In this document: positions 1-64,000 of the stretch, one piece after another
Layout: each line of letters opens with the position of its first letter
Position numbering within the stretch: position 1 is the first letter of the stretch
Source of the DNA: a virus
Direction: 5' to 3' (one strand)
Length of the DNA stretch: 64,000 nucleotides
Virus record (IMG/VR): IMGVR_UViG_3300050343_000177
Location: 16,432 to 80,431 of that record
The notes under the pieces: generated by a model
Seen by the model: the letters and a program-made list of their open reading frames with translations, nothing else
Told to the model about the DNA's origin: nothing
The model's database searches: none
Position numbers and translations under genes: made by a program

Positions 1-10
1 CTATTATTGC

Positions 11-1783
11 TCAAAAGTTACTGTTGAGGATTACGTAAGCCAGTTCAATATCATCTAAGTTGAGACCTTGCGCTAATGCAAATACAATCTCTAGCGTTGT
101 AATACCACCACGTCTATACGATGAGTTAAACCGTTGGCCGACTTCATCCATCTCTTTCGATAGTTTGTCTTCAAACTTTTCTCGTGTTTCAGCTGATGGA
201 TAAGAGTCAGGTTCTTTCACTTTGATTCTGTCTATGAACATAGCAGCGATTGAATGTTTACACATCTTGAAGCTCATCCGATGCTCTCTACTTTCCCAGC
301 TTTCAATACGACCAGCAGCTTGCTGAGTACCTGTGCCTGTTAAGTCTTTTTGACCCATGACTGTTGGCAGCGGGTATCTCAGCTGCCTGTTTGTTTTCCT
401 AGTGTTGGTATCATCTGTTTCCTGGGGTGATCGCAGTATTGCTTGTGCGTGGTTAGGACAACTACAGGTATAAACTGTCGCAGGCTTTAGGGGATTGCCT
501 GATGTAAATACTTCGTCCATCCAAGGGTCTACATCTGTATCTATACGTTCCCATTTTTTCTCACCTGGTTTACCTTGTTGATGATAGTAATCACCGTCAT
601 ATTCATCTATAGATGACTTTGTAAAACTCCAATCAGCAAAAGATAAGGTTGCGTTAGTTACATCTGTATACATCTTAAATTCACCCTTGAAAGGTAAGGC
701 GATGATGTCTACTGTATTTGCACCTGGTGCTTTTTGAATGCCTCGGATTGTAAACGGTAGTACTGTGTATGAGCAGGACGTAATTTCTGTTTCGACACCT
801 TCTGCTGAGAGATACTGTTTCCCGAAGAAACGTTGATAAAGTGATTTGTCATACTGGTATGTGCCTTTTAAATTTATACTTGTACTTGTTGTCTCTGCCA
901 GTATTTCTAAGGATGATATGTCGTATAGTGATGGAGGCAGTTCTTCATTGCCGGGGTCTAATATTTTTACAGTAGTGACGCCAATATCATCTTCAACTTC
1001 TACATTGAACATATATGTGTCGTCAACAAATATGATACTATCTACATCTGTTACGGGTTTCTCGTTATAGAACTCTTTGACGTATACAATTTTTCCAACA
1101 TACTGTTGAATATCGTCAGATAAGCTTGCAGCATCTAATGTTGCTGTGATTTCAACAGGTGTCTCTACTGGTGACTTACCAATATATAGACCTGGATGTA
1201 GTAGATCGTTTAGTACATAATTTAAGGTTGCTTCAGTCTCACCATCTGTTAAACGCTCGCCAATCATCTCAAGTAGCAATCTACTGTCTGCGCCTGAATT
1301 ACCTTGTACTAATATCTCTCTATTTGCTTTTTCGACTGGATATTTGAATGAATCATTCTTGACTGATGTTACAGTTACAAGGTCTACATCTGATTTAGTC
1401 TCACGTTTCATTACATAGTGATTGTTGCTGTCAGAGTTCTTTGTCGCAAACTTGTAACCAGAGAACGTTACATCTACTTCATAGTCTGTGCCTTGATATA
1501 GCTTGGAATCAATTTCTGCTACTGAGTATTCTTGTGTGTATTGGTTCAGCGTCTCTAACTCATACCAAGCAGCACGGTTGTAATACTCGAAGCCTTTACG
1601 CCATTTCACCCAGTTACTATCTAGGTCATACGATTCAATGACACTGCGATGTACTGACGAACCATACCGCCTACTACTGGGATAGTAGCCAGCAGCACCA
1701 GCTTCTTTACCTTTGTGAACAGCTTTAGTTGGCTTGAAAGAGAGTGCGTTGGATTTACCAAAGCCGTTCTGCTTCCTTGGCAT
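11..1783 (-). CDS. Late-region protein with C-terminal SWIM-like zinc finger
   Basis: 590 aa ORF; YTCSCPNH...MCKHSIAA matches a CxC-Xn-CxH SWIM-type pattern with a long insert. Confidence 0.55.
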   Translation of the reverse strand: MPRKQNGFGKSNALSFKPTKAVHKGKEAGAAGYYPSSRRYGSSVHRSVIESYDLDSNWVKWRKGFEYYNRAAWYELETLNQYTQEYSVAEIDSKLYQGTDYEVDVTFSGYKFATKNSDSNNHYVMKRETKSDVDLVTVTSVKNDSFKYPVEKANREILVQGNSGADSRLLLEMIGERLTDGETEATLNYVLNDLLHPGLYIGKSPVETPVEITATLDAASLSDDIQQYVGKIVYVKEFYNEKPVTDVDSIIFVDDTYMFNVEVEDDIGVTTVKILDPGNEELPPSLYDISSLEILAETTSTSINLKGTYQYDKSLYQRFFGKQYLSAEGVETEITSCSYTVLPFTIRGIQKAPGANTVDIIALPFKGEFKMYTDVTNATLSFADWSFTKSSIDEYDGDYYHQQGKPGEKKWERIDTDVDPWMDEVFTSGNPLKPATVYTCSCPNHAQAILRSPQETDDTNTRKTNRQLRYPLPTVMGQKDLTGTGTQQAAGRIESWESREHRMSFKMCKHSIAAMFIDRIKVKEPDSYPSAETREKFEDKLSKEMDEVGQRFNSSYRRGGITTLEIVFALAQGLNLDDIELAYVILNSNF

Positions 1784-2250
1784 TAATACCAGCCACCTTG
1801 GATGCCCAAGTTAGGACCATCAGAGACTGCTCCACCAGTTGACTGTCTTGCTGCCCAGAGTGCTTTACCTTTAGGTATATACAGTGCTCGATTGTAAGCG
1901 TCATCGCCTACTTGAGGCACTGGTGTGAGAACTTGGGGAAGTTCAAAAACTGTTAATGTACCAATAGTTGTACTAGATACTACTGAACCAAAGTAAAATC
2001 CTTGATTAGGTCTCAAGTAATCATTAGCAGTACTCAGAAACAAATTAACAGTATAAGCTGTTTCACCTCTTGAGATTAAATACAGTGTTTCAATTACTGC
2101 ACCATCAGCTCCTGTTGAATCCAAAAGCAACTCAGCAGTGTTAGAACCACTTACATTAATAGTATCATTTGTTGCTAAGTCTAAGTTTACGATTGTATGT
2201 AATACGTGGTCTACCAGAAGTGGTTGCTTGTTTGTAGATGTTGATGCCAT
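1783..2250 (-). CDS. Hypothetical virion structural protein
   Basis: 155 aa beta-rich ORF, translationally coupled in the late operon. Confidence 0.5.
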   Translation of the reverse strand: MASTSTNKQPLLVDHVLHTIVNLDLATNDTINVSGSNTAELLLDSTGADGAVIETLYLISRGETAYTVNLFLSTANDYLRPNQGFYFGSVVSSTTIGTLTVFELPQVLTPVPQVGDDAYNRALYIPKGKALWAARQSTGGAVSDGPNLGIQGGWY

Positions 2251-2252
2251 TT

Positions 2253-2831
2253 TTACTTCCTCTTTTTCTTAATTGTTGTTTTACTTGAGCCTGGGGTCAT
2301 TGGATTCATTGAGTTCTGTGGTGCCATTCCACCTGCTGCTTGTTCAGCGCTTTGCATGCCTTGCATCATTGGTGGACCTGAGCTTCCAGGGAAAGCACCA
2401 GGGAAAGCACCAGGGGCTGGTTGTGCAGGCATACCTGTCATCCCCATTGGACCTGCATTCAAGCCGTATTTAGAAGCATCACCTGCAAGTCTTCCAGATT
2501 CCATACCATCGGGAACCATTGATACTCCTGAGGTATCAGGCTGCTGTTGCATTCCAAAGGGAGCTTGTGAATTTAAGCCGCGACCTGTAGGGAAGAACTG
2601 TGGCAATCCTGAGTTATCAACGTTCATTGGGTTGACCATTCCGGTACCCATCTGTGCATAGTTCTGCTGATAGTCACCAGAGATACTTGTTGCTTGGATT
2701 GCCGGAGATGCATTGTCAGTTACATTCATCGCATTGTTATTCTCAGGTCCACCTGGGACAACTGCCATGTTCTTATTGATTTTAAATCTCTGAGGGTCAA
2801 GCACTCGTGCGTTATCTTCTTTGTTAGGCAT
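2253..2831 (-). CDS. Hypothetical low-complexity (M/P/G/Q-rich) late protein
   Basis: 192 aa ORF abutting both neighbours. Confidence 0.6.
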   Translation of the reverse strand: MPNKEDNARVLDPQRFKINKNMAVVPGGPENNNAMNVTDNASPAIQATSISGDYQQNYAQMGTGMVNPMNVDNSGLPQFFPTGRGLNSQAPFGMQQQPDTSGVSMVPDGMESGRLAGDASKYGLNAGPMGMTGMPAQPAPGAFPGAFPGSSGPPMMQGMQSAEQAAGGMAPQNSMNPMTPGSSKTTIKKKRK

Positions 2832-2832
2832 C

Positions 2833-3303
2833 TCAAACCTCCCGGTTACGATTGTTTAGACCAGGAAATCCTTGGCCGCCTTTAGCCATGTTATAAAGAC
2901 GATTTTCTATGTTTGTCGTTCCAAATTGTGGCTCATTCATTTTAAGACGATTAGAAAGAGCGTCTGTCTCCATTTCTTCTGGATCTTGCTGTGGAACAAT
3001 AGTGCTAGAAACTTGTGTATCTACACTACCAGTCTGATGCTGTGGTGTTGCTTGATTACCAGGGCTATCTTTATAAGCAAAGGTTCCTGCCCCTTGAATT
3101 AGTTCGTTGACTGGAATATTACTATTACCGTATGTGGTACGGTCACCTCTTACAGCCTCACCAATGCCACCATCCATTGCTGATTGAACGCCTTGGATGT
3201 ATGCATTCTCGCCAGCTTGACGCATTGCATTACTTGCATCAATTTTATTCTGTCGTCTATCACGACCCATCATAATTTTCTGAGTCCCCGGCATTACAGT
3301 CAT
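2833..3303 (-). CDS. Hypothetical late protein
   Basis: 156 aa ORF with TAGAATAG motif upstream. Confidence 0.6.
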   Translation of the reverse strand: MTVMPGTQKIMMGRDRRQNKIDASNAMRQAGENAYIQGVQSAMDGGIGEAVRGDRTTYGNSNIPVNELIQGAGTFAYKDSPGNQATPQHQTGSVDTQVSSTIVPQQDPEEMETDALSNRLKMNEPQFGTTNIENRLYNMAKGGQGFPGLNNRNREV

Positions 3304-3338
3304 AACTTTACTACTTCATTGCTAAATCTATTCTACAC

Positions 3339-3836
3339 TTAACGCCACTCATTGTTAAGCATGATTCGTGAGCCTATTGCAGTATCAGCAGGGCCAGGTA
3401 CGGCCATAATGAATTCAGAACCAGCTCGTTCGAATGCGTAGCGACGCACTTCAGGCCTTCTATAGTTAGGAACATACAATGTCTCCGCTAAACGGTCTAC
3501 TTCACGCAAATAAATTTCACGGAAGTATTCATCACCTTTAAGAGGATCGGACGTATTGATTGTCCGTTGTACGTCTCCACTAATTATTTCCTGACGTGAA
3601 GGATTCAGAATACGGCTGCCGTCAGCATCAAAGTAATCATCTGGAATTGCAGCACTTGCTTTCCAAGCAATGTCGCAACGTTTAATGTGATACACAATTT
3701 CGTTATACCAAAGCTCGTCTGGCACTAATGCCATTGCTTCTTCTAATCGTGCACGGTCACCAGCAGGAATCTGAGCACCTGAATTAAAACCAAGGTGATA
3801 ACGAGTTTTAGACTTGAGATATTCGTCTAACTGCAT
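3339..3836 (-). CDS. Putative head completion / head-tail connector protein
   Basis: 165 aa helical ORF downstream of the capsid genes; assignment is positional only. Confidence 0.4.
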   Translation of the reverse strand: MQLDEYLKSKTRYHLGFNSGAQIPAGDRARLEEAMALVPDELWYNEIVYHIKRCDIAWKASAAIPDDYFDADGSRILNPSRQEIISGDVQRTINTSDPLKGDEYFREIYLREVDRLAETLYVPNYRRPEVRRYAFERAGSEFIMAVPGPADTAIGSRIMLNNEWR

Positions 3837-3837
3837 A

Positions 3838-4173
3838 TCACATACCTGGGTTGTTGTAAATATCTTTTAGGACTGACTGCAATTGATTGCGGTCCATAGG
3901 ATTCAGTGTTCCTTGTGCTTGCATCTTTGCAAGAATGGCAGCTGCTGGTGACTCTTGCACCATCATTTGACGTGCGCCCATACCTAGGCCACCACCAAGG
4001 ATTGCTCCAACAAGTCCACCTGCCATACGTCCACGTGCTCCGCCAATGCCGGGCAATGCACCAAGCACACCACCGACTGCTGCACCGCCACCCATAGCAA
4101 CGGCTGGATCTGGACGTTTCTCAGCATCGGCCAAAGCCTTTGCCATCAAGATATCTTCGATACTGCTAGCCAT
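3838..4173 (-). CDS. Gly-zipper-like hypothetical protein
   Basis: 111 aa with GxxxG-rich hydrophobic segments. Confidence 0.55.
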   Translation of the reverse strand: MASSIEDILMAKALADAEKRPDPAVAMGGGAAVGGVLGALPGIGGARGRMAGGLVGAILGGGLGMGARQMMVQESPAAAILAKMQAQGTLNPMDRNQLQSVLKDIYNNPGM

Positions 4174-4198
4174 TGTCTAAGACACTAATACTATTAAT

Positions 4199-4558
4199 AG
4201 TTTAACTAATAAAGATTAAGTCCTTTTCAGAAAGGAATGTCTCCAGTACTGAACTCGCTAATCCTTGCTCGTGCAAAATTCTGTGCTTCTTTAGCTCTGA
4301 TTACTCCATCAAGTTAATCTAATAACTACTTGTATCTTCTCTGGAGAAGTACCATGTTCAACTAACAAGTCATAGTAGTCGTGTAATTGTACATCCACGT
4401 CTACTGGATCGAGTCCTGATCGTATCATACGATCTTGTAACCCTTCTGCATTCATAGCGGATGCAGTAGGTCCAACTTGAAAGTTGATTCCTTTCTTCAT
4501 GATTATCAGTCACTCATGTCAATTACCAGTTTAACTAATAAAGATTAGGTCCTCTTCA
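4199..4558. repeat. 31-bp direct repeat pair (4199-4229 and 4528-4558) flanking a small gene
   Basis: agtttaactaataaagattaRgtcctYttca, 2 mismatches; duplicates the 3' end of the HhH gene. Confidence 0.85.
4227..4500 (-). CDS. Small inserted (moron-like) gene, one probable frameshift
   Basis: ORF 4309..4500 continues in another frame as ...LDGVIRAKEAQNFARARISEFSTGDIPF*. Confidence 0.5.
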
Positions 4559-4959
4559 ATCAACTGTTCCCAATTAACACGTGGGATATTCTCTAGCTGC
4601 TTAAGGTTTGCAAAACGCTCACCACTAAGTGACATCCGCATCTCTACAATCTTCTTAGCTGTTGCAAAGCCTACACCTGGTAGACGCTTCTGAATGTATT
4701 CAGCAGTGGCAGTGTTCAGATTGAGTCGTGTCTCTTCCAAAGGAACGACGCGATTAGGTGCTTCTTCTTCTTTAGTCTCAAGGATGGGAGCTGTCACTTT
4801 TGCTAGACGACCTTTGCCTTGTTCATATGGGACCATCTGCTCTAACGTCAAGTAAGTAACATTACCCGTGGCATCTCTCACCATTGCGTAATCTTTATCA
4901 TGCTTACTAATGAACTCTACAAGCTTACCTGTTTTTGTGTCTTGGAATAGATTACTCAT
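4531..4959 (-). CDS. Helix-hairpin-helix (ComEA-like) DNA-binding domain protein
   Basis: RLNLNTATAEYIQKRLPGVGFATAKKIV...FANLKQLENIPRV. Confidence 0.8.
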   Translation of the reverse strand: MSNLFQDTKTGKLVEFISKHDKDYAMVRDATGNVTYLTLEQMVPYEQGKGRLAKVTAPILETKEEEAPNRVVPLEETRLNLNTATAEYIQKRLPGVGFATAKKIVEMRMSLSGERFANLKQLENIPRVNWEQLIEEDLIFIS

Positions 4960-5003
4960 ATCAATTGTGTGTCTTGAATCATTCTAACTTCTTAAGTATA
5001 GGC

Positions 5004-5036
5004 ATAAAAAAGAGCCTCATTAGAGAGACTCTTGTT
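5004..5036 (-). terminator. Probable intrinsic terminator after the capsid genes
   Basis: AAGAGTCTC...GAGGCTCTT hairpin followed by a T run on the minus strand. Confidence 0.55.
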
Positions 5037-5049
5037 TATATGAATTAGA

Positions 5050-5673
5050 TCAATAGCCTTGACCAGCTTCAGTTGCGAAAGGTACGTGAGCGTCCTCTAC
5101 ATCAGGAGCAGAGGCTGCGCGGTAGTAGCACACTTCAACCAGAAGGGCAGAAGGTGAATTACGGCAAGCACCAGCAGAAGGATCCAACGAAGCAGTGAAG
5201 GCTGCGTCAGTTGTCAGCTCAATTGCAGTATCTGCAGATACAGGAGTTCCGCCAAGGATGTTACCAAGAGCAGATGTTGCGCCTTCTTCGGGGAAGTACA
5301 AATCAGCTTCAGCAGTAACAGCAACTGAGGTTGGAAGACCTGTAGCAGCTTTCACTACAACAGTGTCACCAGCAGCATTGGCCTTTACGCCAGGTGCGGA
5401 AACAGCTGTGCGATATACAACAGAACCAGCAGGAACAACAAGGGCTTTATCCTTACGGGGCTTGTCATCTTGACGAAGGTCAGGTGACAGAACTTGTGCG
5501 GCATAATCGCCTGCTGCAAGTACACCGTTAGCATCAGTGACGTTGTCATTATCAGGGTTAAGTACAACCGCACCAACAGCGCGATAGAACTCAACCCCAG
5601 GAAGAGCCACACAACCTTGCTCGCGATATGCGTTCAAGTGGGCTACATAGTTACCGGGAAAAATTACGGACAT
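5050..5673 (-). CDS. Putative capsid decoration / minor head protein
   Basis: Directly downstream of MCP, high-expression codon usage; ATG at 5673 with GGAG upstream. Confidence 0.5.
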   Translation of the reverse strand: MSVIFPGNYVAHLNAYREQGCVALPGVEFYRAVGAVVLNPDNDNVTDANGVLAAGDYAAQVLSPDLRQDDKPRKDKALVVPAGSVVYRTAVSAPGVKANAAGDTVVVKAATGLPTSVAVTAEADLYFPEEGATSALGNILGGTPVSADTAIELTTDAAFTASLDPSAGACRNSPSALLVEVCYYRAASAPDVEDAHVPFATEAGQGY

Positions 5674-5687
5674 AGTTAGTTCTCCTA

Positions 5688-7012
5688 TCAATATACGAAA
5701 GAGTAACCAACCGTAATGAAATCCTTATTAAGGGTTTCAAAACCGGCGAACAGACTCCAAATCATGATGATGAATCGTGAGAAGTCATCATTGTTATTCA
5801 GAAGAATCTGAGCGTTGTTTCCACCGATGCCGACGCCGACAGCCTGAGGACCGAAGAAGATCAACTGAGCTGCATCATAATCAGCAGCACCAGCAACTTG
5901 CGTCAGTAATTGTCAGGTTGTACTGAGTCTCGGGAAGGTTGGTGGACTCGAACCAACGGACACCCTCAAAGAGGAAGCCAGTAGGCATTACAGGTTGACC
6001 GGCAACGAAGCCAGCTTGACCATATGCAGGACCCATTCCTTGGAAGAAGTTCGCAGAAGGACCAGCCAATGGGTTCATGGGATCAGCCATGCCCTGACCG
6101 GGATAACGTGCGATTTCGCGGAAGTCACTGTTCTGACGCAGATGCATCATTGCAGTGGGGTCGACGATGCAACGGTAGTAACCATCAGCGAAGGTAGGAA
6201 CGTTGCGCTTACGCATGTCCTTGACGACTTCGAGAAGGTCAGTACTGACATCGAACTTGGCAGATTCACCAGAGGTATACTGAGCAATATCAGAAGCACC
6301 GGCTGCCTTTTCTTTACCACCGGGAAGGTAGTAACCGCCTTGCTCACTAGAAGACTTGCCACAGGCTTCAGCCTTGAGGAGTTCATTAGCGAAGACGCGA
6401 TCGCGCCAACGACGGTAGTCATCAAGCAGCGTCAAGCTACCGATGGACTGGTGAAATACGTTGAGATTACCGGTATCAAGCAGCAAGCGCTGAGCGGTGA
6501 TCAGGGTCTCGCGAGCTACCTTGAAGGTAGAAGGCTGAGTGGTGTCGCGGGAATCAGCAGGGCCTGTATATTCCCTCAAAGTGACCAGCACTTTGTCCTT
6601 GACGATGTTGCGTGCGGAGGCGGATCCGAGAGTTTGATCAGCGGTGCGCTCACGGGACTCCTTAGTGCCGGGCTTGCCCCAGAAGCGGTAACGATCAAGC
6701 TGCACGGTTTGACCGGGCTGCTTACTAAAATCGTGAACGACTACTGGCTCAACTGCCATCTCAATGATGTAGGCAGGATGAGGGCGATAAAGTTCTGCAC
6801 CAAGAAGCTTTCACAGGGTACCGACTATATCTTCACCTTTAAAAGGGCTGGACGCTTAATTAAGGAGACTTTACTCCTCAGGTAGTCTGTGAACGTTCCT
6901 TAGGTGTACCTAAGGCTTCGCTGCTGATTGCCATATCTTTCGACTTAGGGTTCCAGCAATTCATCCAGTTTTAAAACGACCAAGTGTTTTACCAATCGTT
7001 ATCAATCCACAT
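5688..7012 (-). CDS. Major capsid protein (N4-gp56-like), split by a group I intron; frameshift near 5890
   Basis: Exon 1 MWIDND (7012-6995, AGGAG upstream); exon 2 KLLGAELYRPHPAYIIEMAVEPVVVHDFSKQPGQTVQLDRY...; C-terminus ...FFGPQAVGVGIGG...DDFSRFIIMIWSLFAGF...YSFVY* in the shifted frame. Confidence 0.85.
6811..6994 (-). ncRNA. Group I intron (IA-like) in the major capsid gene; 3' boundary uncertain
   Basis: P AATTGCTGGAA (6961-6951), Q AATCAGCAG (6929-6921), R GTTCACAGACTA (6894-6883), S AAGATATAGTC (6833-6823); P1 AACGATT/GGTCGTT with U-G; P3 CTGGATG/CGTCCAG; P7 GACTA/TAGTC; extra hairpin after P7. Confidence 0.9.
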
Positions 7013-7133
7013 TTCTGGGATAACTCCTAAACTAAAAGGTTTATAAGTGACTTCGACGTGTCACATAATACGATATTAATAGTTATATTAAAGAAGTAGT
7101 TGATGTATACCGAAGCCTCGGTGTAAAGAGAGT

Positions 7134-7649
7134 ATGTCAGAATTTATTGATGTCAAAGAATGGGTACCAGTTCATACACTTCCAGGGTTCGAATGCTGCA
7201 TTGAATATTATGTATCTCACGATGGAAGGGTTATGTCAACTAAAGGTGGCAAAGAGAAAATCCTCAAAGGAGCTGTTATTAAAAATGGCTATCACAAAGT
7301 CACACTTCAGCAACGATTAGGGCAGAAAGGAGAAATTCAACCCTATGTTCATACACTTGTAGCCCTTGCGTTTTTACCACCTCCACCTTCTCCTATAGGA
7401 CGTACACGTGGTTCATCTGTTGTGGATCACAAAGACGAGAACAAGTTAAACAACTGTGTGTCTAATCTTCACTGGATTTCTGTCAAGGAAAATATATGCA
7501 AACATCCATATCGTAAATTTCAATCAACTCAAAAGACGGATGATGAAGTTCTTGTTCAACAGTGCAGGAATCGATATTCACATAAGATGGCTGTACGTCG
7601 TCAAAGAGAGAAACAAAAAGCGGTTAAAATAGTAGAAAGTGATAATTAA
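7134..7649 (+). CDS. NUMOD4-HNH homing endonuclease (free-standing)
   Basis: EWVPV..LPGFE...YYVSHDGRV (NUMOD4) and VHTLVALAF...VDHKDENKLNNCVSNLHW (HNH). Confidence 0.85.
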   Translation: MSEFIDVKEWVPVHTLPGFECCIEYYVSHDGRVMSTKGGKEKILKGAVIKNGYHKVTLQQRLGQKGEIQPYVHTLVALAFLPPPPSPIGRTRGSSVVDHKDENKLNNCVSNLHWISVKENICKHPYRKFQSTQKTDDEVLVQQCRNRYSHKMAVRRQREKQKAVKIVESDN

Positions 7650-7653
7650 AAAA

Positions 7654-8319
7654 ATGTCAGATAGTCTCGTATTAACTGGTGTCAAAGATGTCAGGAAGCA
7701 CACTGGCACTGAGATGCTTCGTCTTAATCCAAAGGGTGGTGGTGATACTTTCTCTGTTAAGCGTTGGTGGGTTGCTGGTGGTATTAACACCTGCTATGAA
7801 CCTTGTACTGTCTTCAATGTGACGACTGCTGCTGGCACAGTAAAGCTTGCTCTTGCTACTAAAGCAGAAGGCTCACGTGTTCGTATTGACCACGATGGTT
7901 CTTTTAACTTCAGCTTCTTTGGTGCTGGTGAAATCACACGTGCTGCACTCTTTACTGATGCTTTTGAAATCATTGAGCATTACGTATTCCCCAGTATCTC
8001 TGGTGGTAAAGTAATGACCGTAACTCCAGCTGGTGGTGCTAGTCGTCCTGTCCCTGGTCCACCTCCGAAGACATTTACTGGTGTAACACTCACAGGTGCT
8101 GATACTGCAACTGATGCTGATACTGAAAGTTACACCGCTAGTAAGACTGGAACTGCTACTGACGTAACCTACGTCCTTACTTCTGATGATTCCAATGATG
8201 TAGTCTCTACTCTCGATGTAGAGTTTAATGGAACAGGCTCACGTGTTCTCACTTTGACTGGCTCTTCTACTGAAGTTGGTAACAGTCAGACAGATACGAT
8301 TACAGTTGTTGTTAGCTGA
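7654..8319 (+). CDS. Putative virion protein with Thr-rich Ig-like C-terminal domain
   Basis: Pro linker then Thr/Val-rich beta domain ending TDTITVVVS. Confidence 0.5.
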   Translation: MSDSLVLTGVKDVRKHTGTEMLRLNPKGGGDTFSVKRWWVAGGINTCYEPCTVFNVTTAAGTVKLALATKAEGSRVRIDHDGSFNFSFFGAGEITRAALFTDAFEIIEHYVFPSISGGKVMTVTPAGGASRPVPGPPPKTFTGVTLTGADTATDADTESYTASKTGTATDVTYVLTSDDSNDVVSTLDVEFNGTGSRVLTLTGSSTEVGNSQTDTITVVVS

Positions 8320-8989
8320 TTCGTCTAGCGATATACCGGCGTTCATCGTCGGTTAATTTTTCTTCTTTAACATACATATCTCCCACTAAGCAATCGACGT
8401 TATACGAAAGTCTCCTTGTATTACGTGCGTGAAAGCCTATATAAAAGAAATCATTCTCTCGGATATACATCCGATCGTATGGGTGCTCTTCCCTATCTGC
8501 TGTATACAGCCTCACATCTAACCAGCTATCAATATACTTATTGCCTGTTTTAAGATTATTTAAATCAATACTCAGCAGTCCACCAAACTTACGATAAATA
8601 CCCATCCTAAATCTTGCGGGTAAATACGTATTGACTACCGTTAGATCTTCATTCAATAGAAGCTCTGCACTCTCCCATCCAGTATCTTCTTCATTTCTTT
8701 TAGAAATTACAGCACATTCCCAACCTTCTTCTTCAAAGCATTTACCAGCTGCAGTTGGATCAAGTTTTACATTAACTTTGACAAAGTAATTCTCTGCACC
8801 AAACAGACCAACACTGTCTCGATACTTCAGTGTGAAAGGAATGTAGCTTACACTTACATTCTCAGGCCGTGTGATAGATGGACCGTTGACATAATTCAAC
8901 GAACGGCTGCTAGATAATCCAGCCGGAGCTGTGTTATCACTGGAGCCATATAACATTGTATTACGTAGGATCTCTGCGGTAACGTCCAT
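8312..8989 (-). CDS. Hypothetical late protein
   Basis: 225 aa ORF with TACAATAG upstream. Confidence 0.6.
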   Translation of the reverse strand: MDVTAEILRNTMLYGSSDNTAPAGLSSSRSLNYVNGPSITRPENVSVSYIPFTLKYRDSVGLFGAENYFVKVNVKLDPTAAGKCFEEEGWECAVISKRNEEDTGWESAELLLNEDLTVVNTYLPARFRMGIYRKFGGLLSIDLNNLKTGNKYIDSWLDVRLYTADREEHPYDRMYIRENDFFYIGFHARNTRRLSYNVDCLVGDMYVKEEKLTDDERRYIARRIS

Positions 8990-9018
8990 CTTCCATTGGC
9001 GCTCTTTCTTCTATTGTA

Positions 9019-9961
9019 TTAGAGATACTCAGATACCATATCACCACGTGTTTTAAGCTCACGTAATGCTTTATGCTCCAATGTTCTTACTCGGTCACGG
9101 CTCATATTAAGCAGTTGACCAATTGCTGTCATTGACATTGGCTCAAGATACTTCTTCACCAATTCCATAACGCATACTGATCACAGCAGCTTGCATTTCA
9201 GGTAAGTCTGCAATCAACTCTCGCATATCTTCCTTGATACAGTTACGCTCAAGAATCATCTCTGGTAACTGTGTCTCGTCTTCAAGCAGGTCGATCAATG
9301 CTGTGTCACGGTTCTCACCAATCTTGATTTCAAGTGATGTTGGCTGACGTGCCTTACACATCAAATCTTTAATCTCATCAACTGTTAGCTCAAGATGATC
9401 GGACAGCTGGAAGACAGATGGCATATAACCATTCATCTGACTAAGCTCACGCTGTGCTTTCTTTCAGCTTGTTTAAGATTCTCAGTAACGTGGATAGGAA
9501 GTCTGATGGCACGGGACTTTTCAGCGATTGCCCTTGTAATACCTTGGCGAATCCACCAATAAGCATAAGTGCTAAATTTGTAGCCACGACCAGGGTCAAA
9601 CTTTTCAACGCCACGGACGAGACCAATCGTTCCTTCTTGGATGATGTCCAAGAGTTCCATATTTCTCTTCGTGTATTTTTTGGCAACAGAAACCACGAGA
9701 CGAAGGTTAGCTGTGACCATCTTCTCTTTGCTTTCTTGCCATCACGTATATCTCTCGTTTGATTTGCTTCATGGTCAAATCATAGCATCTGTGCTATCCT
9801 TGATTCATCAAGAGATAGCTCTTTGCGTTACTCTTCTAGTTCCATCAATCGTTGAACTTTACGACCTAGAAGATTTCTTCGTCGTGCTCAAGTAATGGAA
9901 TGCGTCCAATGTCACGTAGATATGAACGTACTGAATCGCCTGAAAGTCTTGGTTGTGCCAT
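9019..9961 (-). CDS. RNA polymerase sigma-70 factor, cyanobacterial group-2-like (frameshifted in this sequence)
   Basis: Region 1.2 [16 protein letters not shown]; region 2 [13 protein letters not shown]...[19 protein letters not shown]; region 4 [14 protein letters not shown]. Confidence 0.92.
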
Positions 9962-10015
9962 ATAGTTCTGTCGCTACTTATTAATCATAGCCTCTAATTC
10001 TAGCTACGTCAACAC

Positions 10016-10303
10016 TTAACCGCGCATTCTTGCAAACCTAAGTGACTCATTAGGTGCCTCTTCTCTACCTTCTAATGCTTCTACTGCCATAGCTTGTGCA
10101 GCATGTTCGTTAAACCCTTTGGACTTATAGTTATCTTCGTATTGCTGATACTTTTCTACTGAACCTTCGAAGTCATCGTGTGTAATCATCTCTGCTGCCA
10201 TTTGATTAGCAGCTTGATCTGGAATACCATCTGACTTTAGATGTTTCCAGATATTCTGATATAGTTCAGGAGTTACCTCTTCGCCAGCTTTGCGAATACT
10301 CAC
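10016..10303 (-). CDS. Hypothetical protein with internal repeat (GxxxxAAxxMAxE twice)
   Basis: 95 aa ORF. Confidence 0.6.
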   Translation of the reverse strand: MSIRKAGEEVTPELYQNIWKHLKSDGIPDQAANQMAAEMITHDDFEGSVEKYQQYEDNYKSKGFNEHAAQAMAVEALEGREEAPNESLRFARMRG

Positions 10304-10383
10304 AACAATTACTAATCAGACTATTAATATTGTAGTCAATTGATTACATATACTGGTTCTTAGTAGCAACTTCACCACCAAGG

Positions 10384-10759
10384 TCAGGGCTCATACCCAG
10401 CTGCCATTGCTTTACCGTTAGCAATACCGTGCATAAACTTAGCTTTCTCAGGTGATTGCATCACTGAATTCATCTTCATCAGTGCAGAGCCAGACTGATT
10501 GGCATACAGTGCTTCTGACATACGCTCGGCAGCAAACAGTTGTGCTTTTGCTTCTTGCATCAGATCCTGCAGCAGTCTGACTACGGACTTGGCCCATTGC
10601 ATTAGCAGCTGCTTGAGGTGCAGCACTGCCAATGTTTTGCAATTGATTCTGTTCAGCAAGACGCTGATTGTTATATGGCTGTGTATTCACAGAAGGCTTA
10701 GACGCGCCACCTAGGTCATATGCATTCGGACCAGGACGAACAGGACTTTTCATATCCAC
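10384..10759 (-). CDS. Hypothetical late protein (frameshifted)
   Basis: Two overlapping ORFs of similar composition join into one. Confidence 0.5.
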
Positions 10760-10884
10760 CTAGGCCTCTCTGCATAGAGGACATTCCTAGGGTTTCCTGT
10801 GCAACTGAATAAGGTGATTCATTACTTAATACCGTTCTATATATCTATTGTAAGGGGACTGAATAAACAATCCCCTAACAGTTA

Positions 10885-11791
10885 TCAGCCCTCTTGGACG
10901 AGCATCTTGGCTTGCAGTGCACCCTGTGGTGCCTGTGCCAAATACTTCCAAGCATTCTCAGGGTTGTTATCCATCATCTGACCGAAGCCACCCCAGAAGT
11001 CATTAGCCTGATTCACCTGACGACCAGGTGTAGGCATTGCCATCTCAGGACGCTGGAAGTTCTGAGGAACGTTATTCTGCTCTTGTGCACGAATCTCAGT
11101 TCTCGAACTGATCGCGAGCTTGCATACTGCTGCATCTGATACTGCCTCTTCTGCAGTAGGAGTTGGATAAGGACCTTCAGGACCATAGAAGTCATTGACG
11201 TAGTCAGCAAGCACGTCTGGGTCAGTCAGCATGAGGTTCATTGCTGCACGCTCTTCACCAGCTGCTTCAAGCATCAGTGATTGAGACTTGGACAGCTTGA
11301 ACTTGCTCGATCAGTGCATCTTCTACAGCACAGGCATACTGGTTAAGAAGCACAGGGAGCTTCTGCACCGAAGTGCTCAAGAACTTCAAGACTTGCGTCG
11401 CTGATCTGACTTAGATACGCGTCGCTTACCGCCTCTTGTTTGAGGCTGAAGGCCCTGCATTGGAGCCTGGGCCGTATAAGCCTGGGGTTGAAACTTGGGG
11501 ACTGTAGGTCGGCTGCGCCGAAGGCACCGACATTTGCTTGGGGAGTTGAAGCCCAATTGACTTGTTGAGAAGCCTGCGTTGTCGGAGTCTGGTATGCCGA
11601 GTACGGAACCTGGGTTTGGGAGGGGCTGCTTGTATTCAAGCTTGCGCTGAGCGCCTGGAACGCCTCCTGCCATGGATTGCCCTGTGGTGCCGAAGCCTGC
11701 TGCGCCTGGGCCGGTGCCTGGTAAGTTGGCCGGAATTTGTGGGACCTGGTGCCTGGACCTGATAGGCCTGCGAGATTTGGGGCTGGCTCAT
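10885..11791 (-). CDS. Putative capsid scaffolding protein (frameshifted)
   Basis: Q/P/A-rich, directly after portal; fragments 10885..11274 and 11343..11639 plus N-terminus MSQPQISQAYQ. Confidence 0.5.
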
Positions 11792-13657
11792 CCCTGGTTG
11801 GGAGACCGATGCCTGGATGCGGCGCTCGTCGGCATCGGAGAGCTTGTCGGGGCTTGGGCCGGAATCGCTTGGTTTGTAGCTTCCACTGTAACTTAACTCC
11901 TTACGTAAAAATTCGAGTGATCTATATAAGAACCCTGTGATATCAAGATTCGGATCAGATGCCAATGGCAAATCTGGCGTCTGTGGGTGTGGTAGTTGAT
12001 AAAGACTACCGAGTAATCCAATGAATGAATTTAAAGACTGTTGCGTTTGTTGAACCATCCTGAACGGATAGCCTGAAAGCATTGCTGCTCTCTCTTCATC
12101 CGTTTTATTTGGGAATAGATACTTAAGTGCTTCAATAGAATCGACACCTAATTCTTGAAGATTTCGGACGACAATACTGTTATTAAGAATGTCATCTGTA
12201 CCTTCTTCAAATACTTCTCCCATCCAACGCCAGCTAACTTTAGTGCTACCGTCAGGAACTAATCCAACTACTCCTGGAGGCATTTCGCCTGACTCAAGTG
12301 TAGCACGGATGTTTTCTTCTCTTTGTTGAATAAACTTCTGAATATCTTTCTGATATTTCTCCATTGCTTTCGTAAATGCTTCTTCATCACCAAACTCTTC
12401 AGGCAATGGAATCTCTGGTTTTTGACAAGACCAATCGCTACTGCAAATGATCTTGGAACATCTTCTCTTCATGATTAATCATTAATGAAACAACTTACAT
12501 AGACCGTAAGTGAAAAGACCTTTTGCTTTTTTCTCTGCTGTAGCTGCTACACGACCATAGAGTGTCTTGATTTCATAAGCAGTACCAGCAGTACCGATGT
12601 CAAGGTCATCTACACCGCCTAGTGCTAGACGAATCTCTGATCTGTAGTTCTTGACATATAGATTCTGGTCACCAGACACACTATCGGGTGTCATGTACTG
12701 AACACGGTCAGTTGGTTCAAGGTTTGCAATAACACGTGGGACTTTGATCTGTCCATCAACTGAACGCCCACCAAACGGCTGACTGACACGAGTGCTGTGC
12801 ATTGACCCACCAGTCATTGGTGCAAATCCTGCTTGTGAACTAATCGTTGGCTTGAAACTACTCTCGTCACCAGACTCAATCAGGTCGTGACGTGGGCGAC
12901 TTGATACCAGTGTTGGGTTACCAAAGAACTTGAGGTTCTTACGAATGTTTCTGGTTAGCTCATCGTGATACAGAATCTGATGTGCAAGCCAATCGAACTC
13001 ACCATTACCAGTTGCTTCACCTGTGCAATCCATATGATTGAACACTTCAACTGCTGGAATGAATCCAAGTGAGTTTGTCAGAGTCTCTGTAGACCCTGGC
13101 ATATTCATAGGCAGTGACCGTTCTCATTATCAAACTCAATCTTCTCATCAGAGATTGTTTGTTCGATCCTGTCTTGTAAACTTTCAGTCGAATATACTTT
13201 TTCTTACCACCACGACTTGTTGCATTGTCGCATATGCACCAAGCGTTTGATTGCTTTACTGCAAAGCTATAGACAAGCACGATGCTTTCTAATTCATTAT
13301 TCTGATCTCGATATGCTCTATAACTATCTTTTGGGAAATACAGAAGTTGATAATCATCACCTGTTGGCCTGAAGTAAAATAACCCTTGACCGTCACATAA
13401 GAAGTAATCAACAATACTGTCGAGCTTCATATCAAGCATGTTGTGCTCACATACTTGTTTTATAAACTCTCGACGTTTACCATATGAATCTTGTTCAGCA
13501 AAGAATTCAATTCCTCGACGCAGCATAAACATCCGCATCTGTGCTAGATGGGAAGACACAATCATGCTGTCTACAGACAGATCACCCCTACGCTCTTTAG
13601 CTGCAGTAAGATTTGTTGAAATCTCTGTCTGTACTTGAACTTGCTTACATATTTCAT
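11790..13657 (-). CDS. Putative portal protein (frameshifted; ends approximate)
   Basis: About 600 aa over three fragments immediately downstream of TerL; LGFIPAVEVFN...GNGEFD motif. Confidence 0.7.
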
Positions 13658-15158
13658 TCCTATGCACCACGTCTTAATAATCCACCCATCGTAAGCACCA
13701 TAGAATCTACAGCATCATCATGCTGTGAATGTCCGAAATTAATAGTTCATCTTCAAGGATATTCCACTTACGCCATTTGTTCCATACACTTTTTATGTTC
13801 ATACAACCAAGCACTCCACGTAATCTTGCTAGTTTGTCTCCTTTAAATCCTTTCACTGGTGAGCATGCAAGGTTATATAAAGCACGTTGCTCAAACATCA
13901 CACGTTTAAAGTCACCTTCAAATGATGTCTGATATGCAACAGCTTCTGGCCATATCATGCACGGCGACATCGTAGGGAACCATTGACCTTCATCGTTTTC
14001 AAGCAAGATGTTCCAGTCAGATAAGCATCTCACATAAAGTATCCATCTTCTCTAGATTGCCCATTGTTCGTGACCGACGTTGGTCAATGAGATATATCTT
14101 TCCGTCTTTGATGCCACCTAGTGTCATTACAGTCCAGTCATTCTTTTCGCTTAGGCCAGCACTAAGGTCAATACCTACGCCTAAGCAGTCATAATCTTCT
14201 GGGACTACATCTTTGACAATCAGTTCTGGTGAGATACCGACGTCTGCATTACGAACTGCTGTATTGAGATACTGATATGCAAAGGCAACACGATCTTCCA
14301 TCTTGCGTTCGTTTAGATACTTCATTGACCAGAACTCTGGCCAGTACGAACGTTGCCTACCGTCAGCGTCTGTTATGACAGCTTTCTGTACAATCTGTTT
14401 CCAGTTGTTCTTGGGGACAAAGAGAGTGGCGTGAATATCGTCAAAGTGGAAGCGGGTTCCCAAACAGATAGCCCGTGCACCTTGGAACATCGTTGGTGCG
14501 ATAACGTTAGACCACGTCTGCTCCATCTCACGGCGAATGTCTGGGTTGTTGATTGAAGCGGCAGATTTGATAGGGTCATCAATAAGCACCAGCTGCGATC
14601 GTTTAGAGGTGATTGCACCTTTGAGACCACCACACGCAATTGTGAAAGCTTCTTCACCTGCTGTGTCAATGCCTGCAAAATCATAGTCAATACTCCAGTA
14701 TTCATCTGAACGTTTAATCTTTGAAAGTCTCACCATTGGAAAGACTTCACGGTATTTATTACTTGTCAAAATACCTTTAATGGTTGCACTCTTTGCTCGA
14801 CTGATGTCAACCATGTATGCAATATATAGTATACGCAACATCTGCTTTGCTGCGGTATGTCTACCAATCATCCATGCTGCAAATAGTCCAAGCACTGTTG
14901 ACTTAGCTGAACCACGTGGTGCAAGGATTGCAGTATTAGGTCCACCAATGCCCATCAAGCATTCACTATCTACACCAGTACATAACTCTGCGTGCCACTC
15001 ACGCATATGATTAGCAGGAGCTTTACCCATAAATACACAGAAGTCTTTGAAGTCATCTCGTGCTCTAATACTTCTGGTGATGGTGGCTTAGTTGTTACTT
15101 TAGTTGCCGTCATTAATGCTGAACGACGATAAGCTAATGCTGCACTTGGTATTGCCAT
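13650..15158 (-). CDS. terL: Terminase large subunit (frameshifted; 3' end approximate)
   Basis: Walker A APRGSAKST, Walker B LVLIDDP, GTRFHFDD, nuclease GIDL...NDWT...HDDAVD. Confidence 0.9.
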
Positions 15159-15181
15159 ACAGTTAGACCTTTAGGTTCAGT

Positions 15182-15583
15182 CTAACGATATAATTCTGTT
15201 CCCATCCCTAATACATCACGAGCATTTCTCAATATCGTACTTCTCTTAAAGCGTGCTGAGCGTCCCTGTCCTTTACTCAGTCGGTTGTCTGCATTTGATG
15301 CTCTCTCCGATTGCTTCTGTGCTTGACGTCCTCTAGCTTTGGCTATTGCTTTACTTCTTGCAGATTGTTGACGAGAGATATCGTAGACATATCTCATATC
15401 ATTCATTAACTCCGCAGCTTCTATCTGTCTGTTATTAGTGAAGGCCAGATTATCTAAGTCACCAGATGGCATACCTGGCAGGCGTTTTGCAAGAGTACCT
15501 TCTAATCGTAAAGTGCCTGTACTGGCATCCTTGATTTCTGCCATCTCAGGCAGCTCTCTGCGAGAATTGACTGGAAGGTGCAT
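15182..15583 (-). CDS. Hypothetical basic protein
   Basis: 133 aa ORF. Confidence 0.55.
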   Translation of the reverse strand: MHLPVNSRRELPEMAEIKDASTGTLRLEGTLAKRLPGMPSGDLDNLAFTNNRQIEAAELMNDMRYVYDISRQQSARSKAIAKARGRQAQKQSERASNADNRLSKGQGRSARFKRSTILRNARDVLGMGTELYR

Positions 15584-15622
15584 AAGTCCCCTCCATCGCT
15601 TGAATAGTAGATGCGCCGTACA

Positions 15623-16163
15623 TTATGTGTTACTCAGTTCACTATAGATTTTGGACCACACTGCATTGATTGCATTCTCAATAGGTTCAGCAAACTGTGG
15701 GTCATCTTTGAAGATACCTGTTAGTTCACGCATCACACGGTCAGCACCAGCAAGCACTAGTCCACGCTTATCTGTTGTGCGATTCATCTTGTCCGACGTT
15801 TCGATGTGACTACGGAGTTCTTTCTCCAAGGCAGCAAGGCGTTGGCAGCCATTGTCAGCTTTGACTTCGCCTGAGGTAATTGCCATTCGAAGCTCTTGTA
15901 TATCGGAGTGAAGAGCAGCAATTTCGCTATTAAGTATTTCACGTCGGTTGAGCTTCTTATACTTCATCTTTGACCCAACGACTTAGATCATTGAACGAAC
16001 CTGGGTATTGAAGGATTCCTGCATATACCCAAATTTCAATCACACTTGGAGTGACTTCAGCAAATTCTTTGAAGTCTTCACTTTCAGCAGCAGGTAGTGT
16101 ATCTAGCCATTGGTCTACATAGGTGAGGTATACCTTCCCCCCAGTTGCTTCTTTGGTAGGCAT
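15623..16163 (-). CDS. Possible terminase small subunit (frameshifted)
   Basis: Two ORFs join to about 180 aa, helical/coiled-coil, near terL; positional inference. Confidence 0.35.
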
Positions 16164-16915
16164 CAGAATGCCCTCGCCATTGAACGACTGCGTGCAGACT
16201 GTCTATTAGCTTTCTGAGAATCTAAGTTATCTTGATAGCCCATTGTCTTACGTTGCTGTTCACCTGTCTCTGTTATGTTTTTAGTACTAGTATCAGATTG
16301 ATACATACTGGCTTCTTTTGTTGCATCTGCTCCATACTTGCTAGCTTCGGCTGATTTCTTAGAACTATACTTACTAGCATCTGCTGATTGCTTCGCACTA
16401 TATTTAGATGCACCTGCTGCTATATTTGCCTGTTGATTTCCATAGCTACCTTTAATGTTAGCTAATTGTTTATTCTGTTTACCTTGCGCAATAGTGGTAA
16501 GCCTATCTTGACGTCCTTTACTCTTGTTTAATAAACGCTGCTGCTCTCCTGTAGCGGCAACCATTCCTATGTCTCTCTCATTTTGATTATCAGCAAACTT
16601 ATCTTGTAATTCAAACTGACCAGCCATTGACTGCATACCATAATTAAACTCTTGCTGCATATTGGATGCAGTATTTCTCTGCTCCAAATCAGCGGCGTGA
16701 GTCATATTTCTCTGTGCAATTCCAGATTGTGTCTTTGCCATACCTTTTGCTAAGGATTGGTCAAAACCAGACTGCACCATGTTGGCTTGAAAGTTCCGTT
16801 TCATCGCACGGCCTTCAGAATCATCTTTATCAGGCTTAAAGTTATAGAACTCATTCATTACTTGGTTAAATCCAAAGTTACCTTGATCAGCAGCCATCTG
16901 TCTTACGCTTAACAC
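16163..16915 (-). CDS. Putative internal virion / ejection protein
   Basis: Q/A/S-rich helical protein with ASKY repeats. Confidence 0.5.
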   Translation of the reverse strand: MLSVRQMAADQGNFGFNQVMNEFYNFKPDKDDSEGRAMKRNFQANMVQSGFDQSLAKGMAKTQSGIAQRNMTHAADLEQRNTASNMQQEFNYGMQSMAGQFELQDKFADNQNERDIGMVAATGEQQRLLNKSKGRQDRLTTIAQGKQNKQLANIKGSYGNQQANIAAGASKYSAKQSADASKYSSKKSAEASKYGADATKEASMYQSDTSTKNITETGEQQRKTMGYQDNLDSQKANRQSARSRSMARAF

Positions 16916-16976
16916 TATTGATTACATTATATCTATTATTTCTTACTACAATAGATTTAAGCCTTGCGTTAGATAT

Positions 16977-17502
16977 ATGCGATTTGCTTCTGCTGGTAAA
17001 AGTAATGGTGCTAGCTATGCAGCTGCAGGTAAAGCTGTAGCTAATAGTGCGGCTAATATCTTTGACGTTCAACGTAAGACAGGACCTGATTACGGAGGTC
17101 TTTCCAAAGTTGCAATGAAGACTGCATCAGAAGAAAAGATTGCTGGCATGAAAGCTGAGGCAACTGTTGCACGCGCAGGGATTCAAGCAGTAGCAGGGAT
17201 GAAGAAGGCTCAAATTCAAAGTTAGAAGTATTTAATCGTAAAGGGTCAAGAGATTAAACCAATAGGCAACGTAAAGCAGGTGGGCTCGCAGCAATTGGCA
17301 AGATTGCAGGGGCTGGGTTCCTTGCAGCTACCGACAATACCAAAGGTAGGGAAAGACCTAAGGCAGATTAAATACAAGACTTCTTTACTCAGCTAGACGG
17401 ACGTACTGAGTTCAAAGGGCAGACTATGCTTCATAATCGTGTAAAAAGCGAAGATCCTATGTTTAGTTCTGGTGGTAATTTCTATCACTATGCAGGTCAA
17501 TA
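16977..17502 (+). CDS. Putative internal virion protein (MRFA N-terminus), fragmented
   Basis: N-terminus resembles 18787 and 19225 proteins; later fragments end ...GRTEFKGQ...DPMFSSGGNFYHYAGQ*. Confidence 0.45.
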
Positions 17503-17506
17503 AGCA

Positions 17507-18089
17507 TTAACCAAATGCTGCACCAAGTGAACCGAGGCCTGACATAAGCTGAGCAATCATTCGGTCGCGCTTATCCATACGATTTGTCTCACGGTCATAG
17601 TCCATACGCTTTTCGGCAAGGTCATTATTCATAATGGCCATTTGCATTGTTAAGCCATCTCGTGAATCTGCAAGCTCTCTTTCTTGAGTACGATTAAGAG
17701 CATTTTCTTTTCTAGTAAATGCACGTTCATTAGCTCTCTCACCTGATTCAAACATTCGATAAGCATCGTTTGATTTGAGAGTTGCAATACTAATTTCATT
17801 TGCAGCTTTCCTAGCATCAACGCCCTCTTGATCAATCCTTCTAGTCTCGTTATATTTGCTTTTTGTAGCGTTGTGCTGCTGTTTCAGCAAAGCCTTCTTT
17901 CTCAAGCATTTGCAGCCACCACGCTGCACCATCTCGTTTGACGTTGCCCTCCTCATCAAATGTTACACCCCCTTTAACTCTATCGGTGTACCAATTTGCT
18001 CCACCACCGCCACTACCCTTTAAGCGTTTTTTATACTCTTCTCTTACTTCGTCTGGAGTTTTAAATAATCCATTTTCTGGAGCAGCCAT
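17507..18089 (-). CDS. Coiled-coil hypothetical virion protein (frameshifted)
   Basis: ORFs 17850..18089 and 17507..17959 join. Confidence 0.5.
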
Positions 18090-18121
18090 CTTATAACCTT
18101 AAATATAACTCTTTTACTATT

Positions 18122-18787
18122 TTACACAGTTGCTAATGCTTGTTTTGCTTCAAGCATTCCAATGCGTGCTTCGAGCTCTTGGTTAGCACGAACGAGTAGT
18201 CCGATTACATCACCAGTATCGATGCACATCTTGCCGATGCTCTCATCGAAGTAGGTAGCATCAGGCAGGACCTTCTGGAACTCTTGTGCAATGAAGCCGT
18301 GATGCATACGCTCTGGGCTGGTGCTGAACTCTTCCTTGTAGTGGAAGGTGACAGGCTTCAGATTACGTAGCTTCTCAAGTGCAGTATCGATACGCTTCAC
18401 GTCATACTTAGTTGTTAAGAGTGTAAGTCCTGCACCTGCAATTCCACCGATTGCACTCATCATTGCAGAAGACTTCTCTGCTTCTGCCTGAGCTTTAGCT
18501 GCTTCAATCGTTGCCTTTGCTTGCATTGCTGCAGCTTGTGTTTGTCCAAACGATTTGATACCAGCTCCTGTTACCTGAGCTGCTGCGTTCATACCAGTTT
18601 GTTTTTCTGCAGAGTTTGTCTGCATTGCCATTGCAGATAGCTCATCAAACCTAGGAGCTTTACTCCTTGCCGTAGCAAATGAATTGCCAATATCTACTAC
18701 ACCTGCTGCTGCCGCTGCACCAGTACTACCACCTGCCGAAGCTAATGTAGGGGGCTCAAATGATATTCCAGAACCTGCAAAACGCAT
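18122..18787 (-). CDS. Ala/Gly-rich protein with C-terminal peptidase S74 (intramolecular chaperone) domain
   Basis: ALEKLRNLKPVTFHYK...HGFIAQEFQKVLP...IGLLVRANQELEARI. Confidence 0.8.
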   Translation of the reverse strand: MRFAGSGISFEPPTLASAGGSTGAAAAAGVVDIGNSFATARSKAPRFDELSAMAMQTNSAEKQTGMNAAAQVTGAGIKSFGQTQAAAMQAKATIEAAKAQAEAEKSSAMMSAIGGIAGAGLTLLTTKYDVKRIDTALEKLRNLKPVTFHYKEEFSTSPERMHHGFIAQEFQKVLPDATYFDESIGKMCIDTGDVIGLLVRANQELEARIGMLEAKQALATV

Positions 18788-18814
18788 AGCTGTATTACTT
18801 AGTCTCTACTTAGT

Positions 18815-19225
18815 TTACCAAAAATTTTGATTTAAGTTAAAATTACTTGGACCGTATGAACCGAAGGATGTAGTAGCAGCTTTTGGCTTAAAGGCTCCAA
18901 TAGCAGCACCACCTATACTACCAAGCATGCTGCTCAAGCCTTGTGACTGTGTTGCAGATGCGGCTGCTTCACCTTGAGCTTTAATTCCTGCAGCCTGTAG
19001 TGCACCCTGCTGAGCTAAAGCTTCACCAGTGATACCTGCTGTTGCTACGTCTGCTGATGCTTGCATACCAGCCATCGCTTCTTCAGCTGCGTTTTTCATT
19101 CCCATCTTGGATGATGTGCCCCAGTCAGGTGCCGTTTTAGCTAAGGCAGCACTAATATCTTTATTAGCGTTACTTGCGGCATTAATATAGTTACCACCAT
19201 TTATTGCTTGTCCTGCGAAACGCAT
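18815..19225 (-). CDS. Ala/Gly-rich putative internal virion protein (MRFAG N-terminus)
   Basis: Paralog-like similarity to the N-terminal half of 18122..18787. Confidence 0.55.
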   Translation of the reverse strand: MRFAGQAINGGNYINAASNANKDISAALAKTAPDWGTSSKMGMKNAAEEAMAGMQASADVATAGITGEALAQQGALQAAGIKAQGEAAASATQSQGLSSMLGSIGGAAIGAFKPKAATTSFGSYGPSNFNLNQNFW

Positions 19226-19255
19226 ATCTATGGTGCTTATTATCTTTTAATTCTA

Positions 19256-20440
19256 TCAAAGAGTGTCATAGTAAGCTTGATTACTAGCTTCGTTACGCTT
19301 ACGTCTCTCTGACTCAATCGTATTACCAATAGCCATACCTCCAAGTGCTCCTGCACTGCCTCCCATTAAGCCACGCTTCACTGCATCTGGATCAACCTTA
19401 CCTTCGAACTCTCCACCCTTTCTATACTTACGACCTCTACGTACCCCTGCCATTGTTCCGGCAACGGATGATAAGAATGGAACTAGTGCCGTGTTGACAG
19501 GCAGTGATCTACCAAGAAACTGAATTTCTGCACCGTGGATGCCATCAGTCGTAGCACGTAGTACTCCGCCAGGTAGGCTTATGTTCCCATCATCAAATGG
19601 ATTCATATCAATCGCTTTGTCATACTTAAATGCTTTATAAGCGTTGTACTCACCTTTACTTACATCAGGTCGTACTTTCTTGAATTCATCCCAGTCAAGT
19701 AGATTACCTGTACGTCCAAGAATATACTTAGATGCTACTTCTAGCACTGCGTTGTCAGTCTTCGATGGGTCCTGTGCATTAGGTACAACTGCTTCGTATC
19801 CTTCATATCCTCCAAAGGGTGTCATTAGACCCATACCTTGGTTGATTGCAAAACCAACAGGTGCACCTAAGGCTGCAACCATTCCACTTCTATAGTTACG
19901 ACGCTTAGCTCTACCATTAGCGCCATATATACCTTCAGCTGGTACTTCTCTACCAGTCTCGGTAAGCCGTGTTAGTCCTGCAGCTTTTAAGTCATTAATA
20001 TTAAATGGTGTATTTAAATCTGTTGAACCGTACAACGACGGATTAGATTTCTTTAAACCATAGTCATTTAAAACGTTACCAGCTGCTTGCGCTGCATTCA
20101 GTAGCCACCATATACTTCTACTCTTATCCTGAATGATATCTGCACCTAATGCACCACCGAGTTGACCAATGCGTCCGCCTGGTGTCTGCTTCATTTCCAT
20201 CCCAAGCAACGCTCGAGCTTCCATTGCATCCCTATCAGCAATACCTAGATTCTCACGAATGCGATAGACAAGTGGGTGCTCACCCATTGTTTTATCCATA
20301 CGTGGTGCATCATCATCTAGGCCTTGCAACTCACGAGTTTTATAAAACATCTTTGCTTGTTCATCAGCACCACGCCCTATCTCTTCTTTAAACGCTGAAC
20401 GTGCGTATTTAGCCTGTTGAATTAACTCTTCTAAATTCAT
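19256..20440 (-). CDS. Hypothetical virion protein
   Basis: 394 aa ORF in late operon. Confidence 0.6.
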   Translation of the reverse strand: MNLEELIQQAKYARSAFKEEIGRGADEQAKMFYKTRELQGLDDDAPRMDKTMGEHPLVYRIRENLGIADRDAMEARALLGMEMKQTPGGRIGQLGGALGADIIQDKSRSIWWLLNAAQAAGNVLNDYGLKKSNPSLYGSTDLNTPFNINDLKAAGLTRLTETGREVPAEGIYGANGRAKRRNYRSGMVAALGAPVGFAINQGMGLMTPFGGYEGYEAVVPNAQDPSKTDNAVLEVASKYILGRTGNLLDWDEFKKVRPDVSKGEYNAYKAFKYDKAIDMNPFDDGNISLPGGVLRATTDGIHGAEIQFLGRSLPVNTALVPFLSSVAGTMAGVRRGRKYRKGGEFEGKVDPDAVKRGLMGGSAGALGGMAIGNTIESERRKRNEASNQAYYDTL

Positions 20441-21114
20441 TACATCATTCCTGTATTGTCAAAGTAACGATCTTGAACTCCTGGGATTAACCCAGCACCT
20501 GCGAGTGTCTGTTGTCTAATCTGTTCAGCAAACTGTGCCTGCTGTTCTGCGCTCATACGTTCATAAGCAGTCTGACCTTCTCCACCAAATACTTTATCCT
20601 TACCACGTTGCAATGTATCTCCAACCATCATCCCTGCATAGTCACCACCAATCGAACCAGCCATATCAGCCATAAACCCAGCAGTGTCTCCAAAGCGTTG
20701 GCCTGCACGTCCGAGTGCTAATCCACCAAGTCCACCACCTACTGCTGATGTAGTACCAGCAATTAACTTATCTCCTAAGTCGCCTGGTGTTTGCAAAGCT
20801 GCAAGTCCACCAAAGAATGCGTCAGGTGCAAGACGCCCGACAATTTGACCTTTATCCATTGTTCCAAATAGTGCTTTACCAATACCAGATTTAAATGCAG
20901 GGTTAGTGACTGCCATCTGGGCAAGCTTTTGTCCACCCATTCTCGTGGCTGTAGCTTGTGCTAATCCAGGGATTGCTAACTGTGTAGCTGCAGCTTTAGC
21001 ACCGCCTAATCCTATTAACCCTTTAGCAGCTGTAAATGCAGATGCAAGCTTTGCACCGATACCAAACTTTGCAGCTAATGCACCTGCTGCTGGAATAATT
21101 GCGGGTAAAGCCAT
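20440..21114 (-). CDS. Gly/Ala-rich putative internal virion protein
   Basis: 224 aa, glycine-zipper segments. Confidence 0.55.
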   Translation of the reverse strand: MALPAIIPAAGALAAKFGIGAKLASAFTAAKGLIGLGGAKAAATQLAIPGLAQATATRMGGQKLAQMAVTNPAFKSGIGKALFGTMDKGQIVGRLAPDAFFGGLAALQTPGDLGDKLIAGTTSAVGGGLGGLALGRAGQRFGDTAGFMADMAGSIGGDYAGMMVGDTLQRGKDKVFGGEGQTAYERMSAEQQAQFAEQIRQQTLAGAGLIPGVQDRYFDNTGMM

Positions 21115-21422
21115 TATTGTTGCTCCTCTTGTGGCTGCTGTGGCTGTGGGTTTGCCATCATCATTCTAGCTTGATTGAACTCACTGCCTTGATTAGATAA
21201 TCCGAATGACGCCATCCAGTTATCTGTTCGTGCTTTTTCGTTTGGATCATTCATCATCTGCATAGCACGATTACCTACTGGTCCTGCCATTCGTGACTTA
21301 CCAAACCCTTCATCTGACGGGCGTTCTACTGATCCATCTAGTAGTCCAAAGTTACTTGGAGTTTCCTGTGCCTGACGCTTAAGGCTTAAGCCCTGTTTGA
21401 TATCTTCTGATGAGTAATTCAT
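21114..21422 (-). CDS. Hypothetical protein
   Basis: 102 aa coupled ORF. Confidence 0.55.
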   Translation of the reverse strand: MNYSSEDIKQGLSLKRQAQETPSNFGLLDGSVERPSDEGFGKSRMAGPVGNRAMQMMNDPNEKARTDNWMASFGLSNQGSEFNQARMMMANPQPQQPQEEQQ

Positions 21423-23608
21423 TGGTACTGCTCCTCCTCACGCTTGTCGCGTTCTCCTCCAATAAGAGAGCTCAATCCTGCAACCCCTAAAGCTGCGGCT
21501 CCTCCGACTGCTCCATACCTCTGATACCTTGGTGCAGATCTGAAATTATTAGGAGCACGTTTAACAGAATTCATTATCTTATCTCTTATTCCTGGTGATC
21601 TAGGGCCTTGCGTTGCTCCATTATTAATAGGACGTGCTGGACCTTGAGAGGGGCCTGAAGTGCTTACCCCATACGGCAGCGCTTTCTGTGGGTTGGATGC
21701 ACGTTTTTGAATTTCTTGTGTAATACCATTACCAGTTCCTACTGGTTGTGACCAAGGATCTGGGCCTGGGTCGAACCCTGGGCCTGGGTCCATATTCCGT
21801 TGACGTTCGACTCTTTGTCCGAAGCCGTCTGGGTTAGTACCTTGTGCTTGTTCAAATCTTTGAATGACAGCGTTTGCAATCTGTCCGTTGACTGGACCGA
21901 AGCGTTCGTACACTGCATCTTCTGACATAGCACGAGTAGGGCCTGGTCCCATTACTGGAGCTCTTACAAATCCAGCACGAGGAATATCCTGGCCTGCAAC
22001 TCCACCAATCATTGGCATCCGAGCATCTGCGAGTTCAGCTGCATTCAGAGGAGTGTCATTACCAACTCTTCCCATCAATGCTTGGAGTTGACCACGTACT
22101 TCCTTACCTTTGATCTTCTCCCCTTTAAGTTGAGCAATTTGAACCATTCCGCCACCTAACGCAGGATGATTGCCTCCAAACTCAACTGATCGACCAGGCT
22201 GACCCATTCCTGCTTGATAGAAGTTCTTAGCGACTTGATTTGCTGGATTACGACGTGCTGCTTCTGCTGCGAACAGTCCACGGGCAACATCATTAATTTG
22301 GTTATCATTCATTCCCCCTTTACGTAGAACTTCACTAATTCCTGGGTTTTCTACGTATACATTTTTGCCATCTTGTAAATCGTAGAACTTTACTCCTTGC
22401 TGCCGTCCTAAAGCAGCAACTTGGTCTACTGCAGCTTGCAAATCATCTAAATTACGAATTCCGCCTTGGCCAAGGTTGATATTTTGTCCATTGAAGTTAA
22501 TACCTTCAATAGCAGCCTGTGCAGCACCTAATTGCTGACCAATTGCAACTTGTGGATAATCACCAAACGCATTACCTTGCTTATACCCGGGTGCGTGATC
22601 TGCAAGCCACTGTTCTTGCTTTTGTAGTGGTCCAACAAACCTATTGTCACTTGCAGGTGCGTTGTACTGGTCAGGCAGGTTCAAAGGCAGTGCATTTGGC
22701 ATTGCAGTGCCACGATCGACTGGATTATTAGATACTTGGAAGTCGTAACCGACTTTCGCGGGACCTAACTGTGCAATGTTGCCAATATTCTCCATTGCTT
22801 GGTCAGTAATTGCCCCACGACCACCTGCAACAAAATCTTGACCGATAACGTTAGCTGCAGCTTGTGCACGCCAGTTATTGGCTTCTACTTGTGCTGCGTT
22901 CTGCCTTAGTTGATCTTGTTGTACTAACTCACGCGCCAATGCTTGCTCTGCACCACGGCCACCGTATAAATCATCTTCAATCCGACCTGCTACATCAGCA
23001 GCACCTGGGAATGCATCGGCACCGTATTGATCGATCCCTTCCTGTAGTCTTGCAAGCTCACCTTGTAAAACTTGTTGTGCTGGGGCAAACTGATTAGGAA
23101 CTTGGATACCAAAGTCCTTATTCTTAGCAGCTTCTTGGAAATCAGCAGGAATAGGCACACCATCCGCTGCATAGAACTCATCTGTTACGAATGCACCTTT
23201 AGCTTTATCCCATCTGCTGCGTTTAATAACATTAGGGTCAACTTTACCCTCAGCTCCAGCCATTTCTTTCAGCTGCTGCTCCACATCTTTGATATTCCCT
23301 TGACCATCACGCCCACCGAAGTTTTGAAGTAGATCTTGGTTACCTTCTTCACCTTGTTGTACTTGATTATTTGAAACTGTGCGATATTGATCAATATCAC
23401 CTGGCATATCTTCATTTACGCCTTTAACTTTCTGTAATCTTTTTAATACGGCAGCTTGTGCTTCATCTGTTCCAATATCTCTGCCTAATTTACGTCCACC
23501 CTTACGCTGAGCGCCAATTACCATCTGAATGACTTGATCTTCGCTCATTCCAATGGCATTACCGATCGCTTTGATCTGAGCGCCTAACATAATATCTGAA
23601 TTTGCCAC
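21419..23608 (-). CDS. Large G/Q/A-rich putative internal virion protein
   Basis: 729 aa ORF with TACAATAG upstream. Confidence 0.6.
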   Translation of the reverse strand: MANSDIMLGAQIKAIGNAIGMSEDQVIQMVIGAQRKGGRKLGRDIGTDEAQAAVLKRLQKVKGVNEDMPGDIDQYRTVSNNQVQQGEEGNQDLLQNFGGRDGQGNIKDVEQQLKEMAGAEGKVDPNVIKRSRWDKAKGAFVTDEFYAADGVPIPADFQEAAKNKDFGIQVPNQFAPAQQVLQGELARLQEGIDQYGADAFPGAADVAGRIEDDLYGGRGAEQALARELVQQDQLRQNAAQVEANNWRAQAAANVIGQDFVAGGRGAITDQAMENIGNIAQLGPAKVGYDFQVSNNPVDRGTAMPNALPLNLPDQYNAPASDNRFVGPLQKQEQWLADHAPGYKQGNAFGDYPQVAIGQQLGAAQAAIEGINFNGQNINLGQGGIRNLDDLQAAVDQVAALGRQQGVKFYDLQDGKNVYVENPGISEVLRKGGMNDNQINDVARGLFAAEAARRNPANQVAKNFYQAGMGQPGRSVEFGGNHPALGGGMVQIAQLKGEKIKGKEVRGQLQALMGRVGNDTPLNAAELADARMPMIGGVAGQDIPRAGFVRAPVMGPGPTRAMSEDAVYERFGPVNGQIANAVIQRFEQAQGTNPDGFGQRVERQRNMDPGPGFDPGPDPWSQPVGTGNGITQEIQKRASNPQKALPYGVSTSGPSQGPARPINNGATQGPRSPGIRDKIMNSVKRAPNNFRSAPRYQRYGAVGGAAALGVAGLSSLIGGERDKREEEQYQ

Positions 23609-23657
23609 AATTGCTATATCAAACCTTCCACTATTGTAGAAAGTTTGAGATAGCTAC

Positions 23658-25196
23658 TTATTTCTTTTTAGTGTACTGATCTAAAATTCCACCTGGACGA
23701 AAATAGTCTTCTTCAGCACCTGGTTTACTGAAATCGTAGTTTTCAATAACATTGGCAGGCACAACCGGACCGACACCAGTCTGAGGCGCACCTTGATTAT
23801 TATTCAGTGCAAAATCAGTCTTTGCTCCTGCAGCAAATGCAGATTTCACAGCAGACCCTGCAGCAGATAAAGGATTCTGTGCGGATGCAGGAGTATCTTT
23901 GCTTACATCTTTATTTTTATCGATATGTGCGGCTAATAGTGACTGAGCACTGGATTTACCGCTGGATATATCGCGAGCATCGGCCCGATCAATCTTAAAT
24001 TTGTCTCCGAGCTTCCCATCTTCGGTCAATGCGCCACGACCATAGTGCTGACCGCCCGCATATACGACGTTATTTACCGCATCACGCGCTTTTAGTCCTG
24101 ACATACTGTCGTCACCGCTCATAAATGCAGCACGTGCCATCAATTGACGGCGTTCTGGCGTCATTTCCCTGTTTGCTTCCTGCGTTTTTACCCCTTCAAG
24201 CGCATCTGACAGTCTTCCGCTAGAAATTCCTGTGGATTGTTGGGCGATTCGCTCCGATCCGCCTTCAATTAGTGGAGCACCGGGGTTAAATGGCGCTTGA
24301 TCCTGCAGATTTGTAGAACGAATTGCAGATACTCCACCTTCTGCGTCGAAATTTACAGCAGCTCTACCACCGAAGTCGCCTTGACTTGTATCAAAGCCGG
24401 GTGTCTGTGCACCTGTTTGTGCATATGGGTTTGACATTGTGGATGCCAACTGGTTAGAGCTAAACGGCTGTACACCTAAGCCTTTGAGTAGGTCATCAAA
24501 CGTCCTATTCATATTGATTGGCGTACCGCCACCGCCGAGATTTTTACCCGTTTGTGTACCTCCGCCAGGAATTTCACGAGTTTCCTCTGCAGGAAGAATA
24601 GTTCTTTCAGATACTTGTCCTGTGTAGCCACCTGATGAATGATCATAATTACCTTTGGTCTGCTTAAGAGCTGCTGCTGTCTCCGCTTGCTGCTTTTTTA
24701 TCCTTGCGTCTATATCAGCAGTGTTGTTAAAAGTACTGCTTGAAGTATCCGAGCCGATAGGTCTCTCTTTATTAGCATTCTGACTAACTGCCTTTTGATA
24801 AGCCTCTGGACTTGAGTATCCAAGACGACTCCACTTTCTACTTGAGTCCTCACTCCCACCAAGGATTAGTGGTGCTGTTACTGCACCAGTTGTGGTCATA
24901 CTTCCTAGACCCAACAAGCTTCCAGCATTTTTTTGAGTTAGCTGTCCCGTAGGTTTAGCAGCATAAGGATTTGGTTTAGCAGGTTGAGAGCCTGGCATTG
25001 CCTTTATCTTGTCTTTGATAGTATCAAACACATTCCTTGATTGTCCTGAAAAATTACCCTTATTAGGTTTAGCGGAGTAAGGGTTTGGCTTACTGGAAGG
25101 CTTTTTTGGTTTTGAAATCACGTCATCATAATCAGCACCAAAAAGTACTTCGCCAACTTTTCCAATCGCGTTATCTAAAAACTGCTGTGCTGACAT
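23658..25196 (-). CDS. Large low-complexity late protein
   Basis: 512 aa ORF; KPNPYxAKP repeated. Confidence 0.6.
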   Translation of the reverse strand: MSAQQFLDNAIGKVGEVLFGADYDDVISKPKKPSSKPNPYSAKPNKGNFSGQSRNVFDTIKDKIKAMPGSQPAKPNPYAAKPTGQLTQKNAGSLLGLGSMTTTGAVTAPLILGGSEDSSRKWSRLGYSSPEAYQKAVSQNANKERPIGSDTSSSTFNNTADIDARIKKQQAETAAALKQTKGNYDHSSGGYTGQVSERTILPAEETREIPGGGTQTGKNLGGGGTPINMNRTFDDLLKGLGVQPFSSNQLASTMSNPYAQTGAQTPGFDTSQGDFGGRAAVNFDAEGGVSAIRSTNLQDQAPFNPGAPLIEGGSERIAQQSTGISSGRLSDALEGVKTQEANREMTPERRQLMARAAFMSGDDSMSGLKARDAVNNVVYAGGQHYGRGALTEDGKLGDKFKIDRADARDISSGKSSAQSLLAAHIDKNKDVSKDTPASAQNPLSAAGSAVKSAFAAGAKTDFALNNNQGAPQTGVGPVVPANVIENYDFSKPGAEEDYFRPGGILDQYTKKK

Positions 25197-25227
25197 CTTA
25201 CTTGTTCAATATATTCTCTTATTCTAC

Positions 25228-25346
25228 AAACTACAAAACTACGCTAGCTACGCTCCTATCTAACCCTTTCTAAAAAAATGATAGTAGGGGGAGATGACCG
25301 TGCATTAATAAACAGGTATATAGAAAACTACCGTAGTTACCGTAGC
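25228..25346. repeat. CTAC/GTAG iteron-like element, copy 1
   Basis: AAACTACAAAACTACGCTAGCTACGCT (25228-25254) is identical to 38679-38705; followed by CTAACCCTTTCT and inverted CGTAG units. Confidence 0.8.
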
Positions 25347-25541
25347 AAAAGCGTTTGACTCTAAACCTCAGTCAATAAGCAGGCTAGACCTTCCCCAATT
25401 TATAAAGTAACACAGCCTCCAAAGCTAGTGATTATTAAGACAATCTGCACACTACATTATTATGTATGCACATTAATTTCAAGCAACCACATATTTGTTT
25501 TTTAAGTTCGCTAATATTAAAGTGTTGAAGGCATAATTGAT

Positions 25542-26168
25542 ATGAACTATGAAAACTTAAAATACACGGAATTAGCTACAGAGTTCAAAAAGATTCACAG
25601 AAAGAAGATATCACCTGAAGCATTGATGTATCGCGTCAAGACGAAAGGATTATCAAAGACTGAAGCTGTTAATCTTCCTTTAGACACACGTGGGAAATCA
25701 AGCAAGACTAAGCAGCTTCGGGTCGGTCGTCGTCCTCGTAAAGAACGCTGTTCTGGTCTGACTTATTGCTATCTACATATTGATGTTGCGGGTACGGGTG
25801 CTCCTCCTGTTGTCCGCTATGTAGGCAGAGGTGAAGGGGGACGATGTTTGCATTTTAAGGATCGTGAAAAGCTGCATGCTGACTGGATTCATTCATGGTT
25901 TACTGATATTGATTACGGTGCGATTGAGATGGGTGTAGCGCCATCAAAACTTAGAGATCTTAGTTGGATTGATTGTTCAGTTCGTCAAAAGCTTATTGTG
26001 ACTTCAAGTCCTTTTGAAAATGCTAAACGTGAGGAGCCGAGGCTTATTAATCGCTATAATACCAAGGATCATGATCTATTTAATCTAATTCTTCATGCAA
26101 CTGATAGACGTAGTATTAGTAAAGAGTTTCAGCCACGACCATTACGTAAAAAGCAGATCGCCGCATAG
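25542..26168 (+). CDS. GIY-YIG-type endonuclease with N-terminal HTH-like segment
   Basis: YCYLH...RYVGRGEGGR...EEPRLINRY...LFN. Confidence 0.6.
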   Translation: MNYENLKYTELATEFKKIHRKKISPEALMYRVKTKGLSKTEAVNLPLDTRGKSSKTKQLRVGRRPRKERCSGLTYCYLHIDVAGTGAPPVVRYVGRGEGGRCLHFKDREKLHADWIHSWFTDIDYGAIEMGVAPSKLRDLSWIDCSVRQKLIVTSSPFENAKREEPRLINRYNTKDHDLFNLILHATDRRSISKEFQPRPLRKKQIAA

Positions 26169-26339
26169 AGTGCTAAAAAGTTGAAATAAAAAATTATGCT
26201 ATATAACGGACCCCCCTGCTTGTTGACTTTTGCTGTGACAAAAACGCCCTATAGGAGGTCAAAAATGCTAAATTTTTCGTTTTTGGTTTAATACCCTCTG
26301 TACCTCGATTGGCGGTCAAACAAAAAAAATAAGTAGTAG

Positions 26340-26710
26340 TTAACAGTTGCTTACACATAAGTAAGTAACACGAGTTAACAATTACATTTACATTTGTTTG
26401 TCCTTTGTCATCGAGCTGAAGTGTATTTAACAATCGTTGTTCGTTCGTTACACGAACTCACGTTTGTTCTTCTGTTCACACGAGTTTACGTCAGTTACAT
26501 TATCACTTATGTTATTCGATACGAATCCTTATCGTGTGTAACTTCCGTTCGTAACTCGTATTCACTTCTGTTGACACAAGTTACCTCCCTTATCTATCTA
26601 CCGTTCAAGACACATGTCGTGACGGTTGTGATACATATATTGCACCGTGACTCACCTCGGAGTTTTCCACAGTTATGCTTAAGTTTTCCACAAGCTTGTG
26701 GAGAACTCCT
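26340..26710. promoter_or_regulatory. Non-coding strand-switch region with ACACGAGTT-like repeats and three DnaA-box-like 9-mers
   Basis: ACACGA-core units at 26368, 26450, 26478, 26532 (inverted), 26574 (variant); TTTTCCACA at 26663 and 26684, inverted TGTGGAGAA at 26697. Confidence 0.55.
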
Positions 26711-27331
26711 TGGTTCGTAGTCACTTTACTTGTGTCATTACAGAGGTATTTACCCTAGTTCCTTTTACACGTTCCACTAATGTTCGCCACTTCGTGGCTC
26801 ACGGCTGCGCGGTGTTGATTGTTATGCAGCAGTGAGTATCTCTTGATTCTCTCTGGTGTTATCTCTGCCTACCCAGTGGCCTCCCAACAGCCAGCAGCCT
26901 TGGGGCTCAGCCGCCCCTTTATTCGAGAGTGTTCTTTATTTGAATTAATGAGATGTTTACTTTAGTAGATCTTTCTACAATGACTGAATTTGAAACCTTT
27001 CCATCATATTACTTAGCTAATCGCAAGTTAACTATGTTAGTAAGAAAACACAGTTTCTAGAAGTCGTTACCTCATATGGCATGAGTGACAATTATTCCCC
27101 CTCACGGGGGTTTATTTCTCTGTGCTCTATACATTAATTCTTATGTTATTCGGTGCTGTACTTTTCTCCTTGAGTTATCTCACAGGTCGCTCTCTCGCTG
27201 AGCGTAAGTATATCCGTACTCTTACACAGAAGGGAAGTTACCAAACACCTGGTGCTTTCCTTTCGTTACTTAAGTAACATCTATGGCCCCTAACGGGGCC
27301 TGTATTTCATTGTGTTCTTTATATCTGTTCT

Positions 27332-27481
27332 GTGTTTCGTTGTCGTTCTGTCTTTGCTGAATCCCCTTTGGGTTCTCCTGGCGTTTGTGCTTCCCGCGTT
27401 GCTATGCCTTTGCTGCCTGTGGTCTTTGCCTTCTGGTGGCTTCGGCTTGCTCCGCGTGGTTGCGCTGTCTTTGTTGTCTGA
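27332..27481 (+). CDS. 49-aa adenine-poor cassette ORF
   Basis: GTG..TGA ORF exactly filling the space between two repeat copies. Confidence 0.4.
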   Translation: MFRCRSVFAESPLGSPGVCASRVAMPLLPVVFAFWWLRLAPRGCAVFVV

Positions 27482-27539
27482 TCCCTCTCCCCCGCAAAGC
27501 GGGGGTTTATTTCATTGTGTTCTTTATCTGATTTCTCAG

Positions 27540-27951
27540 ATGGGTATTGACTTCCGCGCTTGTCTCTATGTTGCGAATCCTTCTCAGGACGAGCCAACCG
27601 TTATCCCACTTGCCTATCTAGGCAACGGCGATATCAAGCGTGCCATGTACGACCTGCTCACCAAAGATGAGGACGGTTTCCCCCACTCCCGGTGGATCTA
27701 TTCCAATCGATGAGGGCACTCCTGCATTCGAAGCACTCGATAGTCTACTTTTCGATGTAGACGTTGATCTTGAAATCCTTAAGAATCGGCTTGAGGATGC
27801 TGAAAGTGACCGTGATGATGATAAGTGGCACCGAATCTACCAAGATTTTAGGGGCACCAAAGATCATTACGACGTGTTGAACGACACTGTCAATGCCATC
27901 AAAGCTTCTTCCGGTAATCCTTCCATTACCTGTGAAATTGGTTGGTGGTAA
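27540..27951 (+). CDS. Early cassette protein (frameshifted)
   Basis: MGIDFRACLY... joins ...IPIDEGTPAFEALD...EIGWW*. Confidence 0.6.
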
Positions 27952-28007
27952 CACTTATGGCCCCTAACGGGGCCTTTATTTCATTGTGATCTTTATTTAT
28001 TAATCAA

Positions 28008-28157
28008 ATGGCTTATTTCTGGTATGCAATCATTGATACTGACATCACTGAGTATTCCCATGTTTTAGCTGGACCGATGCCTGCCCTTTATTGGGCTGTG
28101 ACTCGTGGTCCTGCTGCAATGCCCTATATTTCCTTTGATGATGATGATGATGAGTAA
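28008..28157 (+). CDS. 49-aa early cassette protein with acidic tail
   Basis: MAYFWYAIIDTD...ISFDDDDDE* between repeat copies. Confidence 0.6.
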   Translation: MAYFWYAIIDTDITEYSHVLAGPMPALYWAVTRGPAAMPYISFDDDDDE

Positions 28158-28213
28158 CAACTATGGCCCCTAACGGGGCCTTTATTTCATTGTGTTCTTT
28201 ACTTCAATTACAC

Positions 28214-28360
28214 ATGAAGTCACGTACTAATTCTGACCTCAAAGTTATTACACTTCGTCAGACGATCAAGGCTTCCCTCAAGAATGCAGCTTCAGTTGCT
28301 TTCTTTGACCCAGCTGCAGATCCTCGTCACGTAGCAGCCCTGCTTGCTAACGCTAGTTAA
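28214..28360 (+). CDS. 48-aa early cassette protein
   Basis: MKSRTNSDLK... between repeat copies. Confidence 0.6.
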   Translation: MKSRTNSDLKVITLRQTIKASLKNAASVAFFDPAADPRHVAALLANAS

Positions 28361-28417
28361 TAACTATTCCCCCCCTCCGGGGGGTTTATTTCACTGTGAT
28401 CTATATCTATCAAGCAG

Positions 28418-28645
28418 ATGATTAAGCCCTTTAGTGCTATCTTCTTTGGTGCTACTCTCGGTTTCATGTCACTTATTCCTTTACAAGCTCTGACTAACAG
28501 TCACGCTAAGGCTAAGTGTTCCGATAACGCTGATACTCACACTCTTGTATCTGTACGCGCCTTCGCAGGCGATGCAGATTACTGTGTGGCTAACAAGTAT
28601 CTCACTCCTGATCGTATTGCTACTCACTACGGTCCTGGTTACTAA
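28418..28645 (+). CDS. Early cassette protein with N-terminal hydrophobic/signal segment
   Basis: 75 aa between repeat copies. Confidence 0.65.
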   Translation: MIKPFSAIFFGATLGFMSLIPLQALTNSHAKAKCSDNADTHTLVSVRAFAGDADYCVANKYLTPDRIATHYGPGY

Positions 28646-28700
28646 CATCTATTCCCTCCTCACGAGGGTTTTTTCCTTTGTGTTCTTTACTTCATCAACG

Positions 28701-28926
28701 ATGCAAGTACAACACAACTCTCACGAAGAAGTGCCGCTTCGGTATCTCTGAGTGGACATTCGGTCAATTATCTTCTGGTTGGCTAGCTGCAATTGGTCCT
28801 CGTGGTAAGAAGATCTTCTTCGCCAACCTTGAGCAGATGGATGCTTGTACATCTAAGTTCATCAATGACTATCACTATAAGAAGCAATCAACTGAACTGG
28901 TTCAACAGTTAAGTCTTGCTATCTAA
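28701..28926 (+). CDS. Early cassette protein (frameshift near start)
   Basis: ATG at 28701 then KYNTTLTKKCRFG... frame. Confidence 0.55.
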
Positions 28927-28983
28927 CAGCCCTATGGCCCCTAACGGGCCTTTATTTCATTGTGTTCTTTATCTGTTCATCAG

Positions 28984-29154
28984 ATGACACTTCAACAATC
29001 TATCCTCACTGGTGCATGTGTTGGAGCTATTGCTTCCATCCTTCTGTTTTTTACAGTTGATGCCTATCACACATTCATCATGTGGCAATTTACTCACCTC
29101 TGGTATCTGCTCCCATGTGCATTCATTGGTGCTCGCAGTTGCTTATGTAACTGA
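28984..29154 (+). CDS. Small membrane early cassette protein
   Basis: Two hydrophobic segments. Confidence 0.55.
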   Translation: MTLQQSILTGACVGAIASILLFFTVDAYHTFIMWQFTHLWYLLPCAFIGARSCLCN

Positions 29155-29231
29155 CTAACAGACTATGCCCCCTACCGGGGGCTTTAGGTCGGTGTGCCCT
29201 ATTCAGGGTTGTTCATTTACTTGTGTATTTC

Positions 29232-29504
29232 ATGCGTTTCAAAATCCCTGGTCAAGACGTCTCTGTCCGTCTATTCGAGCGTGTATCAACTACTGACTCT
29301 CAGTACGACATCTTTGATGTTGGTCTTGAGCAAGCTGACGGTTCTATCGACTCTATGGTCGTTGGTGGTTCTTTCTCTTACGCTAAGTCTCTTGTCAAAG
29401 CTATGGACAAGAAGGCTGAAGAGAAGAAGACTCCTGTCCCTGTCACTGTCCTCAATACTGATACATCTCCTGAACCTGTATCAGCTGAACCTGCAGCTGC
29501 CTAA
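29232..29504 (+). CDS. Early cassette protein
   Basis: MRFKIPGQDV... between repeat copies. Confidence 0.65.
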   Translation: MRFKIPGQDVSVRLFERVSTTDSQYDIFDVGLEQADGSIDSMVVGGSFSYAKSLVKAMDKKAEEKKTPVPVTVLNTDTSPEPVSAEPAAA

Positions 29505-29534
29505 TACTCTCTCCCCCCTCACGGGGGGGGTTTT

Positions 29535-29895
29535 TTACTGTGGATTATTGCCCATGACTGGTGTTTGTGATGCCAAATCGTACAAAGCACCAATACCGGA
29601 ACTCACTCCTATTAAACCTGCGGCTGGTACGCCGTACCTGACTCCAGCATTAACTGCTGGTACTCCATAATCCCATTAAGGCTCGGAGTATGTCATTCTC
29701 CTCCTCTACCGCAAACTTCCGTGTTGCTGGTGCCCCAGCTACTAAGCCTGCTGCTGCTTGGACACCTTGTCCCATGCTTGCTTGCTTTGGCTTAAACCCA
29801 CTGATGTATTCAGCTAATTTACTAGCGTATGCATCATCGAAGTTTCTTACCTTCTGTCCTGCCATTCGCAGGCTATCCATAATTTGCTTACGCAT
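29535..29895 (-). CDS. Late-type Gly/Ala-rich protein, antisense within the early array (frameshifted)
   Basis: MRKQIMDSLRMAGQ... continues YGVPAVNAGVRYGVPAAG...GNNPQ*; TACAATA upstream. Confidence 0.6.
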
Positions 29896-29990
29896 TACTT
29901 ACATAACTAGTAGTATATTTATTGTACTAAGAATAACAATTCCCCTCTATCGAGGGGTTTGAATCATTGTGTTCATCATTTATATCTTCA

Positions 29991-30362
29991 ATGACTACAT
30001 CAACTCCTGAAACCACCTCTACTGAAACTCTTGAGTACCTGGCTAAGGTTCAACAAGTGAAGGACCTCCAGACTGCTCGCTGTCGTGGATGGGCTTACTT
30101 CCTTGGTGCTTACTTCACTGGTCCTATTTGGCCTGGTGTAGTTGCTAACCGTACTGGCGAATGGACACCCTTCTGGGTTGGACTTGGCCTCGGTGTTGTC
30201 TCCTTACCTTTCGCATTCCTTGACTTAGGTATCATTAGTTCTTTACCAGCCGCTGGCGTTGGTACAGCAATGATGGCTTCCAAGTCTAAGGATAAGCGTC
30301 GGTTACTCAACATCGTTAGTCCTGAACAGGCTGACGTAAAGCTCTTCAGTTCCGGTTTCTGA
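29991..30362 (+). CDS. Membrane early cassette protein
   Basis: Hydrophobic helices, between repeat copies. Confidence 0.65.
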   Translation: MTTSTPETTSTETLEYLAKVQQVKDLQTARCRGWAYFLGAYFTGPIWPGVVANRTGEWTPFWVGLGLGVVSLPFAFLDLGIISSLPAAGVGTAMMASKSKDKRRLLNIVSPEQADVKLFSSGF

Positions 30363-30897
30363 TCCCTCTATTCCCCCCTTATCAGGGGGTATTTCCCTTT
30401 GTGCCTTTCTTAAGTGCACAATGCCTTACTACTCCACTCGTAATATCGCCATTGTTGATCATGAGATCAATGTGGATGATATGACTCCCATGCACTATGA
30501 GTACGAATCCTATGAGGCTCGTGATCGTGGTGACTTCGATGAACTCTTAGAGCTTCTTGGCTTCTAAGTACCCTCCCCTGTCCTACCGGATGGGGGTTAT
30601 TCGTCGTGCGATTCGCGTAGGTCTTAAAAGGCCGCCCGCAAAAATCGCGTAAATAGTTAATATCTAAATAAGGGCCTATATATAAAGAAGCCGTGCATAC
30701 TTTATCCCTAAACATACTAATAGCTCTGTCTATCGTCTTACCTCTACCTACACAAGCTACTCCTCGTTATGACGAGCTGATGTGTGAAGAGGTAGCTGAA
30801 GCTGTTAATGAGAGTGTTCTCTGGGGCACTCTTACACAAGCAGAAGCTGACGATATATCAGATCAGCTGCTATGAACTCTATCACCTAATTACATCC

Positions 30898-31420
30898 ATG
30901 AAACTATTCCGCAATCTATGGCTGCTGCCGCTAGTGGCCGCTGTTTCTATGTCCACTCCCTGCACTCGCTAAAGTCGATGCTGGTACTGTCAATCTTCTA
31001 GAAACTCTAGATGATTACGGTATAACTGTTGAATACAATCTGCTCACTGGTTCTAGCGACGGTTATGCAAGGTAGGTATACCACTAAGACAAGTTGATGT
31101 CTATCTGTTATAAAGGTCAACCTGATGCATTCGAAACGCATGACACTGTTCGCCATGAAACGATGCATGTGCTTACAACATTGTGCAGCTCTACGTCGTG
31201 GTGATCCACGTGGTATCGTTCCACTAGCTATCAATCCTACTGAACGTCAATCAGTGGGTATCACAAGTTCTTGCGATCTGGTCATATTAATCGAGATCAA
31301 AGAGTAACTTTATCCTGCTCGAAAGCTCATCAGATTGAACTAGAAGCATTTGCAGGCGCAGCTCACTATTCAGCTGATGAATTAGCTAGCTTAGTCAAAT
31401 CTTGGTGTACCAAAGTAATA
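30898..31420 (+). CDS. Putative secreted HExxH zinc metallopeptidase (multiply frameshifted)
   Basis: Signal-like N-terminus; DTVRHETMH at 31142-31168; downstream IELEAF. Confidence 0.5.
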
Positions 31421-32579
31421 CATTAATAAGACCCCTACATAAAGAAGCAGTCCTACTATTCTCCTCTAACAAATTATGAAAATCTCTACTCTCGGCGCTC
31501 GTTCTCTCTGCCGCCTCTGTTTTACCTGTCTCTGCAGGCATTCATGACTTCAATCCTACTAACGCTGCTCCTGTTCCTACAAGAACTAAAGCACAAGTAG
31601 GTCAAGGTCAATGTGTCAGCTACTCGTGACGGCAGCAAGCTTTGCTATCATCAAAACTGCTGCCTCTAGTAATTCTCTATCTGCGATCCTCGATGTTGAT
31701 TATCCTAATGCTACCTCAAGTTGCTCACATTGACTGCAGTACAGGACGCTGGGGTGCCTTCGGTGACCTCCCTAAGGCAACACTCTCGAACTGGTATTTA
31801 GGTCAATTCTGTCCTCACTTATGGTTGATACATTAATGCCCCCTATCGGGGCTTTTGTCAATTCGTGTTCATTCATATATCTAACTATGAACTTTACCTC
31901 TGGATCCCGATCAGAAGCTGTTGGTACACCCGAATACGAAGAGATCTTCCAAGAACAACTATGACAGGCGACGTATGTTGCTTGACATGATCGAAGAAGA
32001 TCGTATGTATTCACAGCTTCAGTACCCCTACCGTGCATTCTCAAACTAAGTATGACTGTACTTATGACTCAGCAAACACTATCCTGTCCTTGCAGTGATC
32101 GGTTCGCTAGGTATCCTCTCAACCGGTGTCATCCTTACGTACTCCTTCGCTCGTAAGGAATCGTATGGTAACCGTAGATACCAATAATAGAACCTCTTGC
32201 CCCCTATCGGGGGCTTTTTTCAATTGTGTCCTTTAGATATTTCTAATGACTACATAGCTTCTTCTTCTAATAAAGAAGCACTTGCTTTCCCTCCAGCTCA
32301 AGTCATTCCTGACAGGTATTATGTTTGTCAAGACTCCATTGACTGGAAACTGCAACTTGAACGCGCACGTGACGGCTGGAATTACATAACGTCGGTCTCG
32401 TTATTGCTCTTATAGGTGAAAAGTTACACGATGCTGGCCGTTGGTTAGCAGAAGTTTGATCAATGATCTACTTCCTTTGTGTAACGATCTTCATCTATGG
32501 CTGATGTTTGATCTCAACTAACAACACTTGCCCCCGATTGGGGGCTTTTTTTCGATCTGTGTTCTTTAGTCTATATCAC

Positions 32580-32980
32580 ATGACTCAATCGTGTATCCCT
32601 GATTCAATCTCTATGTCTGACCTTGAGTCATTCGCTAAGAAGGCTGTAACTCCAGTTGAAGAAGCCTCTTTACGATGGTCTCACTGCAACTGAAGTTCAA
32701 GAGCTTGCTATGGAAACTCTCCGTGGCATGACTCGTAAGTGCAAAGACCCTATGGTCGAAAAATGCATGATGCTTGCTATGGCAATGTCATGGGTTAAAT
32801 GGCACACAGATCTCGCTCAAGAGATTATGCCTGCTACTGCTGACTCTGACACAAGATGAAGCAGCTACTGAGTTTGCTACCTGTCTCCTACGTGATGCTG
32901 GTAAAGCTCAAGCTATCTATACCCTTGTTCATGACATCAGCATGGACAATGACTTCATCTTAGGTCTGATCAGACTCTGA
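32580..32980 (+). CDS. Early cassette protein (frameshifted)
   Basis: Three overlapping fragments between repeat copies. Confidence 0.45.
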
Positions 32981-34416
32981 GTAACAACATTACCCCCTAT
33001 CGGGGGTTTTGTTTCTCTTGTGTTCTTTAGTGCACATTCTTGTGCACCCAACACTCTGTCAAGCGGATCTTCAAGAGTATAAACGCCGAGCTCGCGTGTG
33101 ACACCGCACCGCACGTAAACCTGTCAAACACTGCAAAGTTATCTACAGACTTTCATGCCGAGTAACATGGCAATCTGTGTAGCGACTTACATTCCATATT
33201 AACCTTTGCTTGAATCACTTTCATGGCTAACACTGTTTCTTTTGGGGTTATCGGTTCTACCGGTACTCAGTCCAGGCCAGCAACTAAGTGCTCCCAATCC
33301 CACAATTGTTCATTCAACTGTGGTTGGTAGGAGATCTTTTGGTCAACTTAAGTCACACAAGCCTAATCCGCTGAGGTATTTCACCTCGTGACTCGTCGCA
33401 GGTCTTCTGCTGCATAACATCTAATTCCTCACCTAACGGTGGGATTTTTTTGGTTGCACTTTGCATCTTTTGCATGGCCTCCTACGGCTCTCTATCTTCG
33501 CAAACAAACGCAACGCAATCTTTTCAAAGCGCTGAGTTTGACACTAGACACAGAATTATTACAGCGGGTTCTACTCGTAAAGAAATCAAAGAGCAGTTTG
33601 AACATGCTCTAAAAACGTACACGTTCTTCTGCAAACTCGTCTAACAATATAGATGAGTTCTACGCAATTAATTTTCACGATGGATGTAGTTACTTAAAAC
33701 CAGGGTATTCTAATGATGTATTTGAACGAGTCTCTACATTGATTTCTCGACATGATAATTACAAACTCATCAAAGAAGTCACTGTTTTGCAAATGACTTC
33801 GTTAAATATGGATGCTAAGAGTCTTGAAAAAGTATCTAAGCAAATTCTTCGTCCATTGCTAGCCAATGACTATGGCTATCGTGACGCTTTTAACGACGAC
33901 CACCTCGTTACTATGCCAATAACTGAATTTTACTTTGGAAATTCAGATGTTTTATTTGATAACAGAATCTTTCATGATTTAATTGTTAAAACATACATCT
34001 GGACCAAAAGTATTAGTTTTTAATCAATAACATCCATTGCCCCCTAACGGGGGCTTTCTTTCAGTGTGTTCATCATCAATCGATGGACGTATGTTGTATA
34101 TATACAAAAACATGAACGCTGCAAATATCCTTGACCGTTCCAGAAAAGATTTTACTGACGCTTTACCCGTACACGCTCTAACTTCTCCTCTCACGAAACT
34201 CAAATGGCTTATCAATCAATGCTTCCTATTGCCAAGCAACTCAAGGAAGAATCAGGTACTCGGTTCTCCGTTAAGTATCTGATCAAGGTTTATCAAACAC
34301 CTCAAGCCCTTCAGCACAAGCTGACCTGGGTTCGTGGTTGTAAAGCCTCTGTTGGATGACATCAATTGCCCCCTATATGGGGGCTTTTTTCATCTGTGTC
34401 CATTATTAATAATTAA

Positions 34417-34701
34417 ATGTCTAACACGAACTTCAACGCTGTTCTCTTCAACGGCAACAACAGTAATCCTAGAGCTCCTCAGCTTTCTGGATTTGTATCA
34501 ATCCCTGTATCACAAGTTGATCAAGTGATTGCACTATTGCAAGCACAGCGTCGTTTTTCTGACAACGGTGTTGAAACTGTGCGTCTTCCTCTGTCCTTCT
34601 GGCAAGCACAAGGAAAGGCACCGCTTGCTTATAAGGGCCAAAGTTCATTCTGGACTGGCACTTCCGTTCCTGCAGTAGACCCAACTCCAGCTGTCGCTTG
34701 A
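34417..34701 (+). CDS. DUF736-like small OB-fold / ssDNA-binding-like protein
   Basis: LF...NPRAPQLSG...LSFW pattern. Confidence 0.45.
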   Translation: MSNTNFNAVLFNGNNSNPRAPQLSGFVSIPVSQVDQVIALLQAQRRFSDNGVETVRLPLSFWQAQGKAPLAYKGQSSFWTGTSVPAVDPTPAVA

Positions 34702-34765
34702 GTCTTTTCCCTCCTAACGGAGGGATTTTTTCTTATCCTTAAGTAAACAACAGCCGTATCAGACA

Positions 34766-35041
34766 ATGCCTACTACAGCTCCAACTAAAACTAAAACTAT
34801 CCCTACTGTCACACCTGATTCATATGAGTGGCACACCTGTGCTGACGGCCAGTATCGCGTAGTTCAAACTCGATTTGGTCTATACAAAAGTGTTGACAAG
34901 CTAAATAATGATCTCATTACTGGATTAACTGAAGAAGCAATTCACAATTGCACTCCTCTGCATTTACTGGCACAGCAGCCTGACTATGACAAACGTTACG
35001 ATACCGTTATAGGTAAAGCTACTGTGACACCTGACTTATGA
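34766..35041 (+). CDS. Hypothetical protein, paralog of 35434..35709
   Basis: Shared YRVVxTRFGLYKSxDK..NDLITGLTE..IH.CTPLHLLAQQPDYD. Confidence 0.75.
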   Translation: MPTTAPTKTKTIPTVTPDSYEWHTCADGQYRVVQTRFGLYKSVDKLNNDLITGLTEEAIHNCTPLHLLAQQPDYDKRYDTVIGKATVTPDL

Positions 35042-35433
35042 ATCCAGAAAAACAATTAAAGAAACTAGCGAAAACTTACAAGGTATCGATGCAGTTCACT
35101 TGAGAACTAACGATGCCTACTGGAATCAGCACCCTGAAAAAGTATATAAAGTCCAGCGTTAACTAATATTAACATTGTAAAACTTCGAACTTGGAAATGA
35201 CTCAATCAACTACTTGGGAACAGTTTATCTACGGGATTGTTAACTTTGGAGACTGTTGGTACGCTCGTTTTGATACGGAAAACTGTTGTCGTGAAGATTT
35301 CTGGGAATGGTTATCAACAGGATATTATAGCATGTATGTCTATCCTTATCCAGATAACGATCCTTGGAATTTAGCCGGTCGCGATCCTATGGAATCTGTA
35401 TACAAAAAATGAATTAACACAGGAGAACAACTC

Positions 35434-35709
35434 ATGACAACTGCTACAAAGACTAAAAAGAAAGATATTCTCACTGTTTCTACTGATAACTATGCCTGGT
35501 TCACTTGTGAACACGGCTCCTACCGTGTCGTCGAGACACGCTTTGGCTTATACAAAAGTATTGATAAGCAAGGCAACGACCTTATCACTGGCTTAACTGA
35601 GCAAGCAATTCACGACTGTACTCCCTTACATTTATTGGCACAGCAGCCTGATTACGATGGAAAATATGACACCGTTATCGGTTCTGCATCCGTAACTCCT
35701 GACCTATGA
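35434..35709 (+). CDS. Hypothetical protein, paralog of 34766..35041
   Basis: Shares the same motifs as 34766..35041. Confidence 0.75.
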   Translation: MTTATKTKKKDILTVSTDNYAWFTCEHGSYRVVETRFGLYKSIDKQGNDLITGLTEQAIHDCTPLHLLAQQPDYDGKYDTVIGSASVTPDL

Positions 35710-36154
35710 ATGAACATAAACAATTGAAAAAGCTTGCGAAAACTTACGCTAAAGCTGACTCCTGTGTTGATAGAGACACCGCTCAGAAGCTTATTAAAAA
35801 AGCTACAAAAATCAGAGCTAAATTAGAAAAGTAATTGATATATTAACAGTGCATACCACAACAATTCTTTCCCTTTTCTCTGGCTTTTGTGTCGGCTCTA
35901 TAGCCGCTGCTCTAATCCTTCATTGATACTGTATGAACATAAATATTTCTCTATCTATAGAAGACTACACGATTCTCATTAATGCTCTTCACTACTACAA
36001 GAAAGCAGAGAAGCGCGGCAACTTTCAACAATATGACACTGACCGTATCAATCAACTAAGAGACCATATGGCCTCACAGTTTATGAGTGGCTTCAGTTAA
36101 ACAGCCCTTCCGCCCTATCGGGCGGTTTAGTCGCTTGTGTTCTCTATATTTCCT

Positions 36155-36394
36155 ATGGAACAATCTTATTGCCTCATCTCATCGTTCAACCTCGAACGTA
36201 TTGATGAAATGCTCGTTCGTGCTATCAACATCTGTGGTAGCCCTCGTCCATTCTCTGAAACTACTGAAGAGGATGACTGCACTGCCTCATATGCAGGAGC
36301 TTATGGTTACTCCTATCAGACACTGAAAAGTATCAAAGAGTATATCGATACGGCTCGACCTTATGACCCTTCTATCACTGGCGTTCCGTTCTGA
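36155..36394 (+). CDS. Early cassette protein
   Basis: MEQSYCLISS... after the repeat copy at 36110. Confidence 0.6.
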   Translation: MEQSYCLISSFNLERIDEMLVRAINICGSPRPFSETTEEDDCTASYAGAYGYSYQTLKSIKEYIDTARPYDPSITGVPF

Positions 36395-36450
36395 CTTAAA
36401 TACACAAGCAGGTCACTACTTATTATTTAAGTAGCTAGACTTGCTTTATT

Positions 36451-36522
36451 GGGGCATTAGTGAAACGGTTATCACAATAGATTGTCTATCTATTATTAGC
36501 AGTTCGAATCTGCTATGCCTCG
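36451..36522 (+). tRNA. tRNA-Asp (GTC), CCA not encoded
   Basis: Acceptor GGGGCAT/ATGCCTC, D stem GTGA/TCAC, anticodon stem ATAGA/TCTAT with loop TT-GTC-TA, T arm AGCAG-TTCGAAT-CTGCT, discriminator G. Confidence 0.88.
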
Positions 36523-36540
36523 TTATAAGTACTACTGAAT

Positions 36541-37020
36541 ATGACTAATAAACATAACTGGACTGAATTATTCGAAAGCTTGCCTGACGAAGAGCTAGAT
36601 AAACTAGCCATCCTTCGAATTATTGAAACTTCGAATGGAATTATACAATTCGCCTTCCGCGACAAAACACCTGACGCTCTGTCTGTTGAAGACACCCGCA
36701 AAGCTATGGGATTTAGTATGTCTTCTATCAAACGAATGCAGATTGTTCTCGAAAACGAAACGATTGACTTTGCTGAACCTACCAAAGACATTATGGCATT
36801 GGTTCGCAAATATTATGTAAGCGGTATGAAGCAGGGCTCTGACGAAGATTATGAAGAGTTTCTCCGTTCTTCTCTTGCCTGCTTACAAGCCGTAGGTATA
36901 GAACGTTTGGAACGTGCAAAAGATAAACTCTTTGCGTTTAGCTATGCTATGCCTCCCTATGCATGGGAGTATGGAATGTCTTACTGCCGTAACTTCTTAA
37001 AAGAAGGTTTGCCTACTTAA
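36541..37020 (+). CDS. Hypothetical protein
   Basis: 159 aa ORF. Confidence 0.65.
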   Translation: MTNKHNWTELFESLPDEELDKLAILRIIETSNGIIQFAFRDKTPDALSVEDTRKAMGFSMSSIKRMQIVLENETIDFAEPTKDIMALVRKYYVSGMKQGSDEDYEEFLRSSLACLQAVGIERLERAKDKLFAFSYAMPPYAWEYGMSYCRNFLKEGLPT

Positions 37021-37075
37021 CTGTCATTTAATACTAGATATAATGTCTGTATTAAACATGTAACTTGTTAATATC

Positions 37076-37687
37076 ATGGGAAGGCGTACTGCACATACTG
37101 GACTTAATCGTAATAACGATTTCTACAATAAGTACGGTCAACTTAAGGAGGGCTACAGCTTTACAGGTGGCAATAATATGGTCGCACGTGGCACTGGTGA
37201 CGTTAGTGTTCGCTATGGTGCCGGTAAAGATGGTACAAATTATAAAATAGAGCAACGCACTATTTACGGTAAAGAATCTCAACCTAAAGCTGCTCCTCAA
37301 AAAGCACCGGCTCCTGCCCCTAAATCTAAGCCTAAGCCTAAGCCTAAGCCTGAACCTGAACCTATCAAACACTCACCTGAGATTCAACAAGCTAAAGCAA
37401 GTGTGGCTAAATACAAAAGTGAAATACTTAATGATCAAACATCTAAATCAATGTACGGCAATGATCAAGATTTACTAAGTGCTTACACCCAAGACTTTGA
37501 CGCTCGTAATAGTACTGAAGGAGAGAAGTCTACTCCTAACCTAAACTTAGATTTACCTAATAACGTAGACACTACAGATAACAATTACTTCGCTAATGGC
37601 ACGTTTGACCCTGTCAATAAATCTGACGAAGCAGCACAGAACTTCTTTTCTAACAAAAAGAACCTTGTCCTAAACAACTTCAGATAA
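37076..37687 (+). CDS. Hypothetical protein with HSPEIQQAKA motif
   Basis: PK-rich linker; motif shared with the next gene. Confidence 0.65.
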   Translation: MGRRTAHTGLNRNNDFYNKYGQLKEGYSFTGGNNMVARGTGDVSVRYGAGKDGTNYKIEQRTIYGKESQPKAAPQKAPAPAPKSKPKPKPKPEPEPIKHSPEIQQAKASVAKYKSEILNDQTSKSMYGNDQDLLSAYTQDFDARNSTEGEKSTPNLNLDLPNNVDTTDNNYFANGTFDPVNKSDEAAQNFFSNKKNLVLNNFR

Positions 37688-37718
37688 TTTAGAATAGATA
37701 TATTCTTGTTATTATCCA

Positions 37719-38678
37719 ATGTCTGTATATAAAGGTGAAACTTCCTACAGTGCTAATAAAGATGCAGCACAAGCATTCCTTGACGACAAACTTTCTAAGA
37801 ACAAATACAACTCTTCTAATGACTATTCAACAGAAGGGTTTGACCCCTCTAGCTATACATCCGAGCAACTGAGCTCACTCAATGCCTCTGGTGGTCCAAC
37901 TAAGTTTGGTAAGAAAACGTATAATGTTGTCTCTAATCAAGATGAGATTGATAACTTTAATAATGCACCTAGTACTGCAACAAGTACTTGGGATGGTAAA
38001 AACTATACTCGAAACTCAATGAACTCTGATGATTTGAAAAATCATTTTGGTCTTGCAGACGGTAGTGATGTTGGATCTGGTTTTAATAAATCCACAGGTG
38101 CAACAGATGATAATCAAACCAAAGGAAATGCTTTACTTGGTGAAGGTTATTTGACAGACGATAACTACGAAAAACTTCGCAATTCTGATAAGGTTTGGGA
38201 TGCTTATGCTGCTATGGAAGGGCAAGAAGCTGCTGATGAAAAACGTGAAGGAAATCCTGACGGTCTCTCTATTAATGCACTTGATGGCTTATTTGATAAC
38301 CTGACAGCTAATGCAGACCCTAAAAAAGCTCCTGAACCTATAACTGAAAAAGAAGAAGTCGTTCACTCACCTGAAATCCAACAGGCTAAAGCACGTGTTG
38401 GTAAGTATGAGAACGACATTCTCTCTGGTAAGACTTCACAAGATATCTACGGTGGCGCTGATGATTTTTATACAGACTATCAACTGAAGCTTCAAGGCAC
38501 GCCTAATCCAATAGGTAACAACAGTAACTATCGGTTTGACGATGGCGCACTGAACTTCAACGGCTCTGATATCTCTGCTGATGAAAAACCACCTGCCCCT
38601 GTACAAGCAGCTTCTTCGTTCCTTGCTAATCAAAAGAAAAAAGCTATCAAAGACTTTAACATTAAACCTACGAACTAA
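37719..38678 (+). CDS. Hypothetical protein with HSPEIQQAKA motif
   Basis: 319 aa; TAGAATAG upstream. Confidence 0.65.
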   Translation: MSVYKGETSYSANKDAAQAFLDDKLSKNKYNSSNDYSTEGFDPSSYTSEQLSSLNASGGPTKFGKKTYNVVSNQDEIDNFNNAPSTATSTWDGKNYTRNSMNSDDLKNHFGLADGSDVGSGFNKSTGATDDNQTKGNALLGEGYLTDDNYEKLRNSDKVWDAYAAMEGQEAADEKREGNPDGLSINALDGLFDNLTANADPKKAPEPITEKEEVVHSPEIQQAKARVGKYENDILSGKTSQDIYGGADDFYTDYQLKLQGTPNPIGNNSNYRFDDGALNFNGSDISADEKPPAPVQAASSFLANQKKKAIKDFNIKPTN

Positions 38679-38808
38679 AAACTACAAAACTACGCTAGCT
38701 ACGCTACTTCCTAACCCTTTCTGAAAAAATACATCTATAGAGGGAAGGCCACTGCCTATTAAAAAAGGACTTTATTAGAATCGAGCGTAGTTTGTGTAGC
38801 AGCGTAGT
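38679..38808. repeat. CTAC/GTAG iteron-like element, copy 2
   Basis: 27-bp identity with 25228-25254; inverted GCGTAG/TGTAG units at 38785-38808. Confidence 0.8.
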
Positions 38809-38871
38809 AATTAACTCTATTTCACAATTATACAAATGCTTGTTAGACTAGTCATATCAAGCGATTATAAG

Positions 38872-39269
38872 ATGAAAAAGAAACACAAAAAACTACCTCC
38901 TTTAGAACATTTACTCTCTCTTTATGATTATGACCCCAATACTGGTGGACTATTAAGAAAGGAGCAGAACCCAGTGAGCTCAATGCTATTGGCGCAGTTG
39001 GACTTCTGGAAGAGGATACAAATTACGTGTATGTCAAAAGGATACATTTCCTATTACATCGCATCGTTTACTTTATGTTTCACCGTAAGGACCCTGGTCA
39101 ATATGTGATTGATCACATCAACGGTGACCCTGCAGATAACCGCATTAAGAACTTACGCCGTTGTCGTCAGACAACTAACGCTAAGAACCTACGCAAGAAG
39201 GGTAAGTACGTCGTCGATGACGAAGGCGTTGGTCGCTGGGTCTCTGATGTTGTCAAAGCTGCTGTATAA
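38872..39269 (+). CDS. HNH homing endonuclease (frameshifted)
   Basis: LYDYDPNTG...LHRIVY...IDHINGDPADNRIKNLR. Confidence 0.8.
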
Positions 39270-39364
39270 CTGTAAAACTGTAAAACTGCAGTGCTGTTAA
39301 TGCTTTCCTGATAAATTTCGCACTTTCGGGCTCATTATCCTCATAGAGCTGTAACATATCCTTA

Positions 39365-39559
39365 TTGCTTCTTCGAGGGCTTATCAAACGTATAACTGTG
39401 ATGGTTCCACCGGACATACATAGAGAGCTCAAGCTTCATGCTGTAGCGAACGATACAACTCTCCAAGATTGCATAATGCAAGCCATAAAAGATCATTTAC
39501 AGCACAAATGTAGAACTGTAAATGTGGATTCAAAATGTGCAGAGTCGAACACTAAATAG
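39365..39559 (+). CDS. Ribbon-helix-helix DNA-binding protein
   Basis: KRITVMVPPDIHRELKLHAVANDTTLQDCIMQAI. Confidence 0.65.
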   Translation: MLLRGLIKRITVMVPPDIHRELKLHAVANDTTLQDCIMQAIKDHLQHKCRTVNVDSKCAESNTK

Positions 39560-39593
39560 AGACATTCGACTGTCGCATGTATACCTTCAGATT

Positions 39594-39630
39594 GCCCCCT
39601 ATCGGGGGCTTTATTCGTTTGTGCCCCATT
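39594..39630 (+). repeat. Hairpin + TGTG repeat, outlying copy
   Basis: GCCCCC-TATC-GGGGGC-TTTATTCGTTTGTG upstream of the DUF932 gene. Confidence 0.85.
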
Positions 39631-39657
39631 TGGGGTTTGTCCTATATATGTCAATCA

Positions 39658-40653
39658 ATGTCCCCTGCTAATTTCACATCCGGCTGGCTCGGCAACGGAG
39701 AGCGTGCGTGGCACGGCCAAGGTGTCGTCACCGAAGGCACACTCCCAGCGCGAGAAGCGTTTGAAACAGCGAACGCACTCTTCACTGTCGAGAAACGAGA
39801 GCTTACTTATCCAAAAGAAGTCATCGGACATCCGCTCTCTGACTCAGAAGCTATCCGCTTCACAAGTGAGCCATCAGGTGCCTACGGTCTCGTCCGCACT
39901 GACACCCAAGACTTGCTTGGCATCGTCAGTAAGCAGTACGAAATCGTACAGAACGAAAGTCTCCTACGCATGGCGGAGTTCATCCGCGAAGAGGTTGACA
40001 TGGACACCGTCGTCGTTCTATCAGATGGTGGCAAAGTCTGCTTTACCGCCACACTCCGTGGTGCGACGCAGGACATCGTCCGTGGTGACACAGTCAAACG
40101 CCGCATCGTTGGCTTCCTAGGCCATGACGGTAAGACTGGCTGTGGTGCAATGTTCACCAACATCCGTGTTGTGTGCACTAACACCCTTGCTGCAGCTATG
40201 TCTGCTGCTACTGCAAAAGTGAGCATCCGTCACAAGACTGGTGCTAATGACAACTTCGATCAACTGATTCAGTCAATCGATACTGCACGTGAGACATTCA
40301 ATAATGAAGTCGAACTATTCCGTCAGTTTGCCGAGACACCTATTGAGCAAGCTGACTTCCGTGAACTCTTAGAGCGTGTCTACGCCAGTGAGATTCCTGA
40401 AGATAAGCAGATCGATGACTTACGTAAGTATCCCAAGCTCCGTCGTGCCTATACCGGTGGCTTAGGTCAGCGTGAGTTTGCTCCCTACACCATGTGGAGC
40501 GCAGTCAACAGTATCACTGAAGTAGAAACAAGCACGCAGATTGGAACACGCTCTCAGCAACGTCGTCAATTTGCTAGGGCTAACTTTGGTGGTGGTCTGT
40601 CTATAAGCAGACGTGCTATTCAAGAAGCTGAGGCAATGCTTTCGCTTGTCTAA
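39658..40653 (+). CDS. DUF932 family phage/plasmid protein
   Basis: AWHGQG, VRTDT..LLGIVSKQYEIVQN, HDG, TNIRVVCTNTL, IRH motifs. Confidence 0.85.
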   Translation: MSPANFTSGWLGNGERAWHGQGVVTEGTLPAREAFETANALFTVEKRELTYPKEVIGHPLSDSEAIRFTSEPSGAYGLVRTDTQDLLGIVSKQYEIVQNESLLRMAEFIREEVDMDTVVVLSDGGKVCFTATLRGATQDIVRGDTVKRRIVGFLGHDGKTGCGAMFTNIRVVCTNTLAAAMSAATAKVSIRHKTGANDNFDQLIQSIDTARETFNNEVELFRQFAETPIEQADFRELLERVYASEIPEDKQIDDLRKYPKLRRAYTGGLGQREFAPYTMWSAVNSITEVETSTQIGTRSQQRRQFARANFGGGLSISRRAIQEAEAMLSLV

Positions 40654-40721
40654 TGTGGTCTTTCATTTATACTTTACCTCACTAATTACATTCCAGTTAG
40701 TTAGAATGAGGTATAAGCTAA

Positions 40722-41279
40722 GTGATAATGACTATACGAAAAGGATTTACTGCAGTCTCTGAACAGATACATATAGGTGATACTCGTGATAACTTGACAA
40801 TCATTGACATAACTCAAAAAGTTATGGAACATTGGAAAGATAAACGCAAGTCTCACCAACTTACTATCAAATGTGTCTGTGGTAATACTTATGAAATAGG
40901 TGCTCGACGCTGGCTTAGTGACAAACCTAGCAGTTGTTCCACTTGCTCCCGTAATCACGGTCAAAGCAAGACACAACTTTATAACCTTGTCTCTCACGCT
41001 AAGCGTCGTGCGAAAGATAACAACCTTCCGTTTGACATTACTTGGCGAGACCTTGAGATACCAGACACTTGTCCTCTTCTAGGCATACCAATTACTTCTG
41101 GCAACGGCAAAACTTGCGACACTAGTCCAACTATTGACCGCAAACGTCCAGAACTTGGGTATGTCAAAGGCAATGTGTGGATTATTTCTCACAAGGCTAA
41201 CCGTATGAAATCAGACGCAACCTTTAAAGAAATTCAAACCTTCTATGAAAATTACTACTCAATTCTCAATACGGCCTAG
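40722..41279 (+). CDS. HNH-like homing endonuclease
   Basis: CxCG and CxxC N-terminus; CPLLG...TIDRKRPELGYVKGNVWIISHKANRMK. Confidence 0.75.
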   Translation: MIMTIRKGFTAVSEQIHIGDTRDNLTIIDITQKVMEHWKDKRKSHQLTIKCVCGNTYEIGARRWLSDKPSSCSTCSRNHGQSKTQLYNLVSHAKRRAKDNNLPFDITWRDLEIPDTCPLLGIPITSGNGKTCDTSPTIDRKRPELGYVKGNVWIISHKANRMKSDATFKEIQTFYENYYSILNTA

Positions 41280-41287
41280 TCTCCGTC

Positions 41288-41584
41288 TTGTTTGATATGG
41301 CGTATAAATACAATCACGACCGTTCCCATGACGCTCGTTTACAGAGGTGTCACGAACTAGAGCGTAAATCCTGCCTTCGGGCAAACGCTCGGTTTGTAGT
41401 GATACGTGGCGATGCAGCGTATGACGGTACAGGTGCAGTTTATGACTACTCCTGTCCAAGTCGTCAATTATTCTTTGATGACCTACGTACTGCCCGTGCT
41501 TACGCACATCACGCAAGTGATTTGTGTGACTGTGAATATGGCGTCTATCGATATGAATTTATCGAAGGTGTAAATGTCTGTTAA
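41288..41584 (+). CDS. Hypothetical protein
   Basis: 98 aa ORF. Confidence 0.5.
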   Translation: MFDMAYKYNHDRSHDARLQRCHELERKSCLRANARFVVIRGDAAYDGTGAVYDYSCPSRQLFFDDLRTARAYAHHASDLCDCEYGVYRYEFIEGVNVC

Positions 41585-41602
41585 TTATTTACTCTATAAA
41601 TC

Positions 41603-41839
41603 ATGAAAATCAAGATTATGTATGACGTTGTTACGTCATTTGTTCTTACTGTCGAACGTGATGAACTTCCTGAAGATCACGACGAACTGCTTGAGTCAGT
41701 GACTCGTGCTGAGCTTGCTGATTGTCCTATGGAGGTCCACGAGATTGAATGGGACAACCTTAAAGAAGCTTGGCGTTCTTCTACCTCGGATAACACAACT
41801 GTGATGGATGAGGACGAAAGCATTGATTACTACAAATAA
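41603..41839 (+). CDS. Acidic hypothetical protein
   Basis: 78 aa ORF. Confidence 0.55.
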   Translation: MKIKIMYDVVTSFVLTVERDELPEDHDELLESVTRAELADCPMEVHEIEWDNLKEAWRSSTSDNTTVMDEDESIDYYK

Positions 41840-42139
41840 ATGCTCTCTCTTGTTTAAATCATGATGTTCACACCTATGCCACATTACTATTCTCCACGCG
41901 AGAGAGTTTACACCCACGCTCCATTGATTCGATCCCGTCAAGAGAAGGATGAAATTGAATACATTTCAGACATCGCTATATATCTAATGGACAAGGATCC
42001 TGAGGATCGTAGACCAAAGAAGTGATTACTGATCTATAATCAAATAGTCGGGGCTCTGTTCTAAACATCCCCATTAAGTCCCGATCACAAGGGCCACGGG
42101 AATTGATCACCCGTGCAGTATTTAACTATCTGTTAACAC

Positions 42140-42673
42140 TTATATTCGTACTTACTTAGTGCGTAGTTAAAGTTTCGCAGTTCGCTTATGAGGTGAACTG
42201 CAGCTTGTTTATCATTCAATCTATTTATATAAAACTATGACTACCGAATTTGCAGCTATCAATGTAGATGAGTTGAATGAATTAATTTCTAAATTAACTT
42301 TTAATGATCGACTAGAATTCTGTTTCAGATCTAAGTCCCCTGCTGTACTTGCCTGGATTACACAATCTAAATTTTGTGGTGTTAATACTGCTCTTAGGCT
42401 TTCAGAAAATCCATGTATACCTGCCTTAGTTGAACAAAAGCTAGCAAGTCATCAGTATTATCATGTCAGAGAAAGAATTGCAAAACAAACTGAAAACAAA
42501 AGCTTGTTAATCAAATTACTTCAAGATTCAACTGTAACAGTAAAACGAGCTGCTGAAAAGAGACTTAAAGAACTACTTTCGCTTGTCTGATAGTTAACAT
42601 GTCAATTCTTACGTGTTAACTATTCATTGATTTGCTAACATTTATATTCGTACTTACTTAGTGCGTAGTTAAA
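42140..42673. repeat. 32-bp perfect direct repeat pair (42140-42171 and 42642-42673) flanking one gene
   Basis: TTATATTCGTACTTACTTAGTGCGTAGTTAAA twice. Confidence 0.9.
42237..42590 (+). CDS. HEAT / leucine-rich-variant repeat-like protein
   Basis: LSENP...KLA...VRERIA...KLLQD...VKRAA. Confidence 0.5.
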   Translation: MTTEFAAINVDELNELISKLTFNDRLEFCFRSKSPAVLAWITQSKFCGVNTALRLSENPCIPALVEQKLASHQYYHVRERIAKQTENKSLLIKLLQDSTVTVKRAAEKRLKELLSLV

Positions 42674-42687
42674 TATACCTAATTGTT

Positions 42688-43044
42688 ATGTTAAAGAAAC
42701 TTACTACTGGCTTAATTGCTAGTGCATGTTTGTTGTCTGCAGCTTTGCCTATTAAAAGCAACGCAGCTAACAGCACCATGCTTACTAGCTATTACGCTCA
42801 CTACTTCCACGGCAGGACAACTGCCAACGGTGAAGCATTCAATATGTATGCCAACACCGCCGCTCACAAAACCCTCCCGTTTGGTACAAGACTTCGTGTC
42901 TGCTATTCGGGATGCGTGGATGTCCGCATCAACGACAGAGGACCGTATATCGGTAATCGTCAGCTTGACCTTTCTTACGGCGCTGCTAAGCGCATTGGTC
43001 TGCTGGGTCCTGGTGTAGCAACAACTACCGTAACGTTTCTGTAA
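42688..43044 (+). CDS. rlpA: RlpA-family lytic transglycosylase (DPBB)
   Basis: [16 protein letters not shown]...[11 protein letters not shown]...VRINDRGPY...LDLSYGAA; signal peptide. Confidence 0.9.
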
Positions 43045-43127
43045 CTCACAACGGTTAGTGTTCCGCGATAAAGTGTAAATAAGCGGGAGCAAATCCCATG
43101 CTCCTGCTATACGAAACGGAGTGAATT

Positions 43128-43340
43128 ATGTCCAGAACTTACAGACAAGCAAAGCTTGATAACAACCATTACAGAAACCCTCACACACAAAATGAGCGAC
43201 GTCAACTAAACGGATTAATTGCAGATGCAAGAATCAATGATTGCCGTATCAGTCCTGCTAATCGCCTATCTCGTCATATTCCTACAGACTTCGATGACTT
43301 GAAAGTTGCATCCTTTGCTGAAACTTTCTTCCAAGACTAA
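43128..43340 (+). CDS. Small basic hypothetical protein
   Basis: MSRTYR... with GGAG upstream. Confidence 0.55.
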   Translation: MSRTYRQAKLDNNHYRNPHTQNERRQLNGLIADARINDCRISPANRLSRHIPTDFDDLKVASFAETFFQD

Positions 43341-43443
43341 GTAATAACACTTATGCGCATATCAAGACATAACGTGTAGAATTATGAAGTAGGGATAACC
43401 TCCCGAGTACTTCGCCTTAATACACAAACAATGTCTTATTTAA

Positions 43444-44532
43444 ATGTCTTCAACTATTCTCACGCCCAGGTCTAATCCCCTTAAGGATACCTGGGATTCT
43501 TATCTCAACTGGGTCACAAGCACTAACAATCGTCTTTATGTCGGACTCTTCGGCACATTGATGATCCCTTGCTTGCTTGCGGCCACTACTTGCTTCATCA
43601 TTGCTTTCATCGCTGCTCCACCTGTGGACATCGATGGTATTCGCGAAGGTGTCTCTGGCTCTCTTCTGTGGGGTAACAACATCATCTCTGGTGCTGTTGT
43701 CCCTAGCAGCAATGCAATCGGTCTTCATATGTATCCGATTTGGGAGGCAGCATCTCTCGATGAATGGCTCTACAACGGTGGTTGCTATCAGCTAATTATT
43801 TTCCACTTCCTTATTGGAGTCTGGTGTTACGCCGGACGTGAGTGGGAACTTTCCTATCGCTTAGGTATGCGTCCTTGGATCTTTGTAGCTTTTACTGCAC
43901 CTTGTGCCGCTGCTACTGCTGTATTCCTTATCTATCCTATCGGTCAAGGTTCATTCTCCGATGGCATGCCTCTTGGTATCTCCGGCACTTTTAACTATAT
44001 GTTGGTTTTCCAAGCAGAGCACAACATCTTGATGAACCCTCTACATATGCTCGGCGTAGCTGGAGTATTTGGAGGCGCACTGTTCTCTGCAATGCATGGA
44101 TCACTTGTTACCTCTTCACTTGTTCGTGAAACGACTGAATTCGAATCACAAAACAATGGCTACAAGTTCGGTCAAGAACAAGAGTCGTATAATATCGTTG
44201 CAGCGCATGGTTACTTCGGTCGCCTAATCTTCCAATACGCAAGCTTCAATAACTCTCGTTCACTTCACTTCTTCTTGGCAGCATTCCCTGTTGTTGGTAT
44301 CTGGTGTGCAGCACTGGGCGTTAGCACAATGGCGGCAAACTTGAATGGACTGAACTTCAATCAGTCAATTCTTGACACTCAAGATCATGTTATCCCTACT
44401 TGGGCTGACATTCTGAATCGTGCCAATCTTGGCTTTGAAGTGATCCATGAAAGGAACGCCCACAACTTCCCGCTCGATCTTGCGTCAACTAGCGCCACAC
44501 CTGTGGCCTTGATTGCACCATCTATTGGTTAA
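43444..44532 (+). CDS. psbA: Photosystem II D1 protein
   Basis: Full-length D1: [38 protein letters not shown]. Confidence 0.99.
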
Positions 44533-44539
44533 TTCAACT

Positions 44540-44565
44540 AGGCTCTATTACATAGGGCCTTTTTT
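44540..44565 (+). terminator. Intrinsic terminator after psbA
   Basis: GGCTCTAT-TAC-ATAGGGCC then T6. Confidence 0.75.
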
Positions 44566-44714
44566 AATGCAATGAACCTAAACAAAGAACAACTGAATGA
44601 TGTGAGACATGCAGTGGCTTACTATATGTACCACCACGTATCTATTCAGAACCCACGGTATAACGATTATGAAGTTATACTACAATTGTTAAGTGATACT
44701 AAAGAGGAGGCTAA

Positions 44715-45026
44715 GTGAATGATATCGCTTGGGTAGCTGGAGTTTTTGAAGGAGAAGGTTCTATAAACCTTGTCCCAAATAGACCCAGCAGTGCAGCCCT
44801 TCAAGTTGCAATGACTGATTACGATATTATTCTCCGCATTCAACAAGTGCTAGGAGGTAATGTATATCAACGTAAACAGTACAAAGCACATCACAAGCCT
44901 TGCTGGCTTTGGCAAGTGACTTCTAAAGAACAATGCTACGACGTGCTAACTAAACTATTACCTTGGTTTGGCGAGCGTCGTTCATACAAAGCTCTCAATA
45001 CTCTTGATCATCTAGATAAAATTTAA
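44715..45026 (+). CDS. Single-motif LAGLIDADG endonuclease-like protein
   Basis: IAWVAGVFEGEGSI...VAMTD. Confidence 0.85.
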   Translation: MNDIAWVAGVFEGEGSINLVPNRPSSAALQVAMTDYDIILRIQQVLGGNVYQRKQYKAHHKPCWLWQVTSKEQCYDVLTKLLPWFGERRSYKALNTLDHLDKI

Positions 45027-45027
45027 A

Positions 45028-45219
45028 ATGACTGTAACAAGTAACGAACGCGGCCAACAGAATCTCTGGGCCAAAGAACCACAAATGCAAATCATGGAGG
45101 TCCAAGTGACACACAACGAAATCGCAGAAAAGCTCAACGGTCGTCTAGCAATGCTTGGCGTTATTGCAGCCATTGGGGCCTATGCACTAACAGGCGATAT
45201 TATCCCTGGTATCTTTTAA
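45028..45219 (+). CDS. hli: High-light inducible protein
   Basis: AEKLNGRLAMLG...TGDIIPGIF; N-terminal QQNLWAKEP. Confidence 0.95.
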   Translation: MTVTSNERGQQNLWAKEPQMQIMEVQVTHNEIAEKLNGRLAMLGVIAAIGAYALTGDIIPGIF

Positions 45220-45276
45220 CTAATGGGCGCAACTAGCGCCTATTATTGTTAGAATAAGTGGGTTGGAATTAATACT

Positions 45277-45594
45277 ATGACCCACGATATTGCGTGGGCC
45301 ACTGGTGTTTTTGAAGGTGAAGGTTATATTGTTCTTCACCCTAAATGTGTTTCAGTTCGTATTGGAATGACCCAATCAGATTTGGATATTCTTGAACGTA
45401 TGCAACAACTCTTCGGAGGCACCATTGGTCCCAAAAGCTACAAAGCTAAACCAGCTCACTGGAAACCTACTTGGCAGTGGCGACTTGGTCGTTCTGCAGA
45501 AGTTCGTTCTGTTTTAGAACTGATGCTTCCGCTTCTTAGTGAGCGACGCGCTTGTAAAGCACAAGACGCACTTGACAAACTTGATGGAGTTTAA
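45277..45594 (+). CDS. Single-motif LAGLIDADG endonuclease-like protein
   Basis: IAWATGVFEGEGYI. Confidence 0.85.
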   Translation: MTHDIAWATGVFEGEGYIVLHPKCVSVRIGMTQSDLDILERMQQLFGGTIGPKSYKAKPAHWKPTWQWRLGRSAEVRSVLELMLPLLSERRACKAQDALDKLDGV

Positions 45595-46087
45595 CTATGT
45601 ATTTTAATTTTCCAGGCGGGTTCTACGGAGGACCTTGCCTGATGTTTAACATTTACTCCTGGTAAATACTGACCCAATGCCCCCGACTGGGGGCTATGAT
45701 TAAAAAGTGACCAACGAATGGTCTGTCGTTTATATCTCAAATCACATGGAAATGTCACGCGAGCAGCTTCAAGAGCTGACTGAAATAATTGAAGACACGA
45801 TTCAATACAGTTGCGATCAATGGCAAATCTCAGGCGAGAAAGCCTGGACTGTCCTTCACTATCTCTCAATTGCAAAGCTTGCTGAGCTTGAAGGCTTAGT
45901 CACTTCAGATGTTGCCTGATGGCAGCGTCTGTAAGCAACGTCTATGACGTCCTTGAATGCGTCAAAAATAAAGTAGAAGAGCTATGCGTAGCAGAAGAGG
46001 TTTCTCCTCTGCTTGTATGGCTATTGCTACGGCAGCAAGCTGACTATCAGCTGTTACTTCTACAAGATTCAAACAAATAACTTCTAT

Positions 46088-46103
46088 GCCCCCTACCGGG
46101 GGC
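46088..46103 (+). repeat. Hairpin repeat, outlying copy lacking the TGTG tail
   Basis: GCCCCC-TACC-GGGGGC; a similar GCCCCC-GACT-GGGGGC lies at 45679-45694. Confidence 0.65.
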
Positions 46104-46157
46104 TGTAGTTCGTAATGCCCATTCGTGGGTATCTGTTCCTTTATATTTTTTCTACAG

Positions 46158-46805
46158 ATGACTGTTCTTAGCACCGCAACAATCGATCCAGCAGCAGCAC
46201 TTGTCGCAGAATTTGCTGGCGGTAGTGACTCTAGTGTTGACATGATGGTTGGCATTGGCGTCCTCAAGGATTCCGATGCAGTGTTCTTTCAATACCTAGG
46301 TGACACCAATGAGCCTGCTGCACTGATGTTGCAGTCTGGTAAGCCTCTCACTCGTATGGGTAACGTCACACTCACTGGTATCAGTGTTGCTGATGACATC
46401 GGTGAGTTCAATGCCACCAAGCTCAATGTGTTCCTTGAGTCTTCTAAGGGCACAACCGTGCTTGTCACCAGTGGTCTGACAACCATCTGGTCTCAGTGCA
46501 TCATCAATGGCTTGATGGCCATGTTCAACGGCGGTGATCTCACCTGCCCATTCAACCTCGACACTTGGAAAGGTAACTCCAAGATGAAGCCTTGCTTCGG
46601 TAGCATCCGCGTTGGTCAAGCCAAGATGTCAGACAATGACTTGTATGAGCAACTGCGTGACGCACGTACTGATGGCAACAAGCAGCTTGTCGAGACAATC
46701 ATGCGTGACTCTGTGCAGATCCTTTCTCACGCTTTGACTGGTGGTCCAGTCGAAGAAGCTGTTGTTACTACTGAGCCGACTGTGACGGTAGCTGCCGACT
46801 TTTGA
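46158..46805 (+). CDS. Hypothetical protein
   Basis: 215 aa from ATG 46158, strong coding bias. Confidence 0.65.
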   Translation: MTVLSTATIDPAAALVAEFAGGSDSSVDMMVGIGVLKDSDAVFFQYLGDTNEPAALMLQSGKPLTRMGNVTLTGISVADDIGEFNATKLNVFLESSKGTTVLVTSGLTTIWSQCIINGLMAMFNGGDLTCPFNLDTWKGNSKMKPCFGSIRVGQAKMSDNDLYEQLRDARTDGNKQLVETIMRDSVQILSHALTGGPVEEAVVTTEPTVTVAADF

Positions 46806-46972
46806 GTTTCCTCAGTTCCGTAAGGATATAGGTCAGTTATCTATGGCACGGCGTTCATTACGCGCTGTGCTTTTACACATAGATATTGACCCTGGGCAAA
46901 CCAATGTTGATACATTGCTCGCATTACTCGATCATTTTTACGAATACCCAGACGATTACAAAGAGATAATTC

Positions 46973-48851
46973 ATGACTCAATCTGAATACATAAGTGTCT
47001 TCAAAGAAGACTTAGTCGATGCAGTAAAGCTTTGCCATGCAGGGCTAGCACAAGACTCACCAAAGATGCCTAAAGAGTATCTCAACGAACTGTTGAATCT
47101 TTTGTTTGGCTATATGCCTGTCTCTAGCAGAGCTGAGATTGCTACGTATTTAGCTGAGAAGTCTTACTTACCACCACTCAAACTGATTGATCCTAATGAA
47201 ATGAAAGCAACGGTTGCTGCTTCTGACCTGCTTAAAGGCTTATGAAGTATCGCATCCGTTACACCGATAAAACTGACTACACACAAGAGATCATTGTTGA
47301 TGCTCCCAATGTTCGGGAAGCAATCGATGATGCTCTTGAGCAGTTACCAGACAACATCGTAATTCTTTCTGCACTGCAAGCAAACTTATGACAGTAACCT
47401 ACAAGCCTCAAGCGATCACTCACCTGATCTATGAGATAGAAAAACTAGGTATCGAGACAAGAGTACAAAGCACTTACTTCGGATATGAAGTCTGTGTTCA
47501 TATCTATGGCAATAACGAGCGTGCCGCAATCATGTCTGTCAATCAGTTCATCAACTGGGCACCTAACTACATCGCTGACTATGGCAACAAGCCTGAGTCA
47601 GAAGATCTAGATGACTGGATGGACTACACCAATGATGAGGTTATTTGATGACAGTAGTAATTAATCACCACCTCGTGCTTACAAAACGAGAGTGGACAGC
47701 AGTAATCAATGCACTCGATTTCATGGACGTACACCTGCACGGCAAGACAGACGAACTTCAAACTTTGCTCGAATTAGAAGATGATTTGAAGGAAGTATTT
47801 CCTTCTGGTTTCCTATGTGAGACATCAAAAAAAATTGCTACTTCTAAATGACACTATCTGCTGTAGAGCAAACAAAGTTTCGTGCCTACATAGCTAACCG
47901 CTTGTTACGCGAAATAGAAATTCTAATTCCTGAATACATTCACACTAATGCTTATTTGATTCATGACATTGAAGACAAAGGCTACGAGGAAGTAGAAGAA
48001 GCGTATGTCCAAGACGCTTTCAACATTGCATTTAACTGGACACCTGACCCTTACGGTAAATCATGACAACTTATGTGATTGAGCAGCACATCGGTTACAT
48101 CACCGATTCAAAAGGCTCAACCAAATGGTGGAAGCCTATGGAAACATTTGAAGATCAATATCTTGCTGAAAAAGAATTAGATCTTCTCAGTCAAATTCCC
48201 TACTGCACGTATCGATTAATCACTACTGACTAATGACTGATGCTGAAACAGTAATCATCGTTGAAACACAACTAAATAACCTCGCTTCCATTCTCGATGG
48301 AGAATGGAGGCGTGTGTCAGTGTTGCATTCAAACGGTGAATCTGAAGACCAAATCATTATCACCTTCAACAAAACTAGATCAAACAAATGAATCCATACA
48401 TCACTGAGATGGAAGCTATCCCTGTGTCTGAACCACACATGGTAGCTGTGTTTAACCCAGCAACACTTGAAGAAGATGAGCACCTCGGCTACGAAGCTGA
48501 GATGCAATACAAGCGTAAGGATCCTGCGATTAAAACTATCTTGTGTTCAAGACTTGACACTGTAAATGTAGGCGAACCTGTGATGCTAGTGTATCATCAT
48601 GGTATGCGTTCCTACAAACATAATAGGCACGTTATTGTTTCAAACCCCAGTAATTGTATTGGAGGTTTTTACTATACAAATGGCACAGAAGCATGAACTT
48701 ACACCAGATGCTAATGGCACGTGAGCAGCTAATGCATGACATTGCTTGTATTATTGAATCTCACTTTGGTGAAGTCGAATACAAAGATGAAGTTATTAAG
48801 CAGTTATGCGATGCCGTTTGTGAAAACTTTTCTATTCCAGACGAATCATGA
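46973..48851 (+). CDS. Run of small hypothetical genes (46973, 47388, 47645, 47848, 48388, 48694 and others)
   Basis: Tightly packed, overlapping start/stop ORFs of 50-100 aa. Confidence 0.5.
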
Positions 48852-49198
48852 TGAAATCCTACGAGCTCTATGTATTCACACAACCCAATTGCCCACCATG
48901 TGAGCGACTAAAAGCTCACGTCAGTTGCCTTACTGAAGCTCAGAGAGCCACGTTGCATTACGTCCCTCTACGTGCACCTAACGGTAACTACACAGCCCTT
49001 GCAGAGGAACTTGAGGTTACTAAAACACCAACCTTGGTTGTGGCCTACGAGGGACTTTCTTGCCGTCTCGATGAAGACGGAGACGAAGACTGTGACTATA
49101 CGGAAGAAGCAGTCGAGAGATTCATTGGCGCGAATGCAATCATTGAAAATCTTGACTCAACCATCGACGCTTACACCTACGCAAATCCTCCTGAATGA
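48848..49198 (+). CDS. Thioredoxin/glutaredoxin-like protein
   Basis: VFTQPNCPPCERLK, cis-Pro TPTL. Confidence 0.8.
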   Translation: MMKSYELYVFTQPNCPPCERLKAHVSCLTEAQRATLHYVPLRAPNGNYTALAEELEVTKTPTLVVAYEGLSCRLDEDGDEDCDYTEEAVERFIGANAIIENLDSTIDAYTYANPPE

Positions 49199-49697
49199 CA
49201 GACGAACAAGTTCAAGAACTTAAGTGTGCACTTACTGATGCTTTTTTAAAAGATCTATCTGAAGAAGACATCTTTGGAATTGCTCAACGACTCCTAGATG
49301 ACGGATGGGCTGAATACTCCCAGTCTGAATTAATAGAAGAAGCTGAATATTTAAATGTACCTCTACCGATTTCTCCTAAATGACACCTGAAGAACGCAAG
49401 TTATACCAAGAATACCTGGCTGACTTTGACCCCACACCGCAACACGGCGGTGATGACTATGACTATCCACTATCTGAAGACAGCTGGCTTGAAGAATATG
49501 TTGAAGAAAAAATTTAAAGTTGAACTAACTATTGATTGTAGACCCAGTCTTATTGAACATCTGTTAGAAGAGTTTATAGCGACTGCGGATTTTGAGAACG
49601 CAAACGTGAATTCATATACATACTACGGACTAACTAATGAGCAAGAAGAAGCAGGCTAAATCCCTCACTATCACTACCTTTTAGGTAGAATAGATGT

Positions 49698-50234
49698 ATG
49701 AATATCTACTATACATACGCCTATTTACGAGAAGATAAGACGCCTTATTACATCGGCAAAGGTAAAGGTCCAAGAGCATTTAGAACTTCTAATCGCCACT
49801 GTCCTTGCCCCGCAGATAAATCACGAGTTCTTTTTCTTAAGACAGGATTATCTGAAGCCGACGCTTTCAAGCACGAGGTTTATATGATTGCTGTGCTCGG
49901 TCGTAAAGACTTAGGCACGGGGATACTACGAAATCTTACTGACGGCGGGGAAGGCACATCTGGTAACAAACGGAGCGAAGAGTTCCGTGCTCGTATGTCT
50001 GAAGTTCATTCAGGTAAAACTATATCTGAAGAACAAAAGCATCAGATAAGTAAGACACTTACAGGTCGCACAATTCCTCCAGAAGCTAGACGCAATATGA
50101 GCCTATGTAAGTTAGGCAAAAAGAAATCTCTTGAAACTCGCAAGAGAATGTCTAAACCAAAATCAGCCGAAACTCGCAAGCGAATAAGTATCGCACAAAA
50201 AAATCGACACAGGAATAATAATGAGCAAACGTAA
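49698..50234 (+). CDS. GIY-YIG homing endonuclease with NUMOD3 repeats
   Basis: YYTYAY...YYIGKGKGPR...NLTDGGEG; SxETRKRMS repeats. Confidence 0.9.
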   Translation: MNIYYTYAYLREDKTPYYIGKGKGPRAFRTSNRHCPCPADKSRVLFLKTGLSEADAFKHEVYMIAVLGRKDLGTGILRNLTDGGEGTSGNKRSEEFRARMSEVHSGKTISEEQKHQISKTLTGRTIPPEARRNMSLCKLGKKKSLETRKRMSKPKSAETRKRISIAQKNRHRNNNEQT

Positions 50235-50451
50235 GCAAGGGGTCATCGAGACCAAAGGCACTATCTATAAAGAGAGTGGTAATGGATACTTCAATGTATC
50301 TCTGGATGAACCAGCTGGTCACACTGCACTTTGTCGTGCGTCAGGACGTTTAATCACACGTAAGATTCAACTTCTTGTCGGCGACAAAGTTACAGTTGAA
50401 CTCAGTGAATATGACCTTGGAAGGGGTCGTATAACCCTGCGTGAAAAGTAG
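50221..50451 (+). CDS. infA: Translation initiation factor IF-1
   Basis: IETKGTI...FNVSLD...SGRL...IQLLVGDKVTVELSEYDLGRGRITLR. Confidence 0.9.
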   Translation: MSKRKQGVIETKGTIYKESGNGYFNVSLDEPAGHTALCRASGRLITRKIQLLVGDKVTVELSEYDLGRGRITLREK

Positions 50452-50491
50452 AACGTTCAATGGTTACACTAAAGAAACCCGAAAAATATAA

Positions 50492-50929
50492 ATGACATTA
50501 CTAGAACAAGCTATCGCCTTTCGCGAAGCATTCAATCAAGAGATGATTGACGGAATGACAAGGTATGGCTTTGTCAAAGAACGTCTGTTCAATATGCAAG
50601 CTGGTCTTATTGAAGAAGAAGCTAATGAGTTTCTCCAAGCTGCACGTGACTTAGAGGGAGCACCAAACACTCCTGCTAATCACATCGAAGTACTCAAAGA
50701 ACTAAGTGACGTAGTCTTTGTCTGTTATCAGTTCGCTGCTGCCTACGGGTTAGATCTAGACACAGCTATGCAACGTGTTTATGAATCTAATATGAGTAAG
50801 CTAGATGATGACGGCAACCCAATCTACCGTGATGACGGTAAGGTTCTTAAAGGACCTAACTATAAGAAACCAGATTTGTATGACCTGGTGCCACTTAGCA
50901 ATCTTCAATATGATACTTCAAGCAAATGA
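50492..50929 (+). CDS. MazG-like nucleoside triphosphate pyrophosphohydrolase
   Basis: LIEEEANE...KELSD...VYESNMSK...DGKVLKGPNY. Confidence 0.85.
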   Translation: MTLLEQAIAFREAFNQEMIDGMTRYGFVKERLFNMQAGLIEEEANEFLQAARDLEGAPNTPANHIEVLKELSDVVFVCYQFAAAYGLDLDTAMQRVYESNMSKLDDDGNPIYRDDGKVLKGPNYKKPDLYDLVPLSNLQYDTSSK

Positions 50930-52350
50930 TGGAAACTAAAGCAGATACAAACAATTTAATAGCAAGAACGGGTAGGGTCCAAGGTTGGATTGATAATCCC
51001 GAAAGTCGCTTACCCGTGAGCTGCACGGTGATTAATGTTCAAGACTCAATGGATTATGGCCAAGACTCAATCGAAGCAAGCTGGCGATTTGTTTCGCACG
51101 CTCTACGCTACGGAGCAGGAGTTGCTGTACATTTATCCGATGTTAGGCCAAGCGGAACAGAGAATGGTAAAGGCTTGGTTGCCTCGGGTCCTGTCTCATT
51201 TGGAAAAATCTACAGCTGCTTAAATGAACAACTCCGCAGAGGTGGCGTGTACAAGAACGGAGCTGTGGTTCTTCATCTTGATATTTCTCATGGTGACATA
51301 CTTGAGTTTGTTACAACACCTCGACATGAGCTTCCATGGGCCAAGCGTTGCGTCAATCTGACGACTGCTCTTTGGAATGAATCTACGGATGATGTCAAAA
51401 ACGAGATACTAAAAGGCATTGCTCGTGGTGACATTTGGCTTGCCAAGATTCGCTATGACCAACACGGTAAGCGTATCTTCGCAAATGTTTGCCTTGAAGT
51501 CTTTCTTAAGTCACGGGGCACTTGCTTGCTACAACATCTGAACCTAGGCGCTTGTCGTATTGAAGATATCTCTACCGCATTCGCTGTTGGTATGAGTGAG
51601 CTGATTGAGCTTCACGGTAAGACTGGTGTTGAAAAGACTGGCGAATATTTGATTCAAGAAGCAGACCGTCAAGTAGGTCTTGGTCTGTTGGGTCTAGCCA
51701 ATCTTCTTGCCCTAGAAGAGGTGACTTATGCCGAGTTTGCTGATGCACTTGAGGAGTTACCTCAAGCGACTCCTAAGGCTACTAAAATCGTAGCAGCACT
51801 AAGCGCAGGTTTCTCTGTTGCTGCATCACTTGCACGCTCTGCCAATATGGACAGGGCATTTGCAATTGCACCAACTGCTTCCTGTTCTTACCGTTATACA
51901 GACCGAGCAGGCTATACCACAGCCCCCGAGATTGCACCGCCAATCGGGCGCACCGTGGATAGGGACAGTTCTACATTTGGCGTTCAACAGTTTGATTACG
52001 GCAACGTAGAAACTGCAGATCAGGTCGGTTGGGATAACTACTTCCGTGTAGTTAATGGCATCGTTCAAATGATGCACGACACCGGCCTCAGCCATGGCTA
52101 TTCATTCAATAGCTGGTCAGACGTTGTTCAATACGATGAGGACTTTATTCAGTCTTGGTTAGCTTCACCGCAGACCTCACTGTATTACAGCCTTCAAGTT
52201 AATCAGAACACGCAGGCCAAAGATGATGCCATGGTTGCTTTAGACGATCAGTTCAACTTTGACTTCTCTGATATTTTTGAAGATCATGATACTGACGCTA
52301 ATTACGACTTATTTAATGACCCCACTACATGTGTGGGTTGTGCAGAGTAA
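50926..52350 (+). CDS. nrdA: Ribonucleotide reductase alpha subunit (short cyanophage type)
   Basis: PVSC, NVCLE, IAPTAS, TSLYY, C-terminal CVGC. Confidence 0.9.
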   Translation: MMETKADTNNLIARTGRVQGWIDNPESRLPVSCTVINVQDSMDYGQDSIEASWRFVSHALRYGAGVAVHLSDVRPSGTENGKGLVASGPVSFGKIYSCLNEQLRRGGVYKNGAVVLHLDISHGDILEFVTTPRHELPWAKRCVNLTTALWNESTDDVKNEILKGIARGDIWLAKIRYDQHGKRIFANVCLEVFLKSRGTCLLQHLNLGACRIEDISTAFAVGMSELIELHGKTGVEKTGEYLIQEADRQVGLGLLGLANLLALEEVTYAEFADALEELPQATPKATKIVAALSAGFSVAASLARSANMDRAFAIAPTASCSYRYTDRAGYTTAPEIAPPIGRTVDRDSSTFGVQQFDYGNVETADQVGWDNYFRVVNGIVQMMHDTGLSHGYSFNSWSDVVQYDEDFIQSWLASPQTSLYYSLQVNQNTQAKDDAMVALDDQFNFDFSDIFEDHDTDANYDLFNDPTTCVGCAE

Positions 52351-52368
52351 ACCCTACAACATATTCAA

Positions 52369-53112
52369 ATGACCAAAGCAGCAACTAAATACATTCACCT
52401 CCATCAGCGCAAGCGTACCTGGACACCAGTTCAAGTCTCTGCTGGTCAGCTGTTGGCTGGTGGCGAAGAAGCAGTGCAACGTGCTCTTGCTCTTCGTAGC
52501 CTTGAGATTCCCGTAGGTGACTTTATTGCTGAAGCAATGAAGGGTGATCTACCTCAGGGTATTGAGGCCGAAGGATGCAGAGAGCTGCTGCTTTCTAATG
52601 TAAAAGATGAAGAGAAACATGACCTCGCACTTAATTTCGCGGCTGAAGCACATCAGATCCCCGTTAAATTTGAGAAAGAAGCTGCGAGGATTACTAAAGC
52701 GTGGCTCGAACTCGACAGGCACCCAGTCCTCAAGGCAGTTGTCCTCGAACGGTCTGTGTTCTTCGTGCTCCTGCCCATATTCCGATTCCTTGGAGATACC
52801 GGACTTAGAACCACTTCTGCAGACATTAGCCGAGACGAAACAACCCACGTCGCTGCCAACACAATCGTCTGCCAAGAGCTCGGTCTTAAGACTGACAAAG
52901 AACTCAATAAACTTAGAAGAGCTACGGTCGCTTGGGTGCTTCAATCCCTCCAAGGGGAAGCAGATCATAAACATCTCTCGTCAAACTTCTGGTTGGGATG
53001 TTCGGATAGTCTTTACACCACCGGTAAGGCGTTAGGTCTATCTGACACTAGAGCTAGCAGGATGCCTGCATTTTTCGAGACTGCAAACCAAAATCTTCCA
53101 CAATATGCTTAA
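52369..53112 (+). CDS. nrdB: Ribonucleotide reductase beta subunit (short ferritin-like)
   Basis: DEEKH and DETTH metal motifs, adjacent to alpha. Confidence 0.85.
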   Translation: MTKAATKYIHLHQRKRTWTPVQVSAGQLLAGGEEAVQRALALRSLEIPVGDFIAEAMKGDLPQGIEAEGCRELLLSNVKDEEKHDLALNFAAEAHQIPVKFEKEAARITKAWLELDRHPVLKAVVLERSVFFVLLPIFRFLGDTGLRTTSADISRDETTHVAANTIVCQELGLKTDKELNKLRRATVAWVLQSLQGEADHKHLSSNFWLGCSDSLYTTGKALGLSDTRASRMPAFFETANQNLPQYA

Positions 53113-53291
53113 ATACTTTCGCAATATACGTCTAATTGCTTTTATATACTCTTTAGTTATGCTTGCGTGCATTGAATCTGTAGGAGTATTTTCTCAAGGT
53201 GATGTTGAATTAGAGGAAGACAGAAGAGATATCTATGCTTCTGTTCTGCTTGCAACTCTTTCATCGTTCATAACTGAAAAATCTATAACTA

Positions 53292-54205
53292 ATGCTTGAC
53301 TTTACAAAGAAAGAACAGTCAAAAATACAAGTCCATACAACTGGAGTTGATCCAGATAACTTTGACCATAAAGGTCTGCCTACTGACATTCATCTTGTCA
53401 AGTATCAGCTAAATAATGGCATCATATATGACGCTGTTCGTGGCTATACTAAGGTTGATATCTTTGATGCTTACCACGATAAACTCAAGCCACAAAAAGG
53501 AAAGGTCTTAGATATCAGATCGGGCTATGGGAATGTTCGCCCAAACTTATATGGCAAAATTAAAACAACTGAGGAAGAATGACACATAAATACGGATCAA
53601 AAGAGTTTTACGCAGAGCAGTTTGCAGATTTTATTGCAGATTGCCAGCATGACTCACCAGAATATAGTGACAATCTAGTTGCAGGCTTTCTGCTTGCAAT
53701 AGATGACTGGCGAAAGTATCACGTTAAGCAAATACTTGAACTAGACAGAGTTGAATATAACTTCCATGACCAAAGCAGAGTACAAACAGAAACTCCTTGA
53801 CTACATTGATAAGCAGTTAGATAAACTAACTGTTAAACAAATACGAGTACTTATTGCAAGTTACGTTTTAAAAACATAATGAAGATTTACGAATTCGAAG
53901 GTAATACTCTGTCTTGTTCTTTTGAGTATCACCGAACTAAAGAAGGTCCCAATCGATTCATCACTTATTACAAGAACTCTTCACGATTGTTTTACGATAT
54001 AGGTGAAGGTTGGAAAGATGCTTGGAGAGTTATGGGTGTATCTAAATTCACTGCTACTTCTCAAGACATTAAAGCGTGGTGTCTATCAATGCATGATCAA
54101 TTTGGCGATCAGCCTAAAGAAACTCAAGGTCATGTTGATACATCATTTGCTTCTGAAGTTCAGTCAGAATCTGACCCTACTGCTGATACCAAAATGATCA
54201 CATGA
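53292..54205 (+). CDS. Small hypothetical genes (53292, 53579, 53879)
   Basis: Packed ORFs of 73-108 aa. Confidence 0.5.
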
Positions 54206-54395
54206 ATCGCTTGCAGAAACTACAAGAGTGCTTGGCCATAGCACAGAAACACAAGAATCCTGATATGGAAGCTAACATTAAGCTTGCTATTGAAGAAGAA
54301 CGTAAGAATCCTTGCGATGATGTCTATCCTGACCCCACAGATGATTGACTTAGCTCTTACACTGAGAACGGCGAACAAAATAAAGCTAACTCAGA

Positions 54396-55056
54396 ATGAA
54401 TTTTATAGCAGCTACCGTTGAACTCAAAGACTTCATCGGTGATCCAATCAAAGCTTATGGGCTTGACTATTGCGGTGCTAACGCTGTCGTGCCCTCTAAT
54501 GGTCCTGCAAGCGAGGTTAGATTTAGAGTCCTCTGCTACGACAGACAAGGTCCTAAACTTCAGAACTTCCTTGACTGGAAACCAGGCACACGTGCATTGA
54601 TAACAGGCAACATTGTTTTCTCTGATGACACATCTAAGCCACTTGACTTAATCGTTACAACGATTGAACAGAACATTCCTAAGGATATGTACTGTAATCA
54701 AGTTGTGCTTGGCAATGCTTTCTTTGGATCTGATGAAGTTAAAGAACGTAAGAACGGAATGGTTGCCACTAAGATTGGCACCACTCTCGATAACCAAGAT
54801 GTAACCACCTGGCTATTCCTTGAACTCCATGAACAACGTAAAAATAAACTCACTGACAGACTCCGCAAAGGACGTGCTATCTGCGTCCAAGGATATCTCC
54901 GTGAATATCGCAAGGACGACGGTGACAGCCCTTATCGGGCTCTCGTCGCAAACGACTTCACTACTCGAAAAGAGCTCGCAAAAACTAACGGAGGTCGCAC
55001 GCAAACGGGACAGGGCAGCGGGATACTCGGAGACGGACCCAACGCCGGACTACTAG
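54396..55056 (+). CDS. ssb: Single-stranded DNA-binding protein-like, tandem OB folds (3' frameshift)
   Basis: LRKGRAICVQGYLREY motif; acidic tail ETDPTPDY in the shifted frame. Confidence 0.6.
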
Positions 55057-55366
55057 TCGTTTATGGATATTGAAGATAACTATCCTGATTGGTAACTCTA
55101 TGGATGATCTTAAACATGCTTATGATCTTAATGATCATGAGCGTTATTAAACCAGACTGCTGAACTTCGCACTGAAGCAAAGGAAGCTGGTTGCTATAAA
55201 GAGCTAATGGCTATACGTAAGTCAATGATTCTTATTTAGAAAGCGCAAGATCAACATTAAAGTAAATACCCCAAATGGTCTCGCGAGGCCTTTTTTAATG
55301 TCAAAAATTTTACCCCACATATTATGATTTAGTTCTTATATTTGTATTGTCAACAAAATAATAAAC

Positions 55367-56106
55367 ATGACATTACAAGTTATTCCTCCAGAACTTCTGG
55401 AAGTAAAAGACAAGATTGAAACGAAAGAAGCACAGCCGTATTGGAAACCTAGCTCACTTAAAGATGGAGAATCAGAAGAATTTAGATTGCTTGGATGCTA
55501 CGAAACAGGCCACGCCTGTCATGGTTGGCAGTACGCTTCAGAAATTCAAGATCCGAAGACCGGTGACCTCCGCTTTAATGGTTACGTCGTTACTAGGACT
55601 CACCCTGGTAGCCCTGCTGACATTGCCCGTGAGACCGACTGGTCCAAAGCAGACCGTCCCAAAATCGACGGAACCTACGTCAAGCCTCGTCGTTTCCTTG
55701 CATGGGTTGCTACCTCAGCAGCACGTGGTCGGTTAGAAGTTCTGTTCATTGAGCAGAAATCTATTCGTGAACAACTGACTGAAGTGCTTCAAGAAGTTGA
55801 AGACTACACCTGGACTGAAGAAGGTCTCGCAAACTTCTCAATCAAGATCTCTAAGAAAGGTGCTGGTCTAGATACTCGCTACACGATCATGCCTAAGGTT
55901 CGCCCTGTACCTGACAAGATCAAAAAGCAATGGGCATCTGAAAAGATTCCATCTGGTTGCCTAATTATTTTGAAGGTAAAGATCCATTCGATGGTAAACA
56001 AGTAGAAGAGAAAGGACTACCAGCTGGTGGTACCGATAAGCGTGGTGCTCATGTAGAGCCCACTAAGGCTAAGAAAAAAGTTGAAGATACTAACGAGGAA
56101 TTCTGA
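55367..56106 (+). CDS. Putative ssDNA-binding / recombination protein (3' frameshift)
   Basis: LKDGESEEFRLL...IKISKKGAGLDTRYTIMP pattern; acidic end. Confidence 0.55.
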
Positions 56107-56477
56107 TGACAAATATTAATACCGAAGGTCTACCTGTTGAAATGCAGCAACGCATTGCAGAGATTATTGAGAAGGCTAAATCAAATGCGATTCAGCCAGT
56201 GACACAACAAGCACCTGCGGCTCCAGCTGCAGCTCCTGCTCCCATTCAACGTCCACCTTCACTGATGGATCACATCATTGCTTTGCGTGGTGAAGTAGCT
56301 GATTTACGTCAAGAGAATCTCGATCTACGCCAACAAGTTCACGCTACTGCACAAGTAACGGAGGCGGTTGGTCAAGCAGTCGGTCAAATGTATGCGATGT
56401 TTCAACAGCAAACCGAGCCTTCAAGTTACAGCGCAGGCTTCGAAGCGGCGCAACCGTCGCAGATAGATGACTTCTAA
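56106..56477 (+). CDS. Coiled-coil hypothetical protein
   Basis: 123 aa ORF. Confidence 0.55.
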   Translation: MTNINTEGLPVEMQQRIAEIIEKAKSNAIQPVTQQAPAAPAAAPAPIQRPPSLMDHIIALRGEVADLRQENLDLRQQVHATAQVTEAVGQAVGQMYAMFQQQTEPSSYSAGFEAAQPSQIDDF

Positions 56478-56750
56478 GGCATACTATCAGAGAAATAAAG
56501 CTGAAATTATTGCTAAAAATACTGCAAGAAATAAGCTAACTGTTCAGATGAGAAGAGACCTTCTTTCTGACTTTTCGTGTAAAGCTTGCAGTAATCAGAC
56601 CCTTCTGTAATTCAGTGGCATCATGTTGACCCAGAGAGCAAAGAATTTGAATTGTTTGCTTGGCCTGTTGAACGCTTGGTGGGATGAAGTACTTAAATGT
56701 GTCCCACTCTGTGCCAATTGCCATGTAAAAATTCACAAAGAACTATTATG
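56467..56750 (+). CDS. Small HNH endonuclease (frameshifted)
   Basis: Fragments SCKAC...QWHHVDPESKEF...KCVPLCANCHVKIH. Confidence 0.6.
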
Positions 56751-57521
56751 TCTACTACCGATCCACCTATAAAAGATAAGCCTTATCGTATACAAACGAA
56801 CGCAGGCCACCGTAAATACCTGTGTTCCGGTCTTTATATGCCAAGCGTTACAACCGTTCTTTCGGGTACTGAAACTGAAAAGTCTAAAGCCGGTCTCCGC
56901 AACTGGAACATCAATAATCCAGGTAAGCTGGAGGAAGCTGGCAAGCGTGGTCTGCTATTCACCTTGGTTGTGAAAACTACTTACGTGGTTTAGATCCAGG
57001 TGTACCTGATGAGTACCAAGACTTTTGGAAAGGTATGAGCTCTTACCTTGACTGGTTCGATGTCCTTCATTGGAGTGAACGACCATTAAGAAAAGATTGG
57101 TATCACCTACGCTCTGACGATAAGGAAGTAGCTTATGTCTGGTCAACAAAACATTTATATGCAGGCTGTCCAGACTTAATTGGTGAGATCGGCGGTGTCA
57201 AAGTCATCGCTGACTTTAAGACAAGCAATGGTCCATACATGAATCGGTTTCCCGACAAGGGAGACAAGATGGGCTTCGGTGGCTTTCGTAAATATCACCA
57301 AGACCGCTCAACAAATGGCTGCCTATCGGCTCGCTCTTGAAGAACGTACTGGTTATAAGTGTGACGTAGCTTTGATTATTGTTTCCACACCGGAAACATC
57401 ACAAGCTATATTTATCGACGGTGATCAAATGGATCTAGCAGAATCTAGATTCGTTAACCGGTGCGCTCAATTCCATGAGATGTATCCACCTGATCCTGAC
57501 GAGATTGCGTTAAAAGAATAA
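56748..57521 (+). CDS. PD-(D/E)XK exonuclease (frameshifted)
   Basis: MPSVTTVLS, YAGCPDL, IADFKTS, QMAAY. Confidence 0.85.
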
Positions 57522-57527
57522 TGGTAA

Positions 57528-59755
57528 ATGAAACTCAAATTATCGGTTCACAAAAGTTGTAAGAATAAAGCCAATCCTCAAAAGGTTGCCCGTGGTTGGA
57601 GCAATATCTATGAGGATATTACTTGGCTACTTGGTTGGGTGCAGCATGGCTACGGCTGGACTGCTACTCACTTCATCGACAAGCACCGCAAAGCTGAGAA
57701 TGCTTGCGGCAGTAACCTCGTTGTCATCGACTTCGATGGTGATACCACTCTTGATAAGTTTTGGGATACTCAGACTGCTAAAGATTGGTGCATTGCTACC
57801 TATACATCTTCAAGTCATTCACTTGCTGAGCACAGGTTCCGTGCTCTTTTCCCTCTTGGCAAAGATCTAGAGACTTCAGCAGAGCATCGCGGTGCTTACT
57901 GGCTTGTGGTCAATCGTTTATTACAAGAGCTTGGTCTTACTGAGCTTAAAGATAACTGTGGCCAGAAGAACGAACGCTTGTGGTATGGCAATACCAAAGC
58001 TGAAGTACGCCTCAATGAGGATGCATTCGTTCCTGACTTTTCTGCTCACTGATATTGACTATAGGAAACAACGAACTATGTGCACTCTGATACGACTGAC
58101 ATAGATGTCAGACGCTGTCAGTGGCTCCTGCGTGAGTTCCTAGAGCCGTCTGATGACGGTGAGTATGAGTCTTACTTCGTCCCTGTCATGGCTGCCTGCG
58201 CTGGCGTTGGCCATGTCCTGTTTGATGACTGGGTTGACTGGGTATTACGTGGTCATCACGGTGAGAAGCCTGAGAACTCACAGCCATTTAAGTGGCACGG
58301 TCTTGGTAACTTTGCTGGTCATACTTCACTGTATGCATTAGCCAAGAAACAGGATCGTGGCTGGACACTTAAGCTCCCACGTGACTTAGTCTTTGGAGCT
58401 GTTGGATCTGCTGTTGGTTATACCGAAGTAGACCCACAACCTGATTTTGCTGACGTTATACTTGCAGCGGGTAAAGATAATAAACCGGAGAAAAATATGC
58501 TTGAACCAGAACCGTTACCTGATGTATCGGTTGCAAAAACTAGAGGTCGTCCTAAGAAGTCTGCATCTGATGCAGCTAAGGAACGTGAAGAAGATGTCCG
58601 TCAAGTTAAAGAGATCCTCAAAGATCTACGTAAGAATGAACTGACTGGAGCGATTGAATATACAGACAGCACTGGTCGCACTATCTCATTGCAAGGTAAT
58701 GACCTTGACTTGATGACGACCAAGCTTGCTTGTGAGTATGGTGTGTTCATTGTTGAGCCTCGGATAAAATCTGCGATTCAATATGCAGCAGTAAGAATTC
58801 TTACTGTCCGATCCGTCGTTACCTCGATCACTGCAGTGCTCACGCTAAGCCTCACGAGGCGTGGGATCGTATCGGTGAAGTCTTCCTAGGTAATAAGCAC
58901 AACATCGCCACACTCGCCATGCAGCGCATGATGATTGGTGCAGTAGCTCGTGCCTATAACCCTGGCTGCTCGATGTCCTGGCTACCGATCCTGGTCGGTG
59001 CACAAGGCGTTGGTAAGTCGATGTTCGCTCGCAATCTTGTTCCACCTGCTTTGTTCTCTGAGGTAACTACACCTCTAGATACATTGATGAAAGAACAGTA
59101 TCGATTGCACGTTGCATGGCTGCTTGAGTTACCTGAGATTGATAACTACTTCAACATCAGGAACATTGAGAACTTTAAGAACCTTATTACCACTCGTGCT
59201 GATGAAGTTCGCAGACCATATGCTAGTCTTCCAGAGCGACTATTCCGTCGCTTTGTATTGATTGGTACGACCAATCGCAACCAGTTCCTTGTAGATAGCA
59301 CTGGCAACAGACGCTTTGTACCACTAGAAATTGGTGGTGGCTTCCAAATTCCATGGAAGCAATTGGTTGATGAGCGTGATTCACTATGGGCGGCAGCCGT
59401 TGAGGCTTATCGCAGTGGTGTGGGATATGAATTCAATAGCGGTGAGATCGCTGCTATCTCTGAATACATTCAAGAGTTTGGTGACCCTGATCCTTGGATG
59501 GAGAAGGTCTCGCACTATGTCTCTATCAAGCCAGAGGTCACAGCTGCTGAGGTTCTAACCAATGCACTGGAGCTAGATCCACGTAACCAAGGCAGACGTG
59601 AAGCACGTCGTGTCGCTGATGTCCTGCAATCACTGGGCTGGAGACGACTCGTCACCTCCCGTAAAGATGCAAACGGTAAGTCAAAGTCAGTTCGTATCTG
59701 GCAGCGACCTAAGAATGATCCTCTTCAAGACAACCATTATCTTAATGACTTCTAG
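57528..59755 (+). CDS. Primase-helicase (prim-pol, PriCT-2-like, VirE/VapE helicase), frameshifted
   Basis: VVIDFD, YTSSSH...RFRALFP; GAQGVGKS, ELPEID, IGTTN...DSTGNRRF. Confidence 0.88.
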
Positions 59756-59793
59756 ATAGTCATTGTTCATAAGTTCAATCGTATATATTTCAA

Positions 59794-60030
59794 ATGAATC
59801 CTTCAGATATTTCCATCGGTCTCCGTGTGCGTGTTGCATCTAACGATATGACTGCACTCATTGTCGGTAAGCCTGAGTACTACACCCCCAGAGCTAAGCT
59901 TGTTCGTATAAAGTATGAAAATAGCACACGTTATGAGTACATGATTACGAATCAACTTACAGCATTGCCAGCTGATGAACAGTATGTAGCTCTTGGCGGT
60001 AGTTATGTAAGACCTGAAAATAGTTTTTGA
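59794..60030 (+). CDS. Small SH3/KOW-like hypothetical protein
   Basis: ISIGLRVRV...VRIKY. Confidence 0.5.
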   Translation: MNPSDISIGLRVRVASNDMTALIVGKPEYYTPRAKLVRIKYENSTRYEYMITNQLTALPADEQYVALGGSYVRPENSF

Positions 60031-60836
60031 TTATGAGTGAAGCACAACCGTCCCGCAAAGTTGGAGGTCACGCCTATGGTAGACGACATCAAACAATGTC
60101 TAACACTGCTGAAGAAGGTGAACTCTGTATCTATACTGGTCATTCGCTCGGCAGATTCTCTTCGCATTCGATGCGATATGACAGTCATCAAGCTTGCGTT
60201 CGCTGTGTTGCTGCTGCACGTGAAGGTCGATTGTCTTTTGATATTGACCGTTTACTAAAACGTGAACGTAAACGTGCTCTTAAATTCTGGTCTCAAGTAG
60301 ATATCGGTGACCCTGATGAATGCTGGATGTGGAATGGCACAATTAATAGCCGCACTAAACAACCTCAATTTTCGTGGAGACGTCATGGTATTTCTAGTTC
60401 CACGCAGCACCATCCTCAACGTGTTGCAATGTGGTTTAGCTGGGGGGACTTGGGATTCACAGGAGTTAAAACAACTTGTGGAGAAAAGTATTGCTGTAAT
60501 CCCTTCCACCTCATCCCCCAAAGAGTGGGAGTCTTTGTTGACCAAGATAGTTACATCGAATCTTTTGAGTTAGCTTGTCAACTTCATACACTTAAGCAAC
60601 AAGTAGCTGAGTATATGATTGAAGAAGCTCTTAAAGAGCAAGCACGTATGGATGAATCTGAAGAGATTGATGCTCGTGCTGACTTACTACTCAATCCTGA
60701 TACTGGTTTTGCTGAACGCTTTGATGCAGTCATGACTGACATGCTTGCCGGTCGTCACATAAGTCAGACAGAACCACTAGACCCTGGTCTACTTCGTAAG
60801 CCTTCTGACAATGAAGAAACAAACGAAGAATTCTAA
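60027..60836 (+). CDS. HNH / His-Me finger-like protein, possibly inactive
   Basis: FWSQVD...ECWMWNG...CGEKYCCNPFHL. Confidence 0.65.
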   Translation: MIMSEAQPSRKVGGHAYGRRHQTMSNTAEEGELCIYTGHSLGRFSSHSMRYDSHQACVRCVAAAREGRLSFDIDRLLKRERKRALKFWSQVDIGDPDECWMWNGTINSRTKQPQFSWRRHGISSSTQHHPQRVAMWFSWGDLGFTGVKTTCGEKYCCNPFHLIPQRVGVFVDQDSYIESFELACQLHTLKQQVAEYMIEEALKEQARMDESEEIDARADLLLNPDTGFAERFDAVMTDMLAGRHISQTEPLDPGLLRKPSDNEETNEEF

Positions 60837-60887
60837 CCTCACATTAACGATTAAAAACACTTATCTTAAACAAAGAGTCATTCAATT

Positions 60888-61310
60888 ATGTCTAGACGCA
60901 CAGATCTACTTCAAGCTCTCGTTCAATCCGACAAGTTCGGTGAAGAGAAAAAGCAGGAGCAGCAATTCCTTATTGCTACTGCTGAGTTAATCCTTTATGA
61001 CCTAGTAAACATTGCAATTGCTGGTGTCGAAAGAAGCGGTGCTGGTTCACTTGTTATCAATTTACAAAACGACTCCACGACATTTATGTCTGGTCACTCA
61101 ATTGAATTTGATATTAGAACTGCTGAACGCGAAGAAGATACTGAGATCCTTGAGTTCCTACGTGGACTGATGGAAGAGATAGACGAAAATGACTGGAGCA
61201 AAAATGTTTTAATTACGTTGATTAGTGATGCTGGAACAAGAACATTTGCTGTCGAAGCAGGAGGGAGCCAAGAAAGCCTCCGAGCGCTTGCAGCAGAATT
61301 TAGCGGATAA
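60888..61310 (+). CDS. Hypothetical protein
   Basis: 140 aa ORF. Confidence 0.6.
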   Translation: MSRRTDLLQALVQSDKFGEEKKQEQQFLIATAELILYDLVNIAIAGVERSGAGSLVINLQNDSTTFMSGHSIEFDIRTAEREEDTEILEFLRGLMEEIDENDWSKNVLITLISDAGTRTFAVEAGGSQESLRALAAEFSG

Positions 61311-61896
61311 GCTCAAGTCTCAAGGTCTTAAGCTACCTCTCTATCCGACACCTCAAATCATTGAGCGTGCTCGTGAAGTCATGGGTGGCATTGACTTTGA
61401 TCCGACTTCAGATCCTGTACAACAGGTGCTTGTTAGTGCAACGTCTGTTCCATCTATAGAAATCAATCCGCTACAAGAGCACTGGCATGGCAACGTATGG
61501 GTCTCTCCTAAAGGTGCTGTTCGTAACTCACGCATTTGGTTTAACAAGACAATCAATGAGTACCGCAATGGTCACATCAATAGCTTTGTCTTCTTTACCA
61601 GTGCATCTGAATTAGTGCGTGCATCGCCTGTCATCTGGGACTACCCCGTTTGCATACCGTTTAAACGTATTAAACAACTCAAAGCAACCACTGGTGGCTT
61701 TGAACCTGTCTGTCCTTCTACCTGGAATGCCATTGTCTATGGTCCTCCACTAGAACAAGTCATATCATCTATTGATAAAGTCTCCCTGTTTTACAACAGC
61801 TTTCGTGACATTGGCCGGATCATCTACAACGAATTTGCTGGAGATGGTTGGAGTAAAGATCTTGAGTACTATGACGAACAACGAGGACAACTGTGA
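61225..61896 (+). CDS. Phage N6-adenine methyltransferase-like protein, degenerate catalytic motif
   Basis: TPQIIERAREVMGGIDFDPTS...WHGNVWVSPKG where NPPY/F is expected. Confidence 0.65.
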   Translation: MMLEQEHLLSKQEGAKKASERLQQNLADKLKSQGLKLPLYPTPQIIERAREVMGGIDFDPTSDPVQQVLVSATSVPSIEINPLQEHWHGNVWVSPKGAVRNSRIWFNKTINEYRNGHINSFVFFTSASELVRASPVIWDYPVCIPFKRIKQLKATTGGFEPVCPSTWNAIVYGPPLEQVISSIDKVSLFYNSFRDIGRIIYNEFAGDGWSKDLEYYDEQRGQL

Positions 61897-62311
61897 TGAG
61901 TAAGCATATTGATAAAAACTTTCTTTACTCATTACCATCTGGTGCTTCTATTCATCCTTGTCGTTTGATCCACAAAGACGGAACACTAATGTGGAAACAT
62001 GCTTTGCTGTCTCAAGATAATGTTCCTAACCTTCCTGTGACTGAAGGTCACGAGCAGCACATAATAAAAACTGCTCAACGCTTAGAAGAGTTGAACAGCT
62101 GGTGCTCGCAAGAGTTAGAACCTTGGCAATGCTTTTTCTGATATACGCATGGTATTCACCTGAAGATGCAGAGCTCACAGAAGGTATTAATGTTTACTTC
62201 ACTCACGCTATCTACAAAAATGCAGACGTATTCCAAACGCTACTGCCACACATTCAAGATCATGAGACATTAGAGCTTCGCGATAATCTTCTATTCTTCA
62301 AGCGGTGTTAA
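61893..62311 (+). CDS. Hypothetical protein (frameshifted)
   Basis: ORFs 61893..62141 and 62102..62311 join. Confidence 0.5.
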
Positions 62312-62478
62312 TCCTGCTGCATGATTTGGATAGCATTCAAGGTAGGCATCCATTGGTATGACTATGTAGTCAGCGGTCATACGCTGATCTAAGTAATCAA
62401 CTGTCATCCAGCCAGGCTGTGACTCCACAGCACCTGTGATTGTATATCCCGCAAGGATGCTACAAAAAATAAGTGGTG

Positions 62479-63012
62479 TCATTTTGTTTCCTCCAAATGT
62501 TTAATCAAACGATTTAAATACCAACTGCACTTAGCCGCATCCTGTGGTGCATTACCTTTTAGCCATAAGCGAAGCAGATACTTTAGTGCCTGTGCTTGAA
62601 GCATCCCTGCTTTTACATCAGGTGCATCTTGAATCGCTTCCTCAATGGTATCGATTGCTTCCTGCTTACCACGTGTGTAATGTGATGGACTATTAACAAT
62701 ATCGTTCTGTGCTTCAGGATGATAGAAGTTCCCGTCGTTATCTACTGGTCCTACATAACGATCTTGTACAAACCGATTAATGTCTTCTCTAATAGAACGC
62801 ACACGATCAACTGCTTCATTGATTGGTGTATCTTCACCACCGTCATAACCTTGAACAATCTTTAACCAACGCTTACCGTCTTTAAGATCTTCCTTGCTAT
62901 ATGAAGATAGATTTGGTAAATCGTTATTCAAATATTCCCAACCTTTGTCACTGTTCCATTCTTCGAATGCTTCATACTCTTTTTTAAACTTGTCATAATC
63001 CATGTATCGCAC
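62479..63012 (-). CDS. DUF3310-domain protein
   Basis: DIVNSPSHYT..KQEAIDTI...KYLLR...KCSWYLNRL. Confidence 0.8.
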   Translation of the reverse strand: MRYMDYDKFKKEYEAFEEWNSDKGWEYLNNDLPNLSSYSKEDLKDGKRWLKIVQGYDGGEDTPINEAVDRVRSIREDINRFVQDRYVGPVDNDGNFYHPEAQNDIVNSPSHYTRGKQEAIDTIEEAIQDAPDVKAGMLQAQALKYLLRLWLKGNAPQDAAKCSWYLNRLIKHLEETK

Positions 63013-63062
63013 TCTTGTGTTTCACTACCTAATATAGAAGAGAATAATTAATAGCGAGAGAT

Positions 63063-63563
63063 ATGCCTGCACCAAAAGGTGACCCCTGTTATATCAAAAA
63101 TAAAGATAGATACTTTATGAGTATCGCAACTGCAATCGCCCGTGGCTCAACGCATCCGATCGTTCCTGGTGGCTGTGTCTTGATCCGTGATCGTGAAGTC
63201 ATTGGTGATGGACGCTCTGTCCTAGCTCAATCCAAAGTAGAAATTGATTGTATTACCTATGCCATTGCCACTTGCGCCAAACGAGGCACGCCCACCACCG
63301 GAGCTGTCATCTACAGCACCCGTTACCCATTCTCTGCATCTGTTTTTCAAGCTTACTTAATGGGTATACGTAGGTTTGTAGTTGCCGCTCACGAGTGGGA
63401 GCCTTACTATAAGGATGAGTTCAGACGTGCTGCACGTTTGGCAAGAGAGTTGTCTATAGCTATTGAACCACTGTTTGATGATGTAGACCAACGGTTTACA
63501 AAGAACCCACACGAACTTGATGAGTTCGATCCACAAGATAAAACTGATTTAGATAATGACTGA
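63063..63563 (+). CDS. dCMP deaminase-fold protein, zinc ligands apparently lost
   Basis: DRYFMSIA..IA..S...GCVLIRD..GAVIYST...GIRRFV; no HAE or PCxxC. Confidence 0.7.
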   Translation: MPAPKGDPCYIKNKDRYFMSIATAIARGSTHPIVPGGCVLIRDREVIGDGRSVLAQSKVEIDCITYAIATCAKRGTPTTGAVIYSTRYPFSASVFQAYLMGIRRFVVAAHEWEPYYKDEFRRAARLARELSIAIEPLFDDVDQRFTKNPHELDEFDPQDKTDLDND

Positions 63564-64000
63564 ACTACTATTTGACATAGAAAGCACGGGCTTACTCCGT
63601 GTCGGATCTACCATTCACTGCATCGTCATGCGTGACATGGATGATGTAGAAGAAGCACAGGTGTTTGATTACAAACCTGAACGCGCTGTGATTCAAGGTG
63701 TGAAACAATTAGAGAAGGCTGATGTATTAATTGGTCACAATATTATTTCCTATGACATCCCCTTACTCAAAGAACAGTTTCCAGACTTTACCTTTGGAGG
63801 TGAGGTGCTTGATACTCTTGTGCTCTCCCGTCTCTTTTATCCTCATATTGAAGATCGTGATTTTGAAAGACGCCCTCAAGGTATGCCGCAACGCCTTTAT
63901 GGACGCCATAGCCTCGAAGCCTGGGGACACCGATTAAAATGTTTCAAGGGTGACTATCGGTAAGCACGAAGCTGCTTGGGATAAATATTCACCTGAGATG
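63556..64000 (+). CDS. polA: Family A DNA polymerase, 3'-5' exonuclease domain (runs off window)
   Basis: LFDIESTG, IGHNIISYDIP, DTLVLSRL, HSLEAWGHRL (T7-like PolA exonuclease). Confidence 0.88.

Follow-up and report, generated by a model that had tools for sequence, protein, structure and literature searches.

A group I intron in the major capsid gene of an S-EIVl-like marine cyanophage and its truncated copy in a metagenome-assembled genome

Group I introns interrupt the terL genes of Jug phages, of Shewanella phage KASIA and of Shewanella phages 1/4 and 1/40, and Lactobacillus phage JCL1032 carries group I introns in two late genes (PMC12880540, PMC8541194, PMC6669764). Such late-gene introns resemble the one described here in that they interrupt an essential virion or packaging gene and are often about 200 nt long, with or without a homing endonuclease. 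A limited search of full-text literature found, in the text that it covered, no published group I intron in a cyanophage major capsid gene.

Among cultured phages, the nearest relatives of our intron are the psbA introns of S-SRM01 (80.1% over 157 nt, E 9e-32) and of S-PM2/S-RSM88 (76.5% over 161 nt, E 1e-24). These cyanomyovirus introns share with it the absence of an ORF, a compact size (about 210-230 nt) and a cyanophage host. They also have the same P3-P8 core, with P7.1 likewise inserted between P7 and P3' (CCUGAGG...CCUUAAUAACAGG). Moreover, the S-PM2 psbA intron is adjoined by the gene of a free-standing endonuclease, F-CphI, just as ours is adjoined by an HNH gene. On the other hand, P1, P8 and P9 differ, and our intron resides in an S-EIVl-like major capsid gene rather than in psbA. 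The relationship suggests that this intron lineage has passed between a gene for photosynthesis and one for the capsid in different cyanophage families.

Natural phage group I introns may also lose internal segments. The lysin-gene intron of Streptococcus thermophilus phages reportedly has natural deletion derivatives (Foley et al. 2000, J Virol 74:611, cited in PMC8541194), to which the copy of our intron discussed below, with internal segments missing as well, would be comparable. In this copy, the deletion takes away the 3' splice site together with two exon codons, and it is found in an error-laden assembly.

Group I intron in the major capsid gene

The analysed stretch of 64,000 nt (hereafter, the window) comprises bases 16432-80431 of an 80,431-nt IMG/VR virus record that is rated 100% complete. 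Its source is a metagenome-assembled 80-kb genome from a marine phage related to Synechococcus phage S-EIVl. When the region was compared with cultured phages, megablast gave no match; by tblastn, S-EIVl (KJ410740) was found as the sole cultured relative of the capsid gene, with 70.8% protein identity. An intact orthologue of the capsid protein matches phrog_1357, 'major head protein' (E 1.6e-19). The capsid ORF of S-EIVl (383 aa, L001:2977-4128) starts with (M)FIDTDFPKILGAELYRPHPAY, has an N-terminus that reads FIDTDFPKILG and contains no intron. This ORF, which uses a GTG start, is missing from the GenBank annotation of S-EIVl; the annotation of L001:2902-4128 (KJ410740 60784-62010) consists of a hypothetical protein in antisense orientation and a 3' fragment. 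Capsid relatives were found in 479 stretches of IMG/VR, the best 80 of which were fetched. About 70 of these best 80 have the uninterrupted reading MWIDNDFPKLLGAELYRPHPAYIIE, and the intron-carrying ones read the same after splicing. The layout of the gene in the window is as follows, with helices named on a structural alignment (A2) described in the next section:

6995..7012, minus strand: exon 1 of the major capsid gene, ATG (7012-7010) TGG ATT GAT AAC GAT (MWIDND), with the 5' splice site after U6995
6811..6994, minus strand: remnant of an ORF-less group I intron
6980-6975, minus strand: internal guide of P1
6968-6962 with 6854-6848, minus strand: P3
about 6958-6895, minus strand: P4-P6
6889-6883 with 6827-6822, minus strand: P7
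6882-6863, minus strand: P7.1 hairpin
6846-6836, minus strand: P8
6821-6819, minus strand: 5' strand of P9.0
6818-6809, minus strand: 5' strand of P9 and GAAA loop
5895..6806, minus strand: body of exon 2 (LLGAELYRPHPAY...), residues 1-306 of which are 100% identical to the protein of the closest relative (G001; loci L003 and L100)
5688..5893, minus strand: C-terminal part of the capsid gene (..FFGPQAVGVGIGG..), in another frame owing to an extra base

On the minus strand, MWIDND, which ends at U6995, is followed by TGG TAA and then by the intron; the 18 nt of exon 1 also head the intron-less alleles of relatives. A check with covariance models gave an Rfam RF00028 match at 7039..6802(-), which spans the full model (1-253) and scores 80.9 bits (E 2.6e-20) against a gathering score of 50. 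No ORF was found inside the intron, and no intron besides this match was detected either in the window or in the whole 80-kb record. A genuine group I intron is therefore present six codons into the major capsid gene. This is what the original prediction had proposed from the letters of the window, down to the lack of an ORF and the position after codon 6, and the same site is occupied in relatives.

The intron presumably self-splices. The last exon bases, AACGAU (7000-6995), pair with GUCGUU (6980-6975) to form P1, with a U6995.G6980 wobble at the 5' splice site. At the other end, the 3' strand of P7 (UAGUCG, 6827-6822) is followed by GGUACCCUGUGAAAGC and then directly by CTT CTT GGT GCA GAA. 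Immediately past TGA 6813-6811, the frame of exon 2 is open from AAG 6810 onwards. The terminal G that P9.0 and P9 would place is absent from the window, lost in a 24-nt gap.

Intact copies and the fold of the intron

The intron of G001, at L100:6287-6534 on the minus strand, is the intron of the window save for two gaps in the latter. It continues with ...GUGAAAGCAGUGGAUAUAUACG, after which TTT CCT AAA CTC CTT GGT follows. Searches with a 20-mer from the intron core and a 25-mer spanning P7-P9 retrieved 10 IMG/VR contigs and 9 metagenome contigs, respectively. Of these roughly 19 matches, at least two represent the same sequences in both collections. All of them are located at the same site of the capsid gene, and the 3' end is complete in every copy except one that lies at a contig end. 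At the intact 3' end are P9, closed by a GAAA loop, a P9.0 of 3 bp that covaries, and the terminal G. With RF00028, intact relatives reach 89.6-94.9 bits, and upon splicing they would encode MWIDND/FPKLLG (the slash marks the exon junction), the same N-terminus as in the approximately 70 intron-less alleles. The original prediction had expected just such an ND-FP-KLLG reading for homologous capsids, and the fetched relatives bear it out.

Helices P1, P3, P4, P5, P6, P7, P7.1, P8, P9.0 and P9 were named on alignment A2, which comprises 11 sequences. Its 58 named pairs are occupied by standard pairs in 98.2% of 433 cells; none of 500 shuffles scored as high, and slid controls were only 31-46% paired. 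Compensatory changes were observed at eight pairs, distributed over P3 (two pairs), P6, P7.1, P8, P9.0 (two pairs) and P9. For example, P9.0 alternates between GUA/UAC, GUG/CAC and GAG/CUC immediately before the terminal G. The pairing in A2 thus displays a P3-P4-P5-P6-P7-P8 core with a P3/P7 pseudoknot.

On this basis, splicing of the intact intron may be pictured as follows. The last six exon bases, AACGAU, would pair with the internal guide GUCGUU and leave the U.G wobble at the cleavage site, while the P3-P8 core would fold together with its P7.1 extension. The 3-bp P9.0 (GUR/YAC) and the GAAA hairpin of P9 would position the terminal G, and ligation of the exons would yield a capsid protein identical to that of intron-less alleles. 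One element of the original prediction is not supported: a P10 helix between the intron 5' end UGGUAAA and exon UUUCC contains a mismatch, and L099 and L104 have no equivalent pairing.

Several variants were found at the same end of the gene. L064:2264-2497 (equal to L104:3397-3648) is a variant of the window intron with 83% identity. Here the 5' splice site is shifted downstream by one base (GAC U/, with UU CCG at the start of exon 2), and in L104 the exon AAUGACU and the guide GGUCAUU are altered together. In L117 (Ga0181392_1003288), the 3' strand of P7.1 reads CGCGGG, compared with CACAGG or AACAGG elsewhere, and a G.U pair maintains the pairing. Another group I intron, unrelated to that of the window, is inserted in this capsid gene 6 nt upstream (MWID/NDFPK). 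It is represented by L004:2237-2500 (RF00028, 92.1 bits) and is present in five nearly identical copies (L004, L036, L037, L039 and L041), with P1 formed by AUCGAU and GUCGAU. Thus, S-EIVl-like marine cyanophages have two different group I introns within the first seven codons of the capsid gene and, given the shifted site of L064/L104, three splice positions within 7 nt at its 5' end.

Truncation of the window copy

In a 5.9-kb neighbourhood, the window differs from G001 by 47 substitutions and four indels:

9148: extra base in the sigma-factor gene
between 6859 and 6858, minus strand: 8-nt deletion (CACAGGAA in the closest relative), which leaves the basal P7.1 stem (CCUG/CAGG) without its 3' strand
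6807..6810, minus strand: AAGC junction of a 24-nt deletion (gap at 6807/6806), relative to G001 and to every copy that reaches the 3' end
5894..5894, minus strand: extra G, giving a +1 frame shift and a false stop at 5883-5881

With the 24-nt gap, P9 and P9.0 have lost their 3' strands; the terminal G and two or three codons, including TTT CCT for F-P, are gone as well. For the AAGC at its junction there are two readings, the end of the P9 loop with the first bases of the 3' strand and the Lys codon of exon 2 plus C; the K of the window's KLLG could equally well be the last part of the GAAA loop. In contig L109 the intron is intact, and the letters after it, ..CCT AAG CTT CTT GGT GCA GAA CTT TA, are the exon-2 letters of the window. 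Since these letters match, the 24 nt were lost between two AAGC 4-mers. The original prediction had described half of a P9 GAAA hairpin fused to exon 2 at an AAGC microhomology, with the intron 3' end and about two codons missing. The rest of P9 in intact relatives and the exon letters of L109 agree with that description in full.

Three features had escaped that prediction: the 8-nt deletion, the frameshift at 5894 and a cryptic splice position at G6808. The 8-nt segment, which carries the CAGG strand, is retained in all relatives that cover it as well as in the S-PM2 and S-SRM01 introns of psbA. Owing to the extra G at 5894, the capsid ORF terminates at 5881 (..DASCWCC*) after only 310 aa, and the last 58 capsid residues (FFGPQAVGVGIGG...) are out of frame. 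A second intron as the cause of the short ORF was ruled out by this single base. In a scripted comparison of 81 loci, the C-terminal motif was in the capsid frame wherever it was present, except in the window, where it is out of frame; a single locus did not contain it.

We next consider whether the allele could splice as written. Using G6812 as the terminal G leads to a stop or to the +1 frame, just as originally predicted, and G6814 fares no better, giving a stop or the wrong frame. Joining U6994 to G6801 removes the conserved KLLG. The only canonical pair that remains in frame is U6995 with the cryptic G6808, which would give MWIDND/LLGAELY without FPK, so no splice in the window yields the N-terminus of the family. 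Since P9, P9.0 and part of P7.1 are missing and the frame is broken again downstream, we infer that a working capsid protein cannot be made from the window sequence as written.

Is the truncation then a property of the phage or of the record? The original prediction had left undecided whether the deletion arose in the read or in the phage, and the evidence now tips towards the read or the assembly. Two relatives whose genomes are complete or nearly so, G003 (84 kb, with terminal repeats) and G004 (78 kb), supplied stop-to-stop ORFs of at least 70 aa, and tblastn frame changes on the window's genome were counted. The record showed 21 frame changes with G003 ORFs and 24 with G004 ORFs. In the reverse direction there were only 6 (G003) and 1 (G004), and the comparison of G003 with G004 gave 2-4. 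Besides the capsid gene itself, the genes affected in the window include the following:

about 13663-15158: terminase large subunit, broken into four frame segments
11435-13634: 767-aa virion structural protein, broken into three segments
9022-9973: sigma-70, broken into three to five segments

Frame-breaking indels occur across window 9022-15158 and also in G000 530-4368 and 60557-78739; the broken genes named here are intact in relatives. Four of the genes broken in the window's record are covered by G001 (97% DNA identity), and all four are intact there. At the same time, these genes bear the mark of purifying selection. All 21 substitutions between the window and G001 in capsid exon 2 are silent, and third codon positions account for 40 of 60 substitutions in sigma-70 and for 85 of 120 in the virion protein. 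Purifying selection on genes full of frame breaks argues for indels of technical origin rather than for decay. Moreover, the junction of the 24-nt deletion had no match in metagenome contigs, a collection that may leave out the window's own record. With more than 20 frameshifting indels in conserved genes and a junction seen in no other contig, the lesions (both gaps and the extra G) are most probably errors of sequencing or consensus building, and the real phage very probably has a full intron like that of its near-identical relative. The loss of an intron 3' end within an essential gene is therefore not to be read as biology here. Despite its rating as 100% complete, the record is unreliable at the level of indels, and other frameshift or split-gene oddities in it are therefore equally suspect.

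As to the kind of error, the distribution of indels is informative. Relative to G001 it is patchy, with none in window 510-5893 (5.4 kb) and 40 in 9465-13623. Uniform random long-read error is contradicted by the 5.4 kb of adjoining sequence without an indel, and homopolymer-type errors (454 or Ion Torrent) by the 1-nt indels inspected, which are not in homopolymer runs. We infer that strains present together were merged into one consensus, which failed where they differ. The 5' end of the capsid gene would be just such a place, as strains may have no intron, intron A or intron B. Furthermore, the two largest indels of the 13-kb comparison (8 and 24 nt) both fall within the intron of about 250 nt. 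The probability of this under a uniform distribution is about 3.5e-4, which points to something specific to the intron; it could be population heterogeneity that confused the consensus or real decay.

The latter would mean that the record depicts a dead capsid gene, in which slippage between the AAGC repeats had occurred in the phage lineage or in a defective sub-population, for example a non-viable genome packaged or replicated with the help of co-infecting wild-type phage. The 4-nt direct repeats on both sides fit this account, as a deletion between such repeats is also the expected product of replication slippage in vivo. So does the confinement of both large gaps to the intron, and the lysin-gene intron of S. 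thermophilus phage, as far as the title of that study tells, offers natural deletion derivatives as a parallel. However, neither the capsid protein nor the remainder of the intron has changed, which would leave no time since the lesion, and no other contig has the junction. In addition, more than 20 other frame breaks affect essential genes under purifying selection, and a genome dead in terminase, capsid and virion protein would hardly be abundant enough for an 80-kb assembly. We therefore regard a real deletion of this kind as unlikely.

Less likely still is that both deletions are real in a phage that persists, either because the lineage splices at the cryptic G6808 without F-P-K or because a defective genome is complemented by co-infecting relatives. 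If true, the window would offer a natural snapshot of intron decay within an essential structural gene.

Splicing of the truncated intron through U6995 and G6808, taken by itself, has in its favor that, as read from the sequence, no other canonical pair preserves the frame together with nearly all conserved residues. The resulting capsid would begin with MWIDND/LLGAELY and lack F-P-K. Yet the intron would have to act without P9, P9.0 and its normal terminal G, all of which covary in the family, and without the basal stem of P7.1, which is conserved as far as the psbA introns. Moreover, FPK is invariant among the marine relatives fetched (FP is found in S-EIVl too), and the capsid frame is broken again at 5894. 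Such splicing is very unlikely. It is even harder to believe that splicing is not needed because the capsid starts at Met 6759 (MAVEPVVV...) downstream of a relic intron, since, although the ATG there opens a 292-aa ORF, this Met is internal in every homologue, the 25 residues upstream of it (MWIDNDFPKLLGAELYRPHPAYIIE) recur unaltered in nearly all of the marine relatives fetched despite silent codon differences, and the ORF is frameshifted at 5894 regardless.

The most probable reading of the window thus remains an intact intron distorted in the record by errors of sequencing or consensus building.

Neighbourhood of the capsid gene

Similarity to G001 across window 510-13623 is mosaic. There is a single mismatch in about 4.5 kb (510-5000), divergence is about 0.8% around the capsid gene, and it reaches about 5% at 9.4-13.6 kb. 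This pattern suggests recent recombination among co-occurring strains. Further away, the window encodes a tRNA:

36451-36522, plus strand: tRNA gene (RF00005, 58.6 bits)

Immediately upstream of the capsid gene, and divergent from it, is the endonuclease gene mentioned above:

7134..7649, plus strand: free-standing HNH endonuclease gene (NUMOD4 + HNH_3)

Its position next to the intron recalls the collaborative homing model of F-CphI and psbA, and we considered whether the HNH gene is linked to the intron in the same way. A homologue is found upstream of the capsid gene in 8 of 12 loci with the type-A intron and in 5 of 5 with type B, but it is also present in 62 of 72 intron-less loci. Since most intron-less relatives have the gene as well, no collaborative-homing link is indicated, and on this evidence the HNH gene is a lineage-conserved neighbour rather than a partner of the intron. 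The extent of the HNH match varies among loci. In all but one of the intron-carrying loci that have the gene (L098, L004), the match extends to residue 162-171 of the 171, whereas that of most intron-less loci ends near residue 120. The C-terminal part of the protein, possibly DNA-binding, thus differs between them.

Follow-up and report, generated by a model that had tools for sequence, protein, structure and literature searches.

The window analysed here, 64,000 nucleotides of the 80-kb genome of an uncultured marine S-EIV1-like cyanophage carrying psbA, contains about 25 tiny early genes on the + strand that are separated by one fixed-format signal. We tentatively consider each copy of this signal to be a composite junction, which would combine expression punctuation with a recombination point for small, fast-turnover early cassettes and at which host RNA polymerase would restart; this reading is placed somewhat short of an even chance.

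Format and distribution of the junction units

A hairpin scan of the + strand revealed 20 units with hairpin and motif between 26902 and 36146, two degenerate copies (30575 and 33428) and one hairpin without a motif (34708). Three more units are located at 39594, 45679 and 46088. The array of hairpin and YGTG cassettes described in the original prediction is thus real and was understated, and the three outliers listed there are genuine, each with an additional small hairpin separating the T tract from the motif.

All units have the same order: a stop codon, 5-9 nt, a GC hairpin of 5-7 bp, a T-rich tract of 10 nt, TGTG-YYC-TTT-A, about 12 G-poor nucleotides and ATG. No SD was found between motif and ATG in the units. 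An invariant TG lies 12 nt past the stem, the distance from the TG-YYC-TTT-A motif to the ATG is about 20 bases, and only 33-37 nt separate stem and ATG. It had been proposed that YGTG lies at a fixed distance from the loop. The distance is indeed fixed, but it is counted from the 3′ end of the stem: the 10-nt tract between this point and YGTG is kept in 18 of the 22 window copies, and it is unchanged with stems of 5 or 7 bp and loops of 3 or 5 nt, whereas the distance from loop to YGTG ranges between 19 and 21. T occupies the first three positions of the U tract in 90%, 62% and 78% of cases, and terminator-like sites in the 25000-40000 region exceed those in shuffled sequences about fivefold (48 vs 9.9 +/- 3.3).

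The first unit (26902..26940) comprises a hairpin at 26902-26917 with a 5-bp stem and 6-nt loop, a 12-nt tract and TGTTCTTTA from 26930. It is preceded on the same strand by a non-coding leader of ~700 nt (26170..26901), which contains a block conserved in relative L143 and two hairpin-less motif-like copies at 26397 and 26463. In the second unit (27097..27131) the hairpin at 27097-27110 is followed by a 10-nt tract and TGTGCTCTATA at 27121; in the third (27285..27321), GGCCCC-TAAC-GGGGCC is followed by TGTGTTCTTTA at 27311, and GTG at 27332 is the start codon of the next ORF. Subsequent units are found at 27489..27526 (stem 7 bp, loop 3 nt, tract 10 nt, motif at 27516), 27959..27995 (hairpin and TGTGATCTTTA at 27985), 28165..28201 (hairpin, motif at 28191), 28370..28405 (CCCCCC-TCC-GGGGGG, motif at 28395), 28654..28689 (CCCTC-CTCAC-GAGGG, motif at 28679) and 28936..28971 (motif at 28961). 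Comparison with other public contigs identified 1-nt indels in this assembly at 27045, 27680 and 28945. These indels artificially break some mini-ORFs, and because of the last one the stem of the 28936 unit is one G short (other contigs have a G after 28945).

Downstream of the unit at 29167, which is described below, are units at 29513..29549 (a weak motif, TGTGGATTATT, at 29539), 29942..29978 (CCCCTC-TATC-GAGGGG, motif at 29968) and 30374..30410 (TGTGCCTTTCT at 30400). In the degenerate copy at 30575..30620 the hairpin is imperfect, its 9 pairs including G-T pairs, and CGTG comes next; a hypervariable stretch (30600-31840) devoid of units follows. The array continues with units at 31838..31874 (CGTGTTCATTC at 31864), 32199..32235 (TGTGTCCTTTA at 32225), 32530..32568 (12-nt tract, motif at 32558) and 32992..33029 (11-nt tract, motif at 33019). 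In the second degenerate copy (33428..33470) a hairpin with one T-G pair is followed by a T tract and a clear motif is absent. Units at 34039..34075 (TGTGTTCATCA at 34065) and 34368..34405 (5-nt loop, TGTGTCCATTA at 34395) precede the hairpin with T tract and no motif (34708..34735). Downstream of it is an A-rich island (34766-36100), the genes of which have SD sites and no units, and the last array unit occupies 36110..36146 (CCGCCC-TATC-GGGCGG, motif at 36136).

Four units of the window belong to a separate two-hairpin class, in which an extra small hairpin between T tract and motif starts directly after TG and in some cases has an RNA-type loop (UUCG, GAAA). The unit at 29167..29234 has hairpins at 29167-29182 and 29196-29209, TGTG at 29193, TGTTCATTTA at 29210 and ATG at 29232. 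In the unit preceding a DUF932 gene (39594..39660) the hairpins are at 39594-39609 and 39624-39635, TGTG is at 39620, TTTGTCCTATA at 39636 and the true ATG at 39658. The corresponding elements at 45679..45748 are hairpins 45679-45694 and 45710-45722, TG 45708, TGTCGTTTA at 45724 and ATG 45746; those at 46088..46160 are hairpins 46088-46103 and 46118-46129 (UUCG loop), TG 46116, TGTTCCTTTA at 46134 and ATG 46158. Conserved genes stand downstream of units of this class: the one after 29167 is conserved in 10 relatives and those after 45679 and 46088 in 20 loci each. Judged by sequence, a small hairpin right after TG would be the expected look of a stabilising hairpin at an mRNA 5′ end.

Conservation and cassette exchange in related phages

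The same element was found in 23 loci from more than 20 related uncultured phages; in S-EIV1 itself both hairpin and motif are absent. Stems are genome-specific and homogenised within a genome, while loop, motif and spacing are kept between genomes. The core motif conserved in relatives is TGTYCTTT, with the weight matrix T98 G98 T86 Y C98 T81 T77 T82 (%) over the 23 loci. Of 134 copies in these loci, 102 (~76%) keep the exact stem-to-motif offset and 22 have it one shorter. When the search was anchored on the motif, a GC hairpin ended 8-13 nt upstream of 49 out of 63 + strand matches (78%), compared with none of seven on the minus strand and 1.2% of random positions. The covariation of stems described in the original prediction was borne out by double changes at all six stem pairs (101 cells in total); as the rows had been pre-selected for perfect stems, the share of paired cells is not informative. 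The sequences TATC, TAAC and TAAT account for 56 of the 71 four-base loops, with conservation of 90% or more for the initial T and A, giving the consensus TAWY. Such a conserved loop is not required by a plain terminator, nor is it accounted for by the restart model.

Gain and loss of genes at repeat boundaries had been anticipated, and they were found inside the junctions. All four cassette differences between L027 and L032, which are 97-99% identical, start or end within junctions, and one insertion is bordered by a perfect 50-nt junction duplicate. In 12 pairs of relatives, junction windows represent 4.9% of the sequence but contain 23 of the 107 alignment breakpoints (binomial p ~2e-9, the pairs not being independent). 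Cassettes of the window mostly have no homologue in relatives; the junctions do. In low-depth metagenome contigs 28926 is joined to 34036, 34359 to 34038 and 45665 to 32194, with every joint lying just 5′ of a hairpin, which is a hint of junction recombination. Sequence comparison of relatives showed the conserved junction of ~45-50 bp as the stretch of homology for cassette insertion, deletion and replacement. Thus, in the proposal that the units are terminator-start elements doubling as recombination joints, the recombination part holds in near-identical relatives and the terminator part is suggested by anatomy.

Since cassette changes begin or end inside junctions, the units act like the promoter-early stem-loop (PeSL) cassettes of T4-like phages (Arbiol et al. 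2010, PMC2839356; Comeau et al. 2014, PMC4122927), minus the sigma-70 promoter. In both, small variable early ORFs have a stem-loop just 5′ of their expression signal and start codon, copies of the element recur across hyperplastic regions, and insertions, deletions and replacements between close relatives are located at these copies. However, a sigma-70 promoter (-35, N17, -10) can be recognised in PeSLs, together with a Shine-Dalgarno sequence; the cyanophage units have neither, and in them TGTYCTTTA instead follows the stem at an exact distance and the loop sequence is conserved. The junction would then be a functional counterpart of the PeSL promoter-terminator cassettes in an unrelated, S-EIV1-like lineage, with a different start signal.

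Start of the next mRNA

No sigma-70-type promoter fitted the units: sigma-70-like sites are not enriched in the array (21 found vs 31 +/- 4.9 expected), and TAnnnT occurs 5-9 nt upstream of ATG in only 6 of the 78 units scanned. Any internal start signal must therefore be non-canonical. The next mRNA could arise by non-canonical restart, through a boxA/nut-like antitermination signal or by RNA processing.

According to the restart model, which we tentatively prefer, the GC hairpin and U tract would end or attenuate the transcript of the upstream cassette, as their anatomy suggests, and the TG 12 nt after the stem, with YYC-TTT-A following, would begin the expression signal of the next one. This TG would most likely be the mRNA 5′ end, about 20 nt before the SD-less ATG, the start being made by host RNA polymerase in a non-sigma-70 mode requiring an additional factor. 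Several observations count against restart. No factor reading TGYYCTTT as a promoter was identified, and the phage sigma factor retains the canonical -10-reading residues and therefore should need TAnnnT. The hairpin of the first array unit has nothing coding upstream, here and in relative G003, which counts against a restart/terminator function. That the units tolerate a second hairpin between tract and motif fits a signal recognised in RNA better than a double-stranded promoter.

A less likely, though possible, explanation is that the units are repeated nut-like sites read on the nascent RNA of one long operon with a promoter near 26.2 kb. In this case NusB/S10, or a phage analogue, would recognise the motif as boxA-like and a small phage protein would bind the boxB-like UAWY loop; each junction would re-arm RNA polymerase past the next terminator or control translation as suhB boxA does. 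The GTYCTTTA core fits positions 1-8 of GYTCTTTAANA, the boxA consensus of gamma-proteobacteria, and these include the critical C4 and T6 (PMC5725501). As in the boxA/boxB nut sites of lambdoid phages and of rrn operons, a hairpin and a pyrimidine-rich 8-9-mer stand at a fixed distance with terminators downstream; such spacing together with a conserved loop is typical of bipartite RNA-protein sites. In rrn leaders the hairpin comes first and boxA second, and the units have this order. No internal promoters were found in the array, a hairpin inserted between tract and motif would be neutral for an RNA signal, and the leader has two motif-like copies before the first terminator, where ~0.13 are expected. 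However, rrn boxA of the likely hosts (spacer GAACCTTGA(C/A)AA in four Synechococcus/Cyanobium genomes; leader GAACCCTT) matches the phage motif at only 4 of 8 positions, nor does this motif conserve the AANA tail. The TGCCC core is itself base-paired in several two-hairpin units, so a single-stranded-RNA-binding protein would be blocked. The cyanophage hairpin is also itself terminator-like, a search for a phage NusB found none, and we know of no system with a nut site repeated before every gene, as would be the case here.

Processing of a polycistronic early transcript is rather unlikely. Cutting at a fixed distance 3′ of the hairpins, at or beside TG, would give monocistronic mRNAs with hairpin-protected 3′ ends, by the logic of the T7 early RNase III sites, where hairpin signals also lie between early-gene pairs and mRNAs end in hairpins. 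The ruler-like spacing, the small hairpins starting directly after TG and the lack of detectable internal promoters in the array are consistent with this, as is the central place of RNase E in cyanobacterial RNA metabolism (PMC8682795). However, the signature of cyanobacterial RNase E (A at -3, U at +2, cleavage after a purine; PMC8682795) is not clearly seen near TG, A being at the required place in ~20-27%. T7 sites are long irregular hairpins with no U tracts; the cyanophage stems of 6 bp are far too short for RNase III, and a strict U tract adjoining the stem marks a terminator rather than a mere 3′ stabiliser.

It is improbable that the units are plain terminators with a functionless motif, kept constant because one junction module spread by copy-and-paste and gene conversion. 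Four or five window junctions are near-identical over ~41 nt, and the homogenised stems agree with such spread. In diverged genomes, though, the tract drifts freely in sequence at a fixed length, and TG and C stay at 98% while stems are replaced, which argues for selection rather than recent copying. Moreover, such terminators are unused on the phage minus strand and almost never used by the likely host (6 in 400 kb).

Even less can be said for the hairpin promoters of N4 type put forward in the original prediction, in which a phage RNA polymerase would recognise the extruded template-strand hairpin and start at a fixed distance. As in N4, a short GC stem carries a 3-4 nt loop stable on the template strand (GATA, GTTA, GTGA, GGTA or GGA, C-G closed, in most copies); the TG, at its constant distance, would make a good start site of pyrimidine-purine type, and hairpin and motif are coupled, as the motif-anchored search indicated. 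This mechanism is unlikely because no single-subunit or virion RNA polymerase was found in the genome: the largest ORF has 744 aa, PHROG, Pfam and NCBIfam gave no match indicating a polymerase for the large unknown proteins, and the sole DFDGD motif sits in the primase. (A PF00940 search gave no match, and neither did its controls.) The TAWY loop rule is more specific than GNNA stability, which 12 of 71 loops (TAAT, TATT) violate. N4 promoters have no U tract and would not need the strict one present here. The stem-to-start distance would be 12-13 nt, longer than in N4, and ~25 copies compare with three in N4.

Integron-like cassettes, small, co-oriented, without their own promoter and each ending in a hairpin, moved by a phage tyrosine recombinase acting on folded sites, are the least credible reading: the recombinase sought in the rest of the genome does exist beyond the window (G000:C1:5169-5987), but the system is unlikely because this gene is missing in 2 of 5 complete array-bearing relatives, it gave a faint Xer-like match only and none to integron-integrase models, the 16-nt hairpins are far smaller than attC sites, covariation of an outer R-box-like helix is absent, and the 50 nt of perfect homology around one insertion suffices for ordinary homologous recombination.

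Oriented repeated intergenic motifs just 5′ of start codons, some after an inverted repeat, are also present in mycobacteriophages as start-associated sequences (SAS/ESAS, cluster K) and stoperators (cluster A). SAS has an SD-like core and stoperators are repressor sites without a hairpin; both differ from the cyanophage units in sequence and host.

Hairpin-motif units and their conservation

Whole-genome hairpin scanning and tabulation upheld the original prediction of a repeated hairpin followed by a YGTG element. Twenty hairpin + motif units are present on the plus strand at 26902-36146, and the array also includes degenerate copies at 30575 and 33428 and, at 34708, a hairpin that lacks the motif. 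Each unit is composed of a stop codon, 5-9 nt, a nearly pure G-C stem of 5-7 bp, a mostly 4-nt loop, a T-rich tract, the motif TGTG-YYC-TTT-A, about 12 G-poor nucleotides and an ATG, with a gap of only 33-37 nt between stem and ATG. The three positions following the stem are T in 90%, 62% and 78% of cases, respectively. A fixed distance from the loop to YGTG had also been predicted; the spacing is indeed constant, but the loop is not its anchor, as the loop-to-YGTG distance ranges over 19-21 nt. What is kept is a 10-nt tract between the 3′ end of the stem and YGTG, and this is so despite other stem or loop lengths.

Terminator-like sites numbered 48 against 9.9 expected from shuffled sequences, an approximately fivefold excess, and no such hairpins were found on the phage minus strand. 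Judged by sequence, the units show the hallmark of an intrinsic terminator, a GC-rich stem-loop with a U-rich tract immediately 3′ in the transcript. The likely host has six hairpin terminators of this kind in 400 kb, too few for a comparison of their loops with those of the phage to be informative. No Rfam family matched the units.

An exact search with the tract and motif retrieved a second phage contig with the same architecture and different stems. Using the DUF932 protein as bait, we gathered 23 loci of related uncultured phages, and arrays were present in all of them. Each relative's genome has its own favoured stem (GCCGGC, GGACCC, GCCCCC with a TCC loop, or GCCGCT), and the downstream motif is the same in all relatives, with a weight matrix of T98 G98 T86 Y C98 T81 T77 T82 (%, n=134 copies). 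Its offset from the stem is exact in 102 of the 134 copies and one nucleotide shorter in 22. Covariation of the stems, another part of the prediction, was borne out by compensatory changes at six out of six stem pairs; the percentage of paired positions carries no weight because the aligned rows had been pre-selected for perfect stems. Of 71 four-base loops, 56 read TATC, TAAC or TAAT; aligned without gaps, 54 copies show at least 90% conservation at the first two positions of the loop.

When the analysis was anchored on the motif, a GC hairpin ended 8-13 nt upstream of 49 out of 63 strong plus-strand matches, compared with none of seven minus-strand matches and 1.2% of random positions. The few matches without this hairpin are two-hairpin units or conserved coding sequence in a 226-aa gene; the strong match AGTGTTCTTTC at 46280 (+) lies inside that gene, and its conservation in relatives is that of coding sequence and not of a junction. 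S-EIV1, an Arctic freshwater cyanophage, has no hairpins, no motif and no other intergenic repeat; the two parts of the unit therefore either occur jointly or are both missing. When all viral contigs were scanned with a degenerate pattern, the matches listed were only single chance ones.

Two-hairpin units are found at 29167, 39594, 45679 and 46088, and at matching genes in relatives. In this class TG occupies positions 13-14 after the stem and a second small hairpin follows immediately 3′, typically of the form CCC...GGG and in some cases with a UUCG or GAAA loop. A further TGTYC motif often follows the second hairpin, 21-24 nt before the ATG. The part of the element that never varies is therefore the hairpin, 12 nt and TG-YYC. 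Genes behind two-hairpin units are conserved across the clade, and cassettes behind simple units have no homologue in any relative.

Cassette turnover at the junctions

The units had further been proposed, as one of two alternatives, to act as recombination joints, and comparison of relatives supports this: cassettes have been gained, lost and replaced at junctions. Two loci that are 97-99% identical, L027 and L032, differ in their arrays by one cassette replacement, two insertions and one deletion, and all four differences start or end in a junction. Three left boundaries are located directly 3′ of GTTCTT(T), one right boundary coincides with the stop codon that precedes the following hairpin, and a crossover maps within a hairpin. 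On either side of one inserted cassette, the junction is present as a perfect 50-nt duplicate. Alignments of twelve pairs of relatives yielded 107 breakpoints, of which 23 fell in junction windows that make up 4.9% of the sequence; the p-value for this enrichment is indicative only, because the pairs share ancestry. Four or five of the window's own junctions share a near-identical stretch of about 41 nt. In metagenome contigs of low depth, 28926 is joined to 34036, 34359 to 34038 and 45665 to 32194; each joint lies just upstream of a hairpin, which gives a hint only of cassette rearrangement at these positions.

Overall, the element is real, strongly non-random, clade-conserved and tied to cassette turnover, and the unit is best described as a composite junction, a terminator plus a start signal, that doubles as a recombination joint. 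It shares with the promoter-early stem-loops (PeSLs) of T4-like phages the indels and replacements between close relatives at the elements (PMC4122927), as well as a stem-loop directly upstream of small variable early ORFs that is repeated through a plastic region. Excised mini-circles between tandem elements are a further PeSL trait, for which the low-depth contig joints next to hairpins are the only sign here. Unlike PeSLs, the element contains no sigma-70-type early promoter (-35, N17, -10). The system is PeSL-like, though its start signal is non-canonical and the phage lineage new, and it is a clear case outside T4-like phages of regulatory junctions doubling as gene-shuffling joints.

The search for a polymerase or recombinase was extended beyond the window. 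A tyrosine recombinase is present there (G000:C1:5169-5987, L034, minus strand; PHROG integrase, 6.6e-21), but no RNA polymerase was found. The recombinase gene occurs in three of five complete relatives and is absent from two, which hints that some clade members may be temperate. It was not matched by the integron-integrase model. The junction was rejected as an integron-type site because the recombinase is missing from two of the five complete relatives and is of a non-integron type; moreover, an integron attC is a folded site of 57 nt or more with paired R and L boxes, whereas the unit hairpin measures 16 nt.

Readings of the start signal

How the mRNA behind each junction is expressed can be read in several ways. 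Our preferred reading, which we hold tentatively and at somewhat less than an even chance, is termination followed by restart. TG, at a constant phase relative to the hairpin, would serve as a pyrimidine-purine start in a restart signal recognized by a putative reader, and the second hairpins would be sited where 5′-terminal stabilizers of mRNA are expected. Each cassette would then be its own transcription unit, an arrangement that would suit a shuffling region.

A sigma-70 promoter within the junction was rejected on the lack of TAnnnT and the short distance from stem to ATG. Sigma-70-like sites are depleted if anything (21 against 31 expected) and none lies within a junction; TAnnnT precedes the ATG in only six of 78 units, which also disposes of a leaderless mRNA with a -10 box before the ATG, and it is absent from the tract and motif. 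The start signal is thus not a sigma-70 promoter, in hosts that have no Rho and rarely use hairpin terminators. The phage encodes a sigma-70-family protein with regions 1.2, 2, 3 and 4 (about 9020-9960, minus strand, inside the structural module; Pfam Sigma70_r2 1e-23, Sigma70_r3 4e-16), its gene being divided over three frames, probably by assembly indels. Region 4.2 departs from the primary-sigma pattern; the -10-reading residues, read by eye, look canonical, and this factor is therefore unlikely to be the reader of the motif. No clade-specific candidate reader was singled out, since too many conserved proteins are absent from S-EIV1.

A second, less likely reading is that the unit is a boxA/nut-like RNA signal for antitermination. 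In rrn leaders a hairpin is followed by boxA, and the units share this order. The fixed spacing and conserved loop would suit a bipartite site for RNA-binding proteins, and the core GTYCTTTA corresponds to the first eight positions of the gamma-proteobacterial boxA consensus GYTCTTTAANA (PMC5725501). However, the AANA tail of the consensus is absent from the phage motif, the core is base-paired in some units, and the rrn spacer boxA of four Synechococcus/Cyanobium genomes, taken as likely hosts, reads GAACCTTGA(C/A)AA and matches only four of eight motif positions. RNA processing, in which a cut at the ruler distance from the hairpin would account for the same facts, we consider more doubtful still. 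The cyanobacterial RNase E signature, with A at -3, U at +2 and a single-stranded stretch (PMC8682795), is not clearly present: U at +2 is possible in two registers and A at -3 occurs in just 20-27%. The first unit has a hairpin despite about 600 nt of conserved non-coding leader upstream (in the window and in the relative G003), and that leader contains two motif-like copies without hairpins; these observations fit the boxA/nut-like and processing readings slightly better than restart. Minor rivals share what weight remains.

It is also possible, if somewhat unlikely, that hairpin and TGYYC form one bipartite signal bound at a fixed phase by a putative factor, acting either as a hairpin-phased start (host polymerase plus a phage factor) or as a nut-like site before every gene. 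If true, either form would amount to a way of controlling early genes that has been described in no phage.

The proposed N4-type template-strand hairpin promoter is not supported, as no phage RNA polymerase was found. There is no ORF longer than 744 aa and no polymerase-like match for a virion RNA polymerase; the search with PF00940 was silent, as were its controls. A template-strand GNA/GNNA loop closed by C-G fits 49 of 71 four-base loops, but the conserved pattern is TAWY, and 12 break the rule. Mismatches of the G-T and A-C kinds cannot tell which strand folds, the stems being almost always perfect. The idea that the stop-codon context (T[AG]AACAC) pairs with the motif (GTGTTC) in an outer helix was dismissed: despite an enrichment of complementary runs, there is no covariation of GAACAC with GTGTTC (Fisher p = 1). 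As for base-pairing between the motif and host 16S rRNA, the one 8-9-nt complement (GAAGAACAC, about position 652) is within chance and misfits the TGTCC variants. Readings as a LexA, CRP, MotA-box, T4 late promoter, ECF antisense promoter or primase site, compared by eye, have the wrong spacing or lack a half-site.

The element is a precise, searchable marker of the early, fast-evolving cassette region in S-EIV1-like phages. With such a marker, joints and a start signal that is not sigma-70, the punctuation and timing of cyanophage early transcription become directly testable by end-mapping RNA-seq.

The phage genome and the surroundings of the array

The source record of 80,431 bp, of which the window comprises bases 16432-80431, is rated complete by CheckV. 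Terminase, the major head protein and virion proteins are encoded in the window, which also carries psbA (43444-44532), ribonucleotide reductase and DUF932 genes. The psbA product is 78-85% identical to Synechococcus/Cyanobium proteins. By megablast and tblastn against isolate phages, S-EIV1 is the only related isolate (terminase identity 59%). Public runs containing the stretch are seawater and viral metagenomes; S-EIV1-like phages, to which about 3% of the cyanophage reads of an ocean survey belonged (PMC5332604), are a widespread and mostly uncultured cyanophage lineage.

Structural genes occupy the minus strand up to 25196, and from 25.5 kb on all genes are on the plus strand, beginning with the small-gene array. 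Many window genes appear broken, among them several small ORFs and those for terminase, the sigma factor and ribonucleotide reductase. An alternative genetic code was rejected, as no stop-codon reassignment restores them; the cause is 1-nt assembly indels. Contigs of four other public runs differ by single-base indels at 27045, 27680, 28945 and many sites in 28946-38767, and because of these some mini-ORFs are artificially short in the window.

Between a GIY-YIG-like gene (25542-26168) and the first unit lies a 730-nt plus-strand stretch without a convincing ORF (26170-26900), in which GTTAC/ACGAG words and small palindromes abound. A portion around AAAAACGCCCTATAGG...AAAAATGCTA has a conserved counterpart in G003 (L143:2640-2760). 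Possible roles for the stretch are those of an early promoter plus leader, a non-coding RNA or an origin. Two plus-strand regions of the array are free of units. The first, 30600-31840, has broken frames, and similar sequences of the form TA(Y)ATAAAGAAGC occur twice in it, near 30682 and 31437; other contigs in public data diverge there at dozens of sites, with 71 nt replaced at 31620-31692. The second, 34766-36100, is an A-rich island that contains a pair of paralogous genes of 91 aa each (34766-35041 and 35434-35709) along with small genes bearing GGAG Shine-Dalgarno sites; it has the look of a module with a separate origin. A tRNA-Asp (GTC) gene follows directly after the last array unit (36450-36523, plus strand). 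In the major capsid gene region, a group I intron match (Rfam, 80.9 bits; 6802-7039, minus strand) adjoins a NUMOD4-HNH endonuclease gene (7134-7649, plus strand). An element of roughly 125 bp with CTACGC repeats is found at 25210-25345 and 38679-38808, and at the same module boundary in G003 (L143:2370-2500).
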